From assembly GCA_007124105.1 (NCBI GenBank), contig SLFT01000334.1, positions 1 to 34,609 on the forward strand: 34,609 bases of DNA, given 5' to 3'. This DNA comes from Candidatus Hydrogenedentota bacterium. Lineage in GTDB: Bacteria > Hydrogenedentota > Hydrogenedentia > Hydrogenedentales > CAITNO01. A program made the position numbers and the translations under genes. Numbering within the stretch: position 1 is the first letter of the stretch; each line of letters begins with the position of its first letter. This document shows positions 1 through 34,609 of the stretch, piece by piece. A model generated the notes under the pieces. The model made no database searches and was not told the DNA's origin. It was given only the letters and a program-made list of their open reading frames with translations.

Positions 1-660
1 AATATCCATGAGGACTGCGACGCGCGACTTGCGCGCATTGCCAGGGACGCGCCGCGACGGCTGCTTATTTCCATCGGCGGAGCGGGCGCGCAACAGCAAT
101 TGCTTTTAAAGATATTGAACCACCTGATGCCGCAAATACGGGCGCGAAAACTTGCCCTGTTCCTGAACTGCGGCGACCACCGAAACGCCCTGGCCTATTT
201 TGGCAAGAAAGTATCCGGGTTCAAACAACTGGCCATACACCATACCGAGTGGCCGGAAATGGAGACTTTTGCGGCGACCGCGCGAAAAAGCGCCGTATCC
301 GGCTTGCACGTGTTCTGTCACGACAACCCATTTGCGGCGGTATACGCCACCAACATGCTGATGCGCGCGGCTGATATCCTGCTGACCAAACCCAGTGAAC
401 TGGCCTATTACCCCATCCCCAAACTCTTACTCCAGCGGGTCGGCGGTCACGAGGCCTGGGGCGCGATACGCGCCGCCGAAATCGGCGACGGCACCCCGGA
501 ATGCACAGGCGCGCCCTTCACGCTGCGCGCACTGGACGCGCTCCTGACCGAAGGAGACCTGTTGGCATTATATTGCAGTCAGATTAAACGCCTCCATGAT
601 CAAGGCATTTACGACGGCGCCTATCGCGCCGTTGACCTGGCCACGGGACTGGCCGTATGA
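1..660 (+). CDS. 5'-truncated putative GT-B glycosyltransferase-like protein (C-terminal domain, GT28/MGDG-synthase-like)
   Basis: Frame is open from base 1 (NIHEDCDARLARIARDAPRRLLISIGGAGAQ...) to TGA at 658-660. 'LLISIGGAG' and 'LMRAADILLTKPSE' resemble the nucleotide-sugar-binding C-terminal domain of GT28-like enzymes. Confidence 0.55.
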   Translation, partial: NIHEDCDARLARIARDAPRRLLISIGGAGAQQQLLLKILNHLMPQIRARKLALFLNCGDHRNALAYFGKKVSGFKQLAIHHTEWPEMETFAATARKSAVSGLHVFCHDNPFAAVYATNMLMRAADILLTKPSELAYYPIPKLLLQRVGGHEAWGAIRAAEIGDGTPECTGAPFTLRALDALLTEGDLLALYCSQIKRLHDQGIYDGAYRAVDLATGLAV

Positions 661-793
661 ATGCATGGTAACGCGGTGAGGCACACATGGGGCAGTGGAT
701 GTTGATGCCAGTACATTATCCCGCGCATCTCATCAGATTTCTGTTGCGCTGACGCCCGTTACAGTATTTATGGTTTCGCTACTCATAATAGTT

Positions 794-823
794 TTGATAC
801 GTCTCCAAAAGGTCTGCTACACT
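794..823 (+). promoter_or_regulatory. putative sigma70 promoter of iolC
   Basis: TTGATA(794-799)-18 nt-TACACT(818-823) with extended -10 TG, about 50 nt upstream of the ATG. Confidence 0.45.
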
Positions 824-875
824 TGCCTTAGCGTCGTTCAACCACTTCAGCGGCGCGATTGCGTGGGAGACGCTT

Positions 876-1904
876 ATGACGGAAAAAATACTTTATGATT
901 CCCTGCACATGGGTCGTTCGTCCATTGACTTGTATAGCGACGATGTGGGCGCGCCCTTTGTGGAGATTACCCGATTTGCCGCTTATGTGGGCGGTTCGCC
1001 GCTGAACATCAGCGTGGGCGGGCGGCGGCTCGGGATGAACACGGCGGTGTTGACCGCTTTGGGCGCAGACCCGGTGGGCGACTTTATTCTCCATTTTCTG
1101 GAGCGTGAAGGGGTGGAGACCGGGTTCATTCCCCGTAAGCCCGGCCGTCGCACCAGCGCCGTGGTGCTCGGCATCGAGCCGCCCGACAAATTCCCCCTGG
1201 TCTATTACCGGGACAATTGCGCCGACATCGCGTTGACCATAGACGACGTGCTGGCGACGCCGGTGACGCGCTGCAAGGTGTTCCAGTTCGCCGGCACCAA
1301 TCTCTCAATGGAACCCAGCCGCAGCGCGACCTTCTTCGCGGCGGAACAGGCGCGCGCTGCGGGGGCCGAGGTGGTTTTCGACATAGATTTTCGGCCCGAC
1401 CAGTGGCACGATCCGCGCGCTTTCGGCGTGATGGCGCGGGCAATCATGCCCCTGGTGGATATCGTGCTTGGCACGGACGACGAAATTAACGCGGCCATGC
1501 TGCGCGATCCAGCCCAGATTACCCTCACCCATTCACAGGTGTCAGATACCAAGGTCGCGGGCGACGTGGACGCGGCCATTGCGCGGTTGCTCGCGCTGGG
1601 ACCACATGCGTTGGTGCAAAAACGGGGCGTTGACGGCGCAAGAACCCATGTTAAACATGAGGATGGCGGTATCCAGCAGATTGATTCGCCGGGGTACCCT
1701 GTCGAGGTGTATAACATCCTCGGCGCGGGCGACGCCTTCGCTGCGGGATTTATCTGTGGACGCGTCCGCGGCATGGACTGGCGTCAGGCGGGACGCCTCG
1801 GCGCCGCCTGCGGCGCCATAGTCGTAACCAAACATGGCTGCGCGAATTTCATGCCCACATGGGATGAGGTGATGGAATTCGTGGAAGCGCGCGACGGACT
1901 TTAA
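876..1904 (+). CDS. iolC: 5-dehydro-2-deoxygluconokinase (PfkB family sugar kinase)
   Basis: IolC-type N-terminus GRSSIDLY...F..YVGGSP.N, PPDKFPL.YYR.NCAD, DIDFRP.QW and PfkB signature GAGDAF; GGGAG RBS. Confidence 0.85.
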   Translation: MTEKILYDSLHMGRSSIDLYSDDVGAPFVEITRFAAYVGGSPLNISVGGRRLGMNTAVLTALGADPVGDFILHFLEREGVETGFIPRKPGRRTSAVVLGIEPPDKFPLVYYRDNCADIALTIDDVLATPVTRCKVFQFAGTNLSMEPSRSATFFAAEQARAAGAEVVFDIDFRPDQWHDPRAFGVMARAIMPLVDIVLGTDDEINAAMLRDPAQITLTHSQVSDTKVAGDVDAAIARLLALGPHALVQKRGVDGARTHVKHEDGGIQQIDSPGYPVEVYNILGAGDAFAAGFICGRVRGMDWRQAGRLGAACGAIVVTKHGCANFMPTWDEVMEFVEARDGL

Positions 1905-1913
1905 TCACTATAT

Positions 1914-2101
1914 CTGGTTCCTGTGACGCTGGCGTATCTTACGCCTCGCTCGCCCTTTGGCTTCGACACAAACCAATACGTTGTCAGCCCGTAGCCCTCG
2001 TGAAGCACAAGCGCGGCCCGACCGTCACGGGATAGGGCCTGTAACGGACAGGTGTTACTGAAACGAGTAACCATGACGTATCACATCATTTAGCCAGGAA
2101 C
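1914..2101 (-). ncRNA. candidate structured non-coding RNA (family not recognised)
   Basis: Six adjacent stem-loops plus end-to-end pairing GTTCCTG(1917-1923)/CAGGAAC(2095-2101). Stem mismatches become G-U pairs on the minus strand. Minus-strand promoter-like TTGATG-16-TAGACT at 2156-2129. Confidence 0.4.
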
Positions 2102-2350
2102 AAAACGAAACCGTAGACGCAGAGGACAAGTCTACTTGAATACACGTTGGCATCAACAATATGGTCAAGGAGTAGACTGTTTGACTCGCTACCATACTTT
2201 CATTCATACTCATAATGATAGGCTGACTTGTTGGAATGCCTGCGCAAATCACCAGCTGCGCATCAGGATTGCGCATAAAGTGAGCGGGCGGCGAGCGATT
2301 ATTTTACGAGGGTTTCGAACCATTTAACCAACTTTTCGGGAGACTATGTC

Positions 2351-4186
2351 ATGGCAGAACAAAAAAACACAAGAACGATTGTCCTGGCGCTGATACTGGT
2401 TATCGCGCTTATGGGCGTGCTGGCGTATACCTTTCTTATGGGCGACGCCCCAGCGCCAGAAGACGTACCGGCGCCGGTGGTCACCGGCGATCCCACGCTG
2501 GCAGTGCCCGATCCGCCTGACGCTGAGCCCGACGCAACACTCCCCGCAACACCTGATGTCGCCGCGCCGGCGCCGGCGGATAATCCGCCGCTTACACTTA
2601 CCGCGTTGCGGTATTTGCCCGACCAGGCACAGATAGCCGTCGGTATTCCATCTGTTGAAAGCCTGCTGGCCACGGTAGCGCCTTTTGTCCAGGAAGTAAT
2701 GAAAGACGACCTGAATGTGGAGCACGAATTAGGGTTGATTGCGCGTGACCTGGCGCGCGATATGGGCGTTGACGAATCGGATGAGCTTGCGGAAGTACTG
2801 GCCGCCATCGGTTTTGACGTCGGTCTTGGCGCCGCCGCTTTCTTCGATATGGAAGAGATGATCAAGGACGCCTTTGATGCGGCGGGAGAAATGACTGAGA
2901 GCACGGAACAAATCGCCGGGTTGCCCGATGTATCTACGGGCAAGGTCGTAGCTGTTATCCCTGTTGTTGACGGAGAGAAAGCGGAGGCGGCGCTGAAAGA
3001 GTTGACGGGCGATATGCTCGCCGGCGTACCTACGAGCGAAGAGACGGTAAACGATATAACCATCACTGTATACGAAGGTATTGCGGCGTATTTTGTAACG
3101 GAGGCTGTGCTGGCAATCGGAAATAATGTGGATATGCTCAAGCAGGCCGCCGCGCGCGAGGGTGCGCCCGCAACCATTCGCTACGGGTCGGCCACATGCC
3201 CGCCGGATGATGTGAACGAGGCGGTAATGCTTGTTTACGGCGATAGGCTGATGCCGTTCGTTGAACAGGCGGTGGGCCTGCTGGCCGAATTGCAGCCGGA
3301 AGCGCTGTTTTTTGTCCAGAGCCAACTGGAGCAAATGACGGCCATGTATGAATCAGGCGTGAACGACCCGGTTATTGCCACGTTAAGCGTCCGCGACGAC
3401 GCCATCGAACTGCAATCCAAAATAGACACCGCGGTGTATCCGGCCTTGCTGGAAAGCAGCGGTACGCCGCAGCCGTTGCGTTGGGCGCAGCTGTTGCCTG
3501 AAAATACGCTGGCATTCCTATCCCTGGGCTTCACCCCTGAATCCAAGCAGAAGATAAAAGACGTTTACATGGAAGCCATCCCAGAAGAAATGCGCACAAG
3601 CCCCGGGTTCTCCCAGGGGATGCAAATCGGCCGCACCGTTGTGGACATGATTGGCCAGGAGGTTACGCTTGGCATGACCGAACTTGATCCGATAGATTTC
3701 CCCACGCTATTGCTGTTCGTTGATCTGGAGAATCGTATGTCCGCCCAGGTATTGCTGCCAATGGTGCCGCAACTGCCGCATGACGACCCCTATCGCGATG
3801 TCCAGATTAACGCCATTAACTTCCCGTCCCCCATCCAATTCTACTTTGCGCTGGTCGAGGATGCTTTGGTGCTCTCGAATAGTGACGACGGCATCCGCAG
3901 GGTTATTGACCTGGTAAAAGACGAGGAGACCAGCGGTTTCTTCGAATCGCTTACGCCGCCCATCAACCCCGATACGCCCATGTACCAGGCGCTTTTAATC
4001 AAACCGGAATTGTACGACAGTATTGTGGCGCCGCTGTCAGCGCTTTCGGGACGGGCGTTGCCGACAGAGGCGGACACGGTATTCGACACCTTAACCGCCA
4101 TGTTTGACGATGTTCGTTTCTTTAACGAAATGCGCGACTCGTGGAACCTGACGCGCCTCAGCGTAAACAGGAAAACCTCTGATTAA
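2351..4186 (+). CDS. membrane-anchored acidic hypothetical protein (possibly DUF3352-like)
   Basis: 611-aa ORF: N-terminal TM/signal anchor (IVLALILVIALMGVLAYTFL), Pro/Ala/Asp-rich linker, acidic body; GGGAG RBS; followed by a terminator. Confidence 0.8.
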   Translation: MAEQKNTRTIVLALILVIALMGVLAYTFLMGDAPAPEDVPAPVVTGDPTLAVPDPPDAEPDATLPATPDVAAPAPADNPPLTLTALRYLPDQAQIAVGIPSVESLLATVAPFVQEVMKDDLNVEHELGLIARDLARDMGVDESDELAEVLAAIGFDVGLGAAAFFDMEEMIKDAFDAAGEMTESTEQIAGLPDVSTGKVVAVIPVVDGEKAEAALKELTGDMLAGVPTSEETVNDITITVYEGIAAYFVTEAVLAIGNNVDMLKQAAAREGAPATIRYGSATCPPDDVNEAVMLVYGDRLMPFVEQAVGLLAELQPEALFFVQSQLEQMTAMYESGVNDPVIATLSVRDDAIELQSKIDTAVYPALLESSGTPQPLRWAQLLPENTLAFLSLGFTPESKQKIKDVYMEAIPEEMRTSPGFSQGMQIGRTVVDMIGQEVTLGMTELDPIDFPTLLLFVDLENRMSAQVLLPMVPQLPHDDPYRDVQINAINFPSPIQFYFALVEDALVLSNSDDGIRRVIDLVKDEETSGFFESLTPPINPDTPMYQALLIKPELYDSIVAPLSALSGRALPTEADTVFDTLTAMFDDVRFFNEMRDSWNLTRLSVNRKTSD

Positions 4187-4198
4187 TTCGCTTTCCTC

Positions 4199-4235
4199 AC
4201 GCACCCGGACGGCAACCGTCCGGGTGCGTTGTTTT
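4199..4235 (+). terminator. Rho-independent terminator
   Basis: ACGCACCCGGACGG-CAA-CCGTCCGGGTGCGT perfect 14-bp stem followed by TGTTTT. Confidence 0.8.
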
Positions 4236-4297
4236 CGTATTGCAACGATATGGCATTTCGCCATACCAATATACTTATCACTACAGGAGACTTAACC

Positions 4298-5146
4298 ATG
4301 AATCACATAGCCTTACTGCTTATGCCGCTGGTGCTGTGCTGCTTGCTCGCCAACGCCGTTGCAACAGAAACCGCGCCGCGCCCCCGCATCCTGCTGTTGA
4401 CAAAATCATCCGGATTTGAACATAGCGTTATCAAACACGACAGGCGTGGAACCAGCCACGTGGAACGTATCCTGACGCCTCTGGTTGACGAAATGGGCGG
4501 TTCACTTTTATGTACAAAAGACGCGAGCCTGATAAATGCCGAAACGCTCGAGGACTATGACGTGGTTATCTTTTACACATCAGGCGTGCTTACCGAAGTG
4601 GGCGAAGACGGCAATCCGGCTATGACCGAAGAGGGACTGGAAGCGTTGTTCGCCTGGATTCGCAACGGCGGCGGTTTCATCGGATTCCATTCCGCCACGG
4701 ATTCGTTCCGAAGCAACGGCGACACGCCCACGCCGTATATCGAAATGCTCGGCGGCGAGTTTATCACTCACGGCGCACAGTTCGAGGGAACAATCCGAAA
4801 TGTCAGCGCAGGCCATCCCGCAGCGAAATCATTGCCGGAAAGCTGGGACATACAAGACGAGTGGTATTTGTTTCGCCATTTGAACAAGGAGCATCTCCAT
4901 GTGCTGGCCTTGCTCGAAATAGGCGATGAACGGCAGAAGCAGAAAATGTATGACATCCCTGATTACCCCATGATCTGGTGTCGCGCTTATGGTGACGGAC
5001 GCGTACTGTATAACGGCATGGGCCACCGCGAGGATGTCTGGGAACACCCCACATTCAAGGCCCTGGTGGAAGAGCATATCCGCTGGGCCGCCGGAGAGGG
5101 TTCCTTGAATGCCGATCCAAACTACGAGGCAGTAGGGCTGGACTAG
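4298..5146 (+). CDS. secreted ThuA-like (trehalose utilisation / class I glutamine-amidotransferase-like) domain protein
   Basis: Start moved to ATG 4298 (AGGAG RBS) followed by a signal peptide; motifs TKSSGFEH, GGGFIGFHSATD, DEWY, YGDGRVLYNGMGH. Confidence 0.85.
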   Translation: MNHIALLLMPLVLCCLLANAVATETAPRPRILLLTKSSGFEHSVIKHDRRGTSHVERILTPLVDEMGGSLLCTKDASLINAETLEDYDVVIFYTSGVLTEVGEDGNPAMTEEGLEALFAWIRNGGGFIGFHSATDSFRSNGDTPTPYIEMLGGEFITHGAQFEGTIRNVSAGHPAAKSLPESWDIQDEWYLFRHLNKEHLHVLALLEIGDERQKQKMYDIPDYPMIWCRAYGDGRVLYNGMGHREDVWEHPTFKALVEEHIRWAAGEGSLNADPNYEAVGLD

Positions 5147-5217
5147 AACACGATCAATACAAGACCCGCATACACAACGAGCGTACTGGGGTACGCCCCT
5201 AAAGAAGGAGAGAAAAC

Positions 5218-6006
5218 ATGACAAGACCGGTTTGTCTAATTATTGTAATGCTTACGTGCTGTACTGTTGTGGCGGCAAAAGACTTGGAGATTGTGGCGCA
5301 TCGCGGCGCGAACCACCTGGCCCCGGAAAATACGCGCGCCGCCGCGCAAGCCTGCATTGATCTGGGGGTGCATTATGTGGAGGTGGACGTGCATCAAAGC
5401 CGCGACGGCGTGTTCTACATCATGCATGATCGCACTGTCAATCGCACCACGGGCGGCGTTGGTTTCCTTGCGTTAATGGACTCGGAAGATATAGACCAAC
5501 TGGACGCGGGCAGTTGGTATTCCCCCGAATTCAAAGGCGAACCCGTACCGAGGCTCAAAGAGTATCTGGAATGGATCAAGGGAAAAGCCAAGGTGTATCT
5601 CGACGTGAAAGCGGGCAACATGCAGGACTTAATTGATGTTGTTTATGAAACCGGATTTGAAGACGAGTGTTTCTTCTGGTTTGGCGACGATGCGCTGCTG
5701 GAAGAATTTCGCGCCTTGGACAAAGACCTGAAACTCAAGATTAACGCGCACACGCCAGTGGAAGTTGTGGCGGCCGTTGAAAACTATAACGCCGCCATCG
5801 TGGAAACGCAGCTAGCATCGCTCACTCCCGAATTTGTCGCCGCGTGCCGTAAACACGACGTAAAAATCATGGTCTATGAACGGGAGGACACCCCCGAGAT
5901 GTATCGTCGCATCATGGCGTCCGAGGCGGACATGATAAATCTCGATCGTCCCGAACTCTTTGTGGAAGTACGCGACGCAGTTAAGGCAGAAGCGGCTAAG
6001 GAATAA
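5218..6006 (+). CDS. secreted glycerophosphodiester phosphodiesterase (GDPD family)
   Basis: Signal peptide; AHRG, PENT, EVDV, HD.TV.RTT motifs; AAGGAG RBS. Confidence 0.9.
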   Translation: MTRPVCLIIVMLTCCTVVAAKDLEIVAHRGANHLAPENTRAAAQACIDLGVHYVEVDVHQSRDGVFYIMHDRTVNRTTGGVGFLALMDSEDIDQLDAGSWYSPEFKGEPVPRLKEYLEWIKGKAKVYLDVKAGNMQDLIDVVYETGFEDECFFWFGDDALLEEFRALDKDLKLKINAHTPVEVVAAVENYNAAIVETQLASLTPEFVAACRKHDVKIMVYEREDTPEMYRRIMASEADMINLDRPELFVEVRDAVKAEAAKE

Positions 6007-6041
6007 ACTTGTACAATCATCTGAGTCAAGGAGAGTGAACC

Positions 6042-7160
6042 ATGTCGGAAAAAGACCTGAAGGCCATGTACCGTACCCGTACGGAGGGACAGTTCCCTGA
6101 GACCATCGAACTACTCGGCCGTGGTTATGTGAAAGTGGAAGACCTGCGATACGGCACCAATCCCCATCAGCCGGCCGCGTATTACAAGCCTGGCGACGCT
6201 TCCGGACTGGCGCTCGGCGCGTACACCATGCTGAAGACGGGCAAAAGCGGCCTGTCCCAGACCAACCTCGAGGATATGCATCACGCCATCGGCATCCTCA
6301 AATACATGGAACGCCCCACTTGCGCCGTGATGAAGCATTGCAACCCTTCGGGCGCGGCAATCAAACAGGACGGCATGAGCCTTGTCGAAGTTTATCAGCG
6401 GGCGCGCGACGCGGATGCGCAGGCGGCATTCGGCAGCGTTGTCGCTTTCAATGTTGAAGTAGACGCCGATACCGCGACGGAAATCATGCAGACCATTGTC
6501 GAAGGAGTTGTCGCGCCCGGCTTTTCCGAAACGGCCCTCGCAGTATTCAACGACTTTGACACATTCAAGCGGAATAAGGCCATTCGCATTGTGCGTACGC
6601 CCCCGTTCGACGGTCTGCCAAAGTATACAGACGATACGCCCAACGCCTGGGAAATAAAGGTGTTTGACGACGGGTCGGTGGTGCTGGCGCAACCCTATCT
6701 TTCGCGCCTGAAGTCAGCCAGTGACTTTATCGCTGCATACAACGACCATCCAAAAAAGGGGCGTATGGACATTGCGCGTCAACCAACAGCGCAGGAGTTG
6801 GACGATTTACTGTTCGCATGGCGGGTTAATCTGCATGTACGCTCGAACGGTGTTGTTATCGCGCGCAATGGCCAAACCCTCGCGGTGGGCACGGGCGAAC
6901 AGGACCGCGTGGGCGCCGTGCAACAGGCCATCCTCAAGGCACAGTCAAAGTACCAGGGCAACGAATCGCTGACGGGCGCTGTGATGGCATCTGACGGCTT
7001 CTTCCCCTTCCGCGACGCTGTGGATGCCGCAACCGAAGCGGGCATCACCGCCATTGCACAACCTGGCGGCAGCGTGAACGACTACGACGCCATCGCGGCG
7101 TGTAATGACAAAGGCGCCGCCATGGTATTTACCATGGAACGCTGCTTCTCGCATCACTGA
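6042..7160 (+). CDS. purH: AICAR formyltransferase (PurH C-terminal domain only, no IMP cyclohydrolase domain)
   Basis: LRYGTNPHQ.A, KH.NP.G, SNGVV, ASDGFFPFRD, QPGGS motifs; 372 aa, lacking the ~190-aa N-terminal MGS-like domain. Confidence 0.85.
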   Translation: MSEKDLKAMYRTRTEGQFPETIELLGRGYVKVEDLRYGTNPHQPAAYYKPGDASGLALGAYTMLKTGKSGLSQTNLEDMHHAIGILKYMERPTCAVMKHCNPSGAAIKQDGMSLVEVYQRARDADAQAAFGSVVAFNVEVDADTATEIMQTIVEGVVAPGFSETALAVFNDFDTFKRNKAIRIVRTPPFDGLPKYTDDTPNAWEIKVFDDGSVVLAQPYLSRLKSASDFIAAYNDHPKKGRMDIARQPTAQELDDLLFAWRVNLHVRSNGVVIARNGQTLAVGTGEQDRVGAVQQAILKAQSKYQGNESLTGAVMASDGFFPFRDAVDAATEAGITAIAQPGGSVNDYDAIAACNDKGAAMVFTMERCFSHH

Positions 7161-7208
7161 GCCACGGCGCCAGAATTGCTGGCGGCATTACATCCGCAAC
7201 TCAAGCGC

Positions 7209-7244
7209 TTCTCTGCGCCCCATCTATTTATGGGGCGCAGAGAA
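7209..7244. terminator. hairpin between convergent purH and histone-like gene (probable bidirectional terminator)
   Basis: TTCTCTGCGCCCCAT-CTATTT-ATGGGGCGCAGAGAA, perfect 15-bp stem; U-tracts are weak. Confidence 0.7.
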
Positions 7245-7302
7245 GTATTGCGTTTGAGGAACTGCGCAGTTTCCGTTTCGCGCAGGGCACAAAACTGTCG
7301 CG

Positions 7303-7617
7303 TTATTTCTTCGCGGCAGGCTTTTGCTTGGCGGTGGGCTTCTTCTTCGCTGCGGGTTTCTTCTTTGCCGCAACCTTCTTCGCAGCAGGCTTCTTCTTCG
7401 CTACGGCCTTTTTCTTGGCGGCGGGCTTCTTCTTTGCCGCAACTTTCTTCGCTGCAGGCTTCTTCTTTGCTACAGCCTTTTTCTTGGCGGCGGGCTTCTT
7501 CTTTGCCGCAACTTTCTTCGCTGCGGGCTTCTTCGCTACAGCCTTCTTCTTGGCGGCGGGCTTCTTTTTCGCCACGGCCTTCTTCTTCGCAGCAGGCTTC
7601 TTCTTCGCTGGGGCCAT
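7303..7617 (-). CDS. histone H1-like Lys/Ala/Pro-rich nucleoid protein (Hc2/AlgP/BpH1-like)
   Basis: AGGAG RBS before ATG 7617; 104 aa made almost entirely of KKKPAA/KKKAVA/KKVAA units. Confidence 0.8.
   Translation of the reverse strand: MAPAKKKPAAKKKAVAKKKPAAKKKAVAKKPAAKKVAAKKKPAAKKKAVAKKKPAAKKVAAKKKPAAKKKAVAKKKPAAKKVAAKKKPAAKKKPTAKQKPAAKK
7336..7610. repeat. coding tandem repeat, 69-bp (23-aa) higher-order period built from 21-24-bp sub-units
   Basis: TTCTTGGCGGCGGGCTTCTT recurs at 7412 and 7481 (69 bp apart) and again near 7547; variation is mostly synonymous. Confidence 0.85.
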
Positions 7618-7840
7618 TTTCGTTTCTCCTTTTGTTGTTTTGGCCTTCTCCCACTTGATCAATAATTCGGCACACCCGTAAAAAACGGGCGGCCAAAACG
7701 TTGCCGTCACCATAACGAACAACGTCGAAAACAGGCGCATACCTGTTAACGTCACAACAACAGATCACGCAATTTCTAAGAACACTACTGACGGCAGACA
7801 TGCCGCCGCGTGTACTCCACAACGGGATCACGATTCAAGT

Positions 7841-7873
7841 AAAAAAAACCTGACAGCGAATTCAGCCGTCAGG
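7841..7873 (-). terminator. Rho-independent terminator (minus strand)
   Basis: Minus strand reads CCTGACGGC-TGAATTC-GCTGTCAGG-TTTTTTTT. Confidence 0.8.
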
Positions 7874-8171
7874 CAAATACAATCTCTACATCTTCTGTTA
7901 TCGAAGGCGTTGTAATACATCCAAAAGAAAAAAAACACAAGGAATCAGTCGCGCTGTTCACGCCGTAATCATGCGCCCACTGCGGAACCCTGTCAGCAAT
8001 GGCGGCGCAGCGCGACAGGGCGCCGCTGAAAAAGACAACACGCAACACGCAAACCATACCGAGAAGAAAAACCGAGAACCCGCAAAGGGCGCACAATCCA
8101 TCCATCAGCGTCTTCTCCCACAGCGACGAGATTTGCGCTTCAACATTCGAAACCGCATCTTCAAAACCCAA
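7869..8171 (-). CDS. possible small membrane protein or degraded gene
   Basis: 100-aa TTG-start ORF with one hydrophobic segment, lying between a minus-strand promoter and terminator; an in-frame ATG at 8234 is separated from it by a single TAA (8201-8199). Confidence 0.3.
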   Translation of the reverse strand: MGFEDAVSNVEAQISSLWEKTLMDGLCALCGFSVFLLGMVCVLRVVFFSGALSRCAAIADRVPQWAHDYGVNSATDSLCFFSFGCITTPSITEDVEIVFA

Positions 8172-8340
8172 CGCCTCATACGTAGCATGCCTTTGTTGTT
8201 AAGCGTCTCTTCCTGCGTACAGGTTACCGTACATGAAACCTTTACTTATTTGTACCAGACTTCAACTCAAAATACAAATATTTTTTCAATGCGATACGCG
8301 GTCCACATTTGAACGAACAGCAATTGCATTTCACGATGTA

Positions 8341-8369
8341 ATCATAACAATAATCGAACGCCCGCGCAA
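8341..8369 (-). promoter_or_regulatory. putative sigma70 promoter (minus strand)
   Basis: TTGCGC(8369-8364)-17 nt-TATGAT(8346-8341) with extended -10 TG. Confidence 0.55.
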
Positions 8370-8747
8370 CATCTTGACACATTTTTTTTGATCCATGCCG
8401 AACGGTATCGCCGCCGTCAATGTTATGAGAAGTGCAACAGGCTGACAATAGCGATTCGTGTCCGCTTACAGTAACGTTATGATCTGTCTGTATTGGACTA
8501 ACGGCTGCGCCGGCGATAAAGGAAATATATTGTGTCGGTGTTTACGCTTACCGTCATTGCCAGCTGTCGCGCTGACCATGGAACAGTAGAAACCCATGCG
8601 ACACGGCGTCCTATGCAACTGCGTTTTTAAGCAAGACGCCTTCCTTTTGTCTGGCGTACTGGATTCTGGTAAAGTAGCCTGCAATGCCTGTCTTGTTGCA
8701 TTGTGACATGCAGGCAGAAGCATGCTCCATAAACGAAGGGATGCGTT

Positions 8748-9743
8748 ATGACACATACACAAATGCTGGCGATTGGCTGCGCCGCGATTCTGTTTCTGCC
8801 GCCGTTATTATTGGCTGGCATTGTTTCCTTCACTGCGCTCGTATTGAATCCACGCACTGGCGCGGCCACCGACTATCACACCAGCGCGCTACTCTCCGCC
8901 ACACCGCCGCCCCTGATAGAGCCGACCACGTTGAAAATTGTTACCTTCAACATTGCTTGCGCGTATCTGTTTACATCGAACCGTCCCGAACGCATGCGCG
9001 AGATAGGCCGTGTGCTGACGGAACTTGATCCGGACATTGTTGGCATACAAGAATCATTTGTCGCAAAAGACCGTGAGATACTGTTGGAGGCGTTGTCCGA
9101 GTCACGTTTACAGTATCATGCGGACTATCCGGCGGCGACCGTGGGCAACGGACTGCTCACCCTCAGCGCTTATCCCATTGTGGAAAACTACTTCCATCGC
9201 TTTCGCGTCAACAACCCCTGGTACAAAATGCATCAGGGCGACTGGTGGGCGGGCAAGGGGGTGGGCCTTGCCCGTATTTTATTGCCCGACGGCGCTGTTG
9301 TAGATTTCTACAATACCCATGCGCAGGCAGGACGCGGCGACGCCGCCAATGCCGCTGTACGATTCGAGCAGATGGGAGAACTGGCTGCGTTTATGAACCA
9401 GTCGCGCACCGGCGTCGGCCCTGCGTTCATCGTGGGCGATTTTAATACGCGCATGGGACGGTCTGATCTGGAACGGGCCATGTCCGAGGCCGGGTTGCTG
9501 TGCGCCATGACCATTGAGTCCGGCATAGATTTTATCTTTGCCGCTGAAGATAAACGCTATAACGTTGAAACGCTTGACACCATCGCCATCACCGGAGAGA
9601 CGCGAGGAAGCAAAGGCGCCTTATTCCTGAGTCGCGCGCCCACGCCGCGAGAACTGTGGCGCATCCTTTTTGGTCCCGGCGAAATGACCACGCTGAGCGA
9701 CCATAAAGGTTTCATGTCCACCATACGCATCCATCCGCAATGA
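8748..9743 (+). CDS. EEP-family phosphodiesterase, neutral sphingomyelinase/Isc1-like, membrane-anchored
   Basis: N-terminal TM; EEP motifs TFNI, GIQE, NTH, GDFN, IDFIF, SDH; HQGDWWAGKGVG resembles the P-loop-like motif of neutral sphingomyelinases. Confidence 0.8.
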   Translation: MTHTQMLAIGCAAILFLPPLLLAGIVSFTALVLNPRTGAATDYHTSALLSATPPPLIEPTTLKIVTFNIACAYLFTSNRPERMREIGRVLTELDPDIVGIQESFVAKDREILLEALSESRLQYHADYPAATVGNGLLTLSAYPIVENYFHRFRVNNPWYKMHQGDWWAGKGVGLARILLPDGAVVDFYNTHAQAGRGDAANAAVRFEQMGELAAFMNQSRTGVGPAFIVGDFNTRMGRSDLERAMSEAGLLCAMTIESGIDFIFAAEDKRYNVETLDTIAITGETRGSKGALFLSRAPTPRELWRILFGPGEMTTLSDHKGFMSTIRIHPQ

Positions 9744-9841
9744 GTGCGGTACGCTGACGTGTGAACAACATATCACTACCGCTTCTTGCTGGCGAAGATG
9801 AAGGCAAGCGATAAGACGCTAGCTAACACAAGGATAGCCTC

Positions 9842-12283
9842 ATGGATTCTACCGCATTGCCGCTTACCGTACACGCGATTGGACACGGGCATATTGATCC
9901 TACCTGGCTCTGGCGTTGGACGGAAGGTTATGAAGAGGTACGCGCCACGTTTCGCAGCGCCCTGGATAGAATGGATGAAACGGAAGACTTTATTTTCTCA
10001 GCAAGCAGCGCCTGTTTTTATCAGTGGATCAAAGAGTGCGACCCGGAACTCTTCGAGCGCATCAAGGCGCGTGTTAAAGAAGGGCGTTGGGAAATTACGG
10101 GGCCGTTCTGGGTGGAACCCGACTGCAACATTCCTTGCGGCGAATCACTGGTGCGCCACGGCTTGTATTCACAACGTTTCTTCGAGCGGGAGTTTGGGCG
10201 TCGCGCCGTGGTGGGTTTTAACCCCGACGCTTTTGGTCACGCCGGTTCCCTGCCGCAAATCCTCCAGAAACTTGGCGTTCACTACTATGTCTATATGCGG
10301 CCGGCGCCCGTGTGGGAAATGGAATATCCTGACGGCACGCTTTTTTTCTGGCAGTCACAAGACGGTTCGCGTGTGCTGGCGGCGCAAATCCCGATCGGAT
10401 ACGATGGCAGTGAAAACAATCTGCGCGAAAAGGTCGAAGGGTTGCGGCGTTATCCTTTTCTGACAGCGGGACAACGGCACATCCTTTGTTTTTACGGCGT
10501 CGGCAATCACGGCGGCGGCCCCACGCGCAAAGCGATTGCGCTGCTGGAATCCTTGCGCGACGAAGCCTCCTCAGACTACACCGTGCAATTTTCGAGCATG
10601 GAAGCGTTTTTTGAGGCATTCAAAGGGGACACGGATGAATCGAATATTCCGGTGATGCAAAATGAACTGCAACATCACGCCCGCGGTTGCTACAGCGCCC
10701 ACAGCGAAATGAAACGACTGAACCGACAGGTTGAGCATGCACTGATGAGCGCTGAGCGGTTTGCTACTGTTGCGTGGCTGCTGGGCGTTCATCCTTATCC
10801 GCACGACGCCTTTGCCAGGTGCTGGCAGGACCTGCTCTACAATCAGTTTCATGATATTATCGCGGGAACCAGTCTGGAGTTGTCTTATGAAGACACCCGG
10901 GACCAGCTGGGCGCAGCACGCCATCGGGCCGATGTAATCGCCAACGCGGCCATACAATCCATTGCGCGAAACATAGATACATCGGCTGCGGGGAACACTA
11001 TTGTAGCCATCAATCCGTTGCCCTGGCCGGTGAGCGCGCCGCTGGTCGCCCCCTCGATAACGGAACGCGGCATTGGGCGTTCCTATCACATCGTGAACGA
11101 AAACGAGGAACTGATCCCAAGCCAGGAGATACGGGGTGAACGCATAGACCATCGGCGCCGCGCCTTTCTTGCCGCCATTCCCGCGATGGGCTATCGTGTC
11201 TTTCACGCCCGACCGGAATCGCGCCGCTATAAACACGCGCTGCCCCTGGCGTATGGGCGGGATTTTCTGGAAAATATGTGGTGGCGCATCGAGTTTGATA
11301 CGCACACGGGCGCGATCACACGCTTGTTTGACAATACGCTCAAAATGGACGTTGTCACAGACGGCGCAGTGCTTGCCGCCATGGTGGACAACAGCGATAC
11401 ATGGGGGCACGACCTCACGGAATTTCGGGTGGAAGCGGGACGCTTCTCGGCCGTGGACATGCGCGTGGTGGAGGCGGGCGAAATTATGGCCACCCTGCAA
11501 ATTGTATCGCGTTACGACAGGTCGGAGGCCATCACAGAGTTTACCGTGTACCGCGACATCAATCATATCGAATACGCCATGCGCGTTAACTGGCAACAAC
11601 AGTATCAAGCGCTAAAACTTGGTTTCACAACACGCATTGAAGACGGCGCGGCCGTGTACGAGGTCCCGTATGGATTTCAGGAACGTACTGCGGACGGCTG
11701 CGAGGAGCCTGGCCAACAGTGGTTCGACTTGACGGGAACCATTGAAGGACGCCCTTACGGACTGGCCATACTGAACGATGGGAAATATGGTTTTGACGTA
11801 AAAGACGGCGTCATGCGTGTAACACTGTTGCGCAGCCCGGCCTATGCCCACCATGACAATGGACGCTTTGAAGAGACGGCCCGGTGGCCCATCATGGACC
11901 AGGGCTGGCATCAGATGCGGTTTGCCTTGATGCCTCATGAAGGCGACTGGCGCGACGCGCGCGTAGTGAAACGCGCCTGGGAATTGAACGCGCCGCCCAT
12001 TGCCCATATCGAATCCGCCCATCCCGGCCACCATAAGTTACAGGCTGGATTATTTGGCACGGAGTCAGACAACATCTTGTTAAGCGTTATCAAATGCAGC
12101 GAGGACGGTGAAGACATTATCATACGCGGCTACGAAACAGCGGGACGGCAGACGGAAACGCGTCTGCATTTGCCCTATTTCGACAAGTCCTATGACATAC
12201 ATTTTGATCCGCACGAGATCAAAACCTTGCGTGTCAACAGAGCCGCGTGGATAATAAAGGAAGTGAACCTGCTCGAAGAATAA
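9842..12283 (+). CDS. GH38 alpha-mannosidase
   Basis: GHGHIDPTWLW, EPDCNIP.GESLVR, PDAFGH...LPQIL, GVGNHGGGPT, QFHDII.GT, LLRSP motifs. Confidence 0.93.
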   Translation: MDSTALPLTVHAIGHGHIDPTWLWRWTEGYEEVRATFRSALDRMDETEDFIFSASSACFYQWIKECDPELFERIKARVKEGRWEITGPFWVEPDCNIPCGESLVRHGLYSQRFFEREFGRRAVVGFNPDAFGHAGSLPQILQKLGVHYYVYMRPAPVWEMEYPDGTLFFWQSQDGSRVLAAQIPIGYDGSENNLREKVEGLRRYPFLTAGQRHILCFYGVGNHGGGPTRKAIALLESLRDEASSDYTVQFSSMEAFFEAFKGDTDESNIPVMQNELQHHARGCYSAHSEMKRLNRQVEHALMSAERFATVAWLLGVHPYPHDAFARCWQDLLYNQFHDIIAGTSLELSYEDTRDQLGAARHRADVIANAAIQSIARNIDTSAAGNTIVAINPLPWPVSAPLVAPSITERGIGRSYHIVNENEELIPSQEIRGERIDHRRRAFLAAIPAMGYRVFHARPESRRYKHALPLAYGRDFLENMWWRIEFDTHTGAITRLFDNTLKMDVVTDGAVLAAMVDNSDTWGHDLTEFRVEAGRFSAVDMRVVEAGEIMATLQIVSRYDRSEAITEFTVYRDINHIEYAMRVNWQQQYQALKLGFTTRIEDGAAVYEVPYGFQERTADGCEEPGQQWFDLTGTIEGRPYGLAILNDGKYGFDVKDGVMRVTLLRSPAYAHHDNGRFEETARWPIMDQGWHQMRFALMPHEGDWRDARVVKRAWELNAPPIAHIESAHPGHHKLQAGLFGTESDNILLSVIKCSEDGEDIIIRGYETAGRQTETRLHLPYFDKSYDIHFDPHEIKTLRVNRAAWIIKEVNLLEE

Positions 12284-12352
12284 TATAGCGAGCACAGCCA
12301 ACAACGGGAGACAAGACCCATTAGCATCATACCCTTCCCACGGAGAAAGAAC

Positions 12353-12796
12353 ATGCGTATTGAACGAGTGGAAGAAATCTGTCTGAATTGTCTGCGCGAC
12401 GCCGAGAGTCCGCTGGTGCCTGTCACTGAACTGTATCAACAGTGTGTAGACACGGAAAACGCGGGACACGTGTTGACCGAGGAGGCGTTGCTTCAATTTC
12501 TGCGTGGCCATGCCGATGTTGTCGTTGTTGAAGGCATTGGAGAAGACGATTCCGTAGAGGCGGCTGTCTTTGATAAAATCGGCATCGTTTCGGGAGCGCA
12601 CGCCATGTTGGAGAGTCGCGTTCCCACCCGCGACGAAATGAAGGAGATGCTGGAGATACAGTTAGCGCACATGCGAGAGAACCTGAAAGCCGCGCTGCAA
12701 CAGGCCCAGCAAAACAAAGACAAAGCAAAAGCCGATAAGATAGAGGCGTTAATAGAAAATACCGACGCCATCAATGAACGACTGCAGGAATTCTAA
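12353..12796 (+). CDS. hypothetical protein with C-terminal coiled coil
   Basis: 147-aa ORF, GGAG RBS, co-oriented 69 nt after the GH38 gene. Confidence 0.7.
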   Translation: MRIERVEEICLNCLRDAESPLVPVTELYQQCVDTENAGHVLTEEALLQFLRGHADVVVVEGIGEDDSVEAAVFDKIGIVSGAHAMLESRVPTRDEMKEMLEIQLAHMRENLKAALQQAQQNKDKAKADKIEALIENTDAINERLQEF

Positions 12797-12984
12797 CCCG
12801 GATATTTCACCAGATTTCTGTTGCGCCTGCGAATCTTACGCCATCGCAGCCACTTTGCTTGCCCGCCGACTTCGAAGTGTCCCGACACGCTGTCAGCCGG
12901 CGGCCTGCGCAAAATGGCTGATCTGACGCAATCTTCGCAGGCTCACGACGAAGCCTGGTGAAATATACGGGCTAATAACAACCT

Positions 12985-13962
12985 TCACGCAACCGTGTAA
13001 ATACAGATTCCGTCCCGCATGGTCCTGCACGCCGCGCCCTTGGCCACCAGATGACGCAAATGCGCCGCTGCCTCGCCAACGGCGAACCACTGCTGCATGA
13101 GCGGAAAATGATCCCACGATTCGGCTACAAAATCCCAGCTCATCCGCGTGGCCATTTCGTATGCCGTATTAACACCTGTTTTCAGGAGGGTCATCACCTC
13201 TGCCTCGCGTATTTGATGATGTTCCCGCAGTTCGTGGATACGTCCTTTCAAGTCGCTGAACACGCGCCGATGCCCAGGCAACACCAGGGCAACGTCTAAC
13301 TCGTACACTTTGTCCAAACTTTGGAGGTAAGCGCCGAGCATATCCTGGTCGTCCAGCATGCCCGATATGTTCGGCGTGATGTCGCCCAGCACGTGATCGC
13401 CAGACAGCAATATCTTTTTGTCCGGCTCATAAAGACAGAGATGTCCCGGACTGTGCCCAGGGGTCTGTATACAGGTAAAACGATAGGCGCCCACCTCAAT
13501 AATATCCCCGTCATGCAGGACAGCGAACTCCGGATAGCGCAAGGGGCCATACTTGATGCCCGGATGTTGTTTCAGCCCCTCCTCAAGTCTGTTGTCTGGA
13601 AACCCGCACACCCGCGCGCGCTCGAGCATCCCGGAAATAAAGTCAGCCGTCTTGAATTTTCGCGTCCACACCGCCTCGGGTTCGTTGAAGTATACGCGGG
13701 CATCTGATGCGGCAAGAGTTGCCACCAGTCCCAGGTGGTCCGCATGAAAATGGGTGATTAAAAAATCGGTGCGCGTCAGATCAACGCCAATCGCACCCAA
13801 GCCCGTCTCCAGCGCCGCACGACATTCGGGCTGGTTCATGCCGGTATCCACCACCAGGGCGCGTTCGCCGCCCGTAACAACATAGGAATTAAGTGAACGC
13901 AGCGGATTATTGGGCAACGGCACTTCGATGCGGTATAGATCGGAACGTATGGTTTCAAACAT
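12985..13962 (-). CDS. MBL-fold metallo-hydrolase with C-terminal winged-helix-like domain
   Basis: VDTG, THFHADHLG, TPGHSPGH, SGDH, PGH motifs. Confidence 0.9.
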   Translation of the reverse strand: MFETIRSDLYRIEVPLPNNPLRSLNSYVVTGGERALVVDTGMNQPECRAALETGLGAIGVDLTRTDFLITHFHADHLGLVATLAASDARVYFNEPEAVWTRKFKTADFISGMLERARVCGFPDNRLEEGLKQHPGIKYGPLRYPEFAVLHDGDIIEVGAYRFTCIQTPGHSPGHLCLYEPDKKILLSGDHVLGDITPNISGMLDDQDMLGAYLQSLDKVYELDVALVLPGHRRVFSDLKGRIHELREHHQIREAEVMTLLKTGVNTAYEMATRMSWDFVAESWDHFPLMQQWFAVGEAAAHLRHLVAKGAACRTMRDGICIYTVA

Positions 13963-14146
13963 AAGCGGTCTGTCCTTCCCTCAACGGAGATAAGAGGTTG
14001 ATCCCTGTCACGTGATGATACCAGATGGCAAAGGACACACAAATATGAGCTCTATCATTTGTTGCACCGACAGGAAAACCTCGTTGGACTAAGGGCCTGT
14101 ACAGAAAGGTGGACCGGCTCACAGCAAGTAGGCTGTCCCGCGCCGA

Positions 14147-14824
14147 TTACAGCCCTTCATCGGCGGAGAACAGCTCAATGGGGCGGGAAGCGTTTATGAT
14201 TGCCTTGATTACCGGAGGCGGGATATGCGGCGCGGCCACCATAATCAGGGGCGTCACGCCCGTTTGCGCCTCGTAGTCATCTGCGGAGGCGATATACTTG
14301 GGAATATCGCTTGATTTAAGCGCGGCCGTGACTTCGAGCAGAATATGGGTCCCGTCGCCGCGTATGACAATATCCACTTCCCGGTTGCCGTAGTAACCGC
14401 GCTTGACGCTGTAGTTTGTTTCGCCGAGTACGCCCTGCAACGTGTTGCGCATGGTGGCTTCGTTCTGAATGCCCCAGCGCGAACCAAGCGCTGATATGCT
14501 GTCTCGTATTTCCTTAAAGCCAAGGTGCATGGTTCGAACGGTTTCTTTTTGCGCTTCGGCGAGTTCCTCGACACGGCTCTCCGTACGTTTTTGCGCTTCT
14601 GCGAGTTCCTCGACACAGCTCTCCGTACGTTTTTGCGCTTCTGCGAGTTCCTCGACACGGCTCTCCGTACGCTCTTGCGCCCGAGCAAGTTGCTGCACCA
14701 CGTCCTTCAACTCGGTAAAGTCTTCACGGAATACGCCGCGTTCCTCGCGAAGGGCCGTAACAAGATGCAGCAGAGGCGGCCGCAACTCCGCGGGAAATTC
14801 ATCTATAATATTTATCACATGCAC
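14147..14824 (-). CDS. coiled-coil repeat protein with C-terminal PD-(D/E)XK-like domain (DUF3782-like)
   Basis: GTG start with AAGGA RBS; ([14 protein letters not shown])n repeats, LGSRWG..NE, EVDIVIR...LLEVT. Confidence 0.75.
14547..14680. repeat. three near-identical 42-bp (14-aa) coding tandem repeats
   Basis: GCGCTTC.GCGAGTTCCTCGACAC.GCTCTCCGTACG begins at 14551, 14593 and 14635. Confidence 0.9.
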
Positions 14825-14857
14825 TTCTGTCTATCCTTGTAACTTTTCCACATACGT

Positions 14858-14886
14858 ATTATACCTGATCCGCGCTCACCCGTAAA
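14858..14886 (-). promoter_or_regulatory. putative sigma70 promoter of the DUF3782-like gene
   Basis: TTTACG(14886-14881)-17 nt-TATAAT(14863-14858). Confidence 0.6.
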
Positions 14887-15000
14887 AAAAGTACGCGTCA
14901 ATTCATTCAGCGATATGCAATAAAGACTCTTTGTAAATGATAGCGCCATTGCACGGGTTTCTTTTTTACGCTTCTTCCGGCCTCGCAATTGGCAATACGA

Positions 15001-16545
15001 CTACGGTTGCTCGCAGTGCGATTCGTTTTCAAAGGCAAGCGCAGCCGTTGGACAGGCGCGTACACACGCTTCGGCCACGGAACCCAACCCCGCTTGAAGG
15101 GTTGCGCCCAGGGCGGCGCGTACACGCGACTTTACGCCTCGCCCGGCAATAGTCATTCCGGGGTCAATGCCGTATTTACGGGTGAGAGCAATGCACACAC
15201 CGCACTTGATACATTTCCCCGGTTCGAACAAAATGGCGCCGGCTCGTTCAATAGGCAGAATAATGCGGTGTGGTAGATTGCGTTTGCCGCCGAGGGTCAC
15301 GCCGTATTCTTCAGCATAAAGACGCAGCTTACAGGTGGTCGGTTGCAGACAGTCACAATGCAGGCATCGCGCCGCTTCTTTTTGCGCGGCACAAGAAAGT
15401 TCAGACGCATTGCCATCTGGCGCCGCATTCATCCCCGCGCGCGACACCATGAACAACGCGTGTTGTCCTTCGCATTCATGGCATCTCTCTTTTCGCTCGA
15501 CGGCATAGGCTTCCAGGTCGTTTTCCTCAAGGCGGCCAAGGCGCGAGTTAAACATGCGTTTTTCCTGATACTCCTCACCGGCAAACAATGCCTGGACACG
15601 CCATGCGGCACGCTTGCCCGCTGCTACCGCACGGACAGGCATTGTTTCTTCACGAGCGCCTATTATGCGTTCGTGGTTGGGCGTTTCAGCATCTTTGATC
15701 GCGAGGATTACGGCGTCGTTCTCTTCGAGGCACGTTGCCAGCGTCATAACGCTCTCTGACTGGCCCGATTCGTTCATATCCACATCCGTAGCGAGAAATG
15801 TCGCCACATTCCATATTTTCAGGAAAGCAAACTCCGCTTCGCGGATGGCATCCGGGATGCTGTCGTCCAGGCCGGGACACACCCGGTCCTCCCTTTCGTA
15901 AAGGCGGCAGGCGTGGCCGTGCTGCGCCAGGACGCGCGCAGCGGCGAGTCCCGCGAGTCCGGCCCCGATAATAGCCACTGATTTTCCGGATGCCGGCTGT
16001 GGCTGTTCCAACTTTTCGGGAAAGGTTTCTGCCGCGCCGCCATGACAGGCGCGTATTGCGAGCGCCTGGTCGTATTGCCCGCGCCGGCATATCTTCTGGC
16101 AAGGGGCGGTACAAATGCTGCCCAGTATGCCGGGAAAAATCAGGTCTTCCCGCGCGATGGTTGCGGCGTCTGCGCCCTCGCCCTGTTGCAGCCGCCGAAG
16201 CATTTGCGGCACACGCAGTCCCGCGGGACACGCCCGCTCACAGGGCCCCTCGCAATCTCCGGCGTGTTCCGCGAGCAGCAGCGCCAAGGTGTCTCGACGC
16301 AACGCGCATATTTCATCGTCATTCGTGACAATGTCCATCCCCTCCTCGGCGGCGGAAGCGCAGGCGAGCAGCGTCTTTCCGGCGGCGGCGTTCCTGACCA
16401 CGCATATCATGCAAGAGGTGAGCGCCCCAGTTTCAGGATGATGGCAGAGCGTGGGAATGGCAACGCCTGCCTCGCGGGCCGCTTCCAGCACGGTGGCGTT
16501 TTCAGCCGCGTCCACTTCGCGTCCATCTATTTTAAGTCGGGGCAT
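15001..16545 (-). CDS. NuoG/HydA-N-like Fe-S subunit with inserted, internally shortened GltD/NfnB-like flavin domain
   Basis: IPTLCHH...SCMIC...C [2Fe-2S]; EH..DCEGPCERACP...GSICTAPCQKIC (GltD-type Fe-S); IIGAGLAG; EAARCLHCDC....C; CIKCGVC...CVRACP. Confidence 0.85.
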   Translation of the reverse strand: MPRLKIDGREVDAAENATVLEAAREAGVAIPTLCHHPETGALTSCMICVVRNAAAGKTLLACASAAEEGMDIVTNDDEICALRRDTLALLLAEHAGDCEGPCERACPAGLRVPQMLRRLQQGEGADAATIAREDLIFPGILGSICTAPCQKICRRGQYDQALAIRACHGGAAETFPEKLEQPQPASGKSVAIIGAGLAGLAAARVLAQHGHACRLYEREDRVCPGLDDSIPDAIREAEFAFLKIWNVATFLATDVDMNESGQSESVMTLATCLEENDAVILAIKDAETPNHERIIGAREETMPVRAVAAGKRAAWRVQALFAGEEYQEKRMFNSRLGRLEENDLEAYAVERKERCHECEGQHALFMVSRAGMNAAPDGNASELSCAAQKEAARCLHCDCLQPTTCKLRLYAEEYGVTLGGKRNLPHRIILPIERAGAILFEPGKCIKCGVCIALTRKYGIDPGMTIAGRGVKSRVRAALGATLQAGLGSVAEACVRACPTAALAFENESHCEQP

Positions 16546-18909
16546 TTATTCCACCTTTACTGCGTTTACGGGACACACGTCAACGCAGCCGTTACACTGA
16601 ACGCATGTTTCCTGGTCAATCAGATGGGCTTCATACGGCGTCGCTGTAATCGCGCCAGAGGGACAGGCCTGTGCGCATTTGGTGCAGCCGATGCATGTGT
16701 CGGCGTCTATGGTGTACGTAAGCAAGGGGCGACACTTCTTGGCCGGGCAACGTCCGTGGATATGCGCCTCGAATTCGTCCCGGAAATGACGCAGCCCGGT
16801 AAGCACCGGGTTGGGCGCGGTCTTGCCGAGGCCGCACAGGCTTTGTTGTTGGATGACTTCGGCCAGCCGCGTGAGGGCGTCAAGGTCCACTGTATCGCCC
16901 CTGCCCGCGCAAAGGTTGTCGAGCATGGTCAGCAGCTGCGCGGCGCCCACGCGACAGGGTACGCATTTGCCGCAGGATTCCATTTGCGTAAACTCGAGGA
17001 AGTAACGGGCCATCTCGACAATACAGTCGGTGTCGTCCATGACAACCAGGCCGCCTGATCCCATCATGGCGCCCGCTTCAGTCAGCGCTTCATAGTCCAC
17101 AGGCAGGTCGGCCAGCGACGCGGGGATGCAGCCGCCCGACGGGCCGCCTATCTGTACAGCCTTGAACGTGTGCCCCTCGGTAACGTCGCCGCCGGCCTCT
17201 TCCACAATCTGGCGGATGGTCATGCCCATGGGCACTTCGATGAGGCCGCCATGATTGATTTTCCCGGCCAGCGCGAAAACTTTCGCGCCCGGGCTGGTTG
17301 GCGTACCGAGGGCCGCGAAGGCTTCCGGACCGTTCCGGAATATCCAGGGGACCATGGCCAGCGTTTCCACATTGTTCACCAGCGTGGGTTTGCCGTTCAG
17401 GCCGCTGTAGGCCGGGAAGGGTGGACGGAACCGGGGCGAAGGGCGTCGCCCCTCGAGCGACACAATCAGGGCGCTTTCCTCGCCGCATACAAAAGCGCCC
17501 GCGCCTTCGCGCACTTCAGCGTCGAAAAACCGTCCGTCTCCAAGCGCGTTATCTCCGAGCAGACCGGCATTGCGACATTGATCCAATGCAAGGCGCGTAC
17601 GCTCCACGGCCATGGGGTATTCAGAGCGCACATAAAATATACCTTGTTCCGCGCCAACTGCGGCCGCGGCGATGAGCATACCTTCAATGACCCGGTAAGC
17701 GAAGGACTCTAGTAACATGCGGTCCATGAACGCGCCCGGGTCGCCCTCGTCGCCGTTGCAAATAATATATTTCGTGCTGTTGACGGCATTGCGTACGATA
17801 CGCCATTTCTCCGCTGTAGGGAATCCCGCGCCGCCGCGCCCGCGCAAGCCGCTTTTTTCAATCACGTCAATGATGGCATCGCCATTGAGGGGCGCGCCGG
17901 GTTCCGCTGCGGCCATGTCCAGGCAGCGGCGCAGCGCGGCGAAGCCGCCGAGCCGAATATATTCTTCCAGATCGGCGGGGTTCGTCTCGCCCGAGTGTTC
18001 CGTAGCGATGCGACATTGTATGTTCAGGAAATGGGTGATATCCGGTTCACGCGGCGCGACACGGCGCACAGGCGATTCGCTTTCACCCGCGTAAAGTTTT
18101 TCCAGGCGGCGTTCGGCGGCGGCGCGCAGTCGTCCAAACGCGCCGGGCGGTGGGATATGCCGCAGCAGGATGTCACTCACGGCGTCGGTCGTCACTTTGG
18201 TATAGGTGTAAATCTCTTCATCGGGCACAGCAATTTCGATGAGCGGGAGCAGGTGACATAACCCCACACAACTGACTGGTTTCACAACAGCGGGCAACCT
18301 GTAACGCGCCAGCGTTTCGTCCACCACATCACGGATGCGTCCGTTGCCGCCGGCGATACAACACGAGTCAAGACATATCCTTATTTCCGGCGGCGCGTCC
18401 GGCAGGGGACGGGGCCGCCCTTTTTCATCGGCCGCAGCCGCAGTGGCGCGTTCAAAGTCTTCGATCATTTCAAGGACGGTATCCGGTCGCACATGGCCGT
18501 AGGTGATGCCGTCAATCTGTACGGCGGGCGCCAGTGTGCAACAGCCCAGACATTGCACCTTCTGTACCGTATATTGACCCCGCGCATCGGTATCCGCGCC
18601 CGGCGCAATGTCCAGCGCTTTGAGTGAAGCGTCAAAAACGCGCTCGGCGTCTTTCAGATGGCAGGCGGTGCCGTCGCACACGCAGATGGTATGCCGCCCG
18701 CCGGGAGTATCGCGAAACATGGGGAAGAAAGACGCGACGCCGTCGAGATCAGCGGGGGTTATCTCCGTAACGTCGCTGATGCGGCGCAACGCCTCGGGCG
18801 GCAGCCAACGAAAAAGGCGCTGCACGTCCTGCAGGATGGGCAACAGCGCCTGTCTGTCTCGTCCATGTGTTTCGATAATGCGGTCAACTTCGCGCAGGTC
18901 AACATCCAT
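16546..18909 (-). CDS. NuoE-NuoF (HydC-HydB / BfuC-BfuB) fusion, FMN/NAD(H)-binding Fe-S flavoprotein
   Basis: CDGTAC...CLGCC (NuoE); second Trx-like site CLDSCC...CVGLC; GRGGAGFPT, NGDEGDPGAFMDR, GAFVCGEE, GGPSGG, ESCGKCVPCR...SLCGLG; C-terminal 2x[4Fe-4S]. Confidence 0.92.
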   Translation of the reverse strand: MDVDLREVDRIIETHGRDRQALLPILQDVQRLFRWLPPEALRRISDVTEITPADLDGVASFFPMFRDTPGGRHTICVCDGTACHLKDAERVFDASLKALDIAPGADTDARGQYTVQKVQCLGCCTLAPAVQIDGITYGHVRPDTVLEMIEDFERATAAAADEKGRPRPLPDAPPEIRICLDSCCIAGGNGRIRDVVDETLARYRLPAVVKPVSCVGLCHLLPLIEIAVPDEEIYTYTKVTTDAVSDILLRHIPPPGAFGRLRAAAERRLEKLYAGESESPVRRVAPREPDITHFLNIQCRIATEHSGETNPADLEEYIRLGGFAALRRCLDMAAAEPGAPLNGDAIIDVIEKSGLRGRGGAGFPTAEKWRIVRNAVNSTKYIICNGDEGDPGAFMDRMLLESFAYRVIEGMLIAAAAVGAEQGIFYVRSEYPMAVERTRLALDQCRNAGLLGDNALGDGRFFDAEVREGAGAFVCGEESALIVSLEGRRPSPRFRPPFPAYSGLNGKPTLVNNVETLAMVPWIFRNGPEAFAALGTPTSPGAKVFALAGKINHGGLIEVPMGMTIRQIVEEAGGDVTEGHTFKAVQIGGPSGGCIPASLADLPVDYEALTEAGAMMGSGGLVVMDDTDCIVEMARYFLEFTQMESCGKCVPCRVGAAQLLTMLDNLCAGRGDTVDLDALTRLAEVIQQQSLCGLGKTAPNPVLTGLRHFRDEFEAHIHGRCPAKKCRPLLTYTIDADTCIGCTKCAQACPSGAITATPYEAHLIDQETCVQCNGCVDVCPVNAVKVE

Positions 18910-18914
18910 GGCTA

Positions 18915-20666
18915 TTATTGTTCCTCAATGCAGATCAGCGACGTCTCCGTACGCGCGTAAATGCGCCCATTTACAAACGCCGGCGTGGCCACGGTTGTTT
19001 CTTCGAATGTGGGGCGGGCAATCTCTTTGTATTCCTCTGCGTTTTCAAAAATCAATACGCGCCCGTCCATGTCTATGGCATAGATGCGATTGCCCACCAG
19101 GATAGGCGAGGCATAGAAGGGTTCGTCATGTTCATGGACCCACACGATTTCGCCATCCTCCGGACGCAGCCAGACGATCTCGCCGCGCGAGGTAAGCAGG
19201 TAAAAAAATGTATCCGTGGCGAGAGGACTGGCCACGTCCGGCAGGGACTCATAGAATTGCCACAGGATTTCGGGTTCGGCGTCCCCGTCGGCATCGGCGT
19301 CCGGCAGGCGAATAGCGGAGGCGTCAGCGTATTCGTTTGCCACGAAAAACAGACCCGCGCCGTAAGCCGGGCTCGGGCCAACCTCGCCCGCAAGAGAGTC
19401 CACCGACCACAGCAACGCGCCCGTGCGCGGGTTATACACGTCCATGTCGCGTGTGGACACCACCACCAGCAAAGGCGCATCGGGCATACCCACTAGAATA
19501 GGCGACGCCCACGAGATGCGTTCGCGCTCCTGTTTCCAGACCTCAGTTCCGTCGCGCAGGTCAAAAGCGAACAACGCGCCCTCCTGGCGCTGGTCATATT
19601 GCACGATGAGCAGGTCTTCGTAAATAATCAGCGACGATGAATGGCCGTAATGGTTATCGGGAACGCCCAAATGCTTTTCCCAAAGAATACCGCCGTTGTG
19701 ATCGAGGCAGGCCAGGTGGCCCGTGCCGAAGACAGCGCAGACGACATTGCCTTGCGCCGCCACGGTGGGCGCGGCCCAGCCTGTGTCGTCGTTCACACGG
19801 GGCGGTTCCACCGGTATACGGGTTCCGATGGGCGTTCGCCACAGTAGATCGCCCGTATCAGCGTCAAAAGCGTACACTTCACGGCGGTCCTCATCGGCGC
19901 CGCTCAGGTAAACCCGGTCGCCCCAGACCACCGGCGAGTTGAACCCCGGCAAGGGCGGCGCGACTTTCCAGCGGATATTTTTGCCCGACGCAACGTCCCA
20001 GCTGGTAGGCGCGTTGGTATGCCGTGCAACGCCATAGCCGCCCGGCCCCCGGAAAGACGGCCATTGGTCAAGCGCCTCTTCCCATGAGGGGACGACCAGT
20101 TCCAAGTCTTCTGGCGCGGCAATGGCTTCTTCCTCGGCGGCGGCCAGTTCGGCTTCCGTCGGCAATGGAATATCGAGACGGGTGAACACGGCGGCGAGCA
20201 ACGCGGCGAAAAGCCACAAGCCGCCCATGAACATCAGCAACTCACGCGCCCGGGCCTGATCCGTCCAATAATACTTCTGGGGCGTTTCGGCGGTGGGCGC
20301 CGGCAACCGGGGCCGACAATTGGCGGCGACGCGCAACGCCGCAGCGAAGGTCAACCCCGCAATCAGCGCCAACAGTCCGCCGATGCGCAGCATCCGCTGA
20401 CTGGTGAAAAATGCGGCGCGCGCCAACAGGTCCAGATTTCGGATGGCGTCAATGGTTTCAGCATCCGTTTCAGATGAACCGGTCACTTGCGAACGCAACC
20501 GCGCCAGATCGGGATGCTCGAGTGTATCAATACCGCGAACCTGCCAGTAATTGACAATCAGCAGCGACGATACAACAAGACAAAATAAACCGGACACTGT
20601 TGCAACAACAACAGCCGCGCGCAGTAGTACGTCGTTGGTCTTAAAACGTGTTTGTTCTTTTTGCAT
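18915..20666 (-). CDS. membrane-anchored (3 TM) PQQ-like/BamB-like beta-propeller protein
   Basis: Start at ATG 20666 (AAGGA RBS); three hydrophobic helices, then WPSFRGP, NIRWK, SPVVWGDRVY, AFD..TG..LW repeats, ASPIL, ATPA. Confidence 0.85.
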   Translation of the reverse strand: MQKEQTRFKTNDVLLRAAVVVATVSGLFCLVVSSLLIVNYWQVRGIDTLEHPDLARLRSQVTGSSETDAETIDAIRNLDLLARAAFFTSQRMLRIGGLLALIAGLTFAAALRVAANCRPRLPAPTAETPQKYYWTDQARARELLMFMGGLWLFAALLAAVFTRLDIPLPTEAELAAAEEEAIAAPEDLELVVPSWEEALDQWPSFRGPGGYGVARHTNAPTSWDVASGKNIRWKVAPPLPGFNSPVVWGDRVYLSGADEDRREVYAFDADTGDLLWRTPIGTRIPVEPPRVNDDTGWAAPTVAAQGNVVCAVFGTGHLACLDHNGGILWEKHLGVPDNHYGHSSSLIIYEDLLIVQYDQRQEGALFAFDLRDGTEVWKQERERISWASPILVGMPDAPLLVVVSTRDMDVYNPRTGALLWSVDSLAGEVGPSPAYGAGLFFVANEYADASAIRLPDADADGDAEPEILWQFYESLPDVASPLATDTFFYLLTSRGEIVWLRPEDGEIVWVHEHDEPFYASPILVGNRIYAIDMDGRVLIFENAEEYKEIARPTFEETTVATPAFVNGRIYARTETSLICIEEQ

Positions 20667-20731
20667 TGTATTCCTTGCTAACGCCCACCAGGGAATATAG
20701 ATCATCGTTATAACGCGCGTACAAGGCGGCT

Positions 20732-20765
20732 AGTATAACACAGCATTTTAATTGTTGAACAAGAG
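20732..20765 (-). promoter_or_regulatory. possible internal promoter for the propeller-NuoEF-NuoG sub-operon
   Basis: Extended -10 TGtTATACT (20740-20732) in an AT-rich 115-nt gap; -35 element poorly defined. Confidence 0.4.
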
Positions 20766-20781
20766 CCTAAGAACGTGCTGA

Positions 20782-22068
20782 TTATTTCTCCGGCGGCTCG
20801 ACTGGACAATACTTGAAGCAGCGGGCGCAGCTGAGACACGCCCCCTTGTCTATGGTGTAGTCGCGGGCGTGACGCAGCACGGACAGGCGGAACAGGCGCG
20901 CGCACAGGGCGATGCCCATAAACGCGCCCAGTGCGGCGCCGGCGACCTTAAAGCGTTCATTGAGCGCGTGGGCCTCGGCATAAAGGACAGTTGCGGGTTC
21001 GTCGCCTTCGCGGAAGGCCTCGCTCTCTGTGGTCATTTCATCGTAAACGCCCGCTTCTTCGGCGGCGATGCGCTCGGCGAGGCGCACGGTGGGATGCATG
21101 CGCGACAACGTGGGATGAGCGCTCCATCCGATGCCCGCCGCGAACAAAATGGCTATCGGCGCGACAAGCAGCAGTTTGCCCAGCCGCAGCGCCCCTGCCC
21201 TGCGCGGTTCGGCGTCGGCGGGTTCAGGCGGAATAATGGCGTTATAAGGGCACGCGTTTTCACACAGGCGGCATTGTACGCATTCATCGGGCGTGATGGT
21301 AGCGTGACGCCGCGCAAAGATGGCGATCCAGCGCAGCAACACGCCGTAGGGGCATAAGTAGCGGCAGTAGGGACGGGCAATAAAAATGCCTGCGCCCAGG
21401 ATAATCCCGCCCGCCAGAAGCATGTTAAAACTGCCGCCCAATCGGAAGAATCCGACAAAGGGGTCATAGCGGCATATAAGGAACCCGGCGCCCACGGCCA
21501 CGCCCATTACGGTGATGCCGAGATAGAGATAGGCGAGCATGCCCAGCGCGGCATCCACCGGCTTGGGCACCTGCACCGGATGCACCGCGAAGATTTCCTG
21601 GGCAGCGCCCAACGGGCACGCCGCCGCGCAGAACACACGTCCAAAATACAAGGCGGCAACAAGGGGCAACAGAAAGAAAGCGGCCACCAGAAACGTCAGC
21701 ACATGGCCGGTGCCGATATAGGCGTTTAATACATTTTGCAGTGAACCCACCGAACAGACGCAGCCCTGCCGATAAAAACCGAAGTAGGCCAGCGCAAAGA
21801 AGGACAGGGCCAATACCCAGTTGCGCGACCGGCGGCGCAGTACAGCCCACGCCGTGAGCGCCAGTACTCCTGTCAGCAGCGCAATATCCAGCCAGGGCGG
21901 CGTCAATGCGTCCGGCGGCAGGTGCATGTCTTCGTGTTCGTAGCCCGTGCTGAACTCCGGCATGGGGAACCGAAACTCCGCGTTGGCCGTACCAGTCAAT
22001 AACGCCGACCATAAAAGCAGGAAGAGCACTACCCTTCTGTATACTATAGCGCGTTTCCCCATGGCCAT
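20782..22068 (-). CDS. polytopic membrane 4Fe-4S protein (NapH/MauN/NosR C-terminal-like)
   Basis: Multiple TM helices; GCVCSVG, GRVFCAAACPLG, RPYCRYLCPYG; CVQCRLCENACP and CLSCARCFKYCP. Confidence 0.88.
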   Translation of the reverse strand: MAMGKRAIVYRRVVLFLLLWSALLTGTANAEFRFPMPEFSTGYEHEDMHLPPDALTPPWLDIALLTGVLALTAWAVLRRRSRNWVLALSFFALAYFGFYRQGCVCSVGSLQNVLNAYIGTGHVLTFLVAAFFLLPLVAALYFGRVFCAAACPLGAAQEIFAVHPVQVPKPVDAALGMLAYLYLGITVMGVAVGAGFLICRYDPFVGFFRLGGSFNMLLAGGIILGAGIFIARPYCRYLCPYGVLLRWIAIFARRHATITPDECVQCRLCENACPYNAIIPPEPADAEPRRAGALRLGKLLLVAPIAILFAAGIGWSAHPTLSRMHPTVRLAERIAAEEAGVYDEMTTESEAFREGDEPATVLYAEAHALNERFKVAGAALGAFMGIALCARLFRLSVLRHARDYTIDKGACLSCARCFKYCPVEPPEK

Positions 22069-22628
22069 CAGGCGCCTTCCCCAGCGTTTTCATCGTACTT
22101 CAATACATAGGCGCGGCTCAGCGGGATACGTTCGATGGCGTTCGAGGGACAATCGCGCGCGATGGCGCATTCATTACAGTGAGCGCAGAGATCGCGCTTG
22201 ATTTGCAGATAAAGCGACCCGTTGCCAAACTGGCCGCAGCCTTTCACGCATTTCCCACAACCGATGCACAAGTCCTCGTCAATGGAATAGGCGAAATAGG
22301 GTTCTTCCACAAAACGGCGCGTAATGGCTGCTGTGGGGCAGAGTTCGTTCTCGGCGCCCGTGTCCAGCGCGGGCGCGGCGGGTTGCAGATAGCCGCTGCA
22401 CAAGTCGCAGTAGCCGCATATCTTTGTGGCGTGTACACATTTCACCGCCGAGGGGTTCAGTACGCAGTGCGTGGCGCAACGACCGCATTGGGTGCATTTG
22501 TGTGGGTCTATCTGCCACACCCACTTTTCCGCCGACGGCGATGCGGCCATCCAGACCCCGCCGCCAAGAGCGGCCACGGCGGCGGCGCGTATGAATTCGC
22601 GGCGGCCAGGTTTCGTCTCCGTACTCAT
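22068..22628 (-). CDS. Tat-signal polyferredoxin (NapG/MauM-like role)
   Basis: GRREFIR twin-arginine motif plus hydrophobic stretch; CTQCGRCATHC, CGYCDLC, CP, CIGCGKCVKGC, CAHCNEC....CP; TGATG overlap with the next gene. Confidence 0.85.
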   Translation of the reverse strand: MSTETKPGRREFIRAAAVAALGGGVWMAASPSAEKWVWQIDPHKCTQCGRCATHCVLNPSAVKCVHATKICGYCDLCSGYLQPAAPALDTGAENELCPTAAITRRFVEEPYFAYSIDEDLCIGCGKCVKGCGQFGNGSLYLQIKRDLCAHCNECAIARDCPSNAIERIPLSRAYVLKYDENAGEGA

Positions 22629-23674
22629 TCTTTTTCCTTTCCTGCGTCAATCGGCTCAAAGACCAGTATGGCGCGCAAGGGGCCGTGCAACACCAGGATA
22701 CGGTCATTGGTGTCCACGGCCAGGTCGCGAATGGGCGCCGGGTCAGCCGGGAACTCCGCGGCGTTCCAGCCCGCGTTCAAATGTTCCGACGTTGCCGCCA
22801 CGCCGGCAAAGGAGCGGTCGGCGGCAAAGGTCTTCACGCGATTGATGCCCTTCTCCGCTGTTACCAACGTACCGTTGCTCTTAAACGCAATATGGATGGG
22901 ATTGCAGCAGCCGGGAAACTGATGCGTCGCGAAACCCGGCTGATGCCAGGCGGTCAGCAACGCGCCGTCCGCGCGGTATTTTTCCACCCCGAGTTTTCCC
23001 GGGTTGGAAACCCACAATGCGCCCATTGCGTCAAAGGCCACATCCAAATAGTGACTTGGAACAACGAATCCGATACTATCCCGTTCAGGATCGCGCTCAC
23101 CGATTGTATTTAGTATTTGACCGTCATGGGTATAGCGATAAACGCGCGCATTGCCCGCATCGGCGACAAACACATGGTTTTCATCCACCACAATTTCGGT
23201 GGTCCAGGCGCGTTCGCCCAGGGTTTCCCAGTTGGTGTGATGTTCTCCCGTGTCGCTGAATACAGCCAGATGGTCGCGCATACCGAGATACATCGTACCG
23301 TCCGGCGCTACGGCAACACAGTCAGGGCGCCCATCAATCTCATGGCGCGCCTGTTCGCGTCCTGTTTCGTCCAGCATGAGCAACGCCCCCTCGCCTGTTG
23401 CCCACAGGCGACCTTCGCTGTCTACAGCGAGTCCGGAGGGATTGTCCAGTTCCAGCGCGATGCGCGCCGTCTCATGGTAGCGCACATCGTCATCAGCCAC
23501 GGCCTCGTAGCGCGAAACATCATATACCAGCGCTTCGCCCGGTTCGTCGGGACGGTCCGTCATGAACAGCGCAAGCGTCAACGCCACCACCGCGATGGCG
23601 AGAACCGCCCACGCCCAGTCAGGTATCATTCTTTGTTGTTTATGCTGCATGGGATTTTCTTTGTAAGGAAACAT
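22625..23674 (-). CDS. membrane-anchored NHL-repeat beta-propeller protein with GCCNP motif
   Basis: N-terminal TM; NHL-like repeats (PSGLAVDSEGRLW, PDCVAVAPDG, VFVADAGNARV, DVAFDAMG.LWVSNPG, DLAVDTNDRILVL); ATGA overlap with the ferredoxin gene. Confidence 0.82.
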   Translation of the reverse strand: MFPYKENPMQHKQQRMIPDWAWAVLAIAVVALTLALFMTDRPDEPGEALVYDVSRYEAVADDDVRYHETARIALELDNPSGLAVDSEGRLWATGEGALLMLDETGREQARHEIDGRPDCVAVAPDGTMYLGMRDHLAVFSDTGEHHTNWETLGERAWTTEIVVDENHVFVADAGNARVYRYTHDGQILNTIGERDPERDSIGFVVPSHYLDVAFDAMGALWVSNPGKLGVEKYRADGALLTAWHQPGFATHQFPGCCNPIHIAFKSNGTLVTAEKGINRVKTFAADRSFAGVAATSEHLNAGWNAAEFPADPAPIRDLAVDTNDRILVLHGPLRAILVFEPIDAGKEKE

Positions 23675-23741
23675 CCCTGTTCCGGTATATTATTTCGCGC
23701 CGCTTTTCACGGATAAACAGCGCTATGGTGTGTCATACGCC

Positions 23742-24821
23742 TCAATCTTGTTCAGCAAGACGCGCGGCACGGTCGGCCACATTGAGCGCGTCAAGCAAGT
23801 CATCGAGGTCGCCTTCAAGAATCTCGCGCAATTTGTAAAGCGAGAGTTGGATGCGATGGTCAGTGACTCGGTTTTCGGGGAAATTATAGGTGCGGATTTT
23901 TTCGCTGCGGTCGCCCGTACGCACCTGGCTGCGGCGGTCCTCGGCGCGCGCGTCTGCGCCCTCACGAATTTTGATGTCCAGCAACCGCGCGCGCAACACG
24001 CGCAACGCCTGCGCCTTGTTTTTGTGTTGCGATTTTTCGTCCTGGCACATCACGACCAGGCCGGTGGGCTTATGGGTAATGCGCACGGCGGAATCAGTGG
24101 TGTTTACGCTCTGACCGCCCGGCCCCGAGGAACGGTACACGTCAATCTGCAAATCGTTGGGGTCAATGGCGACATCCACTTCCTCCGCTTCAGGCAGCAC
24201 GGCCACTGTCACGGCGGATGTGTGAATGCGCCCCTGCGTTTCCGTGTCAGGCACGCGCTGCACCCGATGTACGCCGCCCTCCCATTTCATCAGGCTGTAC
24301 ACGCTGTCGCCAGTGATTTGGAAACAGACTTCCTTGAATCCGCCCAGTCCCGTGGGATTCGAGTTCATCACCTCGATTTTCCAGCCGCGAATCTCGGCAA
24401 ATCGGGAATACATGCGGAACAGGTTGGCGGCAAACAAGCCCGCTTCTTCTCCGCCGGTGCCCGCTCTTATCTCCACGATGGTATTCTTTTCGTCGTTGGG
24501 ATCCTTAGGCACGAGAAGCAGACGTAATTCCTCCTCGCGTCCTTCCAACGACACCTTCAACCGGTCGTACTCTTCGTGAGCAAACGCGAGCATTTCCGGA
24601 TCGGTTTCATCGCGGATTACCCGCTGTGCCTCACGCAACCCTTCTTCCTCGCGTTGATATCGCGCAAATGCCTGCACCAGGTCAGACAGCTCCGCATATT
24701 TGCGGGCGTGTTTCTGGTACACATCGGGATTCATGGCCACTTCGGGCGTGGCCATGGTATCAGCCAGACGCTGATGATCGGCTGTAAGCGCCTCGAGTTT
24801 CTCGCGCAATCGCGCTTCCAT
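23742..24821 (-). CDS. prfA: peptide chain release factor 1
   Basis: EIRAGTGGEEA, HRVQRVPDTE (PxT motif specific to RF1), GPGGQSVN, RTYNFP. Confidence 0.97.
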   Translation of the reverse strand: MEARLREKLEALTADHQRLADTMATPEVAMNPDVYQKHARKYAELSDLVQAFARYQREEEGLREAQRVIRDETDPEMLAFAHEEYDRLKVSLEGREEELRLLLVPKDPNDEKNTIVEIRAGTGGEEAGLFAANLFRMYSRFAEIRGWKIEVMNSNPTGLGGFKEVCFQITGDSVYSLMKWEGGVHRVQRVPDTETQGRIHTSAVTVAVLPEAEEVDVAIDPNDLQIDVYRSSGPGGQSVNTTDSAVRITHKPTGLVVMCQDEKSQHKNKAQALRVLRARLLDIKIREGADARAEDRRSQVRTGDRSEKIRTYNFPENRVTDHRIQLSLYKLREILEGDLDDLLDALNVADRAARLAEQD

Positions 24822-24827
24822 GAACGA

Positions 24828-25088
24828 TTATTCGCCGGATTTTGCGGCGGCGCCAAACTTCTTCTGAAACCGTTCCACGCGCCCTTCACTGTCCACAAAC
24901 TTCTGTTTGCCTGTGAAAAACGGATGGGAATGGCTCGAAAGATCGAGGGTGTACAGCGGATATTCCTTGCCTTCATATTCGGTTGTACGCGTGGTCTCCA
25001 CCGTCGAGCGGGTCAACCACTTGACGTTTGCGCCAACGTCCATGAATACGACTTCGCGATAATTCTCGGGATGAATGCCCTTTTTCAC
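24828..25088 (-). CDS. rpmE: 50S ribosomal protein L31, type B (Zn-independent)
   Basis: GTG start at 25088 with AAGGAG RBS; (M)KKGIHP.NYREVVF...[21 protein letters not shown]; no Cys. Confidence 0.95.
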
Positions 25089-25195
25089 GACCTGTATCTC
25101 CTTAAACACGCTAACTCTATTTAACTGGGATTGGGGGGAAGGATAGACATGCGCCAACGCTGTAACGTTATTCCACATCACAGGCTAGCGTGCGT

Positions 25196-25225
25196 AGTGT
25201 ACCATAGACACAGGCGGCTTCGCAA
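25196..25225 (-). promoter_or_regulatory. putative sigma70 promoter of rpmE-prfA
   Basis: TTGCGA(25225-25220)-18 nt-TACACT(25201-25196) with extended -10 TG. Confidence 0.5.
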
Positions 25226-25446
25226 CATGAGAACGGATGCATTCGGCCTTCTGTTTCTGCGCGTCCGCGTCTTCTTTTTGACGGAGCGAGTGTGGATGAC
25301 CCCCGGCGACGGGCCGGGAAATTATTGGATAGGATGCTCTTGCAGCGATAGGGTATACTGCCGTTAATGTTTTTGTCTGCCGAACATACGGTAGATTTCA
25401 ACTTTAATGCAAGCGTACGATGCGAAAGACAAGGGAGGTATCTACC

Positions 25447-28104
25447 ATGTATTGCAGCCCATTCAATCAGGCATACAGAGCGCGCCTGTGCAGGACGCGT
25501 CTGGCGCTGTGTTTTCTGCTTGTTATGACGGCATGGCCGGGGGTTGGCCTGACGACGCCTTTTGAGACGGTGCTGGACACGGCGCTGGAGCATGACGACG
25601 GCGCGTTTCTGTGGTTTCACCCCCGAGCAACGGCGATACCCGACGCCGGCGAGGACGGGGCTCCTGCCGTAGTAATGACATTGCAGAAGCATTTGCAGGT
25701 ATCGGATTTTTATTCAGGGTTGTACGCCATGTACAGCGACGATCTGGGCAAGTCCTGGACCGGCCCCGAGGCCATACCTGAACTGGCCTGGCGCGACGGC
25801 CCAGACGACACGATCCTGGCGGTGTGCGACGTAACGCCGGGATATCATCCGCCCACGGGCAAGGTGCTGGCCATTGGCGCACAGCTTTATTATCGCCCGG
25901 ACGGGCAGCTGCTCGAGGGTGTCGCGCGTTCCGATCAGACGGCCTATGCCGTCTATGATCCCGAGACCCGATCATGGTCGGGCTGGCGCACGCTTGCCAT
26001 GCCCGACGCTCGGAAGTTCAATTTCGCGCGGAACGCCTGCGCCCAATGGATTGTCGAGCCTGACGGGACGTTGCTTGTACCCTTGTATTTCGGCGAGAGC
26101 GCTGGACAGGATTTTTCCGTTACAGTGGCGCGCTGCGCTTTTGACGGCGAAACCCTGCGCTATGTGGAACACGGCACGGAGATGACCGTATCGGGCGGAC
26201 GCGGCCTGTGCGAGCCGTCTCTGGCCCGCCATTATGACCGCTATTTCTTGACATTGCGCAACGACGCCCGGGGCTATGTTGCTGCAAGCGATGACGGGCT
26301 GCATTACGAGCCGATCCAATCCTGGCGGTTTGACGACGGCGAGGACCTGGGATCATATAACACGCAACAGCATTGGCTTACTCATACGGACGGGTTGTAT
26401 TTGACCTATACGCGGCGGGGCGCCAACAACGACCATGTATTCCGCCATCGCGCGCCGCTGTTCATTGCCCGGGTTAACCCGGACACCCTGCGGGTTGTTC
26501 GTGATACGGAGCGGATACTTATCCCTGAGCGCGGCGCCACGCTCGGCAATTTCGGCGCGGCAGCCATCACGCAGGAGGAGTCATGGGTCACCGTGGGCGA
26601 GGGTGTCTGGAACGACGACATGCGCGCGCGCGGCGCGGCGGGCGCGTTGTATATTGCCCGGGTGCAGTGGACATCTCCGAACGACACCGTCATGTTTCCC
26701 GCGCCGACACAGCGCGCCCGGATGACGACAGTGGACCTGAATCAAGACGAAACGAAGACCATAGCACTGGTGGACGGCAGCGCAGCGACAATCACATTGC
26801 TGGGCGTTGCGGAGCAGCGCGACGCCATCCGCGAAGTGGTGCGCCACGCCGAGGCGTCACTGTGCGTGAACAGCGACACGGTTAGCGTGGCCTCGGGCCT
26901 TTACAATCTGCCTGTGCGGGCGGGCGGCGTGTGGGTGGACTGTCCCGTGACCCAGAGCTACAACCTGAACAGCGGCGACGACCGCTGGCGACTGGATAAG
27001 GACGCGCGCATCCGGCTATGGCCTGGCGATGGGCCGTTCACCGACCCCGACTCCTTCGTTTATCCCATACGCCAACGCTGGTATGCGTCGCAGACCTGGT
27101 TTGACAACGAGCCGGTGGACGGCGGCGCCGAAGTATCCAAAACAGTGTATTACCATTCCGGTATTGACATTGGCGGCGTGGACGGGCGCACCGAGATTGT
27201 GGCGGCGGCCGATGCGCTGGTGGTATCCGCGCGCGACGACACCCTGCCCGGCTTCCTTGGCGACACCCCTGTAAACCCCCGTTACGACGTGGTCTACCTC
27301 TATGACGAGCGCGGTTGGTTCTACCGCTACAGTCATTTTGACGCGATAGACGCCGCGATACAACCGGGCGTACGCGTCACCCGAGGCGCGTTGCTGGGAC
27401 GGCTCGGCAAGGAAGGCGCCAGCGGCGGCTGGAGCCACCTGCACTTCGAGATCAAGACGCGCCAGCCAAGCAACGGATGGGGTACACTCGCCGCCAATGC
27501 GCTCATCCGCGAGGCTTACATGCGCGAATACGAACCGGACATCCTCGCTTGTGCGCGGCAGCGGCACTTGATTATGCCGGGCGACACAATCACGCTTGAC
27601 GGATCGCGTTCATGGAGCCGCGACCCCATTGTCGCCTATCACTGGCAGTTTACCGACGGAGAAACGGCCGAGGGCGTACAGGTCGAGCGGCAGTACACCC
27701 GTCCCGGCAGGTTTAGCGAAATTCTGCGAATTACCGACGCGGCGGGACGGGTGGACTACGACTTTGCTATTGTGCAGGTACTCAATCCCGATGAGCCGCA
27801 TCGTTACGCCCCGGGTCTGCACGCCGCGCATGAACCCACCCTGAATCTTCGCGCCGGCGATCCCGTTACCTTTTCAGTGCGCGCGTTCCGCTTCGGCGAC
27901 GGCGAGGAGACGTGGGATTTCGACGATGGCAGCCCCACGCAACGCACCCGCTCGGGCATCAACAAAGACCCCCACGCGCCCGACGGATACGCTTTCATTG
28001 AACATCGCTATGCCGCGCCGGGCAGCTACATTGTCAGCGTATACCGCGAAGACACCGACGGCACACCCGCCCATGCTCATCTGCATGTTGTCGTGGAAGA
28101 GTAA
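25447..28104 (+). CDS. secreted multidomain protein: BNR/sialidase-like propeller + M23 peptidase-like domain + two PKD domains
   Basis: ATG 25447 after GGGAGG; signal peptide; Asp-boxes SDDLGKSW and SDDGLHY; YHSGID and HLHFE (M23 HxxxD/HxH); WQFTDG and WDFDDG...H.Y..PG.Y (PKD). Confidence 0.85.
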   Translation: MYCSPFNQAYRARLCRTRLALCFLLVMTAWPGVGLTTPFETVLDTALEHDDGAFLWFHPRATAIPDAGEDGAPAVVMTLQKHLQVSDFYSGLYAMYSDDLGKSWTGPEAIPELAWRDGPDDTILAVCDVTPGYHPPTGKVLAIGAQLYYRPDGQLLEGVARSDQTAYAVYDPETRSWSGWRTLAMPDARKFNFARNACAQWIVEPDGTLLVPLYFGESAGQDFSVTVARCAFDGETLRYVEHGTEMTVSGGRGLCEPSLARHYDRYFLTLRNDARGYVAASDDGLHYEPIQSWRFDDGEDLGSYNTQQHWLTHTDGLYLTYTRRGANNDHVFRHRAPLFIARVNPDTLRVVRDTERILIPERGATLGNFGAAAITQEESWVTVGEGVWNDDMRARGAAGALYIARVQWTSPNDTVMFPAPTQRARMTTVDLNQDETKTIALVDGSAATITLLGVAEQRDAIREVVRHAEASLCVNSDTVSVASGLYNLPVRAGGVWVDCPVTQSYNLNSGDDRWRLDKDARIRLWPGDGPFTDPDSFVYPIRQRWYASQTWFDNEPVDGGAEVSKTVYYHSGIDIGGVDGRTEIVAAADALVVSARDDTLPGFLGDTPVNPRYDVVYLYDERGWFYRYSHFDAIDAAIQPGVRVTRGALLGRLGKEGASGGWSHLHFEIKTRQPSNGWGTLAANALIREAYMREYEPDILACARQRHLIMPGDTITLDGSRSWSRDPIVAYHWQFTDGETAEGVQVERQYTRPGRFSEILRITDAAGRVDYDFAIVQVLNPDEPHRYAPGLHAAHEPTLNLRAGDPVTFSVRAFRFGDGEETWDFDDGSPTQRTRSGINKDPHAPDGYAFIEHRYAAPGSYIVSVYREDTDGTPAHAHLHVVVEE

Positions 28105-28170
28105 CGGCATCGGCCCGTTGTACCTCTGCGAGAACAGCGCCAAGGACGACGACAATATACCAGCGCCAAC

Positions 28171-29550
28171 TTACACGTCTACGGTGGTGTTTTCTTCCAT
28201 GACGGTGATATTTTTCACCCCCTCATCGTGGAGCCCGGAACGCAGCGCTTCCAGCGGTTGCTCTTCACCGTGTACCAGCAGTACACGTTTACGCCGACCT
28301 TTGCAATGAGCGCCAAAAGTAATCAGTTCGTTGCGGCCCGCATGGGCGCTGAACCCATTTAACGTTTTAACCTCGGCATTCAGCGGCCTGTTGACGCCAA
28401 ATATTTTGATCTCCGGTTGACGTTCGACAATACGTCGGCCCAGCGTGTTCTTCGCCTGAAACCCCACAATCACGATGGTGTTGCGTTTGTCTTCGCAGTT
28501 ATTGCGCAAATGATGCAGGATACGCCCCACCTCGCACATGCCGGAGGCGGAAATGATAACGCAGGGCTCAGAAAGTGTATTAAGGCGCATCGAGTCGTCC
28601 ACATTGCGGATATACTCGATTTGCTGGAGCTCGAACGGGTCCCCGGCCACGCTGCGTACTTGCTGGGTGGCCTCGTCAAAACTTTCCTTGTGATACCTGA
28701 AAATCTCGGTGATATTGGCGGTGAGCGGGCTGTCCACATACACGGGCAACGGCGGGATTGTGCCTAGCAACTCCAAACGTTTCAGCGCGAACACAACTTC
28801 CTGGGCCCGCTCGAGAGCAAAGCTCGGGATTATAATTTTTCCGCCCCGTCGAATGGTGCGCAATACTACCTCGGCCAGCTTTGATTCCATGGTCTCGATA
28901 GCATCGTGTTCGCGGTCGCCGTAGGTGCTCTCAAGCATGATAATATCCGCGTTGTCCGGTTCCCAGGGATCCCTGAGCAGGGGCATGTTTTTTCGGCCTA
29001 AATCACCGCTGAAAAGAAAGCGGCGGTCCTTGCCGTTTTCCATATAGTCCACGGCAACCATGGCTGAGCCCAGCACGTGACCCGCATCGTGCAGGGTGAC
29101 GTAAACGTCTGGCACAATCTCGAAACGGTCTTCGTAGGGGAAACACACAAAGCGTTTCATCACGGCGAATACGTCAGACTCGTCATAAAGCGGAGCCACA
29201 TAATCACGGTTTTTCTTCGCCAGCCATTCGGCGTCGCGTTCCTGGATATGGGCGCTGTCCAACAACATCACACTGCACAGGTCGCGCGTTGCGGGCGTGG
29301 TGTATATGCGTCCGCGATAGCCCTTCTTGTGGAGCATGGGCAAAACGCCGCTGTGATCAATGTGGGCGTGGCTGAGCACTACCGCGTCCAGCGAATCGGG
29401 CGCGAAAGGAAAGTGACGATTCTTGTGAGCCGCTTCCCTGCGCTTGCCCTGGAACATGCCGCAGTCCAACAGGATGCGATATCCGTTAATCTCGAGCAGA
29501 TGTTTCGAGCCTGTGACCTCGCCCGCAGCGCCGTAAGAAGTAACTTTCAT
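28171..29550 (-). CDS. MBL-fold beta-CASP ribonuclease (YSH1/TTHA0252-like)
   Basis: ATG 29550 after AAGGAG; GAAGEVTGS, SHAHIDHSG, AGHVLGSA, SGDLG, ESTYG, SASGM, FSAHA, VHGE. Confidence 0.93.
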   Translation of the reverse strand: MKVTSYGAAGEVTGSKHLLEINGYRILLDCGMFQGKRREAAHKNRHFPFAPDSLDAVVLSHAHIDHSGVLPMLHKKGYRGRIYTTPATRDLCSVMLLDSAHIQERDAEWLAKKNRDYVAPLYDESDVFAVMKRFVCFPYEDRFEIVPDVYVTLHDAGHVLGSAMVAVDYMENGKDRRFLFSGDLGRKNMPLLRDPWEPDNADIIMLESTYGDREHDAIETMESKLAEVVLRTIRRGGKIIIPSFALERAQEVVFALKRLELLGTIPPLPVYVDSPLTANITEIFRYHKESFDEATQQVRSVAGDPFELQQIEYIRNVDDSMRLNTLSEPCVIISASGMCEVGRILHHLRNNCEDKRNTIVIVGFQAKNTLGRRIVERQPEIKIFGVNRPLNAEVKTLNGFSAHAGRNELITFGAHCKGRRKRVLLVHGEEQPLEALRSGLHDEGVKNITVMEENTTVDV

Positions 29551-29689
29551 GCCGTCTCCTTTGTTGTTCAGGGAACACAACGCCTTTGCACAGCCGGCTG
29601 TGGCGGCGCCGCGTTTTTGGACACAAAGCGTCCTGTGATGCCTGACGTCTGGAAATCCAATATGGCTTTCTCAGATGCTAGTGCTTCTG

Positions 29690-30412
29690 TCAGTCAAGTT
29701 CGATATCGTAATAGAATGTATGCTCCCCTTCCCGAGGGCATTGTACAAGCCATTCCCCGTCGGGCGCCATCACGCCTGTAGGCGCGTTTACGGGGCCTGC
29801 CGGCGTGGCAGCGTTCGCTGTAGCAATATAAAGATTGCCTTCCCGGGCGCGCAGCGCCAGATTTGATTCGTGATATGCGGCGTACGATTGGTCATGCCCG
29901 GAATTGATACTGTGAAAAATCACTTGGGCGCCCTTTTTCGACAGCTGATAAGTGAGTCGCGGATCGGGATAGGGGCCGCAGCCCGGCGTAACCCAAAGAT
30001 CGTTGCATATCAGGCAACCGAAAATAATGCCCTTGTGTTCAAACACCCGCAGCTCCTCGCCAGGGCGGCACCATTGACGGTCTTTTTCCGTGGGTACGAT
30101 CTTCTCATGAGTGCCCAACAGGTCGCCGTCATCCGTATAAATGCGAGATTGAATATGCGTGTGACCGTCCATACGCGCGCCGGCGCCTATAATAGCGGTA
30201 ACATAACTCTGCCTGCACGTGGCGGCGATCTGCTTCCAGGCCTCGCGGGTGCGCTCGTCGTTAAAATCGTTATGATAACCGGTTAAACTCATTTCAGGGA
30301 ACAGCATGAAATCGCAGTCCCCCTGTCGGATATATTCCAGAATGCGCGGCAAATTGTCTTTCTTGCTGGGCGCTACATTCATTTGTACGCCACATACACG
30401 GATTTTCGTCAT
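29690..30412 (-). CDS. carbon-nitrogen hydrolase (nitrilase superfamily)
   Basis: E-K-C triad contexts FPEMSLTGY, HEK, LICNDLW. Confidence 0.88.
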   Translation of the reverse strand: MTKIRVCGVQMNVAPSKKDNLPRILEYIRQGDCDFMLFPEMSLTGYHNDFNDERTREAWKQIAATCRQSYVTAIIGAGARMDGHTHIQSRIYTDDGDLLGTHEKIVPTEKDRQWCRPGEELRVFEHKGIIFGCLICNDLWVTPGCGPYPDPRLTYQLSKKGAQVIFHSINSGHDQSYAAYHESNLALRAREGNLYIATANAATPAGPVNAPTGVMAPDGEWLVQCPREGEHTFYYDIELD

Positions 30413-30796
30413 AGTGGTTTCCTTCCAGTTAAAGTTAAAGTGGCCTGGAGCATCCTATCATATCTGAATACAACAGGACATCTCGACCACCTGGCATCTG
30501 ACAGATATTGTTCTTATCTCACCAGACCTCTGTTGCTCTGCGAATTTTTCGTCGCCGACTGATATCTCCAAAGCCATCCGACATATCCAACAGCCCACCG
30601 ACAAAACAAGATTTCAAGGGAATAACGGGCTTATATAAAACCCTGCCAGACAGCCACTCCATTTGTTGATTCTGCAATGGCGCATGGCGCATAATCCCCA
30701 TAATCAGCAGTAATGCGCCGTGGCAGGCGCTCCAAGCGCAGTAGTGCGCGTTTCCTAATGTCCACCACAGAACAAACGATTTGGAAAGGATAAACC

Positions 30797-32158
30797 ATGA
30801 CAAACAGTAAATTAACGCGTCGCGCTTTCCTGGCGGCCACAACAACAACAGCGCTTGCTTCGGCGACATGGGCGCAACAACCAAATACTGCGCAAGTGAT
30901 TCCCCGAAAGCTTTCGCCTAACGAAAAAATGAATATCGCCGGTATTGGCGTGGGAGGTATGGGGCGTGGCGACATTATGAGTTGTCGCAGCGAGAACATT
31001 GTCGCCCTGTGCGATGTGGATTGGGAACGCGCCGCCGAGACATTTCATAATCTGCCCGACGCGAAAAAATACAGGGATTTCCGTGTAATGTTCGACGAGA
31101 TGGGCGACGACATTGATGCGGTTACCGTTTCGACGCCGGACCATACGCATGCGCTGGCCGCGTACTGGGCCATGCTGATGGGCAAACATGTACGCGTACA
31201 AAAGCCCCTGGCCCAGACCATTGCCGAGGCGCGTTTGATGGCGGAAACGGCAAAGAGAACAGGTGTTGTCACGGCCATGGGCAATCAGGGCCACTCCCAG
31301 AACGGCGTACGCGAATTGTGCGAGATGGTGTGGAGCGGCGCCGTGGGTCAGATTACCGAAGCCCACAGCTGGACTAACCGTCCAATTTGGCCCCAGGGCA
31401 TGGACCGACGGCCGCGGACACGGCCTGTTCCCGAGCGCATTGACTGGGACCTGTGGTTGGGACCGGCGCCGAAGCGCGAATACTCGGACCACTATCTTCC
31501 CTTCAAATGGCGGGGCTGGTGGGACTTCGGCTGCGGCGCCATTGGCGACATGGCCTGCCACATCATGGACCCCGTGTTCTGGGCGCTCAAACTGTATGAA
31601 GCGCCGACCTATTCAGTGGAAGCGATTCAACAGGACGGCATGACCGAGGAAGCTTTCCCCAACGCAAGTATTATCAAGTTTGAATTTCCAGCCCGCGGCG
31701 ATATGGCCCCTGTAGTCCTATATTGGTACGACGGCGGTCTGCTGCCTGATCGCCCCGAAGGCATCCCGGAAGACGAAGAACTGGGCGAGGGCGACAATGG
31801 ATCGCTGTTCGTCGGTACGGATGGTTTCTTGACCACAGGCACCTACGGCGGCAACTCACGGCTGTTGCCCGCCGCGCACATGGCGGACTACGTAAAGCCC
31901 GACCCGACCATCGAGCGCATCCCCGAGGAAAATTCCTATCTGCATTGGATAAACGCCTGCAAAACCAATACGGAAGCGGTGTCGCCCTTCAGTTACGCCG
32001 GTCCGTTGACGGAAGTTGCGAACATGGGCAATGTTGCGTTGCTCGCGGGCGAGAAGCTCGAATTCGACGTGGCCTCCATGACCATTACAAACAATGCGGA
32101 AGCCAACCAATACCTGACAAAGGAATATCACAACGGATTTGATAATATGCCCCTGTAA
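30797..32158 (+). CDS. Tat-exported Gfo/Idh/MocA family oxidoreductase (paralogue 1)
   Basis: TRRAFL Tat motif; IGVGGMG, STPDHTH, QKPL, WDLWLGPAP, WRGWWDFG.G..GDMACH. Confidence 0.92.
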   Translation: MTNSKLTRRAFLAATTTTALASATWAQQPNTAQVIPRKLSPNEKMNIAGIGVGGMGRGDIMSCRSENIVALCDVDWERAAETFHNLPDAKKYRDFRVMFDEMGDDIDAVTVSTPDHTHALAAYWAMLMGKHVRVQKPLAQTIAEARLMAETAKRTGVVTAMGNQGHSQNGVRELCEMVWSGAVGQITEAHSWTNRPIWPQGMDRRPRTRPVPERIDWDLWLGPAPKREYSDHYLPFKWRGWWDFGCGAIGDMACHIMDPVFWALKLYEAPTYSVEAIQQDGMTEEAFPNASIIKFEFPARGDMAPVVLYWYDGGLLPDRPEGIPEDEELGEGDNGSLFVGTDGFLTTGTYGGNSRLLPAAHMADYVKPDPTIERIPEENSYLHWINACKTNTEAVSPFSYAGPLTEVANMGNVALLAGEKLEFDVASMTITNNAEANQYLTKEYHNGFDNMPL

Positions 32159-32265
32159 CACCAGGCGCATGGGCCAACCGCAACGTTTGAAAACCAAAGC
32201 GTCCGACGGAGGGTCAAATGGTTCGTAAACGCAAACGAAAAACCATGAACGGAGATATTTTTACT

Positions 32266-33633
32266 ATGCCAAACAGCAAACTTACACGACGCGCTTTTCT
32301 TGCGGCCACAACAACAACGGCCCTTGCCGGCGCAAGCTGGGCAAATCAACCTAATACGGCGCGGGTGGTTCCACGGCGCGTGTCGCCGAACGAAACCCTC
32401 AACGTAGCCGGCATCGGCGTCGGCGGCAAAGGTACGCACGACATCCTGTCGTTTCGGCGCGAGAACATTGTCGCCATGTGCGACGTGGACCTCGAGCGCG
32501 CGGGCGAGGCTTTTTATCGCGTGCCAGACGCCAAACAGTATCGCGACTATCGAAAGATGCTTGATGAGATGGGCGACGAAATTGATATGCTCACCGTCGC
32601 CACGCCCGACCATTCACATGCGCCCGCCGCGTATCAGGCGATGAAGATGGGCAAACACGTCTATGTGGAAAAGCCCATGACGCACACCGTAGCCGAAGCG
32701 CGATTGCTCACTGAAACCGCGCGTGAGATGGGCGTAGCCACGCAAATGGGCAATCAGGGCCGATCGGGCGACGGCACACGCGACCTGGCCGAAATGGTGT
32801 GGGCCGGCGCTATTGGCGATGTGCATACGGTACATATCTGGACGGACAGACCCGGTGGACGCTGGCCCCATGGCGGTCCGAAAACGGCGCCTCCTGGTGA
32901 GCCCATACCTGAAACCATGGACTGGGATTTGTGGGTCGGCCCCGCGCCCATGCGCGAATATAATGGGTTGTATGCGCCGTTCAAATGGCGCGGCTGGATT
33001 GATTTCGGCTGCGGCGGCCTGGGCGATATGGGCTGTCATATCATGGACCCCGCTTTCTTCGCCTTGAAACTCGACCAGGCAGCCTCGTTCACTGTCGAAC
33101 CGGTGCAACAGGAAAGCGCCAACGATCAGACATGGCCCACCAACGCCATTGTGAAATACCATTTCCCCGCACGGGCCGACATGCCGCCGGTGGACATCTT
33201 CTGGTATGAAAACGGCATGCTGCCGCCGCGTCCCGAAGATATTCCCGCGGACCAGGAACTGGGAGACGGGCGCAACGGCTCGTTGTTCGTCGGCGCGGAC
33301 GGCTGCATCACCGCGGGCGAATATGGCGGCAACGCGCGCCTGCTGCCCGATGAACGCATGGCTGACTACACCCCGCCGCCGCAAACCATTCCTCGTGTGG
33401 GCGGCGCCAACCATTACCGAAACTTCGTGGACGCCTGCAAAGGCGGCGAACCGGCCTCGTCTAATTTCGACTATGCCGGCCCCTTCACGGAAATCGTACT
33501 GTTCGGCAATGTGGCCTTGCTCATGGACAAGAAACTGGAATACGACATTGCGAGCATGAAAGTGCTCAACGACGACAAGGCAGCCCAATACCTGAGCAAA
33601 GAATACCGATCAGGCTGGGAACTGCCGGTGTAA
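32266..33633 (+). CDS. Tat-exported Gfo/Idh/MocA family oxidoreductase (paralogue 2)
   Basis: Start at ATG 32266 by alignment with paralogue 1 (GGAG RBS); TRRAFL, IGVGGKG, ATPDHSH, EKPM, GDMGCH. Confidence 0.92.
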   Translation: MPNSKLTRRAFLAATTTTALAGASWANQPNTARVVPRRVSPNETLNVAGIGVGGKGTHDILSFRRENIVAMCDVDLERAGEAFYRVPDAKQYRDYRKMLDEMGDEIDMLTVATPDHSHAPAAYQAMKMGKHVYVEKPMTHTVAEARLLTETAREMGVATQMGNQGRSGDGTRDLAEMVWAGAIGDVHTVHIWTDRPGGRWPHGGPKTAPPGEPIPETMDWDLWVGPAPMREYNGLYAPFKWRGWIDFGCGGLGDMGCHIMDPAFFALKLDQAASFTVEPVQQESANDQTWPTNAIVKYHFPARADMPPVDIFWYENGMLPPRPEDIPADQELGDGRNGSLFVGADGCITAGEYGGNARLLPDERMADYTPPPQTIPRVGGANHYRNFVDACKGGEPASSNFDYAGPFTEIVLFGNVALLMDKKLEYDIASMKVLNDDKAAQYLSKEYRSGWELPV

Positions 33634-33677
33634 CAGCGCCTCAAATGCCGCAATACGACAGAGGCATCGTTAAAAAG

Positions 33678-33706
33678 TTGACGCGGAACGCGATAAATGG
33701 TATACT
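33678..33706 (+). promoter_or_regulatory. sigma70 promoter of rpsT
   Basis: TTGACG-17 nt-TATACT with extended -10 TG. Confidence 0.75.
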
Positions 33707-33760
33707 ACACGCTCTTATTTATCGAAGTCCCCCCACTTTGCCTCAGGAGAACCTTTATTT

Positions 33761-34039
33761 ATGGCCAATATAAAATCGCAGAAGAAACGCAATCGCACCA
33801 ACGAACTGCGGCGGCAGCGTAATGTCTCCGTGCGTTCGCGCGTTAAAACGTTGGTAAAGAATGCAGACCAGATCATTGCGGCACGGGAACCGGAAAAAGC
33901 AAAGGAAAACATGCTGTCCGCCCTGTCGGCGATAGACCGCGCCTGTTCCAAAGGCGTCCTCCATCCCAACCAGGCCGCGCGCCGCAAATCATCGCTGCAA
34001 CGCCGATTCAACCAGATGCAGACACCTCAAGACGCGTAG
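33761..34039 (+). CDS. rpsT: 30S ribosomal protein S20
   Basis: MANIKSQKKR.R...RN...RS..KT...IDRA..KGVLH.N.AARRKS. Confidence 0.97.
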   Translation: MANIKSQKKRNRTNELRRQRNVSVRSRVKTLVKNADQIIAAREPEKAKENMLSALSAIDRACSKGVLHPNQAARRKSSLQRRFNQMQTPQDA

Positions 34040-34081
34040 TCAGAATATCTGTATCTCTGGCAACTGACGTTTGTTTTTCAA

Positions 34082-34126
34082 GCCGGATGCGTCCCCACCG
34101 CTGGACGTATCCGGCGTTTTCTTTTT
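34082..34126 (+). terminator. Rho-independent terminator of rpsT
   Basis: GCCGGATGCGTCC-loop-GGACGTATCCGGC followed by GTTTTCTTTTT. Confidence 0.85.
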
Positions 34127-34274
34127 GGCCCCTATCGCGTGGGTGGTTTTATTCAGACAGGCTGTCCAACCATGCCTGTACCGGTTCCCGTGACGCCTCT
34201 GATGTGGGATGATTGCAGGCTGCTTACAGGGTGTGCCCCAGGGATAATCTTCATCCAACACCTTGCACCCGAAC

Positions 34275-34313
34275 ACCCGGCAGGATACTTGTGTCTTGCC
34301 GGGTATTTTATTT
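34275..34313 (+). terminator. second terminator-like hairpin
   Basis: ACCCGGCAGGATAC-TT-GTGTCTTGCCGGGT (G-U pairs on the plus strand) followed by ATTTTATTT. Confidence 0.55.
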
Positions 34314-34325
34314 CCCTGAAAACCG

Positions 34326-34351
34326 TGAACCATGCAACGTTGCATGGTTCA
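34326..34351. repeat. perfect 26-bp palindrome
   Basis: TGAACCATGCAAC|GTTGCATGGTTCA, extended imperfectly by AAAACC(G)/GGTTTT. Confidence 0.9.
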
Positions 34352-34356
34352 GGTTT

Positions 34357-34609
34357 TGTGACGTCATCATACGGGCGCCGAACATTGAACTGGACGCAGT
34401 TATCAATTACGAGATGAGTTTCGTCTGGAATGAATCAAAACGAATCCCAAACGAAGCGGTTCCAAACGTGATTGAAGAAATCCGGAACAGGGCCGCGTTT
34501 CATGCCGAGAACAGGGGGATTGTGGCGTTCGCAGAGGAGGCGGCAACCCGCTGGTTCACGGCGTTTTTTGAAGCATTCAGACATCCCGTGGAGGTGCGGT
34601 TTGGGCCAT
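34357..34609 (+). pseudogene. protein-like open frame running off the window, possibly the C-terminal remnant of a DUF4230-like gene
   Basis: The frame reads CDVIIRAPNIELDAVINYEMSFVWNESKRIPNEAVPNVIEEIRNRAAFHAENRGIVAFAEEAATRWFTAFFEAFRHPVEVRFGP with no stop; no convincing start or RBS upstream. Confidence 0.3.

Follow-up and report, generated by a model that had tools for sequence, protein, structure and literature searches.

A conserved six-gene cluster that may join a Bfu-type electron-bifurcating core to a NapH-like membrane arm and periplasmic propellers

To our knowledge, all characterised Bfu-type electron-bifurcating enzymes are soluble, and the membrane-linked Bfu forms proposed to date use complex-I-like or Mbh-like modules only. 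The cytoplasmic Fe-S clusters of NapH-like proteins have, as far as we know, long been without a known partner. Two membrane-linked forms, Nuo-Bfu and Mbh-Bfu, were predicted by Schut et al. (2022); as the text of that study has it (PMC9304861), each places a Bfu core on a complex-I-like or Mbh-like ion-pumping module, the third partner being a quinone or an enzyme of the membrane, and quinones are named there among the predicted third substrates of Bfu enzymes. The Sporomusa-type enzyme StnABC, of the Nfn-Bfu kind, is cited there as well, and the words "propeller", "periplasm" and "NapH" are absent from the main text. For the membrane side, parts of PMC8238504 propose NapH-like proteins as modular transmembrane electron carriers for the propeller enzymes NirS, ExaA and Nos/NosZ, and take NapH itself as the quinone-interacting subunit. 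Our literature searches found no paper that describes the gene cluster analysed here, which likewise has a Bfu core but, instead of an ion-pumping module, an Fe-S membrane protein of NapH-like type together with propellers and a ferredoxin that is exported.

The window, a stretch of 34,609 nucleotides from a Candidatus Hydrogenedentota bacterium, contains six genes at 15001-23674, called as open reading frames on the minus strand, all in the same orientation and in the order g1-g2-g3-g4-g5-g6:

22625-23674, minus strand: g1, 349 aa, membrane-anchored six-bladed NHL propeller, predicted to be periplasmic
22068-22628, minus strand: g2, 186 aa, Tat-exported polyferredoxin of NapG-like design
20782-22068, minus strand: g3, 428 aa, NapH-like integral membrane Fe-S protein
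18915-20705, minus strand: g4, 596 aa, three-helix anchor followed by an eight-bladed BamB/PQQ_2-type propeller
16546-18909, minus strand: g5, 787 aa, BfuC-BfuB (NuoE-NuoF) fusion
15001-16545, minus strand: g6, 514 aa, trimmed BfuA/NfnA

An earlier, sequence-only reading had proposed this order and these families, which were borne out by the ORF calls and by Pfam, and all four junctions that it listed were found again on reading the sequence: g1 and g2 meet in ATGA at 22625-22628 and g2 and g3 in TGATG at 22066-22070, a 5-nt gap (TAGCC, 18910-18914) separates g4 from g5, and the TAA of g5 abuts the ATG of g6 at 16546/16545. Between g3 and g4 there are 76 nt, a gap that widens to 115 nt should g4 start at Met14, which has a better ribosome-binding site than the annotated start. 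Contigs from other runs span 17731-21988 (X2 record 6), 20461-22782 (X3 record 14) and 20769-23911 (X5 record 29), and a contig from a second study spans 20181-20908 (X4 record 21). Since the junctions are bridged by these contigs, the contiguity of the cluster is no assembly artefact; a chimera at the g3/g4 joint, across which independent contigs run, was dropped. Rfam at gathering thresholds gave no matches in the window and five loci, so that a riboswitch clue is absent from these sequences, and no RNA data set that contains 15001-23674 was found. The curated NCBIfam cut-offs were reached by none of the six proteins, nor by the GT4, ABC and FtsX proteins and propeller paralogues described below.

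For g5 and g6 alike, the top hits in the PDB were chains of the Nfn-Bfu transhydrogenase (NfnABC/Sporomusa-type StnABC; 9bov, 9n5u and 8oh5). The BfuBC core motifs are common to both systems, while in the cluster BfuC and BfuB are fused and the genes sit beside those of membrane and periplasmic proteins. The relevant parts of g5 and g6 are as follows:

18454-18885, minus strand: g5 residues 9-152, NuoE/BfuC-type [2Fe-2S] domain (PF01257, 147.6 bits, E 3e-43)
16762-17862, minus strand: g5 residues 350-716, FMN/NADH-binding NuoF core, SLBB and N3-type 4Fe-4S (PF01512, PF10531, PF10589)
16555-16716, minus strand: g5 residues 732-785, C-terminal 2x[4Fe-4S], the ferredoxin-side clusters of BfuB (PF00037/PF14697)
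15832-15981, minus strand: g6 residues 189-238, sole dinucleotide-binding fold (GAGLAG; Pfam and alignment)
15052-15366, minus strand: g6 residues 394-498, two 4-Cys motifs that match the NfnA 4Fe-4S region (chain residues ~556-700)

Pfam divided g5 into 2Fe-2S_thioredx, Complex1_51K, NADH_4Fe-4S and two Fer4 domains. Residues 175-787 aligned end to end with the BfuB chains 9bov_B, 9n5u_B, 8oh5_B and 7t2r_B (E 1e-177 to 4e-194), the GRGGAGFP and ESCGKC..C motifs lined up with the solved BfuB chains, and the FMN/NADH core of BfuB with its B1 (N3-type) 4Fe-4S cluster was recognised (PF01512, 148.6 bits; PF10589, 108.7 bits). The BfuC [2Fe-2S] domain, a feature of the Bfu family (Schut et al. 2022), was found fused to this core. 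At the level of sequence, the additional BfuB clusters were also present (CLDSCC...C.GLC at 179-218 and two CxxCxxCxxxCP motifs at 739-781), the C-terminal 2x[4Fe-4S] domain matched the C-termini of the solved BfuB chains in the alignment, and the His/Cys site, AHIHGRCPAKKC, matched its counterpart in 9bov_B and 9n5u_B. The N-terminal [2Fe-2S], the C-terminal 2x[4Fe-4S] and the His/Cys site are features that, in the text of PMC9304861, are missing in non-bifurcating homologues. Judged by its motifs, g5 unites a complete BfuC and BfuB in one chain and carries every cofactor motif of a bifurcating Bfu core, a point in favour of the single membrane-spanning machine proposed below. The cluster-linked g5 proteins formed one group (support 100/99), separate from 17 Hydrogenedentota paralogues, which speaks for the same proposal.

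In g6, Pfam recognised Fer2_4 and Fer4_20 (PF13510, PF14691) and one Rossmann fold. The protein comprises a [2Fe-2S] part, an NfnB-like 2x[4Fe-4S] part, an FAD Rossmann fold that seems vestigial and, towards the C-terminus, two 4-Cys motifs. The BfuA of Nfn-Bfu has the same order, with an N-terminal [2Fe-2S], an NfnB-like 2x[4Fe-4S]-flavin insert and then 4Fe-4S motifs; in g6, however, there is neither the NADP(H) Rossmann fold of ~200 residues nor the pterin-like domain that bears A4/A5 at the C-terminus. In the PDB phmmer search, residues 3-282 and 387-503 matched NfnA/StnC-type chains with ~200 chain residues skipped: g6 282-387 stands opposite 9n5u_A 287-585, the NADP(H)-binding Rossmann domain was not found, and the second, GGGNTAMD-type fold of 9n5u_A has no counterpart. 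Both the NADP(H)-binding and the pterin-like domain (A4/A5) were missing in 44/44 g6 orthologues, and the cysteines 34/45/48/62, 98/102/106/145/149/153, 394/397/399/405 and 445/448/451/498 were invariant in the 44-sequence alignment, in keeping with the NfnB-like 2x[4Fe-4S] (A6/A7) and the A1, A2 and A3 clusters, all of which were recognised. In parts of PMC11829005, from which these cluster names are taken, A7-A6-A3-A2-A1 is the working electron path and the A4-A5 pterin branch is non-functional; g6 keeps exactly the motifs of this wire, in favour of the single machine proposed below. On the alignments, then, g6 is a cut-down NfnA of Nfn-Bfu type without the NADP(H) domain. BfuA-type clusters are present and no catalytic domain was found, and with neither the NADPH domain nor the pterin branch there would be no soluble third-substrate site left. 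The sequence-only reading had likewise seen no intact third-substrate module, and g6 contains no NADP(H) Rossmann fold, H-cluster, NiFe or pterin domain. An ordinary NfnABC was considered as an identity for g5-g6 and dropped.

Alternatively, the cluster may encode two co-inherited but physically separate enzymes, a soluble Bfu-type g5-g6 and a menaquinol-dependent, NapGH-like periplasmic g1-g4, with only a pathway or a regulon in common. The third substrate of g5-g6 would then be a small cytoplasmic molecule or a protein that reacts at an exposed flavin or at the A7 end of g6. The FAD fold bears on this. Outside Hydrogenedentota, g6 orthologues retain the GG and T..T....VFAxG motifs for FAD, so that a soluble substrate might reach the flavin there, in support of separate enzymes. 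The window's copy has GxGxxG and the acidic residue, and in its lineage GG has become CP and VFAxG has become IIGAR; this makes the docking end of g6 doubtful and is a point against the single machine, but the decay of the flavin motifs next to invariant Fe-S motifs, in a g6 without a recognisable substrate domain, also argues against separate enzymes.

The membrane arm was examined through g2 and g3. After its RREF twin-arginine signal, g2 has 4Fe-4S motifs (Pfam Fer4 families; 17 Cys, four cluster-type motifs), and RRx[FLIV] is present in 50/51 orthologues. Seven hydrophobic segments were found in g3, which matched Fer4_5 (53 bits vs 22) and carries two CX3CP motifs (C147/C151 and C235/C239), a CxC at C103/C105 and, at 263-273 and 411-421, two 4-Cys motifs of ferredoxin type, the cysteines of all of them being invariant in 44 orthologues. 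The ferredoxin motifs of g3 are of cytoplasmic type, which, together with the Tat signal of g2, supports a single machine; they would be superfluous in a pure quinol dehydrogenase and so speak against separate enzymes. In the profile search the membrane part of g3 was without a solved relative, and the complex prediction for g3 with g6 scored 0.10 and 0.00 (mark, 0.32), values that tell neither way on contact.

As in NapGH, NosGH and NosR systems, a Fer4_5 membrane protein is paired here with a Tat-exported polyferredoxin, and g3 has the NapH arrangement of a membrane domain with two CX3CP and two ferredoxin-type motifs. The NapH, NapG and NosR models nevertheless all stayed far under their cut-offs: g2 has only the design in common with NapG (Tat signal, four Cys motifs; NF007012, 19.5 bits vs cut-off 269), and g3 reached 33.2 vs 234 with NF007013 and 31.7 vs 213 with TIGR02163. 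The cluster is without an FMN-binding domain, ApbE, NapA, NosZ and NirS; the window and the genes conserved next to the cluster in 80 loci contained neither NapA nor any other Nap subunit. In place of quinol, we propose a cytoplasmic Bfu core as the donor.

MenA was found in the window's genome (212.7 bits); MqnA/D was not found in G000. With MenA present, g3/g2 could draw on menaquinol, as is thought for NapGH, which weighs against the single machine and favours separate enzymes, although MenA, above its cut-off in 116/126 Hydrogenedentota genomes, does not tell carriers of the cluster from non-carriers. MenA in the phylum would also suit a non-bifurcating NADH (or ferredoxin):menaquinone oxidoreductase, in which g5-g6 feed a quinone-reducing g3 and g2 and the propellers are accessory, as would the quinone-interacting role given to NapH in parts of PMC8238504 and the quinones among the third substrates predicted in the text of PMC9304861. 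We consider such an enzyme highly improbable: g5 keeps the clusters that are missing in the non-bifurcating homologues described there, and the retention of g2 (g1-g3 in 59/63 loci; twin-arginine in 50/51) points to a periplasmic end point.

Both propellers were then compared with known folds. The g1 protein (Pfam NHL/SGL) has a single hydrophobic helix (residues 21-39), and its AlphaFold2 model (pLDDT 91) matched generic NHL domains in Foldseek. It carries an invariant motif, F-x-G-C-C-N-P-x-H, at residues 253-261 with a vicinal Cys pair (C256/C257); GCCNP was present in 45/46 orthologues in the alignment. The g4 protein (Pfam PQQ_2, 121 bits) has hydrophobic helices at 32-50, 106-130 and 156-174, and the top folds for its model (pLDDT 85.5) were BamB, YxaL and tetrathionate hydrolase; ESM Atlas returned BamB/PQQ_2 clusters only. 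The best superposition of its propeller was with BamB, and tetrathionate hydrolase, a cofactor-less PQQ_2 propeller, ranked 9 and 16 in the fold search. In contrast to BamB, g4 has a three-helix anchor, no lipobox or lipid, and a family-specific motif of its own, DNHYGHSSSL, which is absent from paralogous propellers; the alignment of orthologues shows invariant columns. The BamB model TIGR03300 gave 54.9 bits against a cut-off of 285.2, the model of PQQ-dependent dehydrogenases, TIGR03075, gave 32 against 480, and PQQ alcohol dehydrogenase appeared at rank 48 by fold only, whereas BamB ranked first. A true quinoprotein was considered as an identity for g4 and dropped. In the genome (82.8% complete) PqqC had no match, as in the control genomes, and PqqE had none above the cut-off. 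Together, searching by fold with g1 and g4 led to NHL and BamB folds of a generic kind and to no redox enzyme. The sequence-only reading had suggested a substrate site in one of the propellers. Judged from the models, both proteins appear to resemble scaffolds (NHL domains, BamB) more closely than known redox enzymes, and a known redox cofactor site was not recognised in the fold comparisons, which counts against the single machine.

The two halves of the cluster are strongly linked. Among 80 loci found with g4, g5 then g6 followed g4 in 60/65 loci with room (at least 4.2 kb after g4), g1-g2-g3 preceded it in order in 59/63 loci with room (at least 3.3 kb before g4), and all six stood in order in 46/51 loci with room on both sides, each of these counts in favour of the single machine. 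From the side of g6, in 80 metagenome loci found with it, g5 was present in 47/47 and g4 in 35/36, again in its favour (full counts 47/47, 35/36 and 26/30). In the set of 126 Hydrogenedentota genomes with a completeness of 80% or more, 73 had g4 and g6, one g4 only, none g6 only and 52 neither, a profile that also supports it. The gene-neighbourhood check suggested in the sequence-only reading thus found the families syntenic elsewhere, and what that reading had named as evidence against itself, a lack of synteny or independent profiles of the two halves, did not occur, the halves being syntenic with one phyletic profile. The loci carried the labels Hydrogenedentota, Bacteroidota, KSB1, Calditrichota, Latescibacterota, Aminicenantes/Acidobacteriota, Spirochaetaceae, Pontiellaceae, Chlorobiota and others, and the cluster is conserved across hundreds of anaerobic bacteria of many phyla; since the order recurs across phyla, the grouping is far beyond chance. 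The complete cluster is also carried by the cultured Bacteroidota Sunxiuqinia elliptica (L095), Ancylomarina euxinus (L075) and Gaoshiqia sediminis (L110), which makes the system testable. Some Bacteroidales have a 128-aa gene between g4 and g5 that is unconnected to the system.

The exceptions bear on the separate-enzymes explanation, which is favoured by breaks at g3|g4 and g4|g5 in several genomes. Five of the 65 loci had no g5/g6 after g4, and in the three sister species within the genus of the window g1-g3 were on contigs other than those of g4(-g5-g6), both points against the single machine; in one sister species the cluster was split in three. The genes are thus not in every case one operon. 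However, in 5/5 genomes with split clusters both parts remain in the genome, which supports it. Downstream of g1-g4 alone, the genes were unrelated (serpin, NAGLU, helicase and proteins without a Pfam match), and no alternative donor module was found there in place of g5-g6. As the 73/1/0/52 profile and the adjacency of g6 to g5 and g4 are tighter than is usual for pathway partners, we regard two separate enzymes as unlikely.

The sequence-only reading had missed that these six genes form the core of a system that is larger and also conserved. Elsewhere the cluster is joined by further propellers, by a GT4 glycosyltransferase and by an ABC-FtsX pair of LolD/MacB-like type, and in the window's genome these lie on another contig. 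GT4, ABC and FtsX followed the cluster in 37/51, 37/51 and 38/51 loci with room, FtsX was present in 70/73 genomes with both g4 and g6, and in one genome with a split cluster g5-g6 remained with GT4-PQQ-ABC-FtsX. There may be a parallel with NosDFY, the ABC system of nos. The linkage to GT4 and ABC-FtsX could indicate an envelope-biogenesis or maturation machine, in which the scaffolds, GT4 and the LolD/MacB-type ABC-FtsX build or repair an envelope component and the electron chain does no more than supply the periplasm with reductant, the vicinal Cys pair in g1 being one possible recipient; the scaffold-like folds of g1 and g4 and the conserved CC motif of g1 would fit as well. Yet a full Bfu core with ferredoxin-side clusters would be a costly source for housekeeping reduction, and a thioredoxin, DsbD or CcdA-like part is absent from the cluster, so that we judge this explanation quite improbable.

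We favour the single machine: the six genes probably encode one membrane-spanning redox machine with a Bfu-type core, whose features (cofactor motifs, an NADP(H) domain that has been lost, an export signal, anchors and a conserved linkage) can be read in the sequence and from which we infer a physical complex. Its cytoplasmic head would be an Nfn-type Bfu core in which g5 binds NADH at FMN and ferredoxin at its C-terminal clusters, and g6 would be an NfnA cut to an electron wire of A1, A2/A3-like and A6/A7-like clusters, the NADP(H) site being lost. The membrane arm would replace NADP(H) as the third partner; gene linkage suggests a route from g6 to g3, with the free end of g6 docking at the two cytoplasmic 4Fe-4S motifs of NapH-like g3. 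Electrons could then pass through g3 across the membrane to the Tat-exported four-cluster ferredoxin g2, which would act next to the membrane-anchored propellers g1 and g4. The direction that we favour is outward, with NADH and reduced ferredoxin confurcated: an outside-positive membrane potential would assist it, and the putative substrate, an extracytoplasmic acceptor, would on reduction be an electron sink for fermenters. The reverse direction may also apply.

In a bolder version, which we hold to be doubtful, the cluster would encode a new trans-membrane confurcating complex in which NADH and reduced ferredoxin are joined in the Bfu core with a NapH-like wire as the third "substrate", electrons are delivered to the periplasm near or below -400 mV with the aid of the membrane potential, a cofactor-poor propeller performs the reduction there, and a MacB-type ATP-driven mechanotransducer and a glycosyltransferase assemble or assist the machine, in at least ten phyla of anaerobic sediment bacteria. 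Candidate catalysts of such a low-potential reduction are g1, the NHL protein with vicinal cysteines, and g4, the propeller with a His motif.

The six-gene set looks like an undescribed route for very low-energy electrons through the cell membrane. If the proposal is true, electron bifurcation or confurcation would reach the periplasm through a Bfu core and a NapH-type transmembrane wire, NapH-like proteins would gain a defined cytoplasmic donor, and a new extracytoplasmic low-potential reaction would be hinted at in abundant, mostly uncultured sediment phyla.

Genes g1-g6 follow one another in a single orientation, on the minus strand of the window, in agreement with the co-oriented set of the sequence-only reading. 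The tight junctions it listed are borne out as well: an ATGA overlap at 22625-22628, TGATG at 22066-22070, a 5-nt gap at 18910-18914 and an abutting TAA|ATG at 16546/16545. The spacer between g3 and g4 is 76 nt, or 115 nt with the g4 start at Met14.

Open reading frames of the six-gene cluster
g1, 22625-23674, minus strand, ORF, NHL propeller
g2, 22068-22628, minus strand, ORF, polyferredoxin
g3, 20782-22068, minus strand, ORF, NapH-like membrane protein
g4, 18915-20705, minus strand, ORF, three-helix PQQ_2-type propeller
g5, 16546-18909, minus strand, ORF, NuoE-BfuB fusion
g6, 15001-16545, minus strand, ORF, trimmed NfnA

In three more runs, drawn from two studies, contigs bridged g3/g4 and the neighbouring junctions; the contiguity of the cluster is thus real, and so is the six-gene observation. 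Inside g5, at 17510-17910, the summed contig depth was 55-218, versus about 5-15 elsewhere, in all four runs examined, and loose contig ends were numerous at 17718/17758; the conserved NuoF core probably attracted contigs of other organisms. The set lies between a gene for a peptide chain release factor (upstream) and a DUF3782/PD-(D/E)XK gene (downstream), and the remaining genes of the window are housekeeping genes unrelated to g1-g6. The downstream gene (14147-14824, minus strand; DUF3782 and PD-(D/E)XK_10) lies directly 3ʹ of g6, where other Hydrogenedentota have a GT4 glycosyltransferase gene, and may mark a rearrangement that shifted the GT4-ABC-FtsX block to another contig. We also noticed a GH38 alpha-mannosidase (9842-12283), an 894-aa protein that combines a peptidase M23 domain with two PKD domains (25420-28104, plus strand) and two GFO/IDH/MocA oxidoreductases (30797-33633).

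All six genes stood in order in 9 of 20 loci of relatives, and the majority of the remainder were cut by contig ends. A scan with the g4 alignment, one genome per species, matched 599 stretches, 590 of them encoding a relative. The best 80 were used, and their record titles included Hydrogenedentota, many Bacteroidota (three cultured), KSB1, Calditrichota, Latescibacterota, Aminicenantes/Acidobacteriota, Spirochaetaceae, Pontiellaceae, Chlorobiota and others. Where these 80 loci left room, g4 was followed by g5 and then g6 in 60 of 65 and preceded by g1-g2-g3 in 59 of 63, and the full ordered set was present in 46 of 51, which confirms that the six genes co-occur in other genomes. A scan of metagenome contigs started from g6 gave 598 stretches (485 encoding relatives); among the best 80 of the 485, g5 was found in 47/47, g4 in 35/36 and g1-g5 in 26/30. 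The two halves do not show independent profiles either: across 126 Hydrogenedentota genomes at least 80% complete, g4-type genes occurred in 74 and g6-type genes in 73, with both in 73, g4 only in one, g6 only in none and neither in 52. Functional coupling of the cytoplasmic and membrane halves is therefore well supported by comparative genomics.

Within the genus, the window carries an intact cluster, and three sister species (G001, G002 and G003) have a break between g3 and g4, with g1-g3 not on the contig of g4(-g5-g6). In G002, a further break between g4 and g5 leaves three pieces, and three PQQ_2 paralogues lie ahead of g1. Genes g5/g6 were missing after g4 at loci L046, L061 and L073, while L097 and L104 were rearranged or under threshold. 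The splits in the sister species and the loci lacking g5/g6 after g4 count against a strict operon. Five genomes have g1-g4 or g4 without g5-g6 beside them, and each carries g5-g6 on another contig. Full six-gene clusters were also present in records titled Bathyarchaeia (L040) and Nitrospirales (L053); the L053 g5 falls within the Hydrogenedentota set in the g5 tree, suggesting faulty binning or labelling, or else recent transfer.

The g5 protein joins a NuoE-like domain to BfuB. Its residues 175-787 aligned over the full length with the B chains of bifurcating enzymes of known structure (9bov_B, 9n5u_B NfnB, 8oh5_B and 7t2r_B; E 1e-177 to 4e-194), covering the [2Fe-2S] domain near the N terminus, the loops for FMN/NADH, the His/Cys motif and, at the C terminus, the 2x[4Fe-4S]. 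According to Schut et al. 2022 (PMC9304861), such extra clusters mark bifurcating Bfu cores. In a tree of 24 cluster-linked g5 sequences from at least eight phyla and 17 BfuB paralogues, the latter all from Hydrogenedentota genomes, the branch between the two sets was supported at 100/99. The window's own genome has at least five more BfuB-like genes, with 54-58% identity to the g5 core (contigs C198, C134, C317 and C267; loci L221, L226, L230, L233 and L235), which fits the many Bfu hydrogenases reported for Hydrogenedentota.

Among PDB chains, g6 best matched A subunits from the Nfn-type enzymes that g5 also matched (9bov_A, 9n5u_A NfnA and 8oh5_C), but only its residues 3-282 and 387-503 aligned, opposite positions about 5-287 and 556-700 of those chains. 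It has neither the second (NADPH) Rossmann fold nor any of the C-terminal pterin-like domain; the NADPH fold is missing from all 44 orthologues aligned, in which every Fe-S cysteine is invariant. The working path of C. saccharolyticus NfnABC is given in PMC11829005 as NADPH-FAD-A7-A6-A3-A2-A1-B1, with the A4-A5 pterin branch a remnant. Since the A-cluster path is kept and both domains are gone, g6 is the wire alone, and the proposed lack of a recognisable terminal catalytic module holds in g6, where no substrate domain accompanies the Fe-S wire. Outside Hydrogenedentota the flavin motifs (GG, T..T....VFAxG) are kept; in Hydrogenedentota g6 has lost about 30 more residues, and the window copy reads CP in place of GG, so its flavin binding is doubtful. 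Single in-frame stops were seen in a g6 orthologue (G001:C64:1394-2866, 64% identity, TGA) and in g4 orthologues of G054 and G105 (TGA) and G052 (TAG); sequencing errors, pseudogenes and recoding are all possible explanations.

None of the six proteins reached an NCBIfam cut-off. By Pfam and a structure model (pLDDT 91), a single helix at the N terminus of g1 is followed by a six-bladed NHL propeller, closest in fold to generic NHL domains, with a conserved F-x-G-C-C-N-P-x-H signature (GCCNP in 45/46 orthologues). The g2 protein carries a twin-arginine signal, RREF, and its 17 Cys are arranged in four ferredoxin-type motifs; g3, a membrane protein of the Fer4_5 type, has two CX3CP, one CxC and two ferredoxin motifs, all of them invariant in 44 orthologues. 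In g4, three helices precede an eight-bladed PQQ_2 propeller that best matched BamB, YxaL and tetrathionate hydrolase, with PQQ alcohol dehydrogenase not before rank 48. In the window's genome (82.8% complete), PqqE gave no match above cut-off and PqqC none, but control genomes were likewise unmatched by the PqqC query. In several non-Hydrogenedentota loci (L056, L069, L074, L076, L083, L085, L088, L102 and L109), a 70-85-aa protein absent from the window lies between g1 and g2; it begins with a twin-arginine-like RRxFL stretch, has a single helix and four Cys (C-x5-C-x2-C-x5-C), and matched nothing in Pfam or NCBIfam.

Neighbours of the 80 g4 loci were clustered and assigned by Pfam. In 78 loci they included co-oriented PQQ_2 paralogues, 271 proteins altogether with g4 itself counted. 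The additional propellers bear signal peptides or lipoboxes, and the g4 motif DNHYGHSSSL is absent from them. A GT4 glycosyltransferase was found in 42 loci, an ABC ATPase (nearest LolD/MacB/YbbA, below cut-off) in 33 and an FtsX-type permease of ~960-1100 aa in 39; with at least 9.5 kb after g4, the counts were 37, 37 and 38 of 51, respectively. The window's genome has the GT4, propeller, ABC and FtsX block on contig C8, apart from the window. FtsX occurred in 72 of the 126 Hydrogenedentota genomes, including 70 of the 73 holding both g4 and g6; the other three are at most 84% complete.

In the sections seen of Schut et al. 2022 (PMC9304861), membrane-bound Bfu are predicted only as Nuo-Bfu and Mbh-Bfu, and 17 BfuB clades are left unassigned; the g5 lineage might figure in its supplementary tables. 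The accessible text of the Hydrogenedentota Bfu paper (PMC11406978) deals only with hydrogenase-linked clusters and lacks the words NapH, propeller and PQQ, and the cluster goes unmentioned in that of the Caldithrix genome paper (PMC5317091). Méheust et al. 2021 (PMC8238504) describe NapH-like modules that serve NirS, ExaA and Nos and are defined by flavinylation, a feature absent from the six-gene cluster. A full-text literature search found no description of this gene set.

The sequence-only reading had proposed a trans-envelope Bfu complex. The functional coupling of the two halves is well supported; the complex itself is a prediction, and of the readings considered a Bfu-type complex spanning the membrane fits best, which we consider somewhat probable. 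The parts encoded are an NADH/FMN site and ferredoxin-side clusters (g5), an Fe-S wire (g6), an exported polyferredoxin (g2) and membrane-anchored propellers (g1 and g4). The ferredoxin motifs of g3 are presumably cytoplasmic, by analogy with NapH. In such a complex, g5-g6 would assemble as in NfnABC, the free A7/flavin end of g6 would dock onto g3, and electrons would cross via g3 (CX3CP pairs, C103/C105/C199), reach g2 and be passed to a partner located at g1 or g4. Alternatively, quinol could feed electrons into g3, a possible route since MenA is present in this genome and in nearly all of the phylum. We rate the cluster as the Bfu family combined with NapH-like modules. For the trans-membrane Bfu-type complex, we tentatively favour outward electron flow, as a putative electron sink for fermenters: these lineages make both NADH and reduced ferredoxin, and an outside-positive membrane potential would favour outward electron movement.

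Follow-up and report, generated by a model that had tools for sequence, protein, structure and literature searches.

The window analyzed here is the whole stretch of 34,609 nucleotides from a Candidatus Hydrogenedentota bacterium (contig SLFT01000334.1). It contains a cluster encoding, in order, an NHL-repeat propeller, a Tat-dependent ferredoxin, a NapH-like protein, a PQQ-type propeller with membrane segments (PQQ-TM), a NuoE–NuoF fusion (NuoEF), and the target of this study, a truncated flavo-iron-sulfur subunit (Table 1). Promoter and terminator scans at both ends of the cluster returned signals at shuffle level.

Table 1. Features at the locus, with positions in the window and residues of the encoded proteins
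Feature	Position	Strand	Description
Target ORF ("GltDs")	15001..16545	-	514 aa; BfuA/NfnA(StnC)-type flavo-iron-sulfur subunit without NADPH and Fdh-like domains
N-terminal [2Fe-2S] domain	16306..16545	-	Residues 1-80; C34, C45, C48, C62; Pfam Fer2_4 at 4-75
GltD-type two-cluster region	16042..16284	-	H94-x3-C98-x3-C102-x3-C106-P, C145-x3-C149-x3-C153, H168; Fer4_20 at 88-167
Remnant FAD-type Rossmann domain	15604..15981	-	Residues 189-314; GAGLAG 194-199, E217, DAVILA 277-282, final helix VRAVAAGKRAA 304-314; NAD_binding_8 at 192-223
Deletion junction	15643..15690	-	Residues 286-301; 16 residues replace an NADPH-binding Rossmann domain of ~190 residues
C394-x2-C397-x-C399-x5-C405 motif	15331..15366	-	Resumes the NuoG-like fold beyond the insert; aligned to StnC from residue 555 on
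Single-cluster ferredoxin-like fold	15049..15213	-	C445-x2-C448-x2-C451 ... C498-P
NuoE–NuoF fusion (BfuC-BfuB; StnA-StnB / NfnC-NfnB)	16546..18909	-	787 aa; extra thioredoxin-like domain and C-terminal 2x[4Fe-4S]; stop codon abuts target ATG
PQQ_2/BamB-like beta-propeller (PQQ-TM)	18915..20705	-	596 aa; membrane-anchored; PQQ_2 E 6e-35; 3 N-terminal hydrophobic segments read from sequence
NapH/NosH-like membrane Fe-S protein	20782..22068	-	428 aa; GCVC, two CxxxCP, two CxxCxxCxxxCP; Fer4_5 and Fer4; weak NapH and NosR matches
Poly-[4Fe-4S] ferredoxin, NapG-like	22068..22628	-	186 aa; twin-arginine leader GRREFIR; TIGR02811 Tat target at 4-33
NHL-repeat beta-propeller	22625..23674	-	349 aa; N-terminal hydrophobic anchor; first cluster gene in the window
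Release-factor gene	23742-24821		Upstream of the NHL gene

Architecture of the truncated subunit

The original prediction described the target as a NuoG/GltD hybrid from which the NADP(H) domain had apparently been deleted. All of the strings that it quoted are present in the translation: LAEH (residues 91–94), IIGAGLAG (192–199), DAVILAI (277–283), VRAVAAGKRAA (304–314), CLHCDC (394–399), CIKCGVCIAL (445–454), and AEACVRACP (491–499). The hybrid description is borne out by domain profiles and structural alignments. The domain scan recovers Fer2_4, Fer4_20, and a partial Rossmann match, the Pfam FAD/NAD Rossmann models matching over their first ~35 residues only. Sequence matches in the PDB are 9bov_A, 9n5u_A, and 8oh5_C (E from 1.6e-45 to 4.9e-42); residues 4–220 and 387–507 correspond to StnC 6–225 and 555–675, and residues 2–282 and 389–503 to Thermococcus sibiricus NfnA 10–287 and 585–698. 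The AF2 model of the target (pLDDT 92.0, pTM 0.90) aligns by VIA-align to 9bov_A over 485 of 514 residues (Z 30.4, rmsd 2.9). Model residues 97–323 align to residues 46–472 of the Pyrococcus furiosus NfnI large subunit (219 residues, rmsd 1.7, Z 23.2), and the residues aligned to the complex I 75-kDa subunit (~210) are scattered across the model from 1 to 514. Taken together, these three alignments place a GltD-type insert within a NuoG/HoxU-like fold.

The missing domain is delimited most clearly by the NCBIfam profile NF009454 (657 positions). Target residues 4–285 match its positions 6–288 and residues 302–462 match positions 481–635, so that the 192 intervening positions (289–480), corresponding to the NADPH Rossmann domain, are unmatched, with only the 16 residues 286–301 in their place. 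The gap between DAVILAI and VRAVAAGKRAA is 20 residues. An alignment of the target with full-length paralogues from the same genome (A2) also shows the domain to be absent. The GD motif is missing as well. The target chain stops 15 residues past the CP motif, and the Fdh-like C-terminal domain, with its side-branch clusters, is absent. In agreement with the original prediction, a canonical role as the subunit of an NADPH-dependent transhydrogenase is excluded for this protein. Its placement as the A subunit (BfuA; NfnA/StnC type) of an NADH-dehydrogenase module derived from Nfn-Bfu/Stn enzymes belongs to the reading that, taken as a whole, we consider modestly probable.

Conservation of clusters and flavin site in the family

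The truncated architecture is shared by many relatives. Of the 120 relatives listed, 119 align over 94% or more of the query (446–606 aa, 35–62% identity); 554 of 611 pattern matches in one-genome-per-species contigs encode relatives, and the record labels of the 80 retained loci name about ten phylum-level groups, among them the cultured Labilibaculum and Sunxiuqinia. None of 190 distinct family members (0/190) matches a regular expression written for a second dinucleotide motif (GGGNxAxD type); in the degenerate long forms, the motif was read from the alignment. The deletion recurs in homologues from the same gene cluster and is thus not strain-specific decay. The assembly at 15640–15720, which the original prediction had marked for verification, is sound: Logan contigs from 4 runs in 2 studies span the junction (15643–15690) with no joints and no indels within the gene (for example, X3 record 18, 15408–15914, 0 differences; X4 record 26, 15287–15717, 3 differences). 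Given these contigs, the open frame, and the same architecture in 190 relatives, we reject an assembly artefact or a recently broken, strain-only gene as next to impossible. A pseudogene is likewise rejected in view of the full-cover relatives, the family-wide lack of the second motif, and the bridged junction.

Across the family, all four cysteines of the [2Fe-2S] cluster (C34, C45, C48, C62) and all GltD-type ligands (H94, C98, C102, C106, C145, C149, C153) are present in 190/190, and position 168 holds His in 133 members and Lys in 48, making 181 with one or the other. The [2Fe-2S] domain corresponds to cluster A1 in the naming of Caldicellulosiruptor saccharolyticus (Csac) NfnA, or C4 in that of StnC, and the two GltD-type [4Fe-4S] clusters to A6 and A7. 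An ungapped PDB sequence alignment (offset +2) equates target C106, C145, C149, and H168 with Csac NfnA C108, C147, C151, and K170, which, according to the structural report, ligate the flavin-proximal cluster A7 (PMC11829005). We infer the cluster to which each cysteine of C394-x2-C397-x-C399-x5-C405 belongs; each is Cys in 187–188 of the 190. Toward the C-terminus, motif 1 keeps its first three cysteines in 187–188 members, with the fourth replaced by T, A, or S (C in 5/190), and motif 2 has lost its first (G/Q/R and others) and second (A) cysteines while retaining the fourth with its proline (187/190). The two motifs therefore yield one complete four-cysteine set, so that the single C-terminal cluster first predicted for the target is in fact the family-wide pattern. 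The ligand set of the off-path cluster A4 (NfnA; FS4A-like) is absent from the target and family-wide.

In all, the target has kept its [2Fe-2S] cluster as well as the ligands of four [4Fe-4S] clusters. These are the clusters of the linear path from flavin to NuoF-type FMN in the solved NfnABC/StnABC enzymes (A7-A6-A3-A2-A1), and the two dead-end clusters are gone. The off-path clusters of the solved enzymes are called non-functional remnants (PMC10482914, PMC11829005). At the level of sequence, the conservation of on-path ligands (187–190/190) fits selection on a wire or adaptor role.

An outgroup-rooted tree of 57 rows recovers a grade with an intact NADPH motif, then a grade with degenerate motifs, then a single domain-less clade (32 rows, SH-aLRT 100), within which a short clade is nested (15 rows, SH-aLRT 97); the target is a further trimmed form. 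At least two losses are required on this tree. A 115-row tree agrees with it; the StnC-like rows L163 and L164, outgroup of the smaller tree with their first 720 residues only, were left out of the larger one by a completeness filter. Both are quick searches with SH-aLRT support only, and some ladder nodes stand at 81–94. The long relatives (660–720 aa) have the same operon type and form sister grades to the domain-less clade, and the NADPH motif of eight of them has drifted (e.g., GGDAEAVD, AAGSPGTD, GDRQEAAQ). Read from these trees, the loss of the NADPH domain is old, stepwise, and inherited across many phyla, motif decay having come first in sister lineages. The deletion reported in the original prediction is real, but its wording had implied a recent event.

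The FAD-type fingerprint GxGxxG occurs in 184/190 relatives and the acidic residue ending β2 (E/D217) in 187/190, and the GG-loop arginine facing the flavin in StnC (R239) has an equivalent in 155/190, where the target has D227. GAGLAG, E217, and the terminal helix persist in the target. Within the family, the short and minimal linker classes have lost the GD motif. In two close relatives, P0004 and P0005, every cluster ligand is kept but both GxGxxG and the acidic residue are gone. Flavin therefore appears dispensable in at least some members, as these losses and the aspartate at position 227 of the target indicate. It is also the case that the disused NADPH motif decayed fast in sister lineages while the FAD fingerprint was kept, so flavin is probably still bound in most members. 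Most of the family probably holds FAD as a one-/two-electron mediator, and the chances that the target itself binds flavin, given R227→D and the lack of a GD motif, appear about even.

The original prediction had the subunit reduced to an Fe-S wire or docking adaptor. The invariance of all on-path ligands (190/190) speaks for that part of it, but the FAD fingerprint and the special fourth ligand at position 168 had been overlooked, and the prevalence of the FAD-type motif suggests that a "bare Fe-S wire" probably understates the protein. A purely structural Rossmann remnant and a flavin-free wire in this organism would accord with D227, the missing GD motif, and the loss of GxGxxG in P0004 and P0005. 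The flavin elements kept in the target, and the fingerprint in most relatives, make such a wire improbable.

Gene neighborhood and proposed role

The partner proteins suggest an electron-bifurcating (Bfu)-type core that may be coupled to a membrane module. Pfam recovers 2Fe-2S_thioredx, Complex1_51K, NADH_4Fe-4S, and two Fer4 domains in NuoEF, whose best PDB matches are NfnB/StnB (9bov_B, E 4.2e-194, query 175–787 to chain 2–584; 9n5u_B; 8oh5_B). The fusion has the Bfu core features, namely the thioredoxin-like N-terminus and C-terminal 2x[4Fe-4S] of BfuB together with BfuC, and its residues 175–787 align to the full length of 9bov_B and 8oh5_B. A script found a NuoF or NuoEF gene directly upstream of the relative in 105 of 112 loci, and two of the seven misses (L008, L095) do have one. 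The position of PQQ-TM (alignment A5) is conserved across loci, the cysteines of the NapH-like protein are invariant in 48 sequences, and in one representative, P0171, a hydrophobic segment connects the short form with a PQQ_2 propeller.

In loci that extend at least 5.5 kb upstream, NapH and PQQ-TM are both present in 49/54 domain-less loci and 2/2 degenerate loci, and intact-motif loci have PQQ-TM in 0/19 and NapH in 13/19; here 29 loci unclassifiable by the motif-span rule are left out, and "mid" and "short" forms are pooled as domain-less under labels that differ from the linker classes. The link between the gain of PQQ-TM and the loss of the NADPH domain comes from essentially a single evolutionary transition, and the counts are therefore not statistically independent evidence. 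When the target (alignment A1) and the NapH-like protein (A3) were modeled as a complex, the scores were 0.01 and 0.03 (mark 0.32), which is evidence neither way.

In the reading that we favor, with somewhat better than even confidence, the target is a Bfu A subunit linking an NADH-oxidizing core to the NapGH-like module, its canonical NADPH chemistry lost. It would neither oxidize nor reduce NADP(H) any more, and would instead transfer electrons between the NADH/FMN core and the NapGH-like membrane and periplasmic module, the former NADPH end (A7 and the Rossmann remnant) becoming a contact for a protein partner. The loci with an intact NADPH site are already beside NapH, Tat-ferredoxin, and NHL genes (13/19), however, and the membrane module may therefore attach elsewhere than at the vacated site, one candidate being the ferredoxin domain at the C-terminus of the NuoF-type subunit.

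This same observation bears on a different role for the A-chain. If the membrane module drew its electrons from the 2x[4Fe-4S] domain at the C-terminus of the NuoF-type subunit, where Bfu enzymes have their ferredoxin site, the A-chain would be a dead-end electron store or platform; its end is taken by NADPH in those 13 loci, and a role of side clusters as an "overflow electron pool" is discussed in the Csac NfnABC paper (PMC11829005). Yet the off-path clusters were lost while the distal A6 and A7 and the special fourth ligand were kept in 181–190 of 190, which is unexpected for a chain to nowhere, and we consider a dead-end reservoir or scaffold unlikely. It is also conceivable that, with the NADPH domain gone, the FAD lies open and reacts directly with a small molecule: a quinone at the membrane surface, for instance, or some other partner that gives or takes hydride. 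The conserved fingerprint and flavin-facing arginine of most members, the predicted position of the complex at the membrane, and the quinone-linked members proposed in the Bfu family paper (PMC9304861) would suit a new catalytic flavin site. The loss of the GD motif in two linker classes and of the arginine in the target, the lack of the whole fingerprint in P0004 and P0005, and the absence of any identified substrate-binding element make it distinctly unlikely.

A broader version of the Bfu A-subunit reading is put forward tentatively, as a possibility that we hold to be rather less than even. The six-gene cluster would encode a widespread, membrane-bound, Bfu-type complex in which the NADP(H) site was exchanged for a NapH/NapG-like transmembrane route to periplasmic β-propellers; cytoplasmic NADH, possibly with ferredoxin via a bifurcating core, would drive quinone-free periplasmic redox chemistry, and the vacated NADPH site would serve as a docking surface. 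If this were true, NapH/NosR-type proteins would gain a defined cytoplasmic electron donor. To our knowledge, the cytoplasmic electron supply of the NapH/NapG-like module is still unsettled.

Bfu-type enzymes (HydABC/NfnABC/StnABC) are a recently recognized class of electron-bifurcating machines, and in the family described here a Bfu core is encoded together with a NapH/NapG-like module. The family is also a natural record of how one substrate site of such an enzyme first decays and later disappears, with selection still acting on the Fe-S chain and on most of the flavin fingerprint. The occurrence of the family in cultured Bacteroidales (Labilibaculum, Sunxiuqinia) makes flavin content, NADH versus NADPH activity, and complex architecture directly testable. 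For annotation, family members should not be named NADPH-dependent glutamate synthase subunits.

Relation to known systems

A full-text literature search turned up the known Bfu and Nfn papers but no description in print of the operon or of an A subunit lacking the NADPH domain, though the clade and phylum supplements of PMC9304861 might include members; on this search, the conserved membrane-linked cluster is so far undescribed. The founding survey states that many of its clades are still unassigned, giving 18 of 57 in one passage and 17 in another (PMC9304861).

The nearest known systems are StnC of Sporomusa ovata StnABC (8oh5_C) and NfnA of C. saccharolyticus and T. sibiricus NfnABC (9bov_A, 9n5u_A; Z 29–30, 478–485 residues aligned), which share with the target the N-terminal [2Fe-2S] domain, the return to a NuoG-like fold, a partner of the NfnB/StnB type, and an NfnL/GltD-like insert that holds two [4Fe-4S] clusters, of which the one nearer the flavin has a fourth ligand other than Cys. 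The target differs from them in lacking the NADPH Rossmann domain (~165–190 residues), the Fdh-like C-terminal domain, the A4/A5 (C1/C2) clusters, and the GD motif, and in the fourth ligand of A7, which is His rather than Lys. The StnC/NfnA genes lie in a soluble three-gene unit, whereas the target is co-encoded with membrane and periplasmic proteins.

More distant likenesses are partial. NF009454 (PRK12814, "putative NADPH-dependent glutamate synthase small subunit", ~657 aa) has the domain order of the target plus the domain that the target lacks, and the target scores 251.6 bits, below its cut-off of 916. NfnB/NfnL, GltD, and the N-terminal module of DPD (e.g., 5jfc_L, 2vdc_G) have a Fer4_20 two-cluster domain and an FAD-domain core that superpose on those of the target (219 residues, rmsd 1.7); these proteins are stand-alone or otherwise fused and have the NADPH domain that the target lacks, and the FAD of NfnL is a bifurcating site. 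The GltD families TIGR01317 (67.2 versus 447.7 bits) and TIGR01318 (39.8 versus 482.95) are matched below cut-off. The [FeFe] hydrogenase group A6 model (NF040763) is matched at residues 4–106 only (113 versus 765 bits), with no match to the H-cluster domain. NuoG (TIGR01973, 61 versus 470 bits) and HoxU (NF005745, 73 versus 333) also fall below cut-off, matching only the N-terminal ~100 residues. In structure, HoxU, N-terminal NuoG, and the complex I 75-kDa subunit (5xf9_F, 7qsm_G) align to the target over ~210 residues (Z 23.3–23.6). Its CxxCxxC...CP single-cluster pattern is presumably that of NuoG cluster N4. Without its insert, the target would be a HoxU-sized module with a [2Fe-2S] cluster, a His-type cluster, and one [4Fe-4S] cluster; in contrast to HoxU and NuoG, it carries a GltD-derived insert of ~290 residues with two extra clusters.

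Domain anatomy and predicted fold

The target begins with a [2Fe-2S] domain (Pfam Fer2_4, residues 4-75) followed by Fer4_20, the two-cluster domain of GltD/DPD-type proteins (88-167), and of the FAD/NAD Rossmann models in Pfam no more than the initial ~35 residues are matched. Every string quoted in the original prediction occurs in the translation, including DAVILAI (277-283) and, 20 residues beyond it, VRAVAAGKRAA (304-314). The protein falls below the cut-offs of the PRK12814, GltD, NuoG and HoxU models; the top NCBIfam model, NF009454/PRK12814 (657 positions), gives 251.6 bits for a cut-off of 916. In the genome-wide profile scan this model aligns on both sides of a gap (target 4-285 with 6-288; 302-462 with 481-635), and 16 target residues therefore replace 192 profile positions. 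The three solved chains nearest in sequence are each the A subunit of an Nfn-Bfu/Stn complex: 9bov_A (Caldicellulosiruptor saccharolyticus), 9n5u_A (Thermococcus sibiricus) and 8oh5_C (StnC, Sporomusa ovata). Target 4-220 corresponds to StnC 6-225 and 387-507 to StnC 555-675, the middle being skipped. The proposed deletion of the NADPH domain is borne out by both comparisons.

Features of the window discussed in the text
Feature	Position	Strand	Remarks
Target ORF	15001-16545	minus	514 residues
DUF3782 / PD-(D/E)XK-like protein	14147-14824	minus	directly downstream of target; ~14-residue unit in three tandem copies
Conserved cluster	16546-23674	minus	also in L001-L168 (loci of relatives), under labels of about ten phylum-level groups
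PQQ-TM, membrane-anchored PQQ_2/BamB-like beta-propeller	18915-20705	minus	three N-terminal hydrophobic segments
NapH-like protein	20782-22068	minus	

The AlphaFold2 model, for which 55 family members were used (pLDDT 92.0, pTM 0.90), retrieves 8oh5_C, 9bov_A and 9n5u_A first in Foldseek (E 4e-29 to 6e-27), and VIA-align matches 485 of its 514 residues to 9bov_A (Z 30.4, rmsd 2.9). By the same method, model residues 97-323 match the large subunit of P. furiosus NfnI (46-472) over 219 residues (Z 23.2, rmsd 1.7), with ~200 NfnI residues passed over, while ~210 residues across 1-514 match the N-terminal part of the complex I 75-kDa subunit and HoxU (Z about 23). From these matches, the predicted fold is a HoxU/NuoG-N-terminal module carrying a GltD-type insert devoid of the NADPH domain; domain scan and structure comparison agree on the NuoG/GltD hybrid described originally.

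Cluster ligands and the putative flavin site

The ligand counts cover 190 distinct sequences of the family, drawn from 78 locus ORFs and the listed proteins after removal of duplicates. All 190 retain the four [2Fe-2S] Cys, H94, C98, C102, C106, C145, C149 and C153, and 187-188 retain C394, C397, C399, C405, C445, C448, C451 and C498-P; at residue 168, 133 sequences have His and 48 have Lys. Absent throughout are Cys 4 of the first ferredoxin motif and Cys 1 and 2 of the second, and the second cluster of the ferredoxin-like fold therefore has no ligand set, so that the single C-terminal cluster noticed in the target extends to the family. By the ligands of CpI, the missing cluster would correspond to the H-cluster-proximal FS4A of [FeFe] hydrogenases.

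An ungapped alignment equates C106, C145, C149 and H168 of the target with C108, C147, C151 and K170 in the solved enzymes, which ligate the flavin-proximal cluster A7 / C7 (PMC11829005; PMC10482914). Both papers describe, in solved NfnA/StnC-type enzymes, a linear route that starts at FAD, runs over five clusters and ends at the NuoF-type FMN; the two remaining clusters, within or next to the Fdh-like domain, they regard as a dead-end relic of evolution. In the target each of the five on-path clusters has a ligand set and neither off-path cluster has one.

The FAD-type fingerprint persists in 184 of the 190 sequences, the acidic residue in 187 and an Arg equivalent to StnC R239 in 155. Since the disused NADPH motif decayed fast and this fingerprint was retained, most members probably still bind flavin. 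The target itself carries D227 at the R239 position and lacks the GD motif, and two close relatives (P0004, P0005) have lost the entire fingerprint and kept every cluster ligand; given these losses, the target may bind flavin or not with about equal chance. Judged by such conservation, the Fe-S chain would be the indispensable part of the A subunit. The original interpretation as an Fe-S wire or adaptor is partly supported: the NADPH domain is absent and a single C-terminal cluster is left, but given the widespread FAD-type fingerprint a bare wire is probably too little for most of the family.

Distribution and stepwise loss of the NADPH domain

None of the 190 family sequences contains a second dinucleotide motif; the deletion is shared among homologues and is not local decay. 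Mis-assembly is likewise rejected: Logan contigs from four runs in two studies cross the junction (15643-15690) and show neither a joint nor an indel, and the second-study contig, with 3 differences in 431 bases, is alone independent because the best-matching runs may be the window's own source. Runs X1-X4 (two studies), in which at least half of the words sampled from 14900-16700 occur, come under the labels soda-lake, alkali-sediment and sediment metagenome; minor variant contigs of 90-95% likeness alongside this region suggest related strains.

Among the best 120 relatives listed from a 5.8-billion-protein collection, 119 span at least 94% of the query (446-606 aa, 35-62% identity) and the other is a 408-aa partial; these proteins bear generic source-database names ('ferredoxin', '2Fe-2S iron-sulfur cluster-binding protein', 'NAD(P)-binding protein'). 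An exhaustive representative search returned 715 proteins at E ≤ 1e-30, the best 150 mostly of 464-560 aa. Relatives are encoded at 554 of 611 pattern matches in one-genome-per-species contigs. The 80 retained loci are labelled Hydrogenedentota, Kiritimatiellota, Verrucomicrobiota, Lentisphaerota, Planctomycetota, Aminicenantes, KSB1, Cloacimonetes, Nitrospirota (by MAG label) and Bacteroidales, the last including cultured Labilibaculum euxinus and Sunxiuqinia rutila.

By length, the DAV-to-VRAV linker forms three classes: about 51-64 residues, retaining a G-I-x-v-D...GVFAxG[D] element; about 24-25, as in the target; and about 10. Relatives of 660-720 aa retain the NADPH domain, the majority with intact GGGNTAMDxAR and GVFAGGD and eight with a drifted motif (e.g. 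GGDAEAVD, AAGSPGTD, GDRQEAAQ, GSGLAAFD). With the first 720 residues of two StnC-like ORFs as root, a tree of 57 rows chosen by hand passes from an intact to a degenerate grade and then to one domain-less clade (32 rows, SH-aLRT 100) that encloses a short clade (15 rows, SH-aLRT 97). Domain presence and absence require at least two changes, the second at L141, which in the tree stands next to the degenerate P0219 (support 98). An unrooted 115-row tree recovers the same groups, both trees being quick searches with SH-aLRT support only.

Gene neighborhood and proposed role

The stop codon of a 787-aa NuoE-NuoF fusion abuts the target ATG. In the PDB this fusion comes closest to NfnB 9bov_B (full length, E 4.2e-194), T. 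sibiricus NfnB and StnB, and it carries the extra thioredoxin-like and C-terminal 2x[4Fe-4S] domains typical of a Bfu core. Four genes lie farther upstream on the same strand, encoding PQQ-TM, a NapH-like membrane Fe-S protein, a Tat-signal poly-ferredoxin and an NHL propeller. A NuoF/NuoEF gene directly precedes the target homologue at 105 of 112 loci with enough flank, and two of the seven exceptions are script artefacts. Full-text literature searches yielded no description of the six-gene operon.

Counted over the classifiable loci that have 5.5 kb or more of upstream sequence (29 unclassifiable loci omitted), NapH-like and PQQ-TM genes accompany 51 and 49 of 54 domain-less A subunits, both of two degenerate-motif ones, and 13 and none of 19 intact-motif ones; the six intact-motif loci that lack NapH resemble stand-alone Nfn-type units. 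Loss of the NADPH site thus goes together with gain of PQQ-TM and with the common NuoE-NuoF fusion, a coincidence that amounts to essentially one evolutionary transition.

PQQ-TM has a nearly invariant DNHYGHSSSL stretch, and alignment A5 contains no conserved Cys/His metal motif in it. In 48 NapH-like sequences the GCVC pair C103/C105 is invariant, and two CxxxCP and two CxxCxxCxxxCP motifs are retained. In L. euxinus (L077, 1-20649) the cluster is longer, with four more genes for PQQ_2 propellers and further genes for a radical-SAM enzyme, a small Fe-S protein and an ABC ATPase paired with a 1097-aa FtsX-type permease. The representative P0171 (867 aa) is a single chain of short-form A subunit, hydrophobic segment and PQQ_2 propeller, and the propeller has a gene of its own downstream in L077, where its N-terminus is signal-like; a PQQ_2 gene lies within 400 nt downstream at 30 of 106 loci. 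Domain-less A subunits also carry C-terminal additions, namely a second complete Pyr_redox_2/GltD-like module plus Fer4 (P0180) and a URO-D-like domain (P0243). Full-length GltD-type proteins occur in the target's own genome, namely two NuoF-GltD fusions (L081 on C317, adjoining a HydA-like gene; L083 on C215) and a 476-aa NfnB-like protein after a 302-aa ORF (L082 on C48); the organism therefore has NADPH-linked modules elsewhere.

The NADPH domain and the off-path clusters have been lost, ligands on the path do not vary, the partner is of NfnB/StnB type and the gene cluster is conserved. Most likely the target no longer handles NADP(H) and serves as an electron-transfer subunit joining the NADH/FMN core to the NapGH-like module. 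The family kept A6 and A7, the distal clusters, while it shed unneeded ones, which argues that electrons still reach the distal end. NapH already stands beside intact NADPH sites, which favours attachment of the membrane module elsewhere, at least ancestrally, for example at the C-terminal ferredoxin domain of NuoF.

The target descends from NfnA/StnC and would work like it, yet it lacks two defining features, the NADP(H) and Fdh-like domains. Within the Bfu scheme, as set out in PMC9304861 and PMC11829005, it would belong to an extra-subunit complex with an A3-containing A subunit, derived from Type 1 Nfn-Bfu.
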